The notes: generated from the sequence alone by a model not told the origin. Shown: positions 1-64,000, numbered from the stretch's first letter. The stretch is 64,000 nt of DNA from Nannocystis bainbridge (GCF_028368995.1 NZ_JAQNDL010000001.1:1152001-1216000), one strand, 5' to 3'. Numbers and translations are program-made.

Positions 1-2
1 CA

Positions 3-2948
3 GGCGGCATCTGCGACGCCCGGAGCGATCAATACAGCTTTTGTCTGGCCCTGTGGCAGGCCATGCACGGCGAGGTACCGCTCGCACCGAAGTGGCGCCA
101 CGACCTCCGCGCGTGGCAGGCCCTCGGGCTCAAGCGACAGAGGACCCCGCTCTGGCTGCGACGCATCCTGCTCCGCGGTCTCCACCCGGACCCGAACGAG
201 CGGTGGCCATCGATGCAGGCGCTCGTCGAGCAGCTCCAGCGCGATCCCGGCCGGCAAGTCCGGCGGGCCGCGCTCGTCGTCATGAGCGGGCTGCTGATCG
301 TCGCGGTCGCATGCACCGTCTTTCGGTTGCAGATCGGCTGGGCCCGCGCGGAGGAGGAAGCACAGCGTGCGGAGGAGGAAGCACAGCGTGCGGAGGAGGA
401 AGCACAGCGCGCCGAGGCCGACGCCCGGAAGAAGGCTCGAGCGCTCGCGGCCACCGAGAGCGAGCTCTTCGACGCCTCATGCACGCTGGGCGCTATACGC
501 GAGCGGGACCCGACGATCGCCGCGTCGCTCCTCGCGGCTGTCCGAGACATCAGTACGCCACAGTGGCGCAACGTAGCGCTCAACAAGCTGCTGCGCCCGC
601 TCAGTTGGACGATCTTGCGGGGTCATACCGAGGAGCTGCGCGGAGTGGCCTTCTCACCCGGTGGTGAACATGTCGTCACCGCCAGCCTCGACAATACGAT
701 CCGCCAATGGCGAACGGACGGCACCGGCGAACCCCGGGTGCTGGCGGGTCACACCGGTGATGTGCATATCGTGCAGTTCAGTCGGGACGGCCGCGTCATT
801 GCCTCGGCTTCGCGGGACGGGACCGTGAGGGTCTGGGACGCCTCCGATCCGGAGGTCTCGCGGGTGCTCACAGGGCACACGGGACCTGTGTGGTTCGTCG
901 ATTTCAGCCCGGACGGCGACCAGCTCGTCTCGGGTGGCGACCACGGCGAAATCTTCCTATGGGAGAGGCGCAAAGACGCTGCCGCTCTGGATTTCGAGCG
1001 GGTCAAGGATGCGAGATTCGACGGACATCGGGGCGACGTGTTCCACGTCGAGGTCAGCGCCGACGGCCGTCTGCTCGTTTCGGCCGGCGCCGATGGCACG
1101 GCGCGGATCTGGTCGCTCGAGCGACCAGCGCTCTTGCAAACGCTTCGTCACGGCAAAGGAAGGGTGCTCCGCGCCCACTTCAGCCTGGACGGCGCCCGGG
1201 TCGTCACCGCACCTTCGTCCGGGCCAGCGCACATGTGGGCGGTCGCAGGAGGCACGCTGCTGCATGTCCTCGGACCCGAGCGATTCGGCGTTCAGGACGC
1301 GCGCTTCGACGGGACAGGTCGGTACATCGCCACCGCGGGCAACGACGGAGACGTCAAGCTGTGGTCCGCCGACAGGGGCCACATGCTGTATCAGCGGAAG
1401 CTCGACGCCGCGATTAGCGCGATCGCCTTCACCCCCTCCGGAGACCTGCTGGCGGCGGCCTCCGCGAGCGGCCTGATCCGAGTGTGGCCGACCCAAGGAC
1501 ATGGAGGATCGTATGATTTGGAGGGCCACCGCGGCGGCGTGTTCCAGCTCGAATTCTCGCGTGACGGCAGCGAACTGGTGTCGACGTCGCATGATATGAC
1601 CGCGCGGGTATGGGATATGACGGAGCTCCAGGCGCGCGTGCCTCGGCGCCTGATCGACGATCCGTCGCGCTGGTCCCGGATCGCAATGGGAGCGCGACAG
1701 GTCGCGCTGTCGACGGGCTCGGCCATTCACGTCCATGATCTCGGCACCGGCCGACAGACTCACACCTTGCGGTTGTGGCGCCAGGCGGCGCGAGTGATGG
1801 AACTCGCTCCCGACGGCCGCGCCCTGGTGGTGCTCACCGAAGACGGCGCGGTGTATCGGTGGAACCTCGCCTCGCGCAAGCGAGAGCGCCGCTTGACCAC
1901 GGGGGCGACAATGTTGCGAGTTCTTCCCGACGGGAAGGTGCTCGTCGGATATGGCGACGGCCAGGTTTCATTGTACGGCGCGGACGGAGCCCGAGTCGCG
2001 CGGGTCGAGGCGCACGGCGCGGAGGTGACAGGGCTCTCCGAGCTCCTCGGCGGCCGCTACGTCGCCTCGACGGGGCTGGACGGCAGGCTGGTGCGCCTGG
2101 ATGTCTCGCAGAAACTCGCGCTCACGGAGCTCCAACCCGCCACCGGGATGCGGCTTCTGGGCGGCTCCGGATGTCCTGACGGGCGGGTCTTGGTATGGGA
2201 CACGAGACATGCAAGGGTCGTCATCTGGGATGCCCTGGGCGCCGTCGTCACCAGGAGCTTCGAACTCGGCTCGGGCCGTGTCTCGCTGGCCGCGCTGGAC
2301 TGCCGCAGTGGTCTCCTCGCGGTGAGGACGCGAAGCGGGAATCTGCGCGTGCAAACCGCGGACGGCCGCGAGGTCGCGCATGGCGAAGGATCTCTCGGGA
2401 GCGGGGCGTGGCACCTCTTCATGCAGGCTCGACCGGCTCTCGTCGCCCTGGACGACCCGCACGCGGGCCTGCGCCTGTTCGAGGCGAGCTCCCTGGATGA
2501 GTTCGCCTCGCTCGAGGGCCAGGGCCCCGGGACGCAAGTCTTTGCCAGGGACGATGAATTGTGGATCGCCCGCGAGGAGCACGGCGTCACCCGAATGGAC
2601 ATCACGTCGCTGTTGCGCTCCACCTCTGAACTGAAGCGCGAGCTGGAGCGCCGGACGACCGCCTGCCCCGACCTGGCGACCTGGCGCACTGTGTCTCTCG
2701 ACGACGAGAGGGCGCGTTCGGCCGTCGCGCATTGCAACCTCCGGCACCGCCGCGGCCTAGCCTTCGACGAGTATCGTGAGCCGGTGGTACGGGCCGCGCA
2801 CGGGACGACGCTCGGGAAGTTTGAGCCAACCCGTCGCAGCCCGTATGTGACGGCCTCTCGCCCGACCGCGGCCCAAGAGTACAGGTGCGGGCCCATGACC
2901 GGAGACGCGGGGATCGACTGGTCCGTGGGCCAGGCGAAGAGCCCATGA
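3..2948 (+). CDS. Ser/Thr protein kinase with TM helix and WD40 repeats (5' part lies outside the window)
   Basis: Frame is open from the window start and reads GGICDARSDQYSFCLALWQAMHG (kinase subdomain IX) and GLHPDPNERWPSM (subdomain XI). A TM segment follows, then many GH...WD repeats (e.g. LAGHTGDVHIVQFSRDG...VRVWD). Confidence 0.9.
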   Translation, partial: GGICDARSDQYSFCLALWQAMHGEVPLAPKWRHDLRAWQALGLKRQRTPLWLRRILLRGLHPDPNERWPSMQALVEQLQRDPGRQVRRAALVVMSGLLIVAVACTVFRLQIGWARAEEEAQRAEEEAQRAEEEAQRAEADARKKARALAATESELFDASCTLGAIRERDPTIAASLLAAVRDISTPQWRNVALNKLLRPLSWTILRGHTEELRGVAFSPGGEHVVTASLDNTIRQWRTDGTGEPRVLAGHTGDVHIVQFSRDGRVIASASRDGTVRVWDASDPEVSRVLTGHTGPVWFVDFSPDGDQLVSGGDHGEIFLWERRKDAAALDFERVKDARFDGHRGDVFHVEVSADGRLLVSAGADGTARIWSLERPALLQTLRHGKGRVLRAHFSLDGARVVTAPSSGPAHMWAVAGGTLLHVLGPERFGVQDARFDGTGRYIATAGNDGDVKLWSADRGHMLYQRKLDAAISAIAFTPSGDLLAAASASGLIRVWPTQGHGGSYDLEGHRGGVFQLEFSRDGSELVSTSHDMTARVWDMTELQARVPRRLIDDPSRWSRIAMGARQVALSTGSAIHVHDLGTGRQTHTLRLWRQAARVMELAPDGRALVVLTEDGAVYRWNLASRKRERRLTTGATMLRVLPDGKVLVGYGDGQVSLYGADGARVARVEAHGAEVTGLSELLGGRYVASTGLDGRLVRLDVSQKLALTELQPATGMRLLGGSGCPDGRVLVWDTRHARVVIWDALGAVVTRSFELGSGRVSLAALDCRSGLLAVRTRSGNLRVQTADGREVAHGEGSLGSGAWHLFMQARPALVALDDPHAGLRLFEASSLDEFASLEGQGPGTQVFARDDELWIAREEHGVTRMDITSLLRSTSELKRELERRTTACPDLATWRTVSLDDERARSAVAHCNLRHRRGLAFDEYREPVVRAAHGTTLGKFEPTRRSPYVTASRPTAAQEYRCGPMTGDAGIDWSVGQAKSP
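348..416 (+). repeat. 21-bp coding tandem repeat, about 3 copies (AEEEAQR)
   Basis: gcggaggaggaagcacagcgt repeated in the coiled-coil linker after the TM helix. Confidence 0.9.
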
Positions 2949-3246
2949 TTGAAATCCCACAGGCCATCGGGTTATGCTAGAGATCGCTCGCAGCGAGGGT
3001 TGGACGCGGGGCGGCGCCTTGCCGATGCGGCGATCGGTCCGGGCATGAGCGGCTCGGACAGGCTATCATCGATCGCCCGCGCACGCTCCGAGCGCAAGCG
3101 CGTGGCTCGGATGGGCCCGGCCACCAGTGACCGTGGCGCCAGGACCATCATGGCCGTGAGCAGCGACCGGATGGGTGGCGGCGAACGCGACGTGTCCGAG
3201 CCCGTCGCTCGATGAGCGGCCCGTCGTACTCAGGATCAGGCGCATT

Positions 3247-4125
3247 TCAACGAACCATGGAGAGCTGCAGCGTGCGCAAGCGCGAGCGATCGCGGATGCC
3301 GATGGCGATGAGGGTCGCCGACAGGACGAGGGCGAAGGTGCCGGCGATTGCGCTGGCCACCATGCACGTCTCGGTCGTCCGCTCGAAGGCGCGCAGCTCC
3401 GAGAGGTACTGCGGCGACGCCCCCGCGGGCTGCAGTGCGATCCGCTCCTGGGCGAGCGAGTGCCAGGACACCGTGCGGGCAAACAGCGCGGCGCTGGCAA
3501 GGACGACGCCGCCCATCACGCCGCCCGTGATCAGCTCGGCGCGGCTCCTGCGGCGGGCCTGAAACGCGGCCCGCGACTCGTCGAGTTCTCGCTGGGTGCT
3601 CAGGACACGATCGTGCAGTTCCTCCGGGCCCTCGGGCCGAGTTGCCGGGTGATCGCCGAAGGTCGCGCCCGTCAGTTGCTCGTCTTGCAGCTCGACGAGG
3701 AGCGATTGCGCCTGCTCGAGGTGCTGGGGTTGCTCCTGGAGCACGGCGAGCGAGATGAGCATCCGCGACGCGTTCAGCTTCTGTTCGCGTCCCTGGAGCT
3801 TTTCGAAGTCGCGCGCAACACCGAGGTAATCGCGGGCCAACAGCTTGTTCGCTGTGCGCGTCAGGCCGCTGTTCTCGCGGGTGAGGATGCGATTCGCCTG
3901 CCTCTCTCCGTCGAGCTGGCGCTCGAGAAGCTCGACCTGAGCCTTCAACTCCTGGCTGGTCGGACCCTTCATGCGGGGCCGCGGACGTGGCGCTCTCCCG
4001 GCCGTCGCCGCCGCCTGGGTCTGTGTCGCTGGAGAGCCGTTGTTCCGGGCGAGGACCGGAGCCGGCAGCAGGGACAGGGCGAGGCTGACGCCGAGGATGA
4101 CTCGACAGGGGCGCGCGAATGACAC
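3247..4125 (-). CDS. Hypothetical membrane protein with signal peptide, coiled coil and two C-terminal TM helices
   Basis: N-terminal signal-like segment (ILGVSLALSLLPAPVLA), heptad region and two hydrophobic segments. Confidence 0.65.
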   Translation of the reverse strand: MSFARPCRVILGVSLALSLLPAPVLARNNGSPATQTQAAATAGRAPRPRPRMKGPTSQELKAQVELLERQLDGERQANRILTRENSGLTRTANKLLARDYLGVARDFEKLQGREQKLNASRMLISLAVLQEQPQHLEQAQSLLVELQDEQLTGATFGDHPATRPEGPEELHDRVLSTQRELDESRAAFQARRRSRAELITGGVMGGVVLASAALFARTVSWHSLAQERIALQPAGASPQYLSELRAFERTTETCMVASAIAGTFALVLSATLIAIGIRDRSRLRTLQLSMVR

Positions 4126-4304
4126 ACCGGGAGCGTGGTCCAGGCTGCGCCCATTTCAAGTTGCGCAGATCGACGTACGGACGGACTGTGAGGGACGCTA
4201 CTCGCAGCACTCGACTCAACTTCGCCGCGGATCCCATCACGCGGCGGGTCGGCTGTGAAGCCCGACACTGGCAAGCTGATTTGCCTACCCCCTATTTCGA
4301 GCCC

Positions 4305-6155
4305 ATGCGCTCAAGCCATCGTTTCGCTACTACGCTCCCCGCCCTGTTGCTCCTTGCAGGGTGCCCTCCATGGCCTCCAGAGAAGACACCCACCGACAGC
4401 GAGGGCGCAGAGCCCACGAGCTCGTCGGACCCCACGGGCACGCCCACCGGCGAGTCCGGGACGGGCGCGACGACTGACGATCCCACGACCGGCGCGGCCG
4501 AGACCGGGCTGATCGAGGACTGTGCGGTGCTGCGCGAGGCGTCGCGGGACTTCCTGAAGACCTACTGTGACACATGCCATGGCGTCGAACCGGGCAATGG
4601 GGGGCTGCACAACATCTCCGACCTCGACACCATGATCGAGCAGAAACGGATCGTCGGCGGCAACCCCGACGCCTCCAAGCTGTACGCGCGCGTCGAGAAC
4701 GGGGAGATGCCTCCGAAGGAGGCGGTGCCCGCGTCCTCGCTGGAGGAGTTCGGGCAGTATATCAGCAAGTGCGTCACGGCCCCCGCTGGGGATCCGTTGG
4801 TGCCGCCGAAGTGCGCTCCGGCGGACCCCATCGAGCCGCATGAGATGGTCGACCTCATCCACCAGGATCTGGGCCAGGTGGACGGCGACGACCGGCCGTT
4901 CATGCGTTACTACTCGTTGGTCCATCTCCGCAACCTCGGCCTTTGCCCGGCACAGCTCAAGACGTACGAGCAGGCGCTGTCCAAGGCTCTCAACAGCCTG
5001 TCGACGACGAAATTCATTCACCCGCCCGTTGCCGTCGACGGCTCCGGCAGGACCCTCTTCCGCTACGACCTCCGTCATTACGGGTGGTCGGCGCTCCAGT
5101 ACGAGTCGGTCGTGTGTGAGGTCCCGTTCGCGGTCGAGTACTTCGACGGCGGATTTATGACCAACGCGAACGCGGTCAAGCAGGACACGAAGACGAAGGT
5201 GTTCGTGCTCCCGGGCGACGCGCTCCTGCACTCCACGACGCGGCCGCCGCTCTATCACCAGCTCCTTGGGATCCCCGGCACGCTGGCGGACCTCGAGGGC
5301 AAGCTCGGCATCGACCTTGCCGCGGATACGGCCTTCGAGGCCGCGAACGACCAGGAGGTCACGACGTGGGCCGGCTTCAAGAAGTCGAACGTCGGGTTCT
5401 TCAACCGCGTCATCCAGCGGTTCCTCCTGTCCGCGGAGGACTACTTCTGGATCAGCCGCGACTTCAACAGCAACAACGGCTTCTCAGACATCAAGGCTCA
5501 CCCCATCGACTTCAAGGCGGCCGGCGGGGAGATCATCTATTCGCTAGAGAATAGGCTCCAGGGCTACATGATCGTCGATGCCGCTGGGAACCGCCTGGAT
5601 AAGGCGCCGACGGATGTGGTCGTCAACGTCGAAGACGGGGGAGCTCCGGTCGTCAACGGCATCTCATGCATGGGGTGCCACGCGCGAGGGATCCGGGTCA
5701 AGTCCGACGAGGTCCTGAAGCACGTCCAGTCCAACCAGAACCTGTTCGACGCCGCGACGAAGGAGGCCGTCAAGAACATCTACGGGCCCGCGGACGAGTT
5801 CAGCGAATGGCAAGCCAGCGACAAGGATCGCTTCCTAGCCGCGGTGAACGAGTGCGAAGCCCCCCACATGGTGCCGACGAGCCAGGGCGACCGCGAGCCG
5901 ATCTTTTTGATCGATATCGCATTCGAGCAGCAGCTCGAGCTCACCCAGGTGGCCGCAGAGCTGGGCGTGCCGGACTCGCAGGTGCTCCAGTTGAGCAACG
6001 AGCCGCAGTTCAGCGACTTCGCGGAGCTCGACGACGACGGCGGAACGATCACGCGCGACGAGTTCGCGGCCGTCTTCGGGGCGGCGTTCGAGGCGCTCCA
6101 GCTCGGCGACGGCAACCCGCTCTCATCGTGCTCTGCGTCGAAGCCGCTGCCTTGA
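4305..6155 (+). CDS. Di-heme c-type cytochrome lipoprotein (Planctomycete cytochrome c-like N-domain)
   Basis: Lipobox LLLLAGC, Thr/Gly/Ser linker, CDTCH followed by GEMPP, and a second heme motif SCMGCH. Confidence 0.8.
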   Translation: MRSSHRFATTLPALLLLAGCPPWPPEKTPTDSEGAEPTSSSDPTGTPTGESGTGATTDDPTTGAAETGLIEDCAVLREASRDFLKTYCDTCHGVEPGNGGLHNISDLDTMIEQKRIVGGNPDASKLYARVENGEMPPKEAVPASSLEEFGQYISKCVTAPAGDPLVPPKCAPADPIEPHEMVDLIHQDLGQVDGDDRPFMRYYSLVHLRNLGLCPAQLKTYEQALSKALNSLSTTKFIHPPVAVDGSGRTLFRYDLRHYGWSALQYESVVCEVPFAVEYFDGGFMTNANAVKQDTKTKVFVLPGDALLHSTTRPPLYHQLLGIPGTLADLEGKLGIDLAADTAFEAANDQEVTTWAGFKKSNVGFFNRVIQRFLLSAEDYFWISRDFNSNNGFSDIKAHPIDFKAAGGEIIYSLENRLQGYMIVDAAGNRLDKAPTDVVVNVEDGGAPVVNGISCMGCHARGIRVKSDEVLKHVQSNQNLFDAATKEAVKNIYGPADEFSEWQASDKDRFLAAVNECEAPHMVPTSQGDREPIFLIDIAFEQQLELTQVAAELGVPDSQVLQLSNEPQFSDFAELDDDGGTITRDEFAAVFGAAFEALQLGDGNPLSSCSASKPLP

Positions 6156-6384
6156 GCACGCCCACGCCGGTGACCGCTCGCGCATCGCAGGAGTTCCTGT
6201 CACAATGTGGCCCAGGGCGCTCGGGAGCGTCACCGTCCTTCGTGTGCCGGTGGTGCACCTGGGGCGGCGCGTCGGTGCAAACTCGGGCAAGCTCGGCAGG
6301 CTTGCGACGAGGCGCGCCTGCCGCGTTCCTCGTATAGCACTGACGTTCGTGGGGTCGCCGATCCGCTTGGCCGTCCCGAGCCGG

Positions 6385-6575
6385 AAGAGCTCGACCGAGA
6401 TGCACTCGCTGGTCCTCGGATAGACGATGTGCAGCTTGTTGCCCGAGTAGTCGACGAAGGCCTTGTCGCCGGCCACGTGGTCGATCCGCATCGTCCAGCC
6501 CGCGCTGCTTCAGCCAGGTTCGGTACAGCTCGCAGAATTGCGTGTAGCGGTACCCGTCCCGGTTCTTCTCGAGGA
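6385..6575 (-). mobile_element. IS21-family transposase (IstA) internal fragment, frameshifted
   Basis: DGYRYTQFCELYRTWLKQRGL, then a frameshift to MRIDHVAGDKAFVDYSGNKLHIV, matching the typical IstA segment. Confidence 0.75.
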
Positions 6576-7020
6576 GGACGTGCAGCCCGAGCTCGACTAC
6601 GAGAAGGAGGAAGAGCGCTTTCTCGAGGTGCTCGCCCCCTTCGTGAGCGACGGCCGGGCGCTGGTGCGTGTGGTCGAGGACGGTACGCTCCAGGACCTCG
6701 AACGGGCGCTACTGGTAGACACTTACGACGTCGTGCATCTCACCGGCCACGGGTGATGACCCCGCAGGGCCACGCGGCTGGTCATGGAGGACGACGTTGG
6801 CATGCGCGGCCGCCTACCGGACGGCACGCCTGCCGACGTCTCGCCCGTGGAGTTGATCGCCGTGCTCCGGCGTGCCGCATCGATGCCCCCGATCGTCGTG
6901 CTCTCGAACTGCCACAGCGCCGAATCGCACGACGCCACGCCGAGCTTCGCCGTCGAGCTGGTCGCTGCAGGCGTGCCCGTTGCACTCGGCTGGACGCGGC
7001 CGTGGAGGCATCGTGCCCGC
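6575..7020 (+). pseudogene. CHAT (caspase-like) domain fragment
   Basis: LDYEKEEE...GTLQDL...YDVVHLTGHG then a stop; continues as MEDD...VVLSNCHS...LVAAGVPVALGW. His and Cys catalytic motifs are separated by a stop/indel, and both ends are truncated. Confidence 0.75.
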
Positions 7021-7070
7021 GCAGCTCCCGCGTTGGAGCGGCCTGTGCTATGGAGACGTCGTCCTGGGAA

Positions 7071-7466
7071 CTATCTCAGGAGCTCTTTGAGGTAGGTCGG
7101 AGGGATCGGATGTTGGAAGAGTGGATGGGCTCGGTCGTTGATGCCGAGGAACTCCGCCCGCAGCTCTTGATCTTCTGGCAGCTCAAGGTCTCTCTCGACA
7201 TTCTGGTCCACCTCCGGTGGCAAGTACCCAAGGGATTTCGAGCCATCATAGGCGCTGGGGATCAGCTTCCCAGTGCCAGCCGCTGGATACCATCCGGTGT
7301 ACGAAATGAACTGCGTCTCGCTGAGGAGAACCTTCTCGCGGCAATATGCAGTGGCATCCGCGCTAACGCATACTCGATGTCGCTCCCACTCCTCCTGAGG
7401 GACATGCATGACCTTGGGCAGGGCGCGGAGGGCGACGAGGAGGGCTTCTTGGATCTTGGCGTCCAT
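7071..7466 (-). CDS. Hypothetical protein
   Basis: Protein-like composition (MDAKIQEALLVALRALPKV...) in a lower-GC segment; no motif recognised. Confidence 0.5.
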   Translation of the reverse strand: MDAKIQEALLVALRALPKVMHVPQEEWERHRVCVSADATAYCREKVLLSETQFISYTGWYPAAGTGKLIPSAYDGSKSLGYLPPEVDQNVERDLELPEDQELRAEFLGINDRAHPLFQHPIPPTYLKELLR

Positions 7467-7580
7467 CGGACGAGGATGCCAGGGAAGAAGCAAGCACTCC
7501 AGGCCTTAGGAACGTCGTCCTGAAGCGCTTTCCAAGATCCGCTTGCCGCCCCCCCCAAGACGTGCTGATCTGGCGGCCAA

Positions 7581-7904
7581 ATGTCCGGACCCCCCCCGAC
7601 AACGAGCCTTGTACAGCGGGCCGATCATGAAGCTGGCCACTTCACCGCCGCTCACGCTCAAGGCCTGATCACGCGCCTCGAATGGGTGACGATCAGGCAG
7701 CGAGGTTTCGACGTCGATGCCAACGAGCCGGACGGCCCGCTTTACTTGAGCGCATCGCCTCGCGCGTGGCTCGCACTTCCAGCCGAGCCTCAGTGCGTCA
7801 CGTGGGAATGTCCCGGCGTGCCCCTCGCTCTGCTAATTGACGAGAACAGCCAGATTGAAAATCCTGACTGCAACGCCCGCGCTTTTTCTAACTCAGCAAG
7901 GTAG
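7581..7904 (+). pseudogene. HExxH zinc-peptidase-like (M41/M50-like) remnant
   Basis: ADHEAGHFTAA motif. A YAGML segment follows just after the stop codons. Confidence 0.4.
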
Positions 7905-8209
7905 TGATCAGGCTACGCCGGAATGTTGAGTGCAGGATGCTTCCCTAACGCATGTTCAAGCGCGGAAACCGAGCGAACCACATCACAAGCTGCTTGACGA
8001 GGCTCGGCTCGAGCGTATCGTCGAGACGTCCGAACACTCGCCTCGCCGGCCATGAGCGCGACACGGGAACCCATCAAAAGCTGACATCGCGTATGGGCGA
8101 CAACAGATTCGCCCATACATCTCCCTTCTTCGCCCCACGAAATTTATGCGCGCCCGGGGGCTTACAACCTTCTCCTATCGTCATCAACCTCCACGCCTAT
8201 TGGAGTATC

Positions 8210-11200
8210 ATGAAAGCAATCCACGACCTGCTCCACCTCCTCAACAACCTGCGCGAGCGCATAGGCGGCGATAGCCTGGGTCGCGTCGCCTTGGACAAGC
8301 GCGAGGAGCGTGAGCTACACGCAGGCGTCTCGCGCGGGTTCGAGCTCGGGCTGTCAAGACTCGACGCTGCCAGCCGCAAGCGTTGGGGCGCCGCCGCCCT
8401 GCTGCTCGGCGCCAGGGCGCTCCGCGCCGCCGCCGAGGGCCCCTTTTCCTACGACCGGATCTCCGCCCATGTATCACTGTGGCCGAGGCACCTGGACCAG
8501 CCCCAATACAACGCGCTCGAGGACGGAGCCAAGCTCTGGGGCATCGAGATCATGCGAGTCGTCACCGCGCGCGGGCCCCAGCGGCGCTTCCTCGGCACGC
8601 TGATCCGCCAATCCGGAGCGGGCTGGGTGCTGCTCGAGAAGCTCGCCGCCCTCGTCGCGCGCCAGCAACTCTGGGACTGGATCGTCAGCACCGAGCTCGA
8701 GACTATCGCGGCCTGGATCGACCTCCACGCGCGGCGCACTCTCGGCGAGCGGGTCGAGCGCGCCCTCGATGAAGAGACCCGCGAAGCCCTCGCCGCGAGG
8801 CTCCAGGACCTCGCCAACGTACGCGCTTTGCTCGGCCAGAACGCCACCCCGGAAGCCGCGCTGCAGACCTTCGGCGCAAACGAACTGGCCGCCGCGCTCG
8901 ACGCCCCCAGCACCGACGCCACCCGACGCATGCTCGAGCACCTGTGCCCCTCATCCGACGACGAGGCCTGCGGCGCCCCGCGCTGGCAATGGCACCTCGA
9001 CGGGCGGGGTTACGAGCGCGCCGTCATCGCCCTCCCGCAGCGGCTCCGCCCGCCCGACGACCTGCCGCTCGAGGTCCACGAGTTCCGCGTGCAGCTACTC
9101 GACGATCTGCAGCCCCGCAGCGCCCTGTACGTCCGCGTTCACGGCCGGGACGGCAGGCGCGACCTCTTCGAGCACCGCGAGGGGCCGCGGATCCGCCTCC
9201 CCCGCAACCTCCAGGCCCAGCTCCTCGCCCAGTTCAGGGACGGGCGGGACACGGGCGAGGTCGTCGTCGCCGAGCTGGCCGTCCCGACCGCCCCGATCGC
9301 CGTCTTCGACGCCGAGCGCGGACGGCTGCTCCGTCATCCGCGCGCAGGCACCCGCGTCGCCCTCGTGCTCGCCCCCGGCTGGCGCCTGCACGCCCCGGCG
9401 GGCTTCCTCCCCGGCGGCAAGGAGCCCCTCGAGGCCTGGATCGGGACCATGTCCGACCACGACCTCGCGTGCGAGCTCTCCGGCCCGGACGACGAGACCC
9501 AGTCGTGGACATTGTCCGCGACCCCGCCCCCGCTCGAGCTCACCCTGACGAACGCGGTCCCCGGGCTCCGGCTCGCCCACGCGCCGGTCGTCTGCGGCGC
9601 CCCCGAGTTCCGCAGCAACATCATGCGCGGCAAGGGCACCTGTACCGTACGCCGCAATGGCGAGAGCCTCGGTTCGCTGCAGGTGGTCGTCCGCGGCGGT
9701 CGCCTCAAGCTCTCGTCGGCTTCCCCCTCGACCCTCGATTGGCCGCAGACCGGCGTTTTCTCCCTCGACTTCTCGCTCCGGAGTCACACCTGCACCGAGC
9801 GCGTCGCCGTGCTCCCGGCCGACACGAGGGCGGAGGTCCTCGGCGGCCCGGGCGGCACCACCGCGGCCCTCTCCGGCCCCACTCTGCACGCAAGACTGCG
9901 CACCCTCTCGCCCGATCTACCGACCCAGGAGGGCAAGGGCCGCCTCACGCTCTCGCCGGTCGTCCGCGGCCAGGTCGTGCTCCACTGCGAGCTCGCCGGC
10001 ACCCCGTGGCTCGGCGTGTGGCGGCTATTCGCCCGCCCGCAGATCATGGAGGTCGTCGACACCGAAGGCGCCGTCCGCGACGGCGAGGACGACCTCTCGG
10101 CACTACGCTCCGGCGGCGGACTGCGCGTATACGGCGAGCCCCGCACGATCGTCCAGCTCCAGATCGAAGACGAGCGCTGGTCGCTACGCCTCTCGCCAAA
10201 CGGCGAGCGCGTGTTCCCATTCCGCGAGATCCCGTCGGCCATGCTCCAGCGGATGGCCGAGCAGAAGCAGGTCGAGCAGCTGCGCATCCACGTCCGCTGG
10301 CCCGACCACAGCGAGCAGAAGCGGGCCTTTGCCATCCCCCACAACAAAAAACCCCTGGTGCGGATCGTCCCCGGCGAAGACGGCGCCCCTCCGCGGCTGC
10401 GCGTCGCCTGGTCGCGGCGACCGCCCGGCGAGGTGCACATCGAGGCAGTCCGCGCCTGGCAGCCGTGGGCCCCGAGCGTCTCCTTGCCGGCCCAAGCCGC
10501 GACCTGGCCGGATTTGGACGGCAAGGCGGGCTACGAGGCAGAGGCTCCCCTGGAGCCCGGCAGCTATCAGGTCGCGCTGTTCAGCGGTGAGCGGCAGCTC
10601 TCCGGCGCCACCCTGGTGTTCTGCCCCGACGGCACCCTGCCTCCGCCGCCTCCCCACTTCTCCCGCCTCGAAGCCGAGCTGTGGGACAACCCGGACATCC
10701 GCAAGCTCCCACCGCTTCTGGACCAGTGGAGCGAGGAGGGCAAGGACGAGATGTACCTCCCCGGCCTGCTCCGCAACCTGACGCGTGTCGGCATAAAATG
10801 GTTCCGCATCGCCGAAATTTTGCCCGAGATCACCGGCTCCTGGCGCCTCGAGACCCTGCTGCGCGAAGATCCCAGCGCGCTCGACAGCCTCATCACCGAT
10901 TACTACGAGCAGACCGGACTCGCGTGGATGTTCGTCCGTGATCGCGACCTCGAATGCGTCGCCGGCCGCCTGTATATGCACGGCTCCGGCGCCGCCAACA
11001 AGCTGCTCGCTTGCGTCGCTGAACTCGACGCCGGCCTGCTCTGCGCGGCTGCTCGCGCCTGGGGTCACCTGCTGTCATTCGAGGGCCAGCACCGAGACCA
11101 GACGATCGAGCTCCAACGCCAGCTCAACGCTTACAAAGAGCCGCGACGCATCAGCCCTGACGAGCGCGCGTGGCTCACCGAGCCCGATCTCGAGCCCGAC

Positions 11201-11551
11201 CCGAACAAGCTGTGCGTCCCCCGCCTGCTCGGCCTGCAGCAGCTCAACAGGCACGCGGCGGCGTTGAGCGCCGGGCTCGGCGAACTGGACATCCCCACGA
11301 ATGAGCGACGCTCGACACCTCCCCGGTTCGACCCCGCCTGGTTCGATAGACTCCCCGAACGCCTGCAGGAGCTCGAACGAGCTGCCGCCACCTGGGCCTG
11401 GGCCGTCCATCTCTGGCGCCGGGGCGAGACCATGACCTACAGAACCATGCGCGCGCTCAGCCGCATCGAGCCGCTCGCCCGCAGGAGCTTCGACTACTGG
11501 CTCAATTCCTGGGACCGTATCGACCCCCAAAAATCCGGAGACCACCGATGA
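8210..11551 (+). CDS. DruH-like protein (STY4851/ECs_5259-like), 1113 aa
   Basis: GGAG RBS before the ATG. Contains WG...RRFLGTLIRQSG, then a long beta-rich body. Stop overlaps the helicase start (ATGA). Size and context fit type III Druantia; identity is inferred mainly from context. Confidence 0.65.
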   Translation: MKAIHDLLHLLNNLRERIGGDSLGRVALDKREERELHAGVSRGFELGLSRLDAASRKRWGAAALLLGARALRAAAEGPFSYDRISAHVSLWPRHLDQPQYNALEDGAKLWGIEIMRVVTARGPQRRFLGTLIRQSGAGWVLLEKLAALVARQQLWDWIVSTELETIAAWIDLHARRTLGERVERALDEETREALAARLQDLANVRALLGQNATPEAALQTFGANELAAALDAPSTDATRRMLEHLCPSSDDEACGAPRWQWHLDGRGYERAVIALPQRLRPPDDLPLEVHEFRVQLLDDLQPRSALYVRVHGRDGRRDLFEHREGPRIRLPRNLQAQLLAQFRDGRDTGEVVVAELAVPTAPIAVFDAERGRLLRHPRAGTRVALVLAPGWRLHAPAGFLPGGKEPLEAWIGTMSDHDLACELSGPDDETQSWTLSATPPPLELTLTNAVPGLRLAHAPVVCGAPEFRSNIMRGKGTCTVRRNGESLGSLQVVVRGGRLKLSSASPSTLDWPQTGVFSLDFSLRSHTCTERVAVLPADTRAEVLGGPGGTTAALSGPTLHARLRTLSPDLPTQEGKGRLTLSPVVRGQVVLHCELAGTPWLGVWRLFARPQIMEVVDTEGAVRDGEDDLSALRSGGGLRVYGEPRTIVQLQIEDERWSLRLSPNGERVFPFREIPSAMLQRMAEQKQVEQLRIHVRWPDHSEQKRAFAIPHNKKPLVRIVPGEDGAPPRLRVAWSRRPPGEVHIEAVRAWQPWAPSVSLPAQAATWPDLDGKAGYEAEAPLEPGSYQVALFSGERQLSGATLVFCPDGTLPPPPPHFSRLEAELWDNPDIRKLPPLLDQWSEEGKDEMYLPGLLRNLTRVGIKWFRIAEILPEITGSWRLETLLREDPSALDSLITDYYEQTGLAWMFVRDRDLECVAGRLYMHGSGAANKLLACVAELDAGLLCAAARAWGHLLSFEGQHRDQTIELQRQLNAYKEPRRISPDERAWLTEPDLEPDPNKLCVPRLLGLQQLNRHAAALSAGLGELDIPTNERRSTPPRFDPAWFDRLPERLQELERAAATWAWAVHLWRRGETMTYRTMRALSRIEPLARRSFDYWLNSWDRIDPQKSGDHR

Positions 11552-14500
11552 ACTCGTCCGCGACACGACCACACTACCAGTTCGACGCATTCGGCGCCCA
11601 GCGCAAGCTACGCGAGCGGCTGGCCGATTTCTTGCTCGACAGCTTCAACGTCCGGGACCCCGAGCTCGCCCACCGCCTGCACCGCGACTGGGCCACCTCG
11701 ACGCGGCAATCTGACCGCCTGTTCGCGCCGATGCTCGTGCAGGGGGCCTTCCCCTTCCCGCCCGACAAGACCCCCGTCGACCTCCAGTCTCCCAGCCTCA
11801 GCGCGCGAGACCCCGAGCGCCCGCTCCACCCGCGCACCATCAAGCTCCTGGCCGCCGCCGGCATCGATTACCCCCTCTATAAGCACCAGGTCGAGACGAT
11901 CCGGCACGCCGCCGCCGGCAAGACCGTCATCCTCTCCGCGGGCACGGGCAGCGGAAAGACCGAGTCGTTCTTGATCCCCGTGATCGACCGCCTGTTCTGG
12001 GACCACGAGCTCGGGCTCGATGACATCTCTCAGCCCGGAATCCGCGCGATGATTATCTACCCGCTCAACGCCCTGGTCAACAACCAGGTCGAACGGATCC
12101 TCGAGCTCCTCCGCGACGAGGCCGACCTCACCTTCGCGTTCTACACCAGCCGCTTGAAGGAGTCGCGGACCGCCGCCGAGCGGCAATATCACAACCTCGG
12201 GCGCGAGGTGCCCCCCGATTGTCAGATCATCGACCGCAAGTCCCTGCGGGGCCTCGGCGACGCCGGCAAGTCGCGGCAGGGCCCGCCGCACATCCTCGTC
12301 ACCAACTTCTCGATGCTCGAGTACATGCTGATCCGGCCCCTGGATCACAGCATCTTTCGCCACATCATGTACGATGGGCGGCCGCGCCTGCGGGCGATCG
12401 TCCTCGACGAGGCCCACGTGTACGCCGGCGCCCAGGCCGCCGAGATCCACATGCTCCTGCGCCGCGCCGCGCTGCGCTTCGGCACCCACCTCGAAGACAT
12501 CCAGGGCTACGCGACGTCCGCGACCCTCGGCGGCGACGACGAGGGCAAGACCCTGCACAAATTGGCGGCCGACATGTTCTCGAGCCCGCGCGAGCGGGTC
12601 GCGTCCATCGTCGGCCACCGCTACCTGCCCTCGGAAGGCAGCCCCGTCCGAACCGACCTCGGCCCCCTGCAGATCCCCGACGCCCCGCCCGACGCCCCCC
12701 CGCTGGTGCCCGAAGACCTCCAGACCGTCCATTTCGACGCGAAGGGTAACCCCGACGATTTGGTCCGCGACGACGCCGCCGCGCACAAGGCCGCAAGAGC
12801 CTGCGTCGAGCTCGGCCTCGCTACAGCCGACGAGATTCCCGGACTCGTGGCGAAGTCGGAGTCCCGTCCCGCACTCTTGCTGCACCACGTCCTCTCGCGC
12901 CACCCGGGCCTCGTCGAGTTGCGCCGCTGGCTGTTCGAGGGCGACGGCGGCGGCGAAAAGCATGAGACCCGCTATCTGCACGAGGTCGTCCACAAGCTCT
13001 TCCCCACCGCCAGCGCCAGCGCAGGCGCCGAGCGGGCCACCTACGCGCTGCTGCAGCTCGGCTCCCTCGCCCGGCTCACCGCCAAGAGGCACCCGTACAT
13101 CCCTGCGCGCATGCACCTGTTCGTCCGCACCCCTGCCGGCGTGTGGGTCAAGCCCAAGCGCGACGGCGCGGACTCACCGACCTGGCCGTGGGGCTCGCTG
13201 ACGACCCAGCCCCCCGCCGAGATTGCCGAGGATGACCCATGGCTCCGGCTGTACCTCTGCCGGAGCTGCGGCTGCCCCATGCTGCGCGTGTGGGAGAAGG
13301 CCGGCGCGGTCCAGGCCCCACTGCTGTTCGCTACCCCGGCCTCGCAGGGGACCGTGAAGATGGCTCACTTTAGCTCCGACACCTCGCGTCGGCTCCCCGA
13401 CTCGTGGGGCGGACAGCCCGTCGACCTGGTGCCAGTGATCGCCGGCGACGACGATCGCTACGAATCGCTGGCGCTCGACCGCTGCCCACATTGCAAGATC
13501 GAAAAGGCCGAGCTCGAAGACCTCCAGCTCCCCGCCCGCGCCGCGCTGCCGGCTCTGGTCGACGGGATCTATCCGAGCCTCGGCGAGATCCCGCAATCCT
13601 CCGATACTCTCCCAGGCGGAGGCCGGCGCATGCTCGCCTTCTCGGACAGTCGGCAGGGCGCCGCACGCCTCGCCGTCGAGATCGAGCGCACGCACGACAT
13701 CGGCGTCAATCGCCAGCTCCTGTGGCGACTCCTGGCCACGCTCGGCCCTGAGAGCGACGACGGGCAGGTCAAGTTCAGCGACCTCCACGCGGCCCTCGTG
13801 GCCGACCCCTCACTACGCCAGCGCGCCGAGGCGAGCGCAGTCGAGGACGCCCCCGACGACGATTTCCTGCACAACCTCGCCACCGTCTCGATCTTCGAGG
13901 AATTGTCGACCCCCCCGGTGACCCGCGGCAACACGCTCGAGCTCCTCGGATTGGTGGAGGTGTCCTACCCGGGGCTCCGTCAGCTCAAGCTCCCGACCGA
14001 GCTGCGCGGCGCCCTGTCCGAGGCGGCCTGGCACGATCTGCTGGCGACCGTCCTCGACTACGCCCGCTCTCGCGGCGCCGTCAAGCGAGAGAGCCTCCGC
14101 TCCGAGTTCTCCGGCAAGTCCGACTCGCTGTATGACCTCCTGCCCCTGCCGCATAAGGACCGATTTATCGTCCTCGCCAGCAAGCAGCAGGGCGTCCAGC
14201 GCCAGCGCACCGCGGCCCCGCCCTCCGATGAATCGGACCGGACCATCCCGCTCCATTCGACGCAAGGCCGGCTCCTCAACTTCGCGCGACGACTGCACGA
14301 GCGCCATCCGCTCCCCGTCGACGCCGAAGCGCTCCTGCGCGCCGTCTGGGACGCCCTGCTGGCCGGGGCGGAGAACCCGGTCTGCAAGCGCTGGCTGAAA
14401 AAAAGCGCCGCCGGGCCGGGCACCGGCAGTGAGACGGGCTTGCAGATCGATCTGAAGCACCTGCAGTTCAAGGCCCACCTCGACGGACCTCCCTTCATCG

Positions 14501-17500
14501 AGCCGGTCACTGGCCGGCTGCAATTCCGCAGCGTCCTCGGCGTCAGCCCTCAGCCGGACAACCCTCACCCGCTGCGCCCGCTCGACGACGAGGAGCGCCA
14601 GCGCTGGGCCAGCCGTCACGCCGTCCGCCGCGTCCGCGATCACCAGCTCCTCGGCCTGTGGAGCGTCGAGCACACCGCCCAGCTCGAGGTCGACGAGCTC
14701 GAGGAGCAGGAGCGCAAGTTCCGCGAGGGCAAGCGCAACTTCATGTCGTCGTCGACGACGATGGAGATGGGCATCGACCTCGGCGGCCTCACCCTGGTCC
14801 TGCTCGCCAACGTCCCGCCGGGCCCCGCCAACTACTGGCAGCGAGGCGGCCGCGCCGGGCGCCGCACCGACGGCTCTTCTCTCGTCCTGACGCTCGCCCA
14901 ACCTCGCCCCCATGACCAGCGCGTGTTCGCCGAGCCCCGCGCCTTCCTCGAGCGGCCGATCGTGCCCCCGCAGGTGCGCCTCGACTCCCGCGCGCTCCTC
15001 CTGCGACACGTCAACGCGTTCCTACTCGCCGAATTCTTCCGCGCCGTCGTTGTCCCTCAGGGCGGCGGCAACCCACTGCGCGCTTTCGGCTACGTCGGAG
15101 AATTCATCCTCGATCCGGCCCCCCACCACGCCGTCGCGGCCGCGCTCCGCGACCGACTGGCAATCGACAAGGATGAGACGCTCGCGGACGTCTTCCTACG
15201 CTGGCTCGATCTCCTGCCGGCCGACGAGCCCCTTATGCAGGTGGTCTGCGAGCGCCTCATCGTCGGGACCTGCCTCGCCAACGAACCCCTCGAGGCCCTC
15301 GTGCGCGTCTGCGCCGCCGCGTTCACCCACGCCCGCGACCGCGCCCGCCGGGAGGAGTCGGTGCTCAAGCAGCAAGAGCAGCGCGAACGCGATCTCGGCG
15401 AGGGCAAGCGCGACGACAAGTACCTGCGCCTGCTGGAGCGGCAGAAGAAGCACCTCGCGCGCGAGCCGCTGCTGTCTTACCTGGTCCGCAACGACTTCTT
15501 GCCGCGCTTCGGCTTCCCGATCGAGGTCGTCCGCCTCGATACGACCTACAAGGTCTCCTGGCGCGACGACGATGATGTCCACCCGGACGAGGACGGCGCC
15601 GCGCTGCGGATGGAGCGAAGCCTCGACCTCGCGCTGTCCGAGTACGCCCCAGGCGGGGAAGTCATCGCCAAGAAGCGGGTCCACCGCGTCGCCGGCCTCG
15701 TGCCGAACTGGCTCGCCGAGGAAGCGGGCCCGGCCACTCGCCGCTACTTCAGCGAATGCTCGCAGTGCCACTTCGTCACGTTCGAGGACAATACGCAGCC
15801 GCAGCAGTGTGAAGTCTGCGAGCACAAAACCGAGTCCTTCCTGGAATTCCTCGACCGCAGCGCGCGCATGAGCAGCAAGAAGGCCGCCAAGGAGCGCGCC
15901 GACGCCGGCGACGAGGAGGCGGACGGCACGCCGCAACCGAGCCCGGTCCGTAGCTACCTCGTGCCGGCCGGCTTCGCCGTGAAGTTCGGCAAGGGCCCCC
16001 GCCGGCTAGCGGGCAGCGTCAAGCGCATGCCGGCTCCCAAGGCGACGATCGGGCCCAGCCACAGCCCGCCGTCCGAGATCATCGCCGGCGCCCTCGCCAT
16101 GGGCTTCACGCCGAAGTCCTCGCTGTTCATCCGCTCCGAGGGGCAGGTCGCGTACACCTCCCGGTCGGTCGGCACCCGCTACGGCTTCGGATACCGCATC
16201 TGCCAGGCATGCGGGCTCGCGGCCCCGGAGAAGGACTGGGACAAGCAGCCTCCGGGCGAATACCGTGGCCATGAGTTGCTGCGGTGGACGCGGAAGTGCG
16301 AGCACGGAGACCGATCCTGGGTTCACGAGGTGCTCGGGATCCAGCAGAGCGTCGACGCCTACCGCGTGCGCCTCCTCGGCGACCTCGCGCCGCCCACCAG
16401 CGGGTTCAGCGACGCAGAGAAGTTCTTCTTGTCGCTGGCGGTCTGCATGCAGCAAGCAGCCGCCGAAAAGCTCGCGGTCGACCCCCGCGTGCTGCAACCG
16501 ACGATAGCGACGTATCGCGACGACCTCGGTCAAGCGGGGACGGAGGCGGTGATCTATGACAGCTCCGGCTCGGGGCTCCTCGCGCACCTCGACGAAGAGC
16601 CCCTGGGCCTGATCCAAAAGGTCTGCGAATTGCTCGATACCCGCGATTTCGCGGCGTTCGTCCAGTTCGACAATCAGTTCCTCGTCGAGCAGGGACGGCT
16701 CGACATCCACTGGCTGCGCCGCCACCTGATCGAGGACGAGGGCCGACGCGTGCGGCTGATGAAGGGCAGCGCGATGTTTGAGCGGGAGGGCGCCGCCCCG
16801 CTGCGGGGCATGACGCCGCGCATGGCAGCCCAGAACCTCATCGACGACGACGCCCTCACAGTGTCTCTCCAGGCCGCCGAGCTCGACGAGTCCGCGTTCG
16901 AGCCCGGCCAGGTCCTGCGCGCCGTGTGGGCCCGCGCCGTCCGTGGCTCGCAGCGAGCGGGGCGTGTGCGGCTCCAGATCGGCCGACTCCCTGAACTGCG
17001 CGGCGACCCCGGGCAACTGCTCCTGGCGAGCCGTCTGGCCCAGCTTGTCGAGCTCGGCGTCGAGCTCGCCCACGTCTCTTCCACCGCGCTCCCACCGCTG
17101 GAAGAGGACTGCTGGAACGTCCTCGCCCGCTCGCCTCGCGGCGTTCGTGTGCTCGGGGGTATGAGCACCAGCGGCGACACGCTGGGCGCGTGGAAGGGCC
17201 CGGCCTTCGGCCGCGCCTGGCTCAAGGACGGCTTCGCCGTCGAGAGTGCGCAGGAGCTCGCGGCCAAGCTGGCGTGGGAGCAGTTCGAGGAGCGCTGGAG
17301 CCGCGCGAGCCTCGTGTCCGCCGACGCCCTCCGCCCGGGCCCGGAGCAGCGCCAGTGGGTGCTCGTGATCCCCGGCGGGGACACCTCCCCCGAGGCCACG
17401 AACATCTCCGCGATCCTCGAAGACCGCACCGGATTGGGCCGCCTCGCCGAGCTCGGCGAGGTTACGTCCGTGACCTACCGCGACCGCTACATCGAACGCA

Positions 17501-17940
17501 GCGCGGTTGCGATGTGGACGCTGGATCGCCTCCTGAACCTGTTCCGCTACGCAGACGGGGCGCGAGGAGAAGTTCACTGCTTGGAGCCCAACCGCGCTGG
17601 AGGGCTCACCACCTCGGTGGACCAGGTCCTGGGCGCACGGACGCCCCCAGACGACCTGGATCGCGCCACCGCCATGAAGTTTCGGGAGTGGTGCGAGCAA
17701 AGGAGCCAAGGGCGGAAGTTGCAGCTGAAGTTCAGGCACCGGCGAGCCGCCCACGAAATCGGACATCAGCGGAAACTAGAGGTCGCGTTCAAGCCCGGCG
17801 GCCAGCTGTCCCGCATCGTGGCTCTGTTCGATCATGGCCTGGATTGGGTCCGCCCCATTGATGGCCGGAATACTCAGCCCTGGACCAGGCAACCCATGAG
17901 AGCAGAGGCCTCGCACATCGTCGTCCTAGCGCTCCCATAG
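11548..17940 (+). CDS. druE: DruE-like SF2 DEAD/DEAH helicase with DUF1998-like region, 2130 aa
   Basis: AGTGSGKTESF, YPLNALVNNQ, TNFSMLEYMLIRP, LDEAHVY, TSATLG, FSDSRQGAA, EHTAQL, STTMEMGIDLG, NYWQRGGRAGRR, LPRFGFP, LALSEYAPGGEV and several CxxC pairs. Confidence 0.85.
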   Translation: MNSSATRPHYQFDAFGAQRKLRERLADFLLDSFNVRDPELAHRLHRDWATSTRQSDRLFAPMLVQGAFPFPPDKTPVDLQSPSLSARDPERPLHPRTIKLLAAAGIDYPLYKHQVETIRHAAAGKTVILSAGTGSGKTESFLIPVIDRLFWDHELGLDDISQPGIRAMIIYPLNALVNNQVERILELLRDEADLTFAFYTSRLKESRTAAERQYHNLGREVPPDCQIIDRKSLRGLGDAGKSRQGPPHILVTNFSMLEYMLIRPLDHSIFRHIMYDGRPRLRAIVLDEAHVYAGAQAAEIHMLLRRAALRFGTHLEDIQGYATSATLGGDDEGKTLHKLAADMFSSPRERVASIVGHRYLPSEGSPVRTDLGPLQIPDAPPDAPPLVPEDLQTVHFDAKGNPDDLVRDDAAAHKAARACVELGLATADEIPGLVAKSESRPALLLHHVLSRHPGLVELRRWLFEGDGGGEKHETRYLHEVVHKLFPTASASAGAERATYALLQLGSLARLTAKRHPYIPARMHLFVRTPAGVWVKPKRDGADSPTWPWGSLTTQPPAEIAEDDPWLRLYLCRSCGCPMLRVWEKAGAVQAPLLFATPASQGTVKMAHFSSDTSRRLPDSWGGQPVDLVPVIAGDDDRYESLALDRCPHCKIEKAELEDLQLPARAALPALVDGIYPSLGEIPQSSDTLPGGGRRMLAFSDSRQGAARLAVEIERTHDIGVNRQLLWRLLATLGPESDDGQVKFSDLHAALVADPSLRQRAEASAVEDAPDDDFLHNLATVSIFEELSTPPVTRGNTLELLGLVEVSYPGLRQLKLPTELRGALSEAAWHDLLATVLDYARSRGAVKRESLRSEFSGKSDSLYDLLPLPHKDRFIVLASKQQGVQRQRTAAPPSDESDRTIPLHSTQGRLLNFARRLHERHPLPVDAEALLRAVWDALLAGAENPVCKRWLKKSAAGPGTGSETGLQIDLKHLQFKAHLDGPPFIEPVTGRLQFRSVLGVSPQPDNPHPLRPLDDEERQRWASRHAVRRVRDHQLLGLWSVEHTAQLEVDELEEQERKFREGKRNFMSSSTTMEMGIDLGGLTLVLLANVPPGPANYWQRGGRAGRRTDGSSLVLTLAQPRPHDQRVFAEPRAFLERPIVPPQVRLDSRALLLRHVNAFLLAEFFRAVVVPQGGGNPLRAFGYVGEFILDPAPHHAVAAALRDRLAIDKDETLADVFLRWLDLLPADEPLMQVVCERLIVGTCLANEPLEALVRVCAAAFTHARDRARREESVLKQQEQRERDLGEGKRDDKYLRLLERQKKHLAREPLLSYLVRNDFLPRFGFPIEVVRLDTTYKVSWRDDDDVHPDEDGAALRMERSLDLALSEYAPGGEVIAKKRVHRVAGLVPNWLAEEAGPATRRYFSECSQCHFVTFEDNTQPQQCEVCEHKTESFLEFLDRSARMSSKKAAKERADAGDEEADGTPQPSPVRSYLVPAGFAVKFGKGPRRLAGSVKRMPAPKATIGPSHSPPSEIIAGALAMGFTPKSSLFIRSEGQVAYTSRSVGTRYGFGYRICQACGLAAPEKDWDKQPPGEYRGHELLRWTRKCEHGDRSWVHEVLGIQQSVDAYRVRLLGDLAPPTSGFSDAEKFFLSLAVCMQQAAAEKLAVDPRVLQPTIATYRDDLGQAGTEAVIYDSSGSGLLAHLDEEPLGLIQKVCELLDTRDFAAFVQFDNQFLVEQGRLDIHWLRRHLIEDEGRRVRLMKGSAMFEREGAAPLRGMTPRMAAQNLIDDDALTVSLQAAELDESAFEPGQVLRAVWARAVRGSQRAGRVRLQIGRLPELRGDPGQLLLASRLAQLVELGVELAHVSSTALPPLEEDCWNVLARSPRGVRVLGGMSTSGDTLGAWKGPAFGRAWLKDGFAVESAQELAAKLAWEQFEERWSRASLVSADALRPGPEQRQWVLVIPGGDTSPEATNISAILEDRTGLGRLAELGEVTSVTYRDRYIERSAVAMWTLDRLLNLFRYADGARGEVHCLEPNRAGGLTTSVDQVLGARTPPDDLDRATAMKFREWCEQRSQGRKLQLKFRHRRAAHEIGHQRKLEVAFKPGGQLSRIVALFDHGLDWVRPIDGRNTQPWTRQPMRAEASHIVVLALP

Positions 17941-18049
17941 CACAGCGTGGGCGAGAACGAGTTCGCGGAGAAGCCAATGCACTCCAGGGCGACGAGACCA
18001 CGAGAGCCAGAAGCAGGCACGCGCTCAAGACTGAACCCGGGCCCGCGCC

Positions 18050-18458
18050 CGCACCGACGCCGTCGACGCGGTGTGCCGCCTCGCCGAGGTCTCGAGGCCG
18101 GCGGCGCGCAGTTGTGCGCGCACCTGCTGCCGAGCGCGCGGGGCCTGGCCGACCTGCCCGGCGAGCTGTCGGCGTCGCTGTCGGCTCCCGACGCGCCGGG
18201 ACTCGACGACTGGGCCGCCGCGCACCAGGTCTCGCCAGCGACCGCGTGGCGGTGGTTCCACGCGCTCTACGCCGTCGCGCTGGCCCGCTACCGCGTCGGG
18301 TCGTCGAGGGCGACGAACCGCTGGCGACGATCGCCGCGACCGCCGGCTTCGCCGACCAGGCGCACATGACCCGCGACATCCGGGCGCTGACCGGCCGCAC
18401 GCCGGGCGAATGGCGGCGCGTCGGGATGCAACTTTCGTTCGAGACCGCCGCCGGGTGA
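18050..18458 (+). pseudogene. AraC-family regulator, truncated and frameshifted
   Basis: First HTH (WAAAHQVSPATAWRWF) and second HTH (LATIAATAGFADQAHMTRDIRALTGRTPGEWR) lie in different frames. Confidence 0.75.
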
Positions 18459-18476
18459 GCGTGCACTGTGCCGGGC

Positions 18477-18805
18477 ATGACCGCCTCTCGTGCCCCACCC
18501 GCGTTCCTCGCGTTCTCCGGCCTGCGTCTGCGCTTGTGGCCGCTCATCCTGGCCGCGCTGATCATGCAGCTGTGCCTGGTGCCCGCCCGCGAGCTGGTGC
18601 GCTGGCTGTTCCTCGAGGTCGGCCCGGGCGGGTGGGCCGATGACGCCGGGATGCTCTTATTCACGGCGATCATGCTGCAGGGCCTGTGCGGCCTGCTCAA
18701 CATCGCCGTGATGGGCCGCCTGCTGCCGCGGGCCGACCTGCACTGGCCGCCGGGCCTAAGCATGGTTGGCCTCGCCGCGGCGATCGGCGTGGTCATGGGG
18801 CTGGA
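18477..18805 (+). pseudogene. N-terminal fragment of a multi-TM membrane protein (possibly CPBP/Abi-type protease)
   Basis: Three hydrophobic helices, then an abrupt switch to non-coding-like sequence at about 18805. Confidence 0.5.
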
Positions 18806-18899
18806 GTTGCTCTTCGAAAGGCCTTTGTGGCACGGATTTCGCGCATCACCGCATCACCGCCGAACATCGGCAGGCCGTGGAAACCACAAATCAGCCACG

Positions 18900-19075
18900 G
18901 CAGTTTTGTAGCTTTGCCAAATTTTTGCCAAAACCCGGGCCACTCCGGGTCACACCGGTCCGCACCGGTAAATACAGAACCCCTCAGAACGCCCGAATTC
19001 GTGGGATTGCGACCCGGTCGGGGTCTGGGCGGGCGGCCTGAGGGGCCCAGGGCGAGTTCCTCTCCTATTATTTGC
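18900..19075. mobile_element. Putative att end of a tyrosine-recombinase element lying to the left
   Basis: TTTGCCAAA twice at 11-bp spacing (18913, 18924), about 10-bp-phased ccgg repeats, and an imperfect inverted repeat ccctcagaacgccc/gggcggcctgaggg abutting a 5'-truncated gene. Confidence 0.55.
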
Positions 19076-19833
19076 AGGCCATGGCCGACGCCGAGGCGCA
19101 GGAGGGGCACCGCATCGTCGACGTGCTCGACCTCCACTGGTACACCGAGGTCTACGCCGACGGCCAGCGCATCACCGGCGACGACAACTCGCCCGCCTCC
19201 GTCGAAGCCCGCGTGCAGGCCCCGCGCTCGCTGTGGGACGACACCTTCCACGAGGACAGCTGGATCGCCAACGACGTCCTCCAGGGCCCCGTGCGCCTGC
19301 TGCCGTGGCTCAGGGAGCGCATCGACGAGCACTACCCCGGCACCGGCCTCGGCTTCACAGAGTACAACTACGGCGGCGGCGGCCACATCTCCGGCGCCAT
19401 CGCCCAGGCCGACGTGCTCGGCATCTTCGGCCGCGAGGCCGTGACGATGGCCGCCTACTGGGCCCTGACCGATCAGACCTCGATGATCTGGGCCGCCTTC
19501 CGCGCCTTTACCAGCTACGACGGCCAGGGCGGCAAGTTCGGCGACACCTCGATCCACGCCGCGACCTCCGACGTCGCCGCCACCAGCGTCTACGCCAGCA
19601 CCGACGTCGCCGACCCCGCGCGCACCGTGATCGTCGCCATCAACAAGACCGCGGGCCCGCTGACCGCCGCGGTCAGCCTGGCCGCCTACGCCGACTACTC
19701 GAAGGTCGCCGTGTGGCAGCTGACCGGCCCGCAGCCCGAGCTGGTCGCCGGGGCGGATGTCTCGCTGGCCGCCACCAACGCGTTCCTCTACGCGATGCCG
19801 GCTTACAGCGTCAGCGTGCTCGTCCCGCAGTGA
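19045..19833 (+). pseudogene. Glycoside hydrolase family 44, C-terminal half only
   Basis: GEFLSYYLQAM...VDVLDLHWY...QAPRSLWD...SWI...YPGTGLGFTEYNYGG...AIAQADVLGIFGRE. The N-terminal half is absent. Confidence 0.85.
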
Positions 19834-20184
19834 ACGAGCGTCGAGGCACGACCGACGACCTCGTCGCCGGTCACGCCGCACGCTGTGGCACCACCAGCGG
19901 CAGATTCACCGGGGTGATGTACGTGACGGACGACTGCTCCTGGCATACCGAGTCCCTCAGCGAGGCGCCGGAGGAGCCGACACAAGGGCCGTAGCGGAGC
20001 GCGGCGGCCGGCCGTCGAAGAACTCCACGTCGTTGCCCACCACGGACGCTCATCACGCGAGCCGGAGCCCCCCGGGACTCGCAGTCGCGCGGCCTGCGGC
20101 GTGATGGTGATCGGTCAGTGTGCGACGAACCGCGTCGTGACCAGCTCGACCTCGAGGAGCTACCAAGCGTCTCGGAGGTTAGAG

Positions 20185-20503
20185 GTGGACGACGACGAGA
20201 ATTTCGAAGAGCGGGGAGCGCTGCTCGTGGGCCCGGAAGTGCCGAGACGCGGCAGGTTCACGCGGCGACGTCGCGTCCTACCTCACCACCGGGGCCGAAT
20301 CCGCGTTCGTGTGGTATTGGCCCAAGCGCGGCGACTGGGAGGCCAAGGAGTGCGTTGCCCGGCTCGCCGCCGCCTCGCTGCCACGCACGACGCCCGCCGA
20401 CGAGGTCGTGGCCGGCCTGCGCGCCCGCGGCCTCGACGAACGCGAAGCCCAGGCGGTCCAGCGCTGGCTCGGCCCCGACACGACGCTCCTGCTGCCGGCC
20501 TGA
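20185..20503 (+). pseudogene. Frameshifted hypothetical gene remnant
   Basis: VDDDENFEERGALL... continues in another frame as DVASYLTTGAESAFVWYWPKRGDWE... Confidence 0.35.
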
Positions 20504-20574
20504 TCGCAGCGCCGTCGAACCAGCACACGCCGGCGAGGACGCGAAGGCAGGGCGATTTGGTACAGTCCGCGCCC

Positions 20575-21108
20575 ATGTCGTTCGTGGTCCGTCCCTTCGC
20601 CGCCTGCCTCGCCGCGTTCGAGGCCCTCGAGCCTCTCAAGACCAGGGCCAAGAAGCATCGCCCCGTCACCCGACAGGATGCCGCGCACTACGCGTCGAGC
20701 GGCGCGTGGTCGCGCCACGATCTCTCCAAGTTCCCGAAGTCGGGGCCGCAGGAGTCGCTCCACCAGTTCGCGGACCTCGAGTTCTCCGGCATCACGGAGC
20801 TCGATGACGGACCTCGCTTCGTCCAGTGGGCGAACTTCGGCAACGCCGTCGGCACCTGGAACGCGGTCGACGACGACGGCTCGTGGCAATGCGTCCCCGG
20901 CGCGTGGATCGTGGCGCTCTGCGAGCTCGGGCGCGACGACGACGACTTCGGGAACACCCTCGACGTCGCCTTCGCGTGCTGGCGCGTCGAGGACGGCTAT
21001 GCGGTGATGATCACGCCGTACGGCGGCGCCGCGACCCGTATCCCTGCGGTCTCGGGCATCCCCTGGCCCGAGGCGTTCAAGGAGTCGCGGCTCTGGTACG
21101 GTGAGTAG
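20575..21108 (+). CDS. Hypothetical protein
   Basis: 177-aa ORF with protein-like, Trp-rich composition and GC3 bias. Confidence 0.6.
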   Translation: MSFVVRPFAACLAAFEALEPLKTRAKKHRPVTRQDAAHYASSGAWSRHDLSKFPKSGPQESLHQFADLEFSGITELDDGPRFVQWANFGNAVGTWNAVDDDGSWQCVPGAWIVALCELGRDDDDFGNTLDVAFACWRVEDGYAVMITPYGGAATRIPAVSGIPWPEAFKESRLWYGE

Positions 21109-21177
21109 TGCGCCGGGTGCTGCGATGCGGTCGCGGATCGCCGCGCGCACCCATGCACGGGCGCTGGCGGGGCCCGC

Positions 21178-23703
21178 TCAGCTGAGGCGGGCGATCGAGG
21201 CCGGGTCGACGAAGAACATGATCTTCCACGGCTGGGAGCCGGGGTCGATCGGCTTGACGCCGTTGGCCGGCTGGCGGGCGTAGTCGCTGAAGCACATCAC
21301 CTCCTGCGCCCAGCGGGCGTCGGCCGGCATGAAGTACAGCCGGAAGGTGTAGGCGCACACCTGGCCGGGCCGGGTGGCCTGCGGGAAGTTCTCGATCGAC
21401 GCCGAGATCCCCCATCCCTCCGTGCGCTCGGAGTTCCGGCGATAGCCGCCGCCGACGCCGATCGACACCCCGGCCTCGAGGTACGACTTGAGCTCGAGCC
21501 CGGCCACGTTGACGAGGTTGTCCCAGGTGAGGGCGGCATAGAATTCGCTGTCGACGGTGGTGCCCCACTCCTGGAAGTCGAAGCTGCTCATGTCGACGCG
21601 GGTCTCGTTGACGCCGTCGTTGGTGACCGCGAACTCGAGGTAGTTGCGACCGCCGGGGCCGATCCGCAGGGCGCGCCGCTGGACCACGCGCTCGAAGTAA
21701 TTCTCGTAGTCCGCGCCGAACGGATCGTCGGCGCCGGGGTTGGCGGCCTGCCAGGCGCGGTAGGCGGCGGCCATGCGCTGGTCGACGCTCGCCGGCGCAT
21801 AGCTGGCGAGGTCGCCGGGGGTGAAGGCGTAGTTCGCGGTGTAGTTGGCCGCCAGCGCGACCATGTCCTCGGGCATGAAGGTGACCATGCTCGGGCGGGC
21901 GGGCAGGACCCCGGGGCGCTGCGGGTCTTCGAAGACGAGGGCGAGGCAGACGATCGCCAGCGCCGAGCCGGAGACATAGCCCTGGTCGCTCAGGACCGGC
22001 GGCGCGTCCTCGCTGGGGGCGCCGCTCGGCAGCACGCGGGTGAGGCCGATGACGTTGGCGACGTTGGCCTGCGCGGTCCCGCTGCGCCAGATGTGATCGT
22101 AGGCGAACTCGACCGAGAGCGAGGTCTTGATCCCGACCATCTCGGTCAGCTTCTCCAGCGTCTTCGACACCTCGACCTCGACGCCGAGCGAGAAGCCCGC
22201 CTCCGCGTCCCACTCGTCGTCGATGCCGCCGGCGATGCTGAAGCTGGTGTTGACGCCAAACGAGCCCTTGACGGTGATCTCGTGCGTCTTGGTGTCCTGC
22301 TCGGTCGTGCCGTAGGTGACGCGGCCGATCGGCTTGTAGAGGTCCCACGAGGTCACGGTGCCGCCCTGGCTCATCATCGCCAGGTTCTCGGCCGGGACCG
22401 GCAGCGGACCGTCGACGACGCCCTTCATCGCCAGCGCCTGCTGACGCGCGTCCGGGTTGGCGCGGTCGTCGACGTAGAGCTCGTTCACGGTGGTGACGAT
22501 GTGCCGCGTGCCGTAGAACTGGATGCACACCAGGACCGAGCCGCTGGCGGTGCGGTTGGTGAAGGTCATGCGATAGAGGTCGGTGGCCACGGTGTCGAGC
22601 ACCGTCGCGCCGGGGTCGGCCGAGGTGGCGAGCTGGGCCTGCCGCGGCGAACCGGCGGCGTAGACCACCTGCGGCGCGTACTTCGAGGGCACGGGGGTGC
22701 CGTCGGCCTCGACCACCGTGAGCGCGCCGACCTGATAGCTGCCGTCGGCCTGCATGAGCGGCGCTCGCTGGAGCTGCGAGGCGGTGTTGCTCGAGTAGAC
22801 GTACATCGTGTTCGACGCGTCGAGGTCGAGCATCGGCAGCAGCTCCGTGCTGGGGAGGGTCGCCGAGCCGGTGTAGGAGGTCGTGGTCGGCACGCCGGAG
22901 GTGATGTCGAGGAACCACGTGCAGAGCATGCGGGCGGAGGTCCAGTCGACGGCGACGAACACCACCGGGGCGGAGCTGTTGGTGCCCCGGCCGGTCATGC
23001 CGATCGGCGCGCCCTGGGCGTCGACGACGCACGGCAGCACGGTCCAGGCGGCGGACAGCGAGGCCTGGCCGGTGACCGCGAGCGGGAGCTCCAGGGTGTA
23101 GGAGGGGTTCGCCAGCTCGCCGGGCCACACCTGGCCGCTGCCGCTGGCGGCCGGCGCGATCGCGTCCGGCGCGAAGCTGTTGAAGTAGAGGTTGCAATCG
23201 TGATCGACGTTGCTCATCCAGCCGAGCACGATCCTGTCCTTGAAGACATATCCGGTCACGGCGTGGGCGACGCCCGTGGCGACGCTGGCCCCGGCGATCC
23301 GGAAGGCCGGCTCCCACAGGTCCTCGCCGGCCGAGCGGGTGCCCAGCAGCGCGCCCGTGGCGTCGACCCAGAACAGGTAGATCCGCGGGCCGACGGTCAA
23401 TGCGAACAGGCCCTGGGCGCCGAGGATCGGGTCGCCCGCGGGGGTCTCGCCGGCGGCGACCGCCTCGCGGTAGCCGGCCAGGCTCGGCACCGTGACCTCG
23501 ATCGGCGCGGCCCAGGCGTCGGGGTTGGTGAACGCCTCGGCGTCGACGAACGTGGCGTCGAAGGTGGTCCGCCACACGACCACGGTGGCGTCGCTGCCGC
23601 TCCGCGGGCCGCGATAGAAGTACCAGATCTTGCCCGGGAGCGCCGTCGCGGCGCCTGTCTCCAATTGAGTCGCACCCGACAATTGATAGGCTGCGTCGTA
23701 CAT
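21178..23703 (-). CDS. Hypothetical 841-aa protein: beta-propeller-like N-half, putative beta-pore-forming C-half
   Basis: GAGGAG RBS and strong codon bias. Two Ser/Thr/Gly-rich alternating amphipathic stretches. Function is inferred. Confidence 0.7.
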   Translation of the reverse strand: MYDAAYQLSGATQLETGAATALPGKIWYFYRGPRSGSDATVVVWRTTFDATFVDAEAFTNPDAWAAPIEVTVPSLAGYREAVAAGETPAGDPILGAQGLFALTVGPRIYLFWVDATGALLGTRSAGEDLWEPAFRIAGASVATGVAHAVTGYVFKDRIVLGWMSNVDHDCNLYFNSFAPDAIAPAASGSGQVWPGELANPSYTLELPLAVTGQASLSAAWTVLPCVVDAQGAPIGMTGRGTNSSAPVVFVAVDWTSARMLCTWFLDITSGVPTTTSYTGSATLPSTELLPMLDLDASNTMYVYSSNTASQLQRAPLMQADGSYQVGALTVVEADGTPVPSKYAPQVVYAAGSPRQAQLATSADPGATVLDTVATDLYRMTFTNRTASGSVLVCIQFYGTRHIVTTVNELYVDDRANPDARQQALAMKGVVDGPLPVPAENLAMMSQGGTVTSWDLYKPIGRVTYGTTEQDTKTHEITVKGSFGVNTSFSIAGGIDDEWDAEAGFSLGVEVEVSKTLEKLTEMVGIKTSLSVEFAYDHIWRSGTAQANVANVIGLTRVLPSGAPSEDAPPVLSDQGYVSGSALAIVCLALVFEDPQRPGVLPARPSMVTFMPEDMVALAANYTANYAFTPGDLASYAPASVDQRMAAAYRAWQAANPGADDPFGADYENYFERVVQRRALRIGPGGRNYLEFAVTNDGVNETRVDMSSFDFQEWGTTVDSEFYAALTWDNLVNVAGLELKSYLEAGVSIGVGGGYRRNSERTEGWGISASIENFPQATRPGQVCAYTFRLYFMPADARWAQEVMCFSDYARQPANGVKPIDPGSQPWKIMFFVDPASIARLS

Positions 23704-23811
23704 CGTCTCATCTCCTCACTGTCACGATTCACACGTCCACACCGCCGCGACGCGGCGCCGGCGAACACCGCCGGGCGCCCGCGCGGCGCGGTCACACCAT
23801 TCGATTCAGAA

Positions 23812-24825
23812 TCAGCGGATGCCGCTGTTGATCAAGCAGAACCAGGTCGCGTCGTCGATCCGGGCGTCGTCGGCGAGCCCGAGGCCGCGCTTGAACTGGC
23901 GCAGCGCGGCCTCCGTCTGCGCGCCGAAGTAGCCGTCGGGCCGCCCGGTGGTCCGCGACACCAGCCCGTCGGGCCCGAAACCGAGGGCCAGCAAGCAGCC
24001 CTGGACGCGCGCGGTGTACGGGTGGCTGGCGCCGGCGAGCGTCGAGAGGTCGACGGGGGGCGGCCAGGGTTGGGTCGGCAGGGTCGCGGCCGGCGGCGTC
24101 GCGGCGGCCAGCGCCGACAGCAATGATTCGTCGCCCATCAAGCGATCGATGTCGACATCGCCGTCGACGCCGGGGACCCGGCCGTAATAGGCGAACTCGC
24201 CGCCGCCGCTCCATTGCCAGATCGCGGCGGGCCAGGGGGCGCGCGCCGGATCGCTGGGGATCCGCGGCGGCGTCGCGGCCGGGTCGGCGCCGCGCGACGT
24301 GTAGCCGACCTGCCACAGCGGCACGCCGGCGCTGGCGAAGCGGTCGGTGTCCCCGGCCTGGTAGCGCCACACGTTGGCGCCGGTGTAGATCATCCCGCGG
24401 CGGCCGGTCTCGGCCACGAGGACGCCGAGGAAGCCGTCGATCCACTCGCTGTGATCGGCGGTGCCGCAGCTCTCGTCGTCGCAGTACTTCTCGAAGTCGA
24501 GCGCGGGCTCGAGGTAGCCGCTCGTCAGCGAGAGGCCGCACTCCGCGGCGGCCGCGGCGAGGACGCGCGAGAACTGGCCGGCCTCGTCCTCGCCGCCGCT
24601 GCGCCCGGGGTGATTGTCGGGGCGCGCGAAGTGGTAGGCGCCGGCGTAGAACGGCAGGCCCCCGGGCGGCAGCGCGGCCACGGCGGCGAGGGTGCGGCGG
24701 AATGCGCAGTCCTCGTAATCGACCCCCTCGGTCGCCTTGGCGACGCAGAAGCGGAAGCCCGCGGCGCGCACCGCCGCGACGTCGATCGGGCCCTGGTTGT
24801 GACTGACATCGATGCCCTGGATCAT
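23812..24825 (-). CDS. GH25 lysozyme with C-terminal peptidoglycan-binding domain
   Basis: GIDVSHNQG, KATEG, GAYHFARP, LDFE, IWQWS, GDVDID, then DGYFGAQTEAALRQFKRGLGL. Confidence 0.92.
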   Translation of the reverse strand: MIQGIDVSHNQGPIDVAAVRAAGFRFCVAKATEGVDYEDCAFRRTLAAVAALPPGGLPFYAGAYHFARPDNHPGRSGGEDEAGQFSRVLAAAAAECGLSLTSGYLEPALDFEKYCDDESCGTADHSEWIDGFLGVLVAETGRRGMIYTGANVWRYQAGDTDRFASAGVPLWQVGYTSRGADPAATPPRIPSDPARAPWPAAIWQWSGGGEFAYYGRVPGVDGDVDIDRLMGDESLLSALAAATPPAATLPTQPWPPPVDLSTLAGASHPYTARVQGCLLALGFGPDGLVSRTTGRPDGYFGAQTEAALRQFKRGLGLADDARIDDATWFCLINSGIR

Positions 24826-24862
24826 GGTCCCGCTCGGGGAGTCGCGGCGATCGTCGGCTTGA

Positions 24863-27629
24863 TCAGCGGCGTGGACGATTTTTTTTCGCGCCGTCACCGA
24901 CGCTCGCGCGCGCGAGGGCGACGAGCCGGGCGTCGAGCTCCGCCAGCGCCTCCGCGCCGCCGGGCCCGCGGGCCGCGGTGGCGCGGGCGTCGAGGAGCGC
25001 GGCGCGGGCCTCGTCGGGCCGCTGCAACGCCTGCAGCGCCGCGCCCTTGCCGGCGAGCACGAGGCCGAGCAGCTCGTGGTCGGGCGTGGGCGCGGCGCGG
25101 GCGATCGACTCGGCGGCGGTGAAGGCCGCGAGCGCCTCGGCGTGGCGGCCCAGGGCCAGCAGGCTCTCGCCGGTGTTGTTGGCCGTGAAGGCGCGGTGGA
25201 GGTGGCCCGCAGGCAGGATCCGCTCCTGCAGCGCCGCGGCCTCGCGGTAGGCCGCGAGCGCGGCCTCGTGGTCGCCGCGCCAGAAGGCCGATCACGCCGA
25301 GATTGAGGAGGGCCGCCGGCAGGTCTTCGTGGTCGGCCGGCAGCAGGCGGCGGAACAGCGCCAGGGCGCGGCGGCCGTGGTGCTCGGCGCGTCCGAGCGC
25401 GCCGGCCTGGACCGCCTCGTGCGCGAGCGCGGTGTGGACGCGGGCGGCCTCGAGGCTGGCGGCGCCGTGGGTCTCGCTCCAGATCGCCAGCGCCGTCGCC
25501 AGCAGGGTCCGGGCCCGCTCGCCCTCGCCCTGGCGGACCAGCAGCGTCGCCATGTCGTGGGCCACGCGGGCGTACTGCGGGTGGCGCGGGCCGTACTGCG
25601 CGGCGGCGGCGGCCAGGGCGGCCTCGAAGGTGGCGCGGGCCTCGTCCTCGCGGGCCAGCGCCTCGAGGGCGTTGGCGAGGCTCTGCTGGGCCTGGACCCG
25701 TCCCGGCTGCGGGCCCGGATGGGCGTCGAACCACGCCAGCGCGTCGCGCTGGCGGCGGGCCGCCTCGTCGTGCTGCTCGGCCCGGGCTGCCGCGACCCCG
25801 AGCGCGAAGAGCAGCGCGGCCCGGCGCGGACCCTCGTCGTCGACGCGGTCGAGCGCGGCCGCGGCCCGGCGCGCCCACAGCCGTGCGCGCTCCGGCGCCA
25901 GCTGCTGGCGGGCCGCGAGGGTCGTCAGCGCCAGCCAGCCGCTCGCGGCCAGGTCGTCCTCGCGGGCCGCCTCGGCGAGGTCGACCGCGTCGAGGAGGCT
26001 GGCCTCGGCCGGCTCGATCTCGCCCCGCTCCGCCTGCAGCTCGCCGACGGCGAGGAGCGCGTCCGCGCGCGCGGCCGGATCGGCGAGGGTCCGCGCGTGC
26101 GCCAGCGCGCCCTCGGCGAGGCCGCGCGCGCCGGCGTGGTCGCCGGTGGCCGCGTGGGCGCGCGCGACCGCGAGGGTCTGCCGCAGCGCGTCGCCCTCGT
26201 CGCGGGCCGCGGCGGCGAGGGTGCTCGCGGTCGCGCCGGCGCAGGCCGCCAGCGACGGCAGGACGGCCACCGCGGCGACCGAGCGCTCGACCGCGACGCG
26301 CTCGCCCGCGGCGAGCCGGTCGACCAGGGCCGCCACCGCGTGCGCGCTGCGCTCGAGGCAGCGCCGCCGGGCGTCGAGGAGCGCCGGGGAGTGCAGCCCG
26401 CTGGTCTCGCACAGGCCCCGCCGGGCGGTCTGCCACGCCGCCACGTAGGCGCCGAGGGCCGCGTCGACCCGGTCCCAGGCCGCCGGGGCCAGCGGCAGCC
26501 CGGAGCCGCGGAAGGCGGCCGCGAGGGCGGCCCGACGCGCCGGGTTCCACGCCTCGTCGAGGCCGCGCTCGACCGCGGCGCAGGCGTCGGGGGCGGGCGA
26601 GCGCGGCAACCAGGCCCCCGCCAGGCCGCCGAGCGCCAGCAGGACCCCCGCGAGGCCCAGGCGCCGCCGCCGTCGCCCGGGGTCGCGCTCCAGCGCGGCG
26701 CACAGCGCTTCGAGCGAGGGGTGGCGGTCCTCGGCGGCGGCGGTGCCCCGCGCGAGCTCGCGGTCGAGCCAGCGCGGGTGCGCCGGCGGGCGGCGGGGCG
26801 GCGGGGCGTCGCGGCCCGGCAGCCAGCCGTGGAGCGCCTCGAACAGCGAGACGCAGAGGCTGTAGATGTCGCTGCGGAAGTCGGGGGCGCGCCCGGCGAG
26901 CTGCTCGGGCGCGACGTAGCCGACGGTCCCGCCGCCGCCGGCGGTGGCCGACGCGCCGGCCGGGGACGGAGCGGCGTCGGCGAGCGTCGCCGTCACCGCC
27001 CGCCCGGCCGCGCGCGCCAGCCCGAAGTCGACCACGTACACGTGCTCGTCGGCGTCGACGAGCACGTTGTCGGGCTTGAAGTCGCAGTGGACCAGCCCGG
27101 CCGCGTGGGCGGCCGCCAGCCCGCGCGCCGCCGCCACGTAGAGCCGCACCGTGGCCCGCCACGGCCGCGGCGCCTCGCGCTGCCAGACGCGCAGCGTGCA
27201 GCCGCGGATCAGCGCCATCGCCAGGTAGACGTGGTCGTCGACCGCCCCGACCTCGTGGATCTGGACCACGTGCGGGTGCGAGAGCCGGGCCAGCAGGCGG
27301 GCCTCGCGGAGCAGACGGGCCTCCTCGTCAGGGCCGGAGCGGTCGGCGCGGGTCAGCTTGAGCGCCACCTCGCGGCCCAGCACCGGGTCGAACGCGGCGT
27401 ACACCTCGCCCATCCCGCCGGCGCCGAGGCGACGTCGCAGCTCGTAGCGACCGACGCGCGGCCGCACGGGCGCCTCGTCGAACAGCGCCGCGGCCACGGC
27501 CGCCTTGCCGCGCGCGTACTCGCGGTCGTGGGCCAGCGTCGGTGGGGCCAGCGCCGCGGCCAACGCCTCCGGACCTCGGTCGCTCGGCGGCGCGGAGGTC
27601 TCGCTCGGTCTCACCGCGCTCCCCGTCAC
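24863..27629 (-). CDS. Ser/Thr kinase with TM helix and TPR repeats, one frameshift near 25290
   Basis: LGAGGMGEVY, VALK, HCDFKPDN, DFGLA, YVAPEQ. TPRs continue in a shifted frame (LGVI / AFWRGDHEAALAAYREA...) to the stop at 24863. Confidence 0.88.
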
Positions 27630-28249
27630 ACGCTGGGGTCGCGCCGCTCGCGGAGCTGCTGCGCCCAGCGCTCGAGGTTCGCCTGCGTCGACGCCAGGCG
27701 CGCGGGCGCCTCGCCCAGCCGCTGCAGCGCCTCTTCAAGCAGCTCGTGGGCGCGGCGCAGGCGGCTGCGGGCCGTCGGGTGCGGCGCGCCCACGACCTCG
27801 GCGATCTCCGCGGTCGTCATCGACTCCCAGTATCGCAGCTCGAGGATGAGCTGATAGTTGAGGGGGATCCGTCGCAGCGCCTCGAGCAGCAGCCGCTGCT
27901 CCTCGGCCTCGGCGTGCAGCGTGCTGACGCCCGGCGACAGGTCCTGCAGCGTCGACTCCTCGCCGATGTCGACGGTCTCGCCGACCCGCTGCCGGCGGCG
28001 AAAGTGGTCGCGCAGGACGTTGTGGGCGATCGCGAACAGGTACGGGCGGAAGCTCGCGGCGGAGCGCAGGCGGTCGCTGCCGGCGACGCACGCGGCGAAC
28101 ACCTCCTGCACGAGATCGTCGCTGCCGTGATCGATCTTGCTGCGGAAGAAGCGGACCACCGAATCGTAGTAGCGCTCGAACAGCAGCTTGCCCGCGCCGC
28201 GATCGCCGGCCCGCCACGCCGAGAGGAGCGCACCGTCGTCCGTCGTCAA
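27626..28249 (-). CDS. ECF-type RNA polymerase sigma factor
   Basis: LLSAWRAGD, DDLVQEVF, SFRPYLFAIAHN, EIAEVVGAPHPTARSRLRRA. Stop overlaps the kinase start (GTGA). Confidence 0.92.
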   Translation of the reverse strand: MTTDDGALLSAWRAGDRGAGKLLFERYYDSVVRFFRSKIDHGSDDLVQEVFAACVAGSDRLRSAASFRPYLFAIAHNVLRDHFRRRQRVGETVDIGEESTLQDLSPGVSTLHAEAEEQRLLLEALRRIPLNYQLILELRYWESMTTAEIAEVVGAPHPTARSRLRRAHELLEEALQRLGEAPARLASTQANLERWAQQLRERRDPSV

Positions 28250-28395
28250 GCAATGGCCTGGGTAACACGCGCCGCGACGCCGCGGCAAGCGACGTCGGCG
28301 TCGGGGCAGGACCGCGCCGCGCTCGCGCGGTCCTGCCCCGGGCCACCGATGCCGACCCTGCCTGCGGACTGCGGTTTCTGCATACACTGCCGCCG

Positions 28396-28800
28396 ATGTC
28401 CCTCTACGATTCGTATGTCCCGGTATCGATGCAGGTCCAGCGCGACGGCGCGAGCTACGCGCTCCACCTGCTCTCGAGCGCGACGGGCGGGAGCCCGCCG
28501 CTGACCGCCGCCGACAGCGTGCGCGCGACGACGACCGACCCCGCAGTCGGCGTCAGCGTCAGTCCGGGCGACCCCACGGTCACGATCGACAGCGTCGTCA
28601 CGACCTCCGTCCGCGACGCGCCGGCGAGCAGCCCGTGGGTCGACACCGACGGCACGTTCACCGCCGAGCTGCCCGCGCCGGTCGAAGAGAATACGCAATG
28701 GATGTGGGACCTGGTCGTGACGGCCACGGTGGGCCCGCCCGAAGACCGCTACGTCGTCCGGCTCGACCCGAAGATGATCGTGCGCAAGACCCATGCCTAG
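28396..28800 (+). CDS. Small beta-rich hypothetical protein with C-terminal DPxxIV motif
   Basis: 134 aa, divergent from the ECF gene, ends YVVRLDPKMIVRK. Confidence 0.65.
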   Translation: MSLYDSYVPVSMQVQRDGASYALHLLSSATGGSPPLTAADSVRATTTDPAVGVSVSPGDPTVTIDSVVTTSVRDAPASSPWVDTDGTFTAELPAPVEENTQWMWDLVVTATVGPPEDRYVVRLDPKMIVRKTHA

Positions 28801-29177
28801 AGCGACTTAGGACCTGTCCTTAATAACACATTCTGGCGCTCGAGGCCGCACCCGGCGGACCGGGCCCGGAGACGGTCGCGCGTCGTTCGCTCCGACGGCG
28901 CTTGAAGCGGCGCGCCGCTTCATCGTCCTGTCGCAGGGCTCCGCGCCGGAGCCGATGACTGCCAGCCCGCACGCGCGAGAGCCTGCTGAGCGAGCTGTCG
29001 CGCAGCGTTACCGAGGACACCCTCGCTGGCGTGCCCGAGCTCGCGGTCGTGCAAGGCGTGTGCGACCGGCTGGTCGCCGGCGAGGGCGCGCCCCCTCGGC
29101 GGGCGTTCACGTGTGTGCGGTATCCGCTCGGCGACGACTTCGAGGACGCAACGTCTGCACGAGCCGCGCCAGCGCGC

Positions 29178-29414
29178 TCACGCGTAGGAAATTTCGAGGA
29201 CCGTGTAGATGCGTGCGCCGGCCGGCATCATCACCTTCACCTCGTCGCCAACCCCATGGCCGATCAGCGCGCGCGCCAGGGGCGAGGCCACAGAGATCGT
29301 GCCGTGCTTGATGTCGGCCTCGTCGGGACCGACGATCTGGACGGTCTGTTCCTCACCAGTGTCGTTATTGCTGAGCTTCACCGTTGCGCCGAACTCGATC
29401 TTACTCCCGGACAT
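29178..29414 (-). pseudogene. greA: GreA/GreB C-terminal domain fragment
   Basis: IEFGATVKL...QIVGPDEADIKHGTISVASPLARALIGHGVGDEV. In-frame stop just upstream; no N-terminal coiled coil. Confidence 0.8.
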
Positions 29415-29728
29415 GAGCCAGCCTTAGCAGGCTTCGAGCGTCGCCTCAACCCGCCAGCGCTCGCTCTCGGGCGTCGTGCTCCTGGATCTCGCGCCGCTTC
29501 TGCGGGGCGGCGTCGCGCTCGGCCCCGACGTGATCACTCGGGCCGTCCGTCGAGGTCAAAGAACAGACCCGGTGGGACGGCGGGGCGATCGACGCGGCTC
29601 TCCTTTCGTCGGCAGGCGAGATCATATCGAACGGCCGGACCGCGGGGCGGTGGGCACAGCTTCGGGCCCTGCGGCGAGCGTGACCGCGGTACGACCGACC
29701 GCGGCTGAGCGGACGGAATTGCGAGACA

Positions 29729-29766
29729 GGGCGAGTGCGGGCGGAAGCCGGCACTCGCCCTTTTTT
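29729..29766 (+). terminator. Intrinsic terminator-like hairpin
   Basis: gggcgagtgcgggc-ggaa-gccggcactcgccc followed by T6. Confidence 0.7.
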
Positions 29767-30361
29767 CGTCGCTATAGAGCGCATAGCGATCGTGCACACG
29801 GGCGAGCTCGGCCCGCTCGTCCGTCGTCAGCGGTCCTCCCGAGGCCGGGCTTTGTCCCGCGAGCTTGTTGAACGACCATGATACGAGCCGACCTGGTGCA
29901 GATCGGCGGCCGCATCGAGGATGGTCGGCAAGTTCGGCCGCCGACAGCGATCCATTGGTGTCGACGTCGGCCTGGGCGCGGAGGCGGCGGCGCTCGGGCG
30001 CCGATACGCGGCGACGCGGCGTGGACGCGGCGATAGTGGTAGGCGCTTCACTCCGAGCACCGCGGCGCGCGCACCCTAGTTCCTGGTCCTCGCTTCGGTC
30101 GTCGGCGACTGCACCGCCAACACCGCCACCTTGCCCTCGTCGACCGCCACGACGAGCAGCATGGGCACGACGGCGAGCCCAACCGGCACCCGTACTGTCC
30201 ATTCAGTCCTGACCACCTTCGGCTCCCGCCGTCACGCTCCCGTCACGCCACCCCGCGTATAGCCACTTTCGCAACGCAAGCATCGCATTGCAATCCCGGA
30301 AAACTCTGACAGATGGCCGGGCATGTCAAACACATGTCCAAAACGAACACGAGAACACGTC

Positions 30362-32182
30362 ATGAACTCCCGTATCATCCTCCCCACAGCCCTCCTCCTT
30401 GCCTTTCCTGCCTGTGACGATCCCGACGCCCTGCAAGCCGAGGAGGCCCTCGAGCTCGACAGCGAAGCGGACGAGGACGGGGCCGAAGCCGGCGTCGGCT
30501 CGACCGGCGGCTTCGACCTCGTCGCCGCCCTGCGGCCGCAGACGATCGTCGGCGGCGATCCGGCCAGCGAGGGCGAGTACCCCTTCATGGTCTCGGTCAA
30601 CCTCACCGGCGTCGGCCACTGGTGCGGCGGCAGCCTGGTCGCGCCGCACTGGGTCTTGACCGCCGCGCATTGCGTCGACGGCCGCGCCCCCGGCAGCATC
30701 ACCACCGTCATCGGCCGTACCGACCTCGCCAACACCGCCACCGGCGAGACCCGCAACGTCAGCCGGATCGTCGTCCACCCGCGCTACAACACCGAGGCCG
30801 GCGACTACGACCACGACCTCGCACTGCTCGAGCTGTCCTCCGCGTCGACGCGCACCCCGATCGAGCTGGCCGCGCCGCACAGCGGCAGCGATCGCGCCTG
30901 GTGGATGCCCAACGCCCTCGCCACAGTGATCGGCTGGGGCGCCCTGTCGGAGGGCGGCCCGGGCACCGACCACCTGCAGGAGGTCGAGGTGCCGGTCCTC
31001 ACCGACGCCTACGCCGCCCAGGCCAGCGTCTACGGCGCGCGCTACAACCCGGCCGTCCACGTTGCCGCCGGTCCAGTCGCCGGCGGCCTGGACTCGTGCC
31101 AGGGCGACAGCGGCGGCCCGCTCCTGACCTGGACCGCCACCGGCCTGCAGCAGTTCGGCGTCGTCAGCTGGGGCGACGGTTGTGCGCGCCCCGACAAACC
31201 CGGCATCTACACCAAGATCGGCGCCCAGCGGCTGCACCGGTGGCTGCGCAGCGTCATCCACGAGTCCCCCGTAGTAGGCGACGTCAACGGCGACGGCCGC
31301 GACGACATTATCACCTTCACCCACGGCGACTCGAGCACTGGCCCGCTCGATGTCTACGTCGCCCTCTCCAATGGCAGCAGCTTCGGCGTCGGCCAGGTGT
31401 GGCAGGGCTGGTGGGCCCACCGCGGCCACACCGCCGGCGTCGGCGACTTCGACGGCGACGGCCGCGACGACATCTGGGCCTTCAGCGAGAGTCAGGTGTG
31501 GGTCGCCCTCTCGCGCGGCTACGACTTCAACGGCGCCATCTACAACAGCAGCGTCGGCACCACCGACATGGACGACATCGGCCGCGTCGCCGACGTCAAC
31601 GGCGACGGCCGCGACGACGCTGTCCTGTTCGCCGCCGACGGCACCGGCGACGTCCACGTCATGCTCTCGACCGGCGCGAGCTTCGGCGCCAAGACCAAAT
31701 GGCACGAGTACTTCGCCCCCGAGGGCGAGACGCCGATGCTCGCCGACGTCAACGCCGACGGCCGCGCCGACCTCATCACCTTCACCCAGAGCTTTCTCGG
31801 CGCCCAGGTCATCGTCGCCCTCTCCAACGGCTCGAGCTTCGGCACCCCCGCCGTGTGGACCTCGTGGTTCGCCCCCGCCGGCGAGGTGCCCGCAGTCGGC
31901 CACTTCAACGCCGACGCGCTCGCCGACATCGCCACTTTCGACCGCAACTACAACGTCTACGTCGGCACCTCCAACGGCACCAACAACTTCGCCTCCGCCC
32001 TCTGGACCTCGGGCTTCGGCGACTGGAATGACACCCTGACCGCCGGCGACGTCAACGGCGATGGCCGCGACGACCTCATCGCCTTCACCCAAGACCTGAA
32101 CGCCGACGTCTGGGTCGCCCTCTCCAACGGCGTCAGCGGCTTCGGCGCCTCGTACATCGCCCACAACTTCTTCGCCCCGTGA
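30362..32182 (+). CDS. Trypsin-like (S1) serine protease lipoprotein with FG-GAP/VCBS repeats
   Basis: Lipobox-like LLLAFPAC, IVGG, LTAAHC, DLALL, DSCQGDSGGP, and repeated GDVNGDGRDD motifs. Confidence 0.93.
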   Translation: MNSRIILPTALLLAFPACDDPDALQAEEALELDSEADEDGAEAGVGSTGGFDLVAALRPQTIVGGDPASEGEYPFMVSVNLTGVGHWCGGSLVAPHWVLTAAHCVDGRAPGSITTVIGRTDLANTATGETRNVSRIVVHPRYNTEAGDYDHDLALLELSSASTRTPIELAAPHSGSDRAWWMPNALATVIGWGALSEGGPGTDHLQEVEVPVLTDAYAAQASVYGARYNPAVHVAAGPVAGGLDSCQGDSGGPLLTWTATGLQQFGVVSWGDGCARPDKPGIYTKIGAQRLHRWLRSVIHESPVVGDVNGDGRDDIITFTHGDSSTGPLDVYVALSNGSSFGVGQVWQGWWAHRGHTAGVGDFDGDGRDDIWAFSESQVWVALSRGYDFNGAIYNSSVGTTDMDDIGRVADVNGDGRDDAVLFAADGTGDVHVMLSTGASFGAKTKWHEYFAPEGETPMLADVNADGRADLITFTQSFLGAQVIVALSNGSSFGTPAVWTSWFAPAGEVPAVGHFNADALADIATFDRNYNVYVGTSNGTNNFASALWTSGFGDWNDTLTAGDVNGDGRDDLIAFTQDLNADVWVALSNGVSGFGASYIAHNFFAP

Positions 32183-32194
32183 GCCCGTGACCCC

Positions 32195-32221
32195 AGGCCC
32201 GCGTCCCCGACGCGGGCCTTT
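32195..32221 (+). terminator. Intrinsic terminator after the protease gene
   Basis: aggcccgcgtc-ccc-gacgcgggcct followed by a short T run cut by the IS3 end. Confidence 0.65.
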
Positions 32222-32660
32222 GGGATTGCCCCGAAAACGTGGACACGTTGCTTATGCCGCTTGAGTCTGCGCCTGCTCTGCGTAGAAGCTCTCCTCGTAG
32301 GCGATCGGGGTCGAGTAGCCGATCGACGAGTGGCGACGCTGGCGACTGTAGAACACTTCGATCCACTCCGAGATGACCGTCCTCGCGCTCTCACGGGTGA
32401 GGAAGATCGTGCGGTGGACGAGCTCGGTCTTCAGCGTGCTGTTGAAGCTCTCGGCGACCGCGTTGTCCCAGCAGTTGCCCTTGCGGCTCATGCTGCTGGT
32501 CATGCCTGCCTGGCGTAGGGCCTCGCGGTAATCGTCTGCTGCGTACTGGGAGCCGCGGTCGGAGTGGAAGACCAGGCCCTCCAGGCGCATGCTGCTTTGC
32601 AGGTTGCGGCGGCGGAGGCCGTCGGCTTCGCAGTTGGCGAGGACCGCGAGGGCAAGATCA
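32221..32660 (-). mobile_element. IS3-family element remnant (transposase C-terminus and right end)
   Basis: FHSDRGSQY, SMSRKGNCWDNAVAESFNSTLKTE, RRHSSIGYSTP. End sequence gtgtccacgttttcggggcaatccca. Confidence 0.9.
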
Positions 32661-32887
32661 TCATCATGGGCGCCCTTCAACAGCCGAAGACCGACGCGAA
32701 CGGCTGGGTCTTCGCGATCCCGGGTCCGATGGGCGCGCCTGTATGGGAGGTCGTTCGCAACGGGCCAGGCCAGGGGCCGGACGAGGCCGCGGGCCTCGCG
32801 GTCGACGCGTGGGGCTACAGCGACATCGTCGGGAGCGAGTTTGACGCGTTGCAGCCGCGGGCGTTCGCGCTGCGCCTTTATCCGTAG
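32655..32887 (+). pseudogene. C-terminal remnant of a beta-propeller-type protein
   Basis: NGPGQGPDEAAGLAVDAWGY...LRLYP*; 5' part lost at the IS3 scar. Confidence 0.45.
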
Positions 32888-33134
32888 CGCGTCGATGACG
32901 AACGAGATCGGTGTGCGCGAGATCGAGGTCAGGAATCACGGGCGCACCGCTGGCGCGTCCTCCTGGTGACGGAGAAGGGGCCTGTCCTAACGGTCACAGT
33001 CGCGCCGCGCGAGTGCACCAGCGCGATCGTCGGCGTCGAGCGCGACCCAGCTACATGAGAAGATAGCCGCCGAGATGAAGATACTGGCTGTGGACAACCA
33101 CAAGGGCGGCGGCGCCCGGGAACAGGGACGCTCC

Positions 33135-36100
33135 ATGAAGCACGCACCGACCGACTGCAACCCGGCCTGGGAACACGCAGAGCGGCAAGCTCGCGACTGG
33201 GCCGCCCGCGTCGGCCTCGTCACCACCGACCGCGACCGCCGCCGGCTGGCGAAGATGGGTCAGGGACGCATGGCCGGCTGGCTCGCGCCGCACGCGGATC
33301 CAGGCGAGCTCGCCCTGCTCGCGCAGTGGGGTGCTTTCATCGCCCTCGTCGACGACACCTACGACCGCGACTCGCAAGCCGGGCCCGCGCAGGTCGACGA
33401 CTTGATGGATCGGCTCGTCGCCATCGTGACCCACTCCTCGGTCGACCACGACACCTCGATCCCGGCGGTCCGGGCCCTCACGGATCTATGGCCGCGCTCG
33501 GTGGCAGGGACCGCTCGCGGGTGGGCCCCGAGGTTCGCCGAACACTACCGGCGGTTCGCCGACGCGACCCGCGAGGAGGCGCGCCTGCGGGCCGGCGGTG
33601 TCCGCCTCGACCTGAAGCGGTACCTCGAGCTGCGCCGCCATACGATCACCGCGATGCCCGTGCTCGACCTGATCGAGCGCACCCTCCCGGCCGAGGCCGA
33701 CGTCCTCGACAAATTGCGGTGGATGGTCGTCGACGCGATCGCGTGGACCAACGACCTCGCCTCGGCCGAGCGCGAGCTGGCCGAGGGCACCGACAACCTC
33801 GTCAGCGTGGTCGCTCGCGAGCACCGCTGCGACCGCCACGAGGCCGCCGCGATCGTCCGCGCCATGCTCGACGAACGCATGGACGACTTCGACGACGCCG
33901 CCGCCGCTCTGACCGCCGCGGGCCCGTGGCAGGCCGGACTCGGCCCCCGCGTCGCGCTCCTCCGGGCCGCGCGCGACGGCTCACTCGCCTGGCAGGGCGA
34001 GACCCACCGCAACCGCACCGAGCCCAGCGACGCCCGCGGCCCTCGCTCCGTCCCGGGCGTCGACCCGCTGATCCGCCACCTGATGCCCGCCGTCGCCGCC
34101 GACGGGGCCGTCCGCGACCGCTGCGCCAGCCGCGTCCTCGAGACCGCGCTGCTGCTTTCCCTGCTCCGCGCCACCGATACCCACCCGGCCGAGCAAGAGC
34201 TCGCCGCCCGCTACCTGCGAGCCCGTCGCTCCGACGCCGACGCCCTCGACGCCCTCCTGATCGACGCCTGCCTCGACCCCAAGACCACCGCGCCGCGGGC
34301 CGTCGCCGCCGCCGCCGCGCTACCGCTGCCGCTGAGCCGCGGCACCGCCGGCCGCGGCCAGCTCAAGTTCGCAATGCTGCGGGTGGTGCTCCACTTGTTG
34401 TGCGGCGCGCCCGTGGGCGACCTCGAGATCCCCCCACTCTCCACGACCGACGAGATCACGACCTTCACCGAGGTTCACCGGCTCGTCCTCCGCATCGTCC
34501 AGGCGCCACACCTCCATGCGGTGTCCACCGGCGAGGTCGAGCGGCTGCTCGACCTGCTCGGCACCAGCCGCAATCGCGTGCTATGGGAGGCCAGCGCCAC
34601 GACCCACCTGCTCGGCCTCCACGCCGTGCGCAGGTTCCGTCCGACCCACCGCGTGATCGCCGACGGCCTTCTGCGCCTGACGCTCGCGCAGAACCCCGAC
34701 GGCGGCCTGCCCTTCCTCGACAGCCAGGACCTGTGGCTCGCGGCCGTCGCCGGGCTCGCCTTCCTCCACCACGCCCGCCTGCGCCCGCTCACCCGCCGCA
34801 TGGCGGCGTTCGTCGCCGCCTGGCAGGCGCGTGACGGCGGCTGGCCGTTCGCCTCCGGCATGATGCAGACCGACGTCGATACGGCGACCCGCTGCATGGA
34901 GTTCCTGCGGGCCGCCGATGTTCATCGCTACCGCGTCCAGCTCGACCGCGGCGCCGCCTACCTCGCGCGCATGGCCGGGCCGACCGGCGGGTTCCCGACG
35001 TGGGTCCGCGGCGAAGCCCCCGACCTCGACATGACCGCGGGTGCGATCCTCGCCCTCGCGCCCGATGGTCAGCGCCACCGCGACTTGCTCGTCGCCGCCA
35101 CCGACTTCGTCCTCGCCGCGCAGTTGCCCGACGGCACGTTCGAGCGCAGTTGGACGCTCAGCGAGGCCAGCGCGATCCTCCGCGTCGTCGACGCCCTCGA
35201 CGCAGTGCGCAGCAGTTCGTCCCCCGTGGTGGTCGACCGGATCGCCGCCGCGATCCAGCGGGCGGTGGCCCGGCTCGCCGCCACCCAGAACCACGACGGA
35301 GGCTGGGGCCGAACACCCGATGCGGACAGCGACGTCCTCTCGACCGCCCAGGCCCTCCCCGTCGTCGTCCGCCACGGCGACCCGGGCCACGCCGCGCGCG
35401 CGCTCGCCTATCTGCTCGCGCGCCAGGATTCCGACGGCGGGTTCACCTCGATCCCCGACCAGGTCGGGCCGCGCCCGCTGCCGTTCGACTTCCCGGTTCT
35501 GGCCGACATCCACGTCCTGACGGCCCTCCAGCGGTCCGCCGAGCTCACCAACACCGCGGCCCTCGCCGGCCGCGCGCCGCGGATCGGAGACCCTGACTGG
35601 TCCGCGCTCGCCTCGCGGATCCGCGGCGTCGTCGTGCGCCCGCGCGACCCCACGTACGAGCAGGGGCGTCTGCTCGTCAACCAGCGCTACGACGACGTCC
35701 GCCCGCAGGCCCTCGTCTACCCGGCCTGCGTCGAGGACGTCGTTGCGGTCGTGCGGTTCGCCCACGACCGCAGCGTCCGCCTCGCGCTGCGCTCCGGCGG
35801 GCACAGCTACGCCGGCTACTCGACGGGACCCGGCCTCGTGCTCGACGTCGGCTCGCTCAACACGACGAGCGTCGGCGGCGGCCGGGCCCTGTTCGGCGCC
35901 GGGGTCAAGGGCATGCAGGCCCACCTCGCCCTCGCGGCCGCTGGCGCCGGGCTGCCGCTCGGACGCTGCCCGTCGATCGGCCTGGCCGGCGTGACCCTCG
36001 GCGGCGGCCTGAGCGCGTTCACCCGCGCGTGGGGCCTGGCCTGCGATCACCTGCGCAGCGTCGAGATCGTCACCGCGGACGGCCGGATCCGCCGCGTCGG

Positions 36101-36992
36101 CCCATGCTCCGAGCCGCCCGACGACGACCTGTTCTGGGCCCTGTGCGGTGGCGGCGGCGGCAACTTCGGCGTCGTCACCTCCCTCGAGTTCGCCACCGAG
36201 GTCACCCGCGACCGCCACTTCGCCAGCTTCATCCTCACCTGGCCCGCCACCGACACGGCCGCCGTGATCCGCGGCTGGACGCTCTGGAACGCCGACCAGG
36301 GCACGCCCCGCACCCTCAGGAGCGCGTTCGAGCAGCTCAGCGACGCCGGCGCTCCTTCGCTGCCCACCGTGACCGGCACCTTCATCGGCACCCCCGACGC
36401 CCTGCAGCCTGCGCTGGACCGCCTGATCGCCGCCGTCGGCCGCTCCGAGGTCCAACGCCTGATCACCCCGTGCAGCTACATCCAGGCCGCCACCGAGGCG
36501 GAGCGGTGGGGCGGCGGGACCTGGGGCGCCCGCGTCGCCTTCGCCGCCAAGTCGCACATCGTCCGCCGGCCGATGTCCCCCGCCGCCGCCCACGACATGG
36601 CCGAATCGCTCATGCAGCTCCACAGCCTCACCGGCGTCGGAGGCGCCAGCGGCCTGCTGATCGACGGGCTCGGCGGGGCCGTCGGCGATCGCTCCGCCGA
36701 CGCGACCGCCTTCCCGCACCGCACCGCCGTCGGCGTCGTCCAATACCACTCCTACTGGACCGCGCTCACCGACCGCACACACGTCGAGCGGCGCATCCAG
36801 TGGTTGCGCGCCATCCACGCCGTCATGCAGACCCACCTCGGCGTCGGCGGCTACACCAACGGCATGGACCCCGAGCTGCGCGACTGGCCCGCCGCCTACC
36901 ACGGCGACAACTACTCGCGGCTGCAGCGGGTCAAGGCCACCGTCGACCCCGCGCAGTTCTTCGACTTCCCGCAGGCCGTCACACCGCGGTGA
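33135..36992 (+). CDS. Three-domain fusion: class I terpene synthase, class II cyclase-like (prenyltransferase/squalene-cyclase repeats) and BBE-like FAD oxidoreductase
   Basis: DDTYD and NDLASAERE; DVDTA with QxxDGG[WFL] repeats; RSGGHSY, GRCPSIG, GGGGGNFGVVT, NYSRLQRVKATVDP. One uninterrupted frame. Confidence 0.9.
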   Translation: MKHAPTDCNPAWEHAERQARDWAARVGLVTTDRDRRRLAKMGQGRMAGWLAPHADPGELALLAQWGAFIALVDDTYDRDSQAGPAQVDDLMDRLVAIVTHSSVDHDTSIPAVRALTDLWPRSVAGTARGWAPRFAEHYRRFADATREEARLRAGGVRLDLKRYLELRRHTITAMPVLDLIERTLPAEADVLDKLRWMVVDAIAWTNDLASAERELAEGTDNLVSVVAREHRCDRHEAAAIVRAMLDERMDDFDDAAAALTAAGPWQAGLGPRVALLRAARDGSLAWQGETHRNRTEPSDARGPRSVPGVDPLIRHLMPAVAADGAVRDRCASRVLETALLLSLLRATDTHPAEQELAARYLRARRSDADALDALLIDACLDPKTTAPRAVAAAAALPLPLSRGTAGRGQLKFAMLRVVLHLLCGAPVGDLEIPPLSTTDEITTFTEVHRLVLRIVQAPHLHAVSTGEVERLLDLLGTSRNRVLWEASATTHLLGLHAVRRFRPTHRVIADGLLRLTLAQNPDGGLPFLDSQDLWLAAVAGLAFLHHARLRPLTRRMAAFVAAWQARDGGWPFASGMMQTDVDTATRCMEFLRAADVHRYRVQLDRGAAYLARMAGPTGGFPTWVRGEAPDLDMTAGAILALAPDGQRHRDLLVAATDFVLAAQLPDGTFERSWTLSEASAILRVVDALDAVRSSSSPVVVDRIAAAIQRAVARLAATQNHDGGWGRTPDADSDVLSTAQALPVVVRHGDPGHAARALAYLLARQDSDGGFTSIPDQVGPRPLPFDFPVLADIHVLTALQRSAELTNTAALAGRAPRIGDPDWSALASRIRGVVVRPRDPTYEQGRLLVNQRYDDVRPQALVYPACVEDVVAVVRFAHDRSVRLALRSGGHSYAGYSTGPGLVLDVGSLNTTSVGGGRALFGAGVKGMQAHLALAAAGAGLPLGRCPSIGLAGVTLGGGLSAFTRAWGLACDHLRSVEIVTADGRIRRVGPCSEPPDDDLFWALCGGGGGNFGVVTSLEFATEVTRDRHFASFILTWPATDTAAVIRGWTLWNADQGTPRTLRSAFEQLSDAGAPSLPTVTGTFIGTPDALQPALDRLIAAVGRSEVQRLITPCSYIQAATEAERWGGGTWGARVAFAAKSHIVRRPMSPAAAHDMAESLMQLHSLTGVGGASGLLIDGLGGAVGDRSADATAFPHRTAVGVVQYHSYWTALTDRTHVERRIQWLRAIHAVMQTHLGVGGYTNGMDPELRDWPAAYHGDNYSRLQRVKATVDPAQFFDFPQAVTPR

Positions 36993-37029
36993 CGGGAGCC
37001 GCAATGCCCGGGCGGTCTGGAGCGAGTGG

Positions 37030-39576
37030 CTATCGCCACAGCACGACCAGGCCGGCGAAAGTCGCCGCGTGCTGGCGCTGGGCGTTCGCTCCCGCGGAGC
37101 TGGCGTCGCCGAGCACGTGCGCGCTGGCCGGTCGGCGATCGTACCACTCCGGCACCAACCCGTCCGGCCGAATTCCCGCTTCGAACTTCTTAAGCGCGAT
37201 CGTAAGCCACGATCCGCAACTCTTCGAGTGGCCTAGCCCGGATTTCTGACCACGGTGACGACGGAGAGCGCGGCGGTCGCGGTCATGACCTCGCGGACGG
37301 GGCCTCACGCCCGACGCTGAGGTCGTCGAGGGCCGAGCTCGGCCCAAAGCACCGACCGGACTCGTCGAGGCGGCGAGGAGCGACCGTCGCGCGCGACAAA
37401 GCGCGCGCGACGGCCGGGCCGCGTGATCAGCCCTGTGCGAGCTGAGCGACCGCTTCGTCTCGTTGGCGGCGAAGGCGGCGCTTCTCTTGCGGTGATACTC
37501 GTAGACGTGAGCGGGCAGCTCGGGGTCCTCGACGAAGTCGACGAGCTCGGGGACGCACAGCGCGACGACCTTCTCGAGGGCGGCCTTGCGTTCGGATGCC
37601 GACCGGGCGGTGCGCGCGTGCCCGGCCCACGCAAACACGTTGTCGGGTTGAACCTCGACCGCCAGCGAATAGCAGGCCGCCTCGAAGGCCGCGTCGGTCG
37701 GACCACGCTCGACGAGCGGGGGATCGCCGTAGTCGTTCCACGGCACTGCACGTACGGCTTCGGCGGACTCTTTGTCCCACATCGCGTCGAGCGCCGTTCG
37801 AAGCGAGGCGAGCGCCTCTGCGTCGCGGCCGAGCCGGTGCAGCGCGAGCACATGCCATTGGCAGCCGAGGTGATGGGTATGGTCCGAGCCCAGCGCCTCG
37901 AGCAGTCCTGCGCCGGCTTCGCGCGCGGCCTGCCAGTCGCCCTGGGCGATGGCGTACGCCACCGCGCGGTCCCAGAAGACCGCCTTGCTAGTCTCGGCCC
38001 AGCGGTCTGTCAGCGTGCTCGGAATTTCACCGATGGACCTCGCCAGGGCGATGAGGTCTTTCACCTTCGCCGCGCCTTCGAGCGTATCGACACGATCCGA
38101 TTCGAGCACCGCACGCGCCTTTCGTATGATGGTCTGGGCGCGGTGCTCGTTGAAACGAATGAGCTTCTCGTCGCTGCACAGCGCGATCAGGTGGTTGAGC
38201 GCGGACGCGCGCTCTTCGGGGGTCGGCGCCTCCGACCCGAGCTGCCACCAAAGCTCCAAGTTGTTGGGAAAGCTCTCGACGGCGTGCTTCAAGCAGCGAT
38301 GGCGAAACGCCGGCGAGACGTCGGTGGGGATCTTATTCGCGGGATAGTTCTTCATCTCGTTCCCCGAGAGCGCCGTGACCACCATCGCAAACGCCTGCTC
38401 GTCGCGACCGAGCTTGTGCAGCGCCGTGGCGAGGCGTGTCCCCACGCGCGGGCGATCTCTCGAGGGGGTCAGGCGCTCGGCAGTGGCTCCGGCTTCCGCC
38501 GCCAACGACCAGTCGTTCAGATCCTCGGCTGCGGACATGACCTCGCACCAGAGATCGGCCTCTGCGGGATGCTTCCGCGCGAGCGGCAGCGCCAGCGCGA
38601 GCTTCTCGTTTGCCCGCTTCAGCTCGCCGATGGCCTTGAGCGCCTTCTTGAGCTCCTTGGCCGGCATCTTGGGCAGCCCGACGTTCTTGGCGTTGGCATA
38701 GAGCTCGTCGTACTTCTCCTGGAGCTCCTCGTCTTCCTCGCGCGTCTCCTGATCGAGCAGGCCCTTCTTGGCGAGCGCCGTGAGCAGCTCGAGAAAGACG
38801 TCGAACGAGGTGAACTCCCGCCCGGCCCCCGTCTCGTGGTCGTAGAACAAGATCTGACCGGGCGTGCCGCCGTCGAGCGAGCCCGTGGGGTCGAAGCAGT
38901 ACAGCTGCCCGTCGCCGTCGGCCATGAACGGCACCCAGCTCTCGGTCCAGGCCCCCGCTTTTTGCCTCCACTCTGGCTTCTCGGCGAGGATGCCATTCAT
39001 CATCGACCGCGTCTTCTCGATCTCGGCGATCGGCAGCAGCCGATAACAATCGAAGAGCTCGGCCTCGGTGCCGTCGTGGGCCGTGTAGATGGCCAGGAGC
39101 GTCGCGGGCACCTCGTGCCCACGCAGGACCTTCAGCAGGTCCTCGGACGCCGCCGGACGCAGCTGCGCGGCGACCTGCTTGTGCTTCTTCCGGAGCGCCT
39201 CGAGGAACGCATCGACCGGGGGCGAGCCGGACGCGCCCCGTGGCGCCTGCGCGGCTGCTTTGGCGGCCGGCGCCTTGCTCGCGCCAGCCTTCGGCGCGTG
39301 GCTCGCGGGTGCGCTCGTTGCCCCCGCGACGCTCGGCGCGGCTGGCTCGCTCGGCCCTGTCGTCGTGGTCTCGACGTACCCCTTCTTGGTCTTCTCGGCG
39401 ATGAGCTTGGATGCTTGCCGCTGCGCCTCGTCAGCGTCGCCAAACGTCTTGTCCTTCGCGCTGCCGGCCGTGCCGACGCGCCCAAAGCACACGGTCATGC
39501 AGTCGCCCTCGACCGTAACCTCCCAGAATTTTTTCGAGGTGCCCTCGACGAACTCGAACCGACGCGTTGCTGCCAT
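37030..39576 (-). CDS. WGR domain, SMI1/KNR4 (SUKH) domain and TPR-like helical repeats; C-terminus probably truncated near 37450
   Basis: RRFEFVEGTSKKFWEV...FGRVG...KTKKGY (WGR); LRPAASE...IYTAHDG...WVPFMADGDGQLYCFD...GQILFYDHE (SMI1). The last ~130 codons look non-coding. Confidence 0.8.
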   Translation of the reverse strand: MAATRRFEFVEGTSKKFWEVTVEGDCMTVCFGRVGTAGSAKDKTFGDADEAQRQASKLIAEKTKKGYVETTTTGPSEPAAPSVAGATSAPASHAPKAGASKAPAAKAAAQAPRGASGSPPVDAFLEALRKKHKQVAAQLRPAASEDLLKVLRGHEVPATLLAIYTAHDGTEAELFDCYRLLPIAEIEKTRSMMNGILAEKPEWRQKAGAWTESWVPFMADGDGQLYCFDPTGSLDGGTPGQILFYDHETGAGREFTSFDVFLELLTALAKKGLLDQETREEDEELQEKYDELYANAKNVGLPKMPAKELKKALKAIGELKRANEKLALALPLARKHPAEADLWCEVMSAAEDLNDWSLAAEAGATAERLTPSRDRPRVGTRLATALHKLGRDEQAFAMVVTALSGNEMKNYPANKIPTDVSPAFRHRCLKHAVESFPNNLELWWQLGSEAPTPEERASALNHLIALCSDEKLIRFNEHRAQTIIRKARAVLESDRVDTLEGAAKVKDLIALARSIGEIPSTLTDRWAETSKAVFWDRAVAYAIAQGDWQAAREAGAGLLEALGSDHTHHLGCQWHVLALHRLGRDAEALASLRTALDAMWDKESAEAVRAVPWNDYGDPPLVERGPTDAAFEAACYSLAVEVQPDNVFAWAGHARTARSASERKAALEKVVALCVPELVDFVEDPELPAHVYEYHRKRSAAFAANETKRSLSSHRADHAARPSRALCRARRSLLAASTSPVGALGRARPSTTSASGVRPRPRGHDRDRRALRRHRGQKSGLGHSKSCGSWLTIALKKFEAGIRPDGLVPEWYDRRPASAHVLGDASSAGANAQRQHAATFAGLVVLWR

Positions 39577-39684
39577 GGCCTTCCTCTACTCCAAGACGAC
39601 CCGCCCGAGAATCATTTTTGAGGTCGAGCGGACCGCCCGTGATTTGGATCCACGATTGCTTGCTACCCAGGGGTACGGCCGGAA

Positions 39685-39865
39685 CACGACAAGGTGTATC
39701 CGCGCCGAGTTCGAATTTCAACCTGCCGGACGGCGGTTCGACGCCGGACGGGTCAGCTCCGACGGCGGTTTGCTGCTGCTGCGCGAGCTGACCAAGAGTT
39801 CGGGTGTGTTTCGAAGGTTCGCGTCCTGCTTCCGAGACTACCGCGACCCGAGCCGCATCGAGCGG
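39685..39865 (+). mobile_element. IS1380-family transposase N-terminal fragment
   Basis: FDAGRVSSDGGLLLLRE...FASCFRDYRDPSRIE. Confidence 0.8.
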
Positions 39866-40006
39866 CGCGCGAGGATCCGCGGCTCCGACATCGGCCGCTG
39901 CGAGCGTTCGAGCCGGAGCGCCATGACCCTTCGGACAGCTCCGAAGGGTCATCGACAATTCATGCGCAGGCTCCTAGCCGGCGAAGCGGTGGTGAGCGGC
40001 CTCGCA

Positions 40007-40690
40007 TCAATTCGCGGCGCCGCTGCGCACCGCCTCGACCGTCGCCTCAGCGCCCGCGAGTTTGCCGACCAGGACGATCGCGCCGCAGCGGCCGTCGAGC
40101 GTCGCCACCGTGCGCGCGAGCGCCTTCTCGACGCAGGCGTTGGCCGCCGGCGAGCCGCCGCTGGCCGCCACGTCGCGCGTCTTGCCGCCGGCGAAGGTCC
40201 AGGTCGCCGCGAACGCTTGACCGGCTGGCGCGCACTTGTCGAGCGCGCGCCGCTGCTTCGCCAGCGACCCGGCGATGACGAGCGCGCCAAGCATCGGCAT
40301 ACCACCCATCACACCGCACATCAGGTCGCGCAGCTCGAGCCCGTCGGCGGCGATCGACCCGACCGTGAGATTGGCCTTGGCGATGAACGCGGGGCTCCTT
40401 GGCGCGCGCGCGGCCTTGGCCTGGCAGCCCTGCGCATCACCGAGCGCGCACGCCTTGTCGATGAACGCGGTCGTCGCTGCGGGATCGACGGCGACGCCGA
40501 GCCCCTTGTCGTGGACCACCGCGGCGATCAGACAGCCGACCGAGTTGCCGCGCTCGCACGCGCCGGTCGCCACGGCCAGCGCGCGCGTGGGATCCTGCGC
40601 CGCACCGCCGCTGCCGTTGAGCATGATCGTCGCCGCGCCCATGCAGGCCTCGGGATCACCCTGCTCGCACCGGGAGTCGCAGCCTAACGA
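40007..40690 (-). pseudogene. Sel1-like repeat protein, 5' truncated
   Basis: CEQGDPEAC, ACERGNSVGC, KACALGDAQGC; no plausible start. Confidence 0.65.
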
Positions 40691-40832
40691 GGCCGCTGTG
40701 CGGACGTAGGGGATGGGGCGTGCGTCGAGCCGCCGAGAGTACACGTCGAGGAAGGCGCAGACCCTATATCGTCGTCGCGCACAAGCTCGGCAAGGGCTTG
40801 CGCGCGCGCGCGAGCTTTGGCAAGGTCCGCCG

Positions 40833-41780
40833 GTGCACCTTCGACGCCTCGGTCTGTTCGCAACGCTCGCACTGCTGATTACCGCCTGCGGTGAGGACAA
40901 GGATCCGCTGGCGACGGTCGGGGGCAGCGGGGCGTCGGCGTCGGGCGCGGGGCCGTCGTCGGACGGGAGCGGGGCGTCGAACTCGAACTCGGCGGGCAGC
41001 GACTCGGACGGCAGCGGGTCGGCGGGCGGGAGCACGGGCGACGATCCGACGTCGGGCGGCGATCCGACCGGCGGGGCGATGGGCGACCCGTACGAGACGT
41101 GCCAGGACTACATCGCCTGCATCGCGGTGACGACGCCGAACGCGCTGCCGGACGCGCAGTCGGGGTTCGGCGAGGGGGCGATGTGCTGGAGCGGGTCGCC
41201 GGTCGACGCGGAGCTGTGCGGGAAGGCGTGCGCGACGGGGCTGTCGCAGTACCACGAGATGTTCCCCGACGAGCCGGCGTGCGATCCGTGCGCGCTCGGG
41301 GGCGAGTGCCAGAGCGGGGCGGGGACGTTCCTGCTGGCGATCTCGACGCCGCTCGGGCGCGAGCTGCCGTTCCAGTTCATCGTCGAGGGCGCGGTGTCGG
41401 GCGATGGGCCGCTGGCGCTGAGCGTGCAGTCGCTGTCGCTCGACATGAGCCGCGTGACGGCGCCGCGGCTGCCGGTCGGCGAGGTGCACATGCTCAACAG
41501 CGACGCGTCGGACGGCAACTTCGTGCTCGCCACGGGTGCGATCATGATCCCGGGCGAGGCCAACCCGCTCTTCGGCGTCCCGGTGGTGGTCGACGCCATC
41601 CTGAGCGGGAAGCTCGTCGGGACCGACAAGTTCTGCGGGGAGGTCACGGGGGCGGTCGTGGAGCCGGTCAGCCAGCCGCTCGACGGCTCGACGTTCGCGG
41701 CGGTGCGGGTGCCGAGCGCGAGCGAGCTGCCGCTCGACGTGGAGATCGACTGCCCGGGGCAGAAGGTGACGGACCCGTGA
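40833..41780 (+). CDS. Cys-rich lipoprotein
   Basis: Lipobox LALLITAC, Ser/Gly linker, CQDYIAC...CW...CGKAC motif and a beta-rich C-terminal domain. Confidence 0.75.
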   Translation: MHLRRLGLFATLALLITACGEDKDPLATVGGSGASASGAGPSSDGSGASNSNSAGSDSDGSGSAGGSTGDDPTSGGDPTGGAMGDPYETCQDYIACIAVTTPNALPDAQSGFGEGAMCWSGSPVDAELCGKACATGLSQYHEMFPDEPACDPCALGGECQSGAGTFLLAISTPLGRELPFQFIVEGAVSGDGPLALSVQSLSLDMSRVTAPRLPVGEVHMLNSDASDGNFVLATGAIMIPGEANPLFGVPVVVDAILSGKLVGTDKFCGEVTGAVVEPVSQPLDGSTFAAVRVPSASELPLDVEIDCPGQKVTDP

Positions 41781-42419
41781 GGCGTCAGCCGGGCGGGACG
41801 CAGACCTTGTCGACGGAGGAGGAGTCGTTGTCCTCGATGCACTCGTTGAGGACGCCCTTGCCCATGCCGTCGTCGTCGGCGACGGCGTAGACGCTGACGG
41901 ACCTGAAGCGGCGCCGACGCCGAAAGATCGACCCTTCCCCGCGGTGGTGTTCTGGAAGGGCGTCGACGGCGGCAAGAGCAGGCAGGTGCTCCACATCGAC
42001 TGGAAGCCGCATTTTCTCCGCCGGGTAGGCACGCGCGCGAAGCCGGGCATGGAGTGGGCCGTTCGCCCAGAGCAGCGCAAGCGCATCAGGGGCACTGCGC
42101 CGTTATGTCTGGCTGGCGGCTTCGCGGCTACCACGACGCGAATGGGGTTGAACACGTCGAGATCAAGGTGCGCGCATTACCCAGTCCCGCACGTTTTTTC
42201 TCCAACTTGTGCCCGCCGGTGGCCTTCGCGCCAGCGGGACCGGGCCCCCCGTATCAAGCGTGTTCTTCGGTGAAGCCTCCGCCGTCGCCGGCCAGCGCCA
42301 AGGCTCACCGAATCCGGGGACGGGCCACTCGTCCCACCGGCGGACCACCTAGTCCTGCACGATGGGCCGCCTGCAGGCAGCGATCGGCCGGGAACCCGGA
42401 AAGGGCTGAAGCGCGGGGT

Positions 42420-42887
42420 TCAGTACCCGAGGAACTCGAGCTCCTCGTCGCTGAGCTTGTGCAGGGGCTGGCGGGACTTGACCTCGCCGGTCGTCAGGTC
42501 ATTGTAGAGCTCCATGTCGGGAATGTTGCGCAGGATGAGCTCCATCTTGCGGATCTGCCCGCGCTCCGAGTCGATCATCTCCCGCTCGCGGATGATGTTG
42601 GCGATGACTCCGGCGGGGACGACGACGTCGTGCTTGGAGTCGCCCTGGGCTTGGTATGAGACGAAGCCCGAGTCGTTGTTCTGGAACTGGATGACCAGGG
42701 TGGCGAGGCGCTCGGCGTCGATTTGGTATTCCTCGCGGATGCGCCGCATCCGGGCTTCGCGCTCCTCGATGTTGGAGGCGATTTCCTTGACCTTCTTCTG
42801 CATCGCTGCGCGGATTTCGGGGGTGGTCTTGATATTATAGCGGACGGAATCGAACATGTCCGCGGGTCTGTCGACGCGATGGCCCAT
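42420..42887 (-). CDS. Hypothetical coiled-coil protein
   Basis: GGAGG RBS, strong codon bias, ends HKLSDEELEFLGY. Confidence 0.75.
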   Translation of the reverse strand: MGHRVDRPADMFDSVRYNIKTTPEIRAAMQKKVKEIASNIEEREARMRRIREEYQIDAERLATLVIQFQNNDSGFVSYQAQGDSKHDVVVPAGVIANIIREREMIDSERGQIRKMELILRNIPDMELYNDLTTGEVKSRQPLHKLSDEELEFLGY

Positions 42888-43019
42888 GGTGTGCCTCCAG
42901 GAAAGCATACGAAGCTACCGCGGTTAAGAAGTTTCAGCCACGCATTTCTCCGCTTCTCCCGCGCCGGCGATCGCCTGACCGTGGCTCGCGCGTCGACATG
43001 CGGCAGTGAACGGCGCGAC

Positions 43020-43320
43020 TCCGGCACGGCCGGTGAAATCGGTGGCATCACGCGGACCACCGTCAAGACCTGGCAGGACCTGGGCTTCCTGCCGGTGCCG
43101 CTCAAGCGGTCGCTCGGCATGGGCGGCGGCGTGTTCAACCGCTATCCGGCCTGGGCCGTGCCGCGAGCACGCTTCATCGCCGAGAAGCGCGCCGCCGGCT
43201 TCACCTACGACGAGCTCCGCGTGATGCTGGCGAAGGCGGACGCGGAGGCGAGCCGCAAGGCGAAGGCGCCGAAGCCCGAGGCCGCCAAGCCAGCGAAGAC
43301 CAAGGTGAGCAAGGCCGCAC
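43020..43320 (+). pseudogene. MerR-like HTH DNA-binding protein fragment
   Basis: GITRTTVKTWQDLGFLPVP...NRYP...RAAGFTYDELR with a Lys/Ala tail; no clear start or stop. Confidence 0.6.
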
Positions 43321-43394
43321 GCGTGGCTGGCCCAGGCGCTGCAGCTCACGGGTCGCGTCGACGACCAGGCCGAGCTCAAGAGCGACCTCCAGGA

Positions 43395-43540
43395 GAACAT
43401 GTCGACGGCCCGACGCGCGCGCGCGGTGGCCGAGCTGTGCGGCGAACATGTCCAGCGCCCGCGATCGATGGCCGAGCCGTGGGCCGGCGAACATGTCCGG
43501 CGGCCCGACGCCCGCGCGCGGTGGCCGGGCTGCAGCGGCG
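43395..43540. repeat. Three imperfect 45-49-bp intergenic direct repeats
   Basis: gaacatgtc at 43395, 43444 and 43489, each followed by tggccg[a/g]gc. Confidence 0.75.
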
Positions 43541-43710
43541 CTCATCACATCGGAGTGGGAGCTGGCGGCGCTGGGGTGTTGGCCGGCGCGCGGGGTGGCG
43601 CGAAAGGAAAGGTCTTCGACACGCCGACGTGCAGCGGCTCCACGCTGCCGAGGCCGTGGCGCTCCTTCGCGGGTTCCCACGCGGTTGCCTTCAAGGTAGG
43701 TTGGCCCACG

Positions 43711-45060
43711 ATGAGCGCGCTGCCCGATCTGGCTGTGACCGGAGAACAATACCGCGAGGTACCATTGCACGGCGATCCCCTGGTGGCCGCCGCCGGGCTG
43801 ATGGCCGGGACATCCACGTGCAACCGGTTATTGTACGAGCAGGACGGCCAGTTTTGCATCGGCCTCGGCACCAGGGCCGAGCTGCTCGTCGACTCTGGCA
43901 CCGTGCGAGTGCGGCACGGTGCGCGCGCCGAGACCATGGCATGGCAGGACAATCCGCTGCCTTGGATGACCACGCTGCTCGAACAACTGGACATCCCGCG
44001 CTGGTCTGCGTTCGGCTGGGCCAGCTTCGAACTCGCCTACGCCATGGCGGGTCTGCCGGTGGCCGACGATACGCTGTTGCTCCGCCTCGTGGTGCCGGAT
44101 GTCGAGGTTCGGGTGCGACCCGGCTCGGCCGCCGTGCGCGCGGCGACTACCGAGCAATTGGAAGCGGTGGAGGCGCTGCTACGGCGACCCGTGGCCGACC
44201 GCACGCGGGAGCCGGCGCCCATCGCAGTGGATGCACCGGATCCGCAATACACCGCTGCAGTGGCCGACTGCGTGGCGGCGATCCAGGCAGAGCAGCTGGA
44301 GAAGGTGATCCTGTCCAGGGAGGTCACCGTGTCCAGTCCGGTCGACCTGCTCGGCAGTTATGTGCACGGTCGCAGGCACAATACGCCAGTGCGGTCATTC
44401 GTGATCGACACCCCGGAGCTGACCGCGATGGGCTTCAGTCCGGAGATGCTGGTGGAGGTCGGATCCGACGGCGTGGTGCGCACGCAGCCGCTGGCCGGCA
44501 CCCGGGCGTACACTGGCGATCCGATCAAGGACGATCGGCTGCGGCACGAGCTGACCACCGACGCGAAGGAGATCTACGAGCACGCCATCTCGGTGCGGCT
44601 CGCCTGCCAGGAGCTGGATCGCATCTGCTTTGCAGGCAGTGTCGCGGTGCGCGATTTCATGACGATCAAACAACGCGGCCGGGTGCAGCACCTCGGGTCC
44701 GAGGTCAGCGGAACGCTGCCGCCGGTCGGCCCTCACGACACCGCCATCGCCCGGTCCTGGCGCGCGTTCGGGGCGCTCTTCCCGTCGGTGACAGCTTCTG
44801 GCATCCCGAAGGCCGCCGCGTACCGAATGATCCGTGCGCACGAGCCTGCGCCACGCGGGCTGTATGCGGGCGCAGTGTTCACCACCGATCATTCGGGTGC
44901 GATCGACGCGGCGCTCGCGCTTCGCACCGCCTTCCGCTCCGGCGGCCGCACCTGGCTGCGTGCGGGCGCGGGAATTGTCGGACAGTCCCGCCCCGAGCGC
45001 GAGTTCACCGAGACCTGCGAGAAGCTCAGCAGTGTCGCGGCCTATCTCGTCCGGCCCTGA
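43711..45060 (+). CDS. Salicylate synthase (MbtI/Irp9-like chorismate-binding MST enzyme)
   Basis: EKVILSR, GFSPE, TQPLAGTR, KEIYEHAISV, VQHLGSEV, LFPSVTASGIPK, RGLYAGAV, LRAGAGIV, REFTETCEKL. Confidence 0.88.
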   Translation: MSALPDLAVTGEQYREVPLHGDPLVAAAGLMAGTSTCNRLLYEQDGQFCIGLGTRAELLVDSGTVRVRHGARAETMAWQDNPLPWMTTLLEQLDIPRWSAFGWASFELAYAMAGLPVADDTLLLRLVVPDVEVRVRPGSAAVRAATTEQLEAVEALLRRPVADRTREPAPIAVDAPDPQYTAAVADCVAAIQAEQLEKVILSREVTVSSPVDLLGSYVHGRRHNTPVRSFVIDTPELTAMGFSPEMLVEVGSDGVVRTQPLAGTRAYTGDPIKDDRLRHELTTDAKEIYEHAISVRLACQELDRICFAGSVAVRDFMTIKQRGRVQHLGSEVSGTLPPVGPHDTAIARSWRAFGALFPSVTASGIPKAAAYRMIRAHEPAPRGLYAGAVFTTDHSGAIDAALALRTAFRSGGRTWLRAGAGIVGQSRPEREFTETCEKLSSVAAYLVRP

Positions 45061-45344
45061 CGTCGCCGATGAACAAGCCGGGCACATGCGCGATACGCGT
45101 GATGCTCGGCGGGTCGCCTGGACGATGCGCCGTCCTGGCCGGACCTGCGGCCGCGATCCGCTGGCGGTCCAACGACTTGGCCTGGGCCAAGCTTTTTGGA
45201 GACCTCCCCAGGATCCGCTTCGACGCCGTTTGAGCCCTGCCGCCAAGGTCGTGCGCGGGCGTCAAGGGTACGCCCACTGCGCTCCTCACGGATGGCTCTG
45301 CAGGGCCGATCCGGAGCACCCTGCCGAGCGCCGAATAGATCCGC

Positions 45345-45403
45345 GATCTGATGGTGGCCTACTTCTGGCGAGCAGAGGTGGCCTACTTCTGGCCAGCGGC
45401 GAA
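45345..45403. mobile_element. IS21-like terminal segment with tandem internal repeats
   Basis: ggtggcctacttctggc repeated twice at 24-bp spacing. Confidence 0.55.
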
Positions 45404-45525
45404 GCGAGCTCCGCGACTCGTGCTTCAAGCTCGGCAATTCGGCGTTCCTTGGCCTCCAGTTCGCTCACAGAGGCAGGAGAGCATTTTCGCGCGCCCTGCA
45501 AGATTCTCGGCCCGTGAACGGTTAC
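45404..45525 (-). mobile_element. IS66-family left end and transposase start remnant
   Basis: End reads GTAACCGTTCAC on the minus strand, followed by VSELEAKERRIAELEARVAEL. Confidence 0.6.
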
Positions 45526-45567
45526 AGCCGTTGCCACCCTGTGCATCACCATGGTAAGGGCTGTGGC

Positions 45568-46131
45568 ATGAATGCAATGGACGATTTCCTCGAGCGCAAG
45601 CTGGCGAGACGCTTTCGTGCGCACGATCGCGATGGTAATGGATATCTACAACGACAGGACTTCGAGCTGTCCGCAGTGCACATGGCCGAGGAATTCGGCC
45701 ACGGGCCGGAGTCTCCTGCCCGAAAGAGGCTCGTCGAGATCAGCCTGGGCTTGTGGGATCACCTGCGGAAGGTCGCCGACTTCGACGCCGACGAGCGCAT
45801 CAGCCTGGACGAGTACAAGGCCGCATTCGCGGCAGGCATGCTCGAGACCCCCGAGACGTTCGATCAGAGCTATGTCCCTTACATCAACGCAGTGATGGAC
45901 ATCGCCGATCAGGATCACGACGGGAGGCTCACCGTCTCCGACGAAATCCGCTGGATGGGAACGCTGATGAACATGCCTGAGCAGGTCACTCGCGCCGCGT
46001 TCCAGCGCATCGACAAGGACGGCGACGGCTTCATCACCACCAGGGATCTGCTGGAGACCATTCGCGCCTACTACTTCGACGACTCGCCCGACGCGCCCGG
46101 TCACTGGTTGCTCGGCTCGCTCTATCCGTGA
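45568..46131 (+). CDS. EF-hand calcium-binding protein (calerythrin-like)
   Basis: Four EF loops: DRDGNGYLQRQD, DFDADERISLDE, DQDHDGRLTVSD, DKDGDGFITTRD. Confidence 0.9.
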   Translation: MNAMDDFLERKLARRFRAHDRDGNGYLQRQDFELSAVHMAEEFGHGPESPARKRLVEISLGLWDHLRKVADFDADERISLDEYKAAFAAGMLETPETFDQSYVPYINAVMDIADQDHDGRLTVSDEIRWMGTLMNMPEQVTRAAFQRIDKDGDGFITTRDLLETIRAYYFDDSPDAPGHWLLGSLYP

Positions 46132-46976
46132 TCGCGTCCGCTCGCGCGGTGCTCCGGTTTACGGCCCCAGACCTGAAAGTAGAGGTGCGAGACCACCAGC
46201 GTGTCGGGGTCATCGCAATGGCGTTTGAGGTCTCGCAAAAGCCCGCCGAGCTCGGCTTCTCCGACAAATCCGCCGCTGACCAGTGCAGCGCGGACATTTT
46301 GGACGAAGTCGAGAAAGATGTGTCGGCGGTTATGGCCGTGCGGGTAGATGTGGATCACCGGATTCACCCGGAGCTCCACGAGCCCGGCGTCACGCAGCAT
46401 CCGGTGGATCTTTCTTCCCACGAACAGGTCGACGCCCTTGGCGCGGGAATACGCCTGAAAGATCTCGAACAGGCGATCCCAGGCGGGTGAAGGCGGGTCG
46501 CACAGGTGCGGGAGATAGTCCGCCTCATGGCTCGCTAGCACGCCTCCTGGGCGCAGCAGGGAGACCATCGCCTCGACGACCTGTTCCGGCCGTGGGACAT
46601 TCACGAGCACCAATCGACAGAACACCACGTCGAACGATTCTCTCGGCAGGCCGGGCGCCCTCGCGTCGCCATGTACGACCTCGACATTGGTTCGCTGCTG
46701 CTTTGCGACATGCGCGCGGGCCGAAGCGACGAAGCTCTCGTTCCTGTCGAGACCGACCACGGTCCCGGTCGGTCCCACGCGTTCGGAGAGCAGCTCGAGC
46801 GCCCCCTGCGGACCGCAGCCGAGCTCGATCGCCCGTGCGCCCGGGCGAATCTCCAACTGGTCGAGCAACCACCGGGCCTCCCCCGCGAGATCCTGAATCT
46901 GCTTGCGGAGACGCTCTTCCTCCCGCTGGCTGTCCCCCAATAGATACGTTTCGGAGTCCCTCGATTCGCTTTCCAT
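46122..46976 (-). CDS. Class I SAM-dependent methyltransferase
   Basis: IELGCGPQG, VVGLD, HGDA, SFDVVFCRLVL, LRPGG. Confidence 0.9.
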   Translation of the reverse strand: MESESRDSETYLLGDSQREEERLRKQIQDLAGEARWLLDQLEIRPGARAIELGCGPQGALELLSERVGPTGTVVGLDRNESFVASARAHVAKQQRTNVEVVHGDARAPGLPRESFDVVFCRLVLVNVPRPEQVVEAMVSLLRPGGVLASHEADYLPHLCDPPSPAWDRLFEIFQAYSRAKGVDLFVGRKIHRMLRDAGLVELRVNPVIHIYPHGHNRRHIFLDFVQNVRAALVSGGFVGEAELGGLLRDLKRHCDDPDTLVVSHLYFQVWGRKPEHRASGRDHG

Positions 46977-47169
46977 AGACCTTCACGTCATCGACGACGG
47001 TAGGAGTGGTTGACTCGCCATGGCGGTGGATGCTCGCACAGCCGCGGCGCGAACTCAACCCCTCGTTCTCCGCCCGGATTCGCGGGGCCGATGAGGACTT
47101 CTGGACTCCGAATACTGCGGTGCCGCAGCTCGCGGCACCCCTCGGGCAGGTGGGCCTCGTGCGTCCGAC

Positions 47170-47275
47170 GCTTGCCCGGCGTCGTGCGCTCGTGCGGCAG
47201 ATGGTGATGTCAATCCCAAACACGCGGGCGAGAAGCTTGGCTCGACCGATGCGACGCGGCCGGGACGAAGTCTCC
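47170..47275 (-). mobile_element. IS91-like (Y2) transposase C-terminal remnant
   Basis: RRIGRAKLLARVFGIDITIC resembles the W(A)xLLxRVFxxD..C motif. Confidence 0.5.
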
Positions 47276-47279
47276 GGCA

Positions 47280-47779
47280 CGTCGTCCGACTTCGCGCAAG
47301 GCACGGTCGAGCGACGCAGCATCGGCCAGCGGGCTGTACATATAAATCTCTTCATCCGGGCCTGCCGGTGCGAAGGCAGCCTCTACCAAGACCGAGGTGT
47401 CGGCGCGAAAGAGCAGGAATTTTCCCCGCCGCGCGAGGCGATTTGTGAACAACGCGGCCCCGGCGACCTGAGCCGTCGCGGGCAGCCCCCGCGCCATTGC
47501 CGCGAGCTCTTCGTCGACGGCTTTCGGAAATTTCTCGCGGTCCCGATGGAGCTGGTCAGCGATCTTCGACACGTTCTCCCGGTCGCTCGACGCGAGCCAA
47601 CTGATGATCGTATCCCAGCTCTCGGCCTCCTCGCCCGCGGGCGCCGTCTCGTTCGCATAGTAGACGAGGACCTGGGGCCGCAACGACTCCTCGTTGCCGC
47701 AGGACGCGAGGGCGTAGGCGAACATCGCCGCGGCCACCAGCACCGCTACGAGCGGCACGACGAGTCCGCATCCTCCCAT
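47280..47779 (-). pseudogene. Lipoprotein-like gene, 3' truncated
   Basis: Hydrophobic leader ending ALASC, then QVLVYYANET; runs into the IS91-like remnant. Confidence 0.55.
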
Positions 47780-47802
47780 GCGCCTCTTGTCTCCGATGCT
47801 CG

Positions 47803-48134
47803 ACTACAAATGCTCGCCCGCAAAGCCCAAGCTCGCGGCGCTTTTGCCGAGCCCGTCCTTGTCGCCCGATTCGGGATCCTTGTCGAGCCCATCCTTAGTC
47901 GCCCAATTCGGGATCCTTTTCGAGGGCGTACATCATCTTGCGTCCGACGAGCGACCCGCGCACGTCGACATCAGGGGTCCCAAGACTGACCCTCACCAGG
48001 TGATCTTTGCCTAGAGCGCCAGCCACATGGATGAGCGTGCCATAGATGGCCAGGAAGATCGACCCGTATGCGACGACAGCTCTTGAGAATCGGCGCATCA
48101 CTGGGAGCTTGAGTGGTTGGTTTAGGGTCGTCAT
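47803..48134 (-). pseudogene. Small TM protein with repeated KDPExGDKDGL, apparently frameshifted
   Basis: MTTLNQPL...KDPELGD*; one extra base separates it from KDGLDKDPESGDKDGLGK... Confidence 0.4.
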
Positions 48135-48722
48135 GTCTTCGCCTCTTCTTTTTCTTCTTCCAAACTTCTGTTTGTATTGGGTTGGCAGGCACGGCCTTGC
48201 CGCTTGGGATGTCCAGACCTGTAGTCTAATCGACGGTGCGACGGAACTACGTAAGTATGGCATCAACGTTCATCGAGGCCGCGCCGTGCTCGAACTTTGA
48301 CCGGTCTGCAAATACTTGGATGCGAGCTGGACCGCGCAAGTACTCCAACGGAGAAGGCCGGCTCGCTGACTTCAGCGGTAGCGACCGATCGCCCGCCACG
48401 ATGGAGCGATGATTCCGTCCTCGTCGGTGATGTCATCAAGCGGGCAGCGGCCTCATGCGGGCTATCAGGGGCGGCATCCCCCTTGGCCCCCCGACCTGGT
48501 CTAATCCACGCCGCGCGGACAAGCATGTGCCGGCAGCCTGGTCGACCGACCGGCCCGCCGAGAGCGCTGAGCTGGCGAGTTGGTCGAGTGGCGCCGTTGG
48601 GTCGAGTCGCGCCCGTGCCGGACGTGGTGACTGTCCGGCCGGACGGGGAGGCGGAGCCGCGCTGAACCCCAGCCTGCTTGCTTCCCGCCGCGTGCGGGCC
48701 ATCCTGAGCCCGGAGACACGTC

Positions 48723-50003
48723 ATGCCTCGATCGACGACTCAGCGTCCTCCCGTGAATAGAGCCTCGCCTGTGAACGGCGGGGCTCGGCCGGGGCCGGCA
48801 TTTGCGTATGGCGGGCTCATCGCCTTGTTGGCGAGTCCGCTGGCGCTCCTCGCCGGCGACGCTCGGGCGGGCGGCGGCGCGCCCGAGCACGGCCCCGGCG
48901 CCGCCATCGCGGAATGCTATGAGTTCACCGTCATCCCCCCGCTGGGGATCGCGGGCGAGAGCGGTCAGCGGCTGGTGGACCTCAACGAGAACGGCGTCGT
49001 CCTGCTCCACGCGCTGCCCCACCACACGCCGTGGTACCGCGGCGATGCCCAGCAAACCGCGTTCGTCTTCGCGGGGAAGGTCCGGCCCGTCGTCGTCGAC
49101 GGCCTGCTGCAGACTCGCGCGGTCGACATCAACGATCGCGACGAGGTGCTCGTGTTCGGCGCGAAGAACCCCGGCGTGCTCCCGGAGTGGAGCGAGGCGG
49201 TGATCTGGAGGCACGGCGAGCTCGTGGCCCGGATCGCTAGCCCGCCGGGCACCGCCTTCACCGACGGGGCCATCAACGAGCGCGGCCATCTGGTGCTGGA
49301 GACCCGGGCCCCGCGGGTCTATCGCTGGCGCGGCCAGGCGCTCGAAGATCTCGACATGCAGCATTTCACCGTCTTCAACGACGCCGACGAGGTCTTCGAC
49401 GACGCGGGCACGAAATGGGGCGACCACCGGTCCGAGCTGCCGACCACCTGCTCCGAGGTGCGGCACCTCGACCTGAGTATCAGCCGCCACGGCACCCTCG
49501 CCGGCATGCTGTACTGCGACGATCTGGACTGGCCGAACGCGGTCCTCGTGACATGGCCCGAGGGCCAGTTCACTCGGCTCGCGGACGAGACGGAATGGAC
49601 GGAGCTGTGGGGGGTCACCGACCGTGGCGACATCATCGGCGAGACATTCGACGACTTCGTGCTTCCGGTGGCATGGCGCCACGGCGAGACGGTGCGCTTG
49701 CCGCGGCCGCCGTCCACCTACGCCGGGTTCTACGCCGACATCAACGAGCACGGCCTCATGGTCGGCGCCTTCGATCGCCGCGAAGCGGTCGACTTCGAGG
49801 GCGACGACCCCGACTCGTACCTCTTCGCCGTCAGCGACGGCACCCGCGTGAAGCAACTGCCGCTGCCCGACCCCCTGGTCGGATACCTCGACCCGATCGC
49901 CGGCATCAACGACCGCGGCGACATCGTCGGGTGCGTCGACGACATGGGATACGATTACCGCACGATGATCTGGCTGCCGCGCCCCGCGGCGGCTTGCCCG
50001 TGA
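48723..50003 (+). CDS. Secreted HAF-repeat-like beta-propeller protein, paralog 1
   Basis: Signal-like segment; DLNENG, DINDRD, AINERG, DINEHG and GINDRG repeats. Confidence 0.8.
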   Translation: MPRSTTQRPPVNRASPVNGGARPGPAFAYGGLIALLASPLALLAGDARAGGGAPEHGPGAAIAECYEFTVIPPLGIAGESGQRLVDLNENGVVLLHALPHHTPWYRGDAQQTAFVFAGKVRPVVVDGLLQTRAVDINDRDEVLVFGAKNPGVLPEWSEAVIWRHGELVARIASPPGTAFTDGAINERGHLVLETRAPRVYRWRGQALEDLDMQHFTVFNDADEVFDDAGTKWGDHRSELPTTCSEVRHLDLSISRHGTLAGMLYCDDLDWPNAVLVTWPEGQFTRLADETEWTELWGVTDRGDIIGETFDDFVLPVAWRHGETVRLPRPPSTYAGFYADINEHGLMVGAFDRREAVDFEGDDPDSYLFAVSDGTRVKQLPLPDPLVGYLDPIAGINDRGDIVGCVDDMGYDYRTMIWLPRPAAACP

Positions 50004-50017
50004 CATGGAGACATGAC

Positions 50018-51283
50018 ATGATCGACGTCGCTCATCCATGCATTCGTCGAGGTCAGGCGCGCCCGTCGCTCGCACGACGGCTGTCCGCAGGGTTGCTCGT
50101 GGCGGCCGCGCTCGGCCCGGGGCGCGCCGTCGAGGCCGGCGGCTCGACGCTGGCCACCTGCTACGAGGTCACCGTCGTCCCCGCGCTCGAGCTCGACATC
50201 GACGGCAGTCGCACGCTGATCGGCCTCAGCGAGTCCGGCCGGCTGCTCATCGACGTGGAGGAAGTGTCGCTCGACGACGTCAGCGTCCTGGCGACCGTCT
50301 GGACCGGCGCCGAGGCCCATCCGATCGTGGTCGACGGGCTCGTCGACACGTTCTCGCAGGGCATCAACGAGCGCGGCGAGGTCCTCGTATTCGGCGACCG
50401 TGGGGCGGACTCCAGCCAATCCCGGGCCGTGCTGTGGCAGGACGGCGCCGTACTGGCCGAGGTCAGCGTCCCCGAGCACTCGTTCCACCGCGGCTGGCTC
50501 AACGAACTCGGCCACGCCGCCCTGCAGACGATCGCCATCTACGCGAACGAGGGCGTGTTCTACCGCGCGTGGCGGTGGCGCGACGGCGAGCTCGCGGCGC
50601 TCGACGACAGCGACCTCGAGATCCTCGCGTTCGACGACTACGACGGGGTCTACGGCTTCGATCGCGACGCCCGCGAGTTCGTGCGCTGGGGCGGCGCGCG
50701 CACGGTCCTGCCGACCGGGTGTCGGCCCGAATCCGAGGACTATTCGCTGTATGTCAGCGACAGCGGCAGGCACGTGGTCGGGTCGTTCCGCTGCGGAGAC
50801 ACCTGGCACGCGGTGCACTGGACGGGCGGTCAGGTGAGAGAGCTCGAGCATCCTGCTGGCGAGATCCGCGTGCGGGGCGTCAACGACGACGACCACATCA
50901 TCGGCAGCCGGAGGGGCGGGCAAGGCGAGTGGATCCCGGTGCAGTGGAGCAGCGACCTCGAGCTCGCCGAGATCCCGAGCCTGGGGCACGACGGCGCCTA
51001 CTTCGACATCAACAACCACGGTCTGATGATCGGCCGCTACTACGATGAGTCGGGCGGCGAGATCCACGCCTATCAGATCAGTGACGGCCACTACGTCGTC
51101 GCGCTGCCCTACCCGCCGGGCGCGGACTTCGGGCACGACGCCTACGACGTGGGCCCGCCGCTGGTCAACGACCGCGGCGACCTCGTCGCCGACACCCAGG
51201 ACGCCGACTGGGCTCACCGCGCGCTGTCCTGGCGGCCCGCGCCAAGCTGCGGCGCTCACGATCGTACGGGCTCACGAGAGTGA
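50018..51283 (+). CDS. Secreted HAF-repeat-like protein, paralog 2
   Basis: GGAG RBS; GINERG, WLNELG, GVNDDD, DINNHG and LVNDRG repeats. Confidence 0.8.
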   Translation: MIDVAHPCIRRGQARPSLARRLSAGLLVAAALGPGRAVEAGGSTLATCYEVTVVPALELDIDGSRTLIGLSESGRLLIDVEEVSLDDVSVLATVWTGAEAHPIVVDGLVDTFSQGINERGEVLVFGDRGADSSQSRAVLWQDGAVLAEVSVPEHSFHRGWLNELGHAALQTIAIYANEGVFYRAWRWRDGELAALDDSDLEILAFDDYDGVYGFDRDAREFVRWGGARTVLPTGCRPESEDYSLYVSDSGRHVVGSFRCGDTWHAVHWTGGQVRELEHPAGEIRVRGVNDDDHIIGSRRGGQGEWIPVQWSSDLELAEIPSLGHDGAYFDINNHGLMIGRYYDESGGEIHAYQISDGHYVVALPYPPGADFGHDAYDVGPPLVNDRGDLVADTQDADWAHRALSWRPAPSCGAHDRTGSRE

Positions 51284-51381
51284 GATCGCCGCGATCCGCC
51301 ATCCTCGAAATGACCCGCATCGAGGTCGTTGATCCCACTCTCGACGTCGCTTACCGTCACGCGCGCTCTGCTTCCACCCCC

Positions 51382-51501
51382 GAACCCCGCTTCAAACTGC
51401 TTAAGCGCGCTGTGCCGCGCGTCGAAGCTCCATGCGAGCGAATCAGCCGAGGCGACGAGCGAGGCCACGAGTCGCGCTTAAGCAGTTTGAAGCGGGGATT
51501 C
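51382..51501. mobile_element. MITE-like element with 25-bp perfect terminal inverted repeats
   Basis: ccccgcttcaaactgcttaagcgcg (51385-51409) and its exact reverse complement (51473-51497). Confidence 0.7.
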
Positions 51502-51786
51502 GGACGCCACCGACCTCATGCACCGGCGCTCGCCCGGCTATGCGGCATCGTCATGTCCGCCGCGCCCCGCTATGACCTCCGGCCCGTCGATGGTCGAACC
51601 CCGCGCGCGGCCAGATGGCCGTGCGCGGGCTTGAGGTCGCGCGGGGTGACCTCGGCGCGTGCGCTCACATCGGGCCGTAGATCGTCAAGTGCTGCACGAG
51701 TTGATTTTGCCCTCCGTGGGCAGCGACCTCTCTCAGAGACCGGAACAGCGTGGACAGCAAGAGGGCTGCGAGAAAAGCCAGGGCCG

Positions 51787-52310
51787 TCATCCAGGGGACG
51801 GAAGCCTTACTGTCACAGGGAGCAGCACAGGCTCGACATGGAGCGCCACGGCGTACAGCACCTCGTCCTGCCGCGGACAGATGCTCTGCACCACCCAGTC
51901 CCCCCAGTCGTCGCCGACGAAGAAGTAGGGGATGTCGTCGATGTTGAAGGTGCCGATGAATCGGGCCTGCTCGTTGATCTTCTCGATGTGTCCGCCCTCG
52001 ACTCCTTGCGGCAGCGGAATGACCGCGAGCTCGCCGCCCTGCCACAGCGCCGGCGCGCGGGTCTCGCCGATCAGGACCGAACCGACGATGTCGCCGCGGT
52101 CGTTCAGATCGCCGACCCACACCGCCTCGCCCGGCAGCTCCAGCGCCTCGTTCCACGCCCAGGTCATGCCGAGCCGGCGCGAGTCGCACTCGAACGACGC
52201 CGCGACCCGCCCGTCCCGATTGAGCTGCACCTCGTCGGGCGAGTGGGCCGGCGACTGGCAGTTCGTGGGCAGCACGCGCCGTTCGGCCATCACTTCGTCG
52301 TCGTGCGGAG
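51787..52310 (-). pseudogene. HAF-repeat paralog fragment in inverted orientation
   Basis: LPTNC...QLNRDG...FEC...DLNDRGDIVG...KINEQ; lacks N- and C-termini. Confidence 0.7.
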
Positions 52311-52478
52311 CGATCGCTCGCCATCGTTGAAGCCGGCGAGCGCGCTCGCCTGAGCGTGCTTGCGAGCCTCGGCCCGTCGCCCATGTTTTCATCGAGGCAG
52401 CGGACCCGCCGACGGGAGCTCGCCGGGCCGCTTGCGATCCGAAGCCTCCCCCGTATGACCAGCGCTGGAGGACCGCGA

Positions 52479-53717
52479 ATGACGGATATCTTTGAAACTG
52501 CAAGGAGCCAGTCGGCCGAGCTCAAGTGTGGGCACGTCTTTGTCGCGCCGGTGCTGGTGATCTCGGCCGCGATCGACTGCGGCGGAGACCCCTCGCCCTC
52601 GATGCAGCCGGAGCTCAGAGAGGCGGGCCCTGCGACCTGCTACACCGTCGAGCGCGTGCCCAACCCGGCGGCGGAACACGCGCCAGTGCAGCAGTTCGTC
52701 GACCTCGACGAGCACGGTCGGGTGCTGTTCAACACGATGACGGCGGACTTCGAAACGGATCGGGCCTACTTGTGGTCAGGCGGCGAGCCGCAGCCGATCG
52801 ACGTCGGCTCGTCGAGCACCAGCGCTCTCGCCATGAACAATCGCGGTGCGGTCCTGGGAATCGCCTGGAGGGAGGATCTCGAGCAACACCAGGCCTTCGT
52901 CTGGAAGGACGGCGAGGTGCAGGCGTGGATCGCCCTTCCTCCGGAGAACAACTGGGCCGACCAGGGGTGGATCGACGATCGCGGGCGGGCAGTGTTGCGA
53001 CTCCTGGTCGGGGATGCTCCGTTTCGCGCGCAGACTCTCCTGTGGGATGGTGCCGAGGTTCACGATCTCGGTTTGTGGAGCGTCGACGCAGTCAACGAGA
53101 CGGGCGAACTGGCGGGATTCGACGCCGAGCGCGGCGAGTTGGTGAAGTGGCGATGGGAACAAAAGATCGCCACCAAGAAAGTGTGCCGCTCCGGCGAAGT
53201 GTGGGAAGCCGGGATGCGGATAAACCGCCACGGCCAGGTGGCCGCCTCGCTCCTGTGCGACGGCAAGGAGGAGGAGTTTTTCAAGCGCGACGTCCTGTGG
53301 AGCGGCGACGAGGTGAGCGACTTGCCGGACCTACGCGGCAGTCACACACGGTTCATGGATCTCAACGACCGCGGCGAAGTCCTCGGCGTCGTCGACGAAG
53401 ATGGGGGTCCGGTGTTGTGGCGCGACGACGAGCTCATCGAGCTCTCTCTCCCGCCGGGCATCCAGAGCGTGGTCGCCACGGACGTCAACAATCACGGCGT
53501 GATCACCGGCTTCAGCTACGCCCACGCGCTGCTGGTCGGCGACGCCGACGGGCTCTTCGAGCTCCCGCGGCCAAAACTGCCGTTCGAGGGTTACGAGGTG
53601 CCCGGTGCGATCAACGATCACGGCGTCATCGTCCACGCGTTCGCCGACGACATCTTCGCCACCCAGGACATGCGGGTGTTTCAGTGGCGACCGGGGTGCG
53701 ACCCGGATGACGCGTGA
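52479..53717 (+). CDS. HAF-repeat-like protein, paralog 3
   Basis: GGAGGA RBS; DLDEHG, AMNNRG, AVNETG, DLNDRG, DVNNHG and AINDHG repeats. Confidence 0.8.
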   Translation: MTDIFETARSQSAELKCGHVFVAPVLVISAAIDCGGDPSPSMQPELREAGPATCYTVERVPNPAAEHAPVQQFVDLDEHGRVLFNTMTADFETDRAYLWSGGEPQPIDVGSSSTSALAMNNRGAVLGIAWREDLEQHQAFVWKDGEVQAWIALPPENNWADQGWIDDRGRAVLRLLVGDAPFRAQTLLWDGAEVHDLGLWSVDAVNETGELAGFDAERGELVKWRWEQKIATKKVCRSGEVWEAGMRINRHGQVAASLLCDGKEEEFFKRDVLWSGDEVSDLPDLRGSHTRFMDLNDRGEVLGVVDEDGGPVLWRDDELIELSLPPGIQSVVATDVNNHGVITGFSYAHALLVGDADGLFELPRPKLPFEGYEVPGAINDHGVIVHAFADDIFATQDMRVFQWRPGCDPDDA

Positions 53718-53929
53718 AGCTCGGTAGCCCACCGCGGGCAGCCGGCAGCTCACCAAGTCGCCGAGATTGAAACGGAAGCGCCTGCGTGGCCTGACCTTCC
53801 CCGGTCAGCGGGCTGGCCACCCGGCCCGTGCGCTGGACGGCCCTGCGACCCGCATGGACGTGTCCCCGCCCATCCGCCCAGTGTGACGACGGCAGGGGAT
53901 CGCCAGCCGGGACGATTACCCGCGGACGT

Positions 53930-54200
53930 CCGGTTTTTGGGGCAGATTTGTGGCAACCAGAGGCACCCAGAGGCAACCCGGGGCAAGTCGTCCATCTCGC
54001 CAAAGCCCCTCCGCGTGGAGATCCGCGGCGTTTTGGCAGCGGAGGGGCTTTTGGCGAGGATGGGTCAGAACTTGTTCCACAAGTACTGCGCCGTCTGTCA
54101 CAGTTGATTCATTCTAATCACCTGTGATCCCTTCGCTTTTTGGGCTTTCCCTTGCCTGCGTGAGGGCGCGTCCGAGGAGCCCGTGACGGATCCGTGACAA
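53930..54200. mobile_element. Putative att junction at the integrase end of the element
   Basis: ttggggca/ttgtggca pair, 10-bp-phased ggca repeats, inverted repeat 53997-54057, AT-rich patch 54100-54120, and CCGTGAC twice at 11-bp spacing (54181, 54192). Confidence 0.6.
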
Positions 54201-55380
54201 CTGGCTGCGCCGATGCCCGCGCGTTCTCGAGGGCCGTCACCGCGCGCCCCTGTGCGTCGCCGGTGTCGTGGAGGTAGGCGGCGACCGTGGTAGCGAGGTG
54301 CTGATGGCCGAGCAGCTTCTGGACCGATACGAGGTCGGCTCCGCCAGCCAACGCTGAGGTCGCCGCCGAGTGGCGCAGCACATGAGCGCCCTTGGTCTCG
54401 AGCCCGACCGTGCCCTGCACATGCCCGAGCCAACGACGGATCGTGGACCGACTGAGCCGGCCTCCGTCGCGCCCCTCGAACAGCGGTGCCACCTTCCCCC
54501 TCCCTGCGACCAACGACGCAAGGGCAGCGGCGAGTCGCTCGGTCATGGACAACGTGCGCGGCTCGCCGCTCTTCGGGGGCGTGACCTCGCCGGTCGGACT
54601 GACCGATCGCTCGACCCGGACGGTGCGGTGCTCGAGATCCACATCGCGGACCTCGAGCCCGATGATCTCCCCGACCCGCAGGGCCGTCTCGCCGCCCACG
54701 AGGAATAACGCGAGATGTTCCGGCCCCTCTTCCGCAGCCGCCGCGACGAGCGCCTCGAACGTCGCGTCGTCGTACGCCTTCGGGATCGATCCCTGGCGCT
54801 CCCTGAGCTTCTCCAGCTCCTCTGGCGGCGTAGTCCGGAGACGCAGCACGTGGCAGCGCTTCAGCATCATGGCGAAGACATTCATCGTCTGATTGATGGT
54901 CGTGGCCGCATACCCCTGCTTCCGCATGGCAGCGCGAACCCGGCTCGCCTCGGCCTCCCCCGACTCGACCACGGGCTCATCGCCGACGACGGCGATAACG
55001 TGATCGAGCTTGAGCTTCTTCGCCTCGATCGTCGACGCCGCGTTGCCACGGCCGGCGCAATCCGCGAGGTAGATCTCCACGGCCTCACGGATGTTCTTGG
55101 CCCGCTTTTCCTCCTGCTGCGGCTGCTGAGCCGCCGCGTCGGGCTCGCCCGTCTCCTGAGCGGCCTTCGCCTTGCTGTCCTTGCTCTGCGGGGGCAGCCT
55201 TCCGGCTTCGATCTCCCGGCGGACCTGCTCGCCCCATCGGAGGGCCGCCGACTTGCTTGTGATCGAGCGCGGCGCCGAATAGCGGTACCGCTTGGCCTTG
55301 ATCGCCCCCAGCGGCATGGCCTTGATGTCGACCTGCCAGGCGGGCTCCTTGGTGTCTGTTCGCTGTCGCACCTTGATCAT
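54118..55380 (-). CDS. int: Tyrosine recombinase / phage integrase
   Basis: ALRVGEIIGL (R), PPKSG (K), HVLRHS (HxxR), LGHQHLATTVAAY (H, Y), plus an N-terminal arm-binding-like region. Confidence 0.95.
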   Translation of the reverse strand: MIKVRQRTDTKEPAWQVDIKAMPLGAIKAKRYRYSAPRSITSKSAALRWGEQVRREIEAGRLPPQSKDSKAKAAQETGEPDAAAQQPQQEEKRAKNIREAVEIYLADCAGRGNAASTIEAKKLKLDHVIAVVGDEPVVESGEAEASRVRAAMRKQGYAATTINQTMNVFAMMLKRCHVLRLRTTPPEELEKLRERQGSIPKAYDDATFEALVAAAAEEGPEHLALFLVGGETALRVGEIIGLEVRDVDLEHRTVRVERSVSPTGEVTPPKSGEPRTLSMTERLAAALASLVAGRGKVAPLFEGRDGGRLSRSTIRRWLGHVQGTVGLETKGAHVLRHSAATSALAGGADLVSVQKLLGHQHLATTVAAYLHDTGDAQGRAVTALENARASAQPVVTDPSRAPRTRPHAGKGKPKKRRDHR

Positions 55381-55519
55381 CTGCGCGTCACTTTCCGCGC
55401 AGCCCTGCGTCCGAGTTACCTCGACCGAGGGCCGCGATCAAGCATGGAGTCGAGAAATTTCCAGGATCGATAGACCGGAGGTTCGGCGCCAGTTGCTACA
55501 CTGCCCTCAGGCCGTGGAC

Positions 55520-55783
55520 CTAATAGCGTGGCTCTCCGAGTAGGGCGAGCCATTTCTCCAGGTCGCTTCGAAGCCACCGTACACCCAGTCCAGGCACCTT
55601 GATGGGAGGGGGAAGCTGGGCCCGAGCCCGCATGTTCCTCACCTGTGCCTCGGTCGAGCCGATGAACTCGGCGACTTCGGCTGCCCTCAGCAAGGCAGAG
55701 GAGGGCTTGATTGACTGTGGGGCCTTGTCGACGTTCAACGGAGCCGAGAGGCCCATCGCAGGATTTTGTCCCGTCTTCACCAC
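55520..55783 (-). CDS. AlpA/excisionase-like HTH protein
   Basis: LLRAAEVAEFIG...LPPPIKV...VRWLRSDLEKWL; GGAGG RBS; directly upstream of int. Confidence 0.85.
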   Translation of the reverse strand: MVKTGQNPAMGLSAPLNVDKAPQSIKPSSALLRAAEVAEFIGSTEAQVRNMRARAQLPPPIKVPGLGVRWLRSDLEKWLALLGEPRY

Positions 55784-55826
55784 GTTCCACCTCCCCTTCG
55801 CCTACATCCCGTTGCTCGCTCCGGAT

Positions 55827-56519
55827 TCAGCGCGCTCGCCACCCGCCGCGGCGCGCATCGACGTATTCCGACCAGCGCCCTTCGGCGGCGCGGACCGGCA
55901 GACCGAGGTCGATCAGCTCGGGCGCGTAGATAGGCCACTCGTGCGGGGCGTTGTGGCCCATGAACACGGCCATCGCCTTCTCGACGCCCGCGGCGCCCTG
56001 GGTGGCCTGAAGCCGCGCCCGCAAGGTGCTCTGAAGATGCCGGCGCATGGCGTCCTCGTACTCGCGGGCGGTCGCGTGGAGGCCGTCCTCGTCGCCGGCC
56101 TCGATGTGCTTCGCGCGCCGCCCGAACAACACCGGGTCGACTGCCGAGAGCGCCGCGCTCCGACCGATGGCGATCTCGCGGGCGCCGAGGGCGATCAGGG
56201 TGCCGCCTGAAAGCGCCATGTACGGGACCACGGCGGTCGAGCGCGGGAAGCGTCCGATCGCGTTGGCGATCATCACACAAGAGGTAGCGCAGCCGCCGGG
56301 TGTGTGGAGCACCACCGTAACCTCGTCGCCGTGGATCCGCGCGAGACGCGCGAGGACGTAGTCCACGACGCGCAGGTCGATCATGGGCGTGATGATCGGA
56401 ATAATCGATGGGTCCTCTCCGAGCGCGTTCGGGCCCCGGCCCGCGACGTAGTATGCGACGCCCGCGAGCGCCGTCGTGGCCGCGAGCGCGGCGAGGATGA
56501 TCGGTCCCTTGTTCTCCAT
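55827..56519 (-). CDS. SDH-family Clp-fold serine protease with N-terminal TM anchor
   Basis: LHTPGG, VPYMALSGGTLIAL, AALSAVDP, HEWPI. Confidence 0.85.
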   Translation of the reverse strand: MENKGPIILAALAATTALAGVAYYVAGRGPNALGEDPSIIPIITPMIDLRVVDYVLARLARIHGDEVTVVLHTPGGCATSCVMIANAIGRFPRSTAVVPYMALSGGTLIALGAREIAIGRSAALSAVDPVLFGRRAKHIEAGDEDGLHATAREYEDAMRRHLQSTLRARLQATQGAAGVEKAMAVFMGHNAPHEWPIYAPELIDLGLPVRAAEGRWSEYVDARRGGWRAR

Positions 56520-56530
56520 GATCGAGTTCC

Positions 56531-56740
56531 TCACTTCGTCTTGCGGGCCATTCGCCAGCCCATCGTCAACCCGACGAGCATGCCGAGCGCGCTGGCGATC
56601 GAGCCTGCGATCAGCGTTCGGTTCATGCCCTGCGCGCCGAGCCGATGGAGATCGGCACGAGCTAGCCGCAGCTGCTCCGCGAGCGCGGCGCACTCGATCT
56701 TCGCCGCCTGCAGCGCCTGATCGAGCTCTTGGGCGGGCAT
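56531..56740 (-). CDS. Small coiled-coil protein with C-terminal TM anchor
   Basis: 69 aa, ends LIAGSIASALGMLVGLTMGWRMARKTK. Confidence 0.7.
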   Translation of the reverse strand: MPAQELDQALQAAKIECAALAEQLRLARADLHRLGAQGMNRTLIAGSIASALGMLVGLTMGWRMARKTK

Positions 56741-56745
56741 CGCTC

Positions 56746-57333
56746 TCACTTCCCCTTTGGCCAGAACGCGGTGGCCGCGAGCACGCCGAGGCCGAGGGTG
56801 GTCGCCAGCTTCTCCTCGAGGGTGACCGGTGTCATACGCACGGTGTGCCCGCCCTTGGCTTCGCTGGCGTCCCCCCTCCAGTGCGCGCCGGGGTACAGGC
56901 GGGCAGTGAGGGTCCAGGGCTGCACGGTGACGATAAAGACATTCTCGGGCTTGCCGGCAATCCGGGCGATCTCGGCGAGCGCCGCCTGGAGATCGGTGAC
57001 GTACTCGAGGACGCACGAGACGAACACGACCCCCGAGTCATCGGCGACGCCCGGGAGCGGGCCCTTGGTGATGTCGGCGACGATCGTGACGGGGCACTTG
57101 GGGCAGCCGTTCATGTCCACACACACGTCGCCGCACCCGTAGGCCCGCATCAGGCGCGTGTGCATGCCGCCGTCCGGATCGCCGATGACGACGAGCGGGC
57201 GGCCGAGAGCGCCGGCCCTGTCGACCGCGAGGCGGAACGCCGAGGAGCGCTCGCGGAAGCGGACCAGGGTGGCCATGCTCTCGACGGCAGCGACGTAGCC
57301 AAGGGCGACACGGGCGAGGGTGCGAATGGACAT
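56746..57333 (-). CDS. Methyltransferase-fold-like protein with C-terminal TM anchor
   Basis: AAGGAG RBS; LVVIGDP, YGCGDVCVDMNGCPKC, VFVSCVLEYV.DL..ALAEI.RI (resembles class I MTase motifs). Confidence 0.65.
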   Translation of the reverse strand: MSIRTLARVALGYVAAVESMATLVRFRERSSAFRLAVDRAGALGRPLVVIGDPDGGMHTRLMRAYGCGDVCVDMNGCPKCPVTIVADITKGPLPGVADDSGVVFVSCVLEYVTDLQAALAEIARIAGKPENVFIVTVQPWTLTARLYPGAHWRGDASEAKGGHTVRMTPVTLEEKLATTLGLGVLAATAFWPKGK

Positions 57334-57364
57334 GGACGGCTCCTTCGTGTGATTGTCGGGCGGC

Positions 57365-58987
57365 CTACGCCTCGCTTGGGCAGGTGTTCCCGACCACCGC
57401 GGCGGTCGGGCTGGTTTTGTCCGTCTCGAGCTTTTGGAACAGCTCACCGACTCTTTGGACTACGTCGCCCTTGAGTTCCGCGACGACGTGAAGGCCGGCC
57501 TCGATTCGAGCCTCCGCCGCCGCGATCCGTTCGTCGAGCGATCGCGGGCCTGCCGCAGCGAGCGGCACCAGCGAAGTTCCGCGTGAACCGACGACGTCGA
57601 CCGAGACCTCGTGCTGCATCGCGTCTGCGGACTGGAACTCGACCGGCTTGCTCTCTCTCGGCCCGGCCTCGTTGACCTGGGGCTCGTTCGCGCGGATCGG
57701 GTCGTGATCGCTCGTGTCGGAGGCATGACTCTCCTCGGTCCGGTCGGAAACCCCGGCGGAGCTGGTGGTCTCCTCGACCTGGCTCGCGTCACGTGGAGCC
57801 ACCTCCACAACCTCGGGCACGTCGATCGCGCGGGCATCCCTCTTGGCGCCCTCGATCGGGTCCTCGCTGTGCAGCTTCGTCCCCGCCGCCTCGGTTTCGC
57901 CGGTCTCTCGTGCCCTGTCCTGCACGGGCTCGGCTTGCGCCGCCAGGTCGCCCGACGTAGCGATGAAGACGGACAGGGTCTCCGCCGGTGACGAGTCGGG
58001 GCGCGTCAGTTTGAGTAGTTCGAACTCGACTCGCCGAAGTTGCGCGCGCAGCTCGTCGAGCTCGGCTTGCATGCGGGCCTGCCGGGCGCTCTGCGCCTCG
58101 ATGCGGCGCGCGAGTTCCTGGAACTGCGCGTTCATCCAATCCTTGAGCTCCAGCAGCTCCCGCGCGATGCGGGTCTCGAATGCATCGACACGACGTTCGA
58201 GCGCGGCGATCGGCGCCCCATCTTCGGAACGGAGCAGCTCCGGGATCGGATCGTTGCAGCCCGCGGTCCTGGCGTCGTCGCTCGTCCTCACTGCGCGATC
58301 CGCTGACGTGATGCGCACGGGCACGACGTCGTTCACTGCTGTGATTGCGGCAGCAGTCGGCGCGGGATTGCTCGGCATGTCGGGAGAATTCGTCTGCTCC
58401 TGGGACCGTCGTCGTGCTTCCGACGTGAACTCCGGGCGGAATCGTGGCTGTCTCGGCGCCCCGACCAGGGCCGCGGGAGAGGCTGTCGGTGGCGGCGCCG
58501 CGGCAGGCGGCGGCGTGCGCCGGGCGGCCGAGGTGAACTCCGGCCGAAAATGCGGCAGCTTCCCCGCAGTCGCGGTCCACGACGTTCCTGGCGGCGCTGC
58601 GGCGGGCGCCGCGCCCGAGGCCGGCGGCACAGGCGGATCGCCCGTCGGCGCGCAGCACCTGGCAAGGTGCTGCACGAAGGCCCCGAGGTCGTGCGGGTTT
58701 GCGGCGGCGTCCGCGGCCACGGTGATCAGGTCCTTGATCGCCTCCGCGGTTTTCCCCTCCTGCATCAGCCCCTTGATGAGCTTGTCGAGGTGCGGCACAT
58801 CGATGCCGTGTTCCTTGAGGTACACGTGCATGGCGTCGGCGCCGGTGAGAGGCGGCTTGATTCCCGCGAGGCGCTCGCGGCGCGAGCGATCGGCGTGGGC
58901 GAGCCCCTGCATGGCCCACGTCAGCAGGGTCAGGGTGTTGCGCATCGCCGGGTGCATGGGTTGTGTCTGTGGAAACGCTCCGTCCAT
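57365..58987 (-). CDS. Hypothetical protein with Pro-rich linker and coiled coils
   Basis: 540 aa; P[HR]FRPEFTS[AE]ARR twice; heptad stretches. Confidence 0.7.
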   Translation of the reverse strand: MDGAFPQTQPMHPAMRNTLTLLTWAMQGLAHADRSRRERLAGIKPPLTGADAMHVYLKEHGIDVPHLDKLIKGLMQEGKTAEAIKDLITVAADAAANPHDLGAFVQHLARCCAPTGDPPVPPASGAAPAAAPPGTSWTATAGKLPHFRPEFTSAARRTPPPAAAPPPTASPAALVGAPRQPRFRPEFTSEARRRSQEQTNSPDMPSNPAPTAAAITAVNDVVPVRITSADRAVRTSDDARTAGCNDPIPELLRSEDGAPIAALERRVDAFETRIARELLELKDWMNAQFQELARRIEAQSARQARMQAELDELRAQLRRVEFELLKLTRPDSSPAETLSVFIATSGDLAAQAEPVQDRARETGETEAAGTKLHSEDPIEGAKRDARAIDVPEVVEVAPRDASQVEETTSSAGVSDRTEESHASDTSDHDPIRANEPQVNEAGPRESKPVEFQSADAMQHEVSVDVVGSRGTSLVPLAAAGPRSLDERIAAAEARIEAGLHVVAELKGDVVQRVGELFQKLETDKTSPTAAVVGNTCPSEA

Positions 58988-59069
58988 CTCTCTGCCCTTT
59001 CTCGCCGATGCTCCGCGCGACGGTGGCCGCAGTCCTCCGCGCGATTCCGGCTGTGTGGTTTATCCGAGG

Positions 59070-59717
59070 TCACTTGCGCGCCGCCACGGCGATGACCGTG
59101 GCGACGCCGAGAACGGTCCCGCCCGCGAGGATGTAGGGGGCCCATTCGAGGAGTTTGCCGAGCCCAGCCCCGAATCCGCCGAGCGCCTTGCCGGCGCCGC
59201 CGATGGCCTCGCCAGCCCCCTGGATGGCGGTCCTGGCCGCCGCGCCGAATTCGTCGCCCCAATTCGTCACCCACGCCGACCATGAGGTTGCGTCGGCGGC
59301 GAGCTGCTTGCTCAGGGCGTCCATCTTCTTCGCCCAGGTCCGGTGTGGATAGGCCGAAGTGATGAGGTCGACGAGGGCGGCGTTCTGCGTCGTGTCGGTG
59401 ATGAGCCGCTCGCTCGCGTCCGACCAGTCGGGCGCCCGCTCGAGGAAGCGCACGATCGTCTCGATCGGCGCCCGGGTCAGTAAGTCGGTGCAGAGCGCTC
59501 GGATTTCGCCGCGCACGTGGACACCCGCAGCCGCCTGGACGTCGGCCTCGGTCGGGCCGGTGGCGCCCTTTTCCTTGGCGGCGTCGACGACCTTCATGCC
59601 GTCGACGATGTAGTCTTTGTAGGCCGCGATGATGGTCTCCCACAGCATGAGCCGGTTCTTGCGGTAGTTCGCCGTCTCGGGCGAATTCTCCATCTCGAGG
59701 ACGTCGGGGGTCGTTTC
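59070..59717 (-). CDS. Helical protein with C-terminal TM anchor
   Basis: Gly-rich AGEAIGGAGKALGGFGAGLG segment, then WAPYILAGGTVLGVATVIAVAARK; exact start uncertain (ORF track gives 59723). Confidence 0.75.
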   Translation of the reverse strand, partial: ETTPDVLEMENSPETANYRKNRLMLWETIIAAYKDYIVDGMKVVDAAKEKGATGPTEADVQAAAGVHVRGEIRALCTDLLTRAPIETIVRFLERAPDWSDASERLITDTTQNAALVDLITSAYPHRTWAKKMDALSKQLAADATSWSAWVTNWGDEFGAAARTAIQGAGEAIGGAGKALGGFGAGLGKLLEWAPYILAGGTVLGVATVIAVAARK

Positions 59718-60018
59718 ATTCATACGCGTTTACCTTCGCGCGCCGGAGCACGCGGATGCCGACAACGTGATCGCGGGCGGTCACGCAGTAGGTCCCCGGG
59801 GTGGTCAAAAAGACAGGTTCGTAGCGGCGGGGCGTGATGTGGAGGCCCACCGGGGTGGCGGCGCGCGGCCTCGAGATCGTAGCGATGCCCCGGACGATGA
59901 CGACGATCGCCACGTGTCCCTCGGGCAGCACTTCCATGTGATTCTCGCCGCGTAGCATCGCCAAAAGGTCGAAGTCATGCCGGAGGCCGCGGAACAGGTT
60001 GAGGAGGTCGAAGTGCAT
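59716..60018 (-). CDS. Small hypothetical beta-rich protein
   Basis: 100 aa, tightly packed between its neighbours. Confidence 0.6.
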   Translation of the reverse strand: MHFDLLNLFRGLRHDFDLLAMLRGENHMEVLPEGHVAIVVIVRGIATISRPRAATPVGLHITPRRYEPVFLTTPGTYCVTARDHVVGIRVLRRAKVNAYE

Positions 60019-60021
60019 CCG

Positions 60022-64000: not shown

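Follow-up and report, generated by a model that had tools for sequence, protein, structure and literature searches.

The analysed window, a 64,000-nt stretch of DNA from the soil myxobacterium Nannocystis bainbridge, includes at 33135..36992 on the + strand one real gene, confirmed as such, whose single polypeptide has three modules predicted to be catalytic. The frame is open from an ATG at 33075 to the stop codon (1305 aa), or 1285 aa from Met21 at 33135, so the uninterrupted 1285-aa frame of the original prediction was recovered. Coordinates are positions in the window, and residue numbers count from the ATG at 33075. The features are the following:

32252..32680, - strand: integrase-core (rve) fragment, an IS remnant just upstream of the gene (Pfam rve_3, E 1.7e-16)
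32981..37124, no strand assigned: single-gene cassette, 4.1 kb (blastn against the Nannocystis punicea locus)
33135..36992, + strand: whole CDS, likely start 33135, upstream in-frame ATG 33075, stop 36990-36992 (ORF listing, translation, GC3)
33135..34019, + strand: class I terpene synthase (alpha) domain, residues 21-315 (Pfam, PDB search, Foldseek)
33351..33365, + strand: DDTYD, first metal-binding motif, D93, D94 and D97 (regex, alignment)
33750..33776, + strand: NDLASAERE, NSE metal-binding motif, N226, D227, S230 and E234 (regex, alignment)
33990..34013, + strand: WQGETHRN, aa 306, at the WxxxxxRY position, Tyr replaced by Asn313 (regex, alignment)
33999..34055, + strand: linker 1, residues 309-327, predicted disordered (pLDDT <50 in the AF2 model)
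34056..35552, + strand: class II gamma-beta cyclase didomain, SsDMS-like, residues 328-826 (PDB search, Foldseek)
34353..34355, + strand: R427, counterpart of the diphosphate-binding R132 of SsDMS (alignment; role from the available part of PMC12232559)
34872..34883, + strand: DVDT, general-acid motif, aa 600 (regex, alignment to SsDMS)
35472..35474, + strand: R800, counterpart of the diphosphate-binding R501 of SsDMS (alignment; role from the same source)
35553..35624, + strand: linker 2, residues 827-850, poorly conserved (pLDDT <50 at 827-842 in the AF2 model)
35625..36989, + strand: BBE-like FAD oxidase domain, residues 851-1305 (Pfam, PDB search)
35802..35804, + strand: His910 in RSGGHSY (aa 906), predicted 8-alpha-N1-histidyl-FAD link (aligns with Clz9 His99; invariant)
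35967..35969, + strand: Cys965 in GRCPSIG (aa 963), predicted 6-S-cysteinyl-FAD link (aligns with Clz9 Cys157; invariant)
36852..36860, + strand: Y1260-T-N1262, Y/FxN motif of the BBE family (aligns with Clz9 Y435-V-N)

The GC3 of 0.93 across the frame and the homologues matching the product of 33135..36992 along its full length place the frame far above chance, despite the long shadow ORFs that are frequent in the window DNA of about 70% GC (e.g. 34581..37004 on the - strand, 807 aa). The true start is probably 33135, because the metagenome homologue P0003, 78% identical, starts at the equivalent Met, AGGGA is found 6 nt upstream, and the dN/dS in comparison to Nannocystis punicea is 0.84 for codons 1-20 against 0.23-0.33 in the three domains.

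In the N-terminal part, Pfam detected Terpene_syn_C_2 (PF19086) at residues 84-271 (E 3.3e-35, 122.1 bits with a cut-off of 23.7). Pentalenene synthase was matched both in the PDB sequence search (E 7e-24) and, with its several entries, in Foldseek (TMt 0.80-0.84), and the NCBIfam isoafricanol synthase model matched the domain with E 2.7e-38, which is below the cut-off of the model. These matches make bacterial sesquiterpene synthases the nearest relatives of the alpha domain. Conservation was followed in two alignments, the first of 34 three-part sequences and the second of 22 sequences, including 21 two-part proteins. Both class I metal motifs, DDxxD and NSE, are present: D93, D94 and D97 are invariant in 34/34 and 22/22 sequences, and among the three-part sequences N226 and D227 are invariant and S230 and E234 conserved in at least 90%. 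Also R187 and R188 of RRHTIT, aligning with RRHTIG of pentalenene synthase, are invariant. Within WQGETHRN, the three-part proteins have W306, Q307, E309 and R312 invariant and H311 and N313 in at least 90%. The two-part relatives keep the RY pair (consensus WQxESxRY), and the three-part family has R312-N313.

By sequence and modelled fold, the middle part is a complete gamma-beta didomain and a relative of SsDMS, the drimenyl diphosphate synthase of Streptomyces, which belongs to the class II sesquiterpene cyclases. Pfam found SQHop_cyclase_C (E 4.2e-10) and SQHop_cyclase_N (E 1.1e-06), and Prenyltrans at residues 627-796 remained slightly under its cut-off (24.0 bits, cut-off 26.5). Residues 12-500 of the query, which was 522 aa long, matched the SsDMS structures 7XQ4 and 7XR7 (E 1.5e-61); squalene-hopene cyclases came next, with E 1e-05 to 0.02. 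The best nine Foldseek matches were all SsDMS entries (33-35% identity, TMt 0.75-0.78), among them 7xr7 (E 2e-24, TMt 0.76) with 35% identity, a level that leaves the substrate chain length unfixed. Kinship with copalyl diphosphate synthases was considered and set aside: no bacterial diterpene cyclase was among the PDB sequence matches at E <= 1, and Rv3377c came at rank 45 by fold with 15% identity.

The strict DxDD motif is absent from the didomain, DVDT being found instead, but the middle catalytic Asp is kept: in the alignment D602 falls on D303, the catalytic residue of SsDMS, and T603 takes the place of D304 (numbering according to the available part of PMC12232559). D600, V601, D602 and T603 are invariant in 34/34 three-part sequences. 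Since AsDMS, as the same source reports, works with DXDT as its general-acid motif, the DVDT weakens strict membership in the SsDMS group rather than the likelihood of activity. R427 is invariant in both alignments, and R800 is invariant in the 34 three-part sequences and conserved in at least 90% of the second set. SsDMS K133 corresponds to Gly428 and Y505 to Phe804, and at the position of E169, the Mg2+ ligand of SsDMS, stands His468, E466 being two residues off.

In the C-terminal part, FAD_binding_4 was found at residues 877-1008 (E 2.7e-24, 85.9 bits with a cut-off of 26.4) and BBE (PF08031) at 1260-1302 (E 3.7e-13, 49.7 bits with a cut-off of 20.6). The closest solved relatives in the PDB are Clz9 (9P1P, E 1.5e-51) and EncM (E 5e-42). 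Both the His/Cys pair and the Y-x-N of bicovalent BBE-like oxidases are present in the domain, the attachment of FAD being predicted from the alignment; T1261 and N1262 are invariant and Y1260 is conserved in at least 90% of the three-part sequences. The roles of H99, C157 and Y435xN and the bicovalent FAD of Clz9 are described in the available part of bioRxiv 10.1101/2025.10.07.680811. All three domain assignments of the original prediction held in the Pfam, PDB sequence and Foldseek searches, its motifs were all found in their places by regex on the translation, and the QxxDG[G/T] repeats, of which it counted five, are exactly five (aa 539, 584, 683, 738 and 784).

The domain-architecture search that had been proposed with the original prediction found alpha, gamma-beta and FAD_binding_4 together in 40 of the 74 matches, so that the family counts 40 protein clusters or more, the named members of which are nearly all actinomycetes. 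By this count the Nannocystis protein is not unique but one of a conserved three-part family. Longer variants have a second BBE module (P0004, P0006), a further SDR (P0005, P0007) or an additional GXWXG/DUF4334 (P0042). The family forms a size series that begins with alpha-gamma-beta at about 800 aa, continues with alpha-gamma-beta-BBE at about 1,300 aa and reaches about 2,140 aa in alpha-gamma-beta-BBE-BBE-SDR. The catalytic motif residues are invariant or conserved in at least 90% of the 34 three-part sequences, and those of alpha and gamma-beta likewise in the second set. In comparison to Nannocystis punicea each of the three domains is under purifying selection (dN/dS 0.28 for alpha, 0.23 for gamma-beta and 0.33 for BBE).

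No polyprenyl synthase was present among the 30 ORFs of the window, and no polyprenyl synthase, P450, Nudix or recurring partner gene among the 127 neighbouring ORFs of 16 related loci, in agreement with the earlier claim that no polyprenyl synthase gene lies nearby. The idea of a one-gene pathway gains support from the lack of a conserved partner or prenyl synthase and from the single-gene cassette, the activity itself being predicted. This cassette is the only part of window positions 25000-45000 matching the Nannocystis punicea locus (95% identity over 4145 nt); its flanks are unmatched, and no terminal repeats were found at it. IS and integrase remnants adjoin the gene. Within the genus the full-length gene is present in three of the eight genomes and a remnant in one, and the 53 genomes searched from 16 further genera of the same family yielded no fused form. 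The single-gene cassette with unrelated flanks, together with the patchy distribution, suggests that the gene is in Nannocystis an accessory cassette, horizontally acquired from an actinomycete-type source. In the tree (quick search, SH-aLRT only) the Nannocystis sequences group as sister to the three-part proteins of actinomycetes and are not nested among them, and the tree therefore gives no direction of transfer. The bin at 34-36 kb has a GC content of 0.75, which most of the remaining window bins, at 0.64-0.72, do not reach; the bins at 24-28 kb are richer still (0.77-0.80).

The reading we favour, with moderate confidence, is that the three-module protein needs only a prenyl diphosphate of primary metabolism, most likely FPP, and works in the order of class II cyclisation, class I ionisation and flavin oxidation. 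The gamma-beta didomain would bind FPP via R427 and R800, and D602 of DVDT would protonate the terminal double bond, giving a bicyclic, drimane-type diphosphate. In the alpha domain, Mg2+ coordinated by DDTYD and NDLASAERE would then bind this bicyclic diphosphate, and ionisation would remove the diphosphate, leaving an alcohol or a rearranged skeleton. The BBE-like domain, with FAD on His910 and Cys965, would take a hydride from the product, for instance to oxidise an alcohol to a carbonyl, and O2 would reoxidise the flavin. BBE-like oxidases require an activated C-H, so a plain hydrocarbon would be no substrate. Drimenyl diphosphate, the product of SsDMS, is homoallylic and poor for class I ionisation, and another isomer or another chemistry would thus be needed. 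With the allylic drim-8-en-11-yl isomer as class II product the ionisation would be chemically easy, and class II cyclisation of FPP can give allylic drim-8-ene-11-yl pyrophosphate in AstC, as reported in the available part of PMC13244436. Against the proposed route stand the changes from DxDD to DVDT and from RY to RN in the alpha domain. The design is conserved and apparently uncharacterised, and it may turn a metabolite common in cells into an oxidised sesquiterpenoid without the help of other genes.

A diterpene version, in which a permuted alpha-gamma-beta protein turns GGPP into a copalyl-type diphosphate and further into a diterpene that the BBE domain oxidises, is unlikely. Class II followed by class I is the established C20 logic, in which the allylic diphosphate survives cyclisation; fused bacterial DCS exist (PMC11469919, available part), and the accessible text of PMC12164552 places two untested alpha-gamma-beta proteins among DCS candidates. 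Also the Streptomyces type I diterpene synthase 9m25 matches the alpha domain in Foldseek (TMt 0.81), but the top matches of this domain are sesquiterpene synthases, and gamma-beta matches SsDMS, a sesquiterpene cyclase, with no diterpene cyclase among the PDB sequence matches at E <= 1. A GGPP synthase is usually part of bacterial diterpene clusters, but none was found in the 16 related loci or among the window ORFs.

The reverse order, with alpha ionising FPP to a neutral sesquiterpene or alcohol, class II recyclising it and BBE oxidising the product, appears quite improbable. The alpha domain is N-terminal in the polypeptide, this order would sidestep the homoallylic diphosphate, and there is a precedent in the Bacillus sesquarterpenes, where the class I-type step comes first (tetraprenyl-beta-curcumene synthase, then SqhC). 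However, the invariance of R427 and R800 argues for a class II substrate carrying a diphosphate.

It is very improbable that one domain is silent, for instance alpha as a cap, diphosphate-binding or hydrolase-like module, making the protein effectively bifunctional. The RN across the three-part family and the departure of DVDT from canonical DxDD would fit such a loss, as would AstC, the fused HAD-like domain of which has, according to the available part of PMC13244436, no phosphatase activity but still tunes the cyclase. The metal-binding and acid residues are, however, conserved in both alignments, the dN/dS values are equally low in the three domains, and DXDT is active in AsDMS (PMC12232559, available part).

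In four soil-metagenome runs there are contigs that cover the gene and span, without indels, the two junctions singled out in the original prediction (~34040 in X1 record 3, X4 record 24 and X2 record 10; ~35560 in X3 record 19). A fusion of two or three adjacent genes by assembly or sequencing error, for which only the frame changes between alpha and gamma-beta in the related loci L003 and L015 and the several in L027 (a metagenome-assembled genome) could speak, has practically no chance and is refuted as far as sequence data reach, since the uninterrupted architecture is repeated in the 40 protein clusters from independent assemblies, three Nannocystis genomes hold the gene without internal stops, and metagenome contigs span both junctions.

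Returning to the sesquiterpene route, we tentatively consider it possible, with clearly less confidence, that the protein is a founding example of single-polypeptide "terpenoid assembly lines", in which class II, class I and flavin plus NAD(P) redox sites follow each other and an oxidised drimane-type product is formed by a phylum-crossing cassette. If so, an aldehyde- or lactone-bearing drimane-type sesquiterpenoid would be made straight from cellular FPP, and the whole pathway, being one gene, could cross between Actinomycetota and Myxococcota as a 4-kb cassette.

A full-text literature search found no characterised enzyme of the alpha, gamma-beta and BBE design, in line with what had been claimed at the outset. 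The 2025 paper PMC12164552 mentions, in its available part, the alpha-gamma-beta order for two untested proteins as a novel architecture. A0A4U0NJT4 and A0A944KY65 of that source, compared by description only, have alpha N-terminal to gamma-beta as here, and are reported with DVEG for DxDD; the accessible text mentions no FAD domain in them. The bacterial bifunctional diterpene cyclases/synthases (DCS) CseDCS, ChjDCS, StrDCS and bAbS likewise join class II and class I in one bacterial polypeptide, but as described in the available parts of PMC11469919 and PMC12164552 they have the order gamma-beta-alpha and DxDD, and convert GGPP into diterpenes without a redox domain. An identity as a bifunctional DCS was considered separately, and the order found was alpha before gamma-beta, the DCS order being gamma-beta-alpha (PMC11469919, available part).

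The nearest solved relatives of the C-terminal domain, Clz9/Tcz9 (PDB 9P1P, 9P1O) and EncM, are free-standing, act on aromatic or polyketide substrates and have no cyclase fusion; the bicovalent His/Cys residues and the Y/FxN motif are shared with Clz9, as far as its available description goes. The drimenol synthase AsDMS of Aquimarina spongiae and the fungal HAD-like terpene cyclases AstC and AacA fuse a class II sesquiterpene cyclase to a diphosphate-processing domain and have the DXDT general-acid motif (available parts of PMC12232559 and PMC13244436). Their partner is a HAD phosphatase and their cyclase a beta domain alone; here the cyclase is a complete gamma-beta didomain partnered by a class I alpha domain, with an oxidase as a further module. 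SsDMS of Streptomyces showdoensis (PDB 7XQ4, 7XR7) and CavC of S. clavuligerus share the gamma-beta class II fold (35-37% identity), the catalytic Asp, the two diphosphate-binding Arg and the QW-like QxxDGG repeats. They differ in having DVDD instead of DVDT and in K133, E169 and Y505, which are not kept here. They are also free-standing and work with a separate Nudix hydrolase and P450s (PMC11035983, available part), whereas in the Nannocystis protein the gamma-beta didomain is flanked by a predicted class I synthase and a predicted flavin oxidase.

A single open reading frame of 1305 amino acids was present at window positions 33075..36992 (+). It contains no internal stop, as had been claimed for the frame from 33135, which is Met21 of the same frame. 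The GC content of the whole window is ca. 70% and the GC3 of the frame 0.93, and a GC3-based choice among the overlapping ORFs picked this frame over the antisense shadow ORFs. The true start of the gene is probably 33135, because a metagenome homologue with 78% identity begins at the equivalent methionine, the sequence AGGGA lies 6 nt upstream, and codons 1–20 have a dN/dS of 0.84 versus 0.23–0.33 in the domains. Pfam identified, from the N- to the C-terminus, Terpene_syn_C_2 (E 3.3e-35), SQHop_cyclase_C and _N, FAD_binding_4 (E 2.7e-24) and BBE (E 3.7e-13), the Prenyltrans match staying slightly below the cut-off in the 1305-aa protein. All the motifs of the original prediction were found in their places (residues numbered from the Met at 33075): DDTYD at 93, NDLASAERE at 226, WQGETHRN at 306 and DVDT at 600, together with the five QxxDG[G/T] repeats, RSGGHSY at 906 and GRCPSIG at 963. 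The observation of a three-part gene, with a class I (alpha), a class II (gamma-beta) and a BBE-like FAD oxidase part, was confirmed, and the sequence analysis, as far as it reaches, supports its interpretation as a single-gene terpenoid pathway.

The homologue search of a collection of 5.8 billion proteins produced 74 matches. The three-part design first read from this gene recurred in 40 of them (P0002–P0038 and P0040–P0042, with alpha, gamma-beta and FAD_binding_4), 38 of these including also the BBE tail. The remaining matches included 21 two-part proteins (alpha and gamma-beta, 750–860 aa), one protein without the alpha domain, and 12 unrelated flavoproteins. The closest relative was a Nannocystis punicea protein with 94% identity, and the other named holders, with 58–64% identity, were Streptomyces, Streptantibioticus, Kitasatospora, Nonomuraea, Amycolatopsis, Saccharopolyspora, Saccharothrix and Actinosynnema. 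The three-part proteins form a sizeable, mostly actinomycete family, which appears to lack a characterised member.

In the alignment of 34 three-part proteins the invariant positions included D93, D94, D97, R187, R188, N226, D227, W306 and R312 of the alpha domain, R427, D600, V601, D602, T603 and R800 of the gamma-beta part, and H910 and C965 of the BBE-like domain. The alpha and gamma-beta catalytic residues were likewise conserved in the 21 two-part proteins. Between the window gene and the N. punicea gene dN/dS was 0.28 for alpha, 0.23 for gamma-beta and 0.33 for BBE, and therefore all three domains are under purifying selection. Furthermore, contigs from four soil-metagenome runs spanned the gene and crossed both domain junctions without indels, so that also the continuity of the junctions was corroborated; many short joints of 20–30 nt, 90% alike and coming from other organisms, were disregarded. 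The conserved architecture, the purifying selection and the junction-bridging contigs together rule out an assembly or sequencing artefact joining separate genes.

One 1820-nt contig of a close relative, from the metagenome run X2, joins position 35525 to 36642 with 1116 nt of the BBE domain missing and one letter between the sides, which points to a deletion variant or to a fault of the assembly. A homologue with 60–67% identity and several frame changes was also present on a short, 8-kb contig (L027) of a metagenome-assembled genome, labelled Candidatus Melainabacteria, a label that may be a binning error.

The closest solved relative of the alpha domain was pentalenene synthase (E 7e-24; fold TMt up to 0.84), and the best NCBIfam model was isoafricanol synthase, far under its cut-off; on this evidence the domain joins the bacterial sesquiterpene-synthase-like group as a new member rather than as a named enzyme. 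The AF2 model of residues 1–842 (mean pLDDT 77.3, pTM 0.68) was used for the domain folds only, not for the packing of alpha against gamma-beta, and plant three-domain TPS were absent among the Foldseek matches listed for it. A Rosetta-stone origin, in which the CavC–CavF pair of the S. clavuligerus cav cluster had been joined, was ruled out by the weak alpha match. The CavC-like cyclase on pCLA1 (L034) had 37% identity to the gamma-beta domain, but the class I synthase beside it only 27.5% (E 4e-07) to the alpha domain; the fused alpha domain is not its counterpart, and the fusion therefore not a joined CavC–CavF pair.

The middle part is a complete gamma-beta didomain, the sole strong solved relative of which was SsDMS, the drimenyl-diphosphate synthase of Streptomyces showdoensis (E 1.5e-61 in sequence; 35% identity and TMt 0.76–0.78 in fold). 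The next matches in the PDB sequence search were squalene-hopene cyclases (E 1e-05 to 0.02), and no diterpene cyclase was among the matches at E ≤ 1. In the alignment, the general acid D303 of SsDMS corresponds to D602 and its diphosphate binders R132 and R501 to R427 and R800 (roles in SsDMS according to PMC12232559), whereas K133, E169 and Y505 are not kept, being replaced by G428, H468 and F804. In the window protein Thr takes the place of the final Asp of DxDD (DVDT); DXDT is described as the working general-acid motif in AsDMS, the Aquimarina spongiae drimenol synthase (PMC12232559). Free-standing SsDMS-like cyclases with 30–35% identity were common across Nannocystaceae, in several genera, and class II sesquiterpene cyclases may be common in myxobacteria. 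One such gamma-beta cyclase lies elsewhere in the same genome (G000:C2:234777-236297), a 549-aa frame with 31% identity to residues 327–832.

The C-terminal part was closest to the flavoenzymes Clz9/Tcz9 (E 1.5e-51), then EncM. In the alignment, H910 and C965 fall on His99/Cys157, the pair given as bicovalent in the Clz9/Tcz9 preprint (bioRxiv 10.1101/2025.10.07.680811), and Y1260-T-N1262 on its Y/FxN motif. Some longer homologues had further domains in Pfam:

P0004 and P0006, ~1,850–1,900 aa: alpha-gamma-beta-BBE-BBE
P0005 and P0007, ~2,140 aa: alpha-gamma-beta-BBE-BBE-SDR
P0042: alpha-gamma-beta-BBE-GXWXG/DUF4334

Redox modules have thus repeatedly been gained by the cyclase core, which fits a role of the BBE domain in terpene tailoring. 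A free-standing 491-aa BBE-like gene of Streptomyces diacarni (L024 7941-9416) had 73% identity to the window BBE domain, which exceeds the 58–65% shared by entire three-part orthologues. Within 8 kb of it there is no terpene synthase, and the gene may be a derived copy that became detached.

DNA likeness to the N. punicea locus was limited to 32981-37124 (95% over 4145 nt), the flanks being unrelated, and a search for terminal repeats at both ends of this cassette (32981, 37124) gave high-GC noise only. Among the 61 genomes of the family the full-length gene was present in three of the eight Nannocystis genomes, and none of the 53 genomes of 16 other genera had the fused form. One more Nannocystis genome, Nannocystis sp. 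RBIL2, had a 3' remnant (L026 8001-9663; residues 752–1305, frameshift at 1242/1243), and one genome an extra partial copy beside the full one (G060:C1:121543-124125; residues 17–877, 92% identity). In a quick maximum-likelihood tree of alpha and gamma-beta (55 rows), the window sequence grouped with N. punicea and a single metagenome protein in a supported clade, and this clade was sister to a mostly three-part actinomycete clade. Horizontal transfer of the gene thus has good support, its direction being unproven. The two-part label required seven changes on the tree; as partial or frameshifted genes are among the two-part rows, no claim is made from it that the BBE domain was gained or lost repeatedly.

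The surroundings have the look of a mosaic accessory island:

32252-32680 (-): integrase-core fragment, flanking the gene
39089-40687 (+): DDE transposase fragment, downstream of the gene
54118-55380 (-): phage-type integrase in the same window

None of 30 window ORFs encodes a polyprenyl synthase, a P450 or a Nudix enzyme, in agreement with the original prediction as to the first. Of the 29 related loci 16 were scanned, and among their 127 neighbouring ORFs neither a recurrent partner nor a prenyl synthase was found. At 7952-17940 (+) lies a candidate anti-phage system of the type III Druantia kind: the 2130-aa ORF 11548-17940 (+) matched DruE in PADLOC (DruE3, E 9e-211), and the 1199-aa ORF 7952-11551 (+), overlapping it by 4 nt, occupies the expected place of DruH with no Pfam or PADLOC match. 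At 24894-28387 (-), a stretch of unusually high GC (0.77–0.80), a 911-aa Ser/Thr kinase with TPR repeats is followed by an ECF sigma factor ORF with a 4-nt overlap. Immediately upstream of the gene lies a trypsin and FG-GAP protein (30323-32182, +). Also five actinomycete loci (L006, L009, L011, L012, L018) had FG-GAP and/or RicinB-lectin proteins near the homologues, which may be a coincidence, L011 and L012 being syntenic.

Each of the three encoded domains keeps its conserved catalytic residues intact, and the gene has no partner genes. Its substrate would be FPP, given that the cyclase resembles SsDMS, that the alpha domain resembles sesquiterpene synthases and that no GGPP synthase lies in the window or near the gene in the loci scanned, a C20 substrate being the less likely rival. 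Class II cyclisation would come first, since the diphosphate-binding arginines are retained, rather than in the reversed order of steps. The class I domain would then remove the diphosphate, and the BBE domain would last oxidise the product; a silent domain is a further, unlikely rival. Drimenyl diphosphate, being homoallylic, ionises with difficulty, a caveat for the class I step. Drim-8-en-11-yl diphosphate is made from FPP by the fungal HAD-like cyclase AstC (PMC13244436), and this allylic diphosphate would suit a class I site. A link between the change of Y505 to Phe and a different deprotonation is speculation.

Such a gene would give synthetic biology a compact way to an oxidised terpenoid that needs no gene cluster, and would also be a natural system for studying the passage of intermediates between three active sites. 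The shorter-to-longer relatives would illustrate how a pathway grows by domain addition, and a whole specialised-metabolite pathway could move between phyla as one gene.

No characterised or described terpene synthase–cyclase–BBE protein was found in the full-text literature searched, in line with the original prediction, which named no characterised enzyme of this kind, and a term search of PMC12009305 found no mention of such a fusion. Passages of PMC12164552 report terpene synthase domains with 'unexpected domains', with no mention of FAD or BBE, and two untested alpha-gamma-beta proteins with DVEG motifs (A0A4U0NJT4, A0A944KY65). Fusions of a terpene cyclase with a downstream tailoring activity are rare, and are counted as 'only a handful' in a 2026 preprint (PMC13684600). 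The three-part protein is here filed as a kind of multifunctional terpene synthase. In AsDMS and the fungal HAD-like cyclases a class II sesquiterpene cyclase is fused to a phosphatase (PMC12232559, PMC13244436), and the class II and class I fusions known in bacteria are gamma-beta-alpha diterpene enzymes (PMC11469919). In the present family a class I and a class II part would for the first time be joined around a cyclase of the sesquiterpene type, similar to SsDMS, and the family would also be, as far as found in the literature, the first case of a BBE-like oxidase attached to a terpene synthase.
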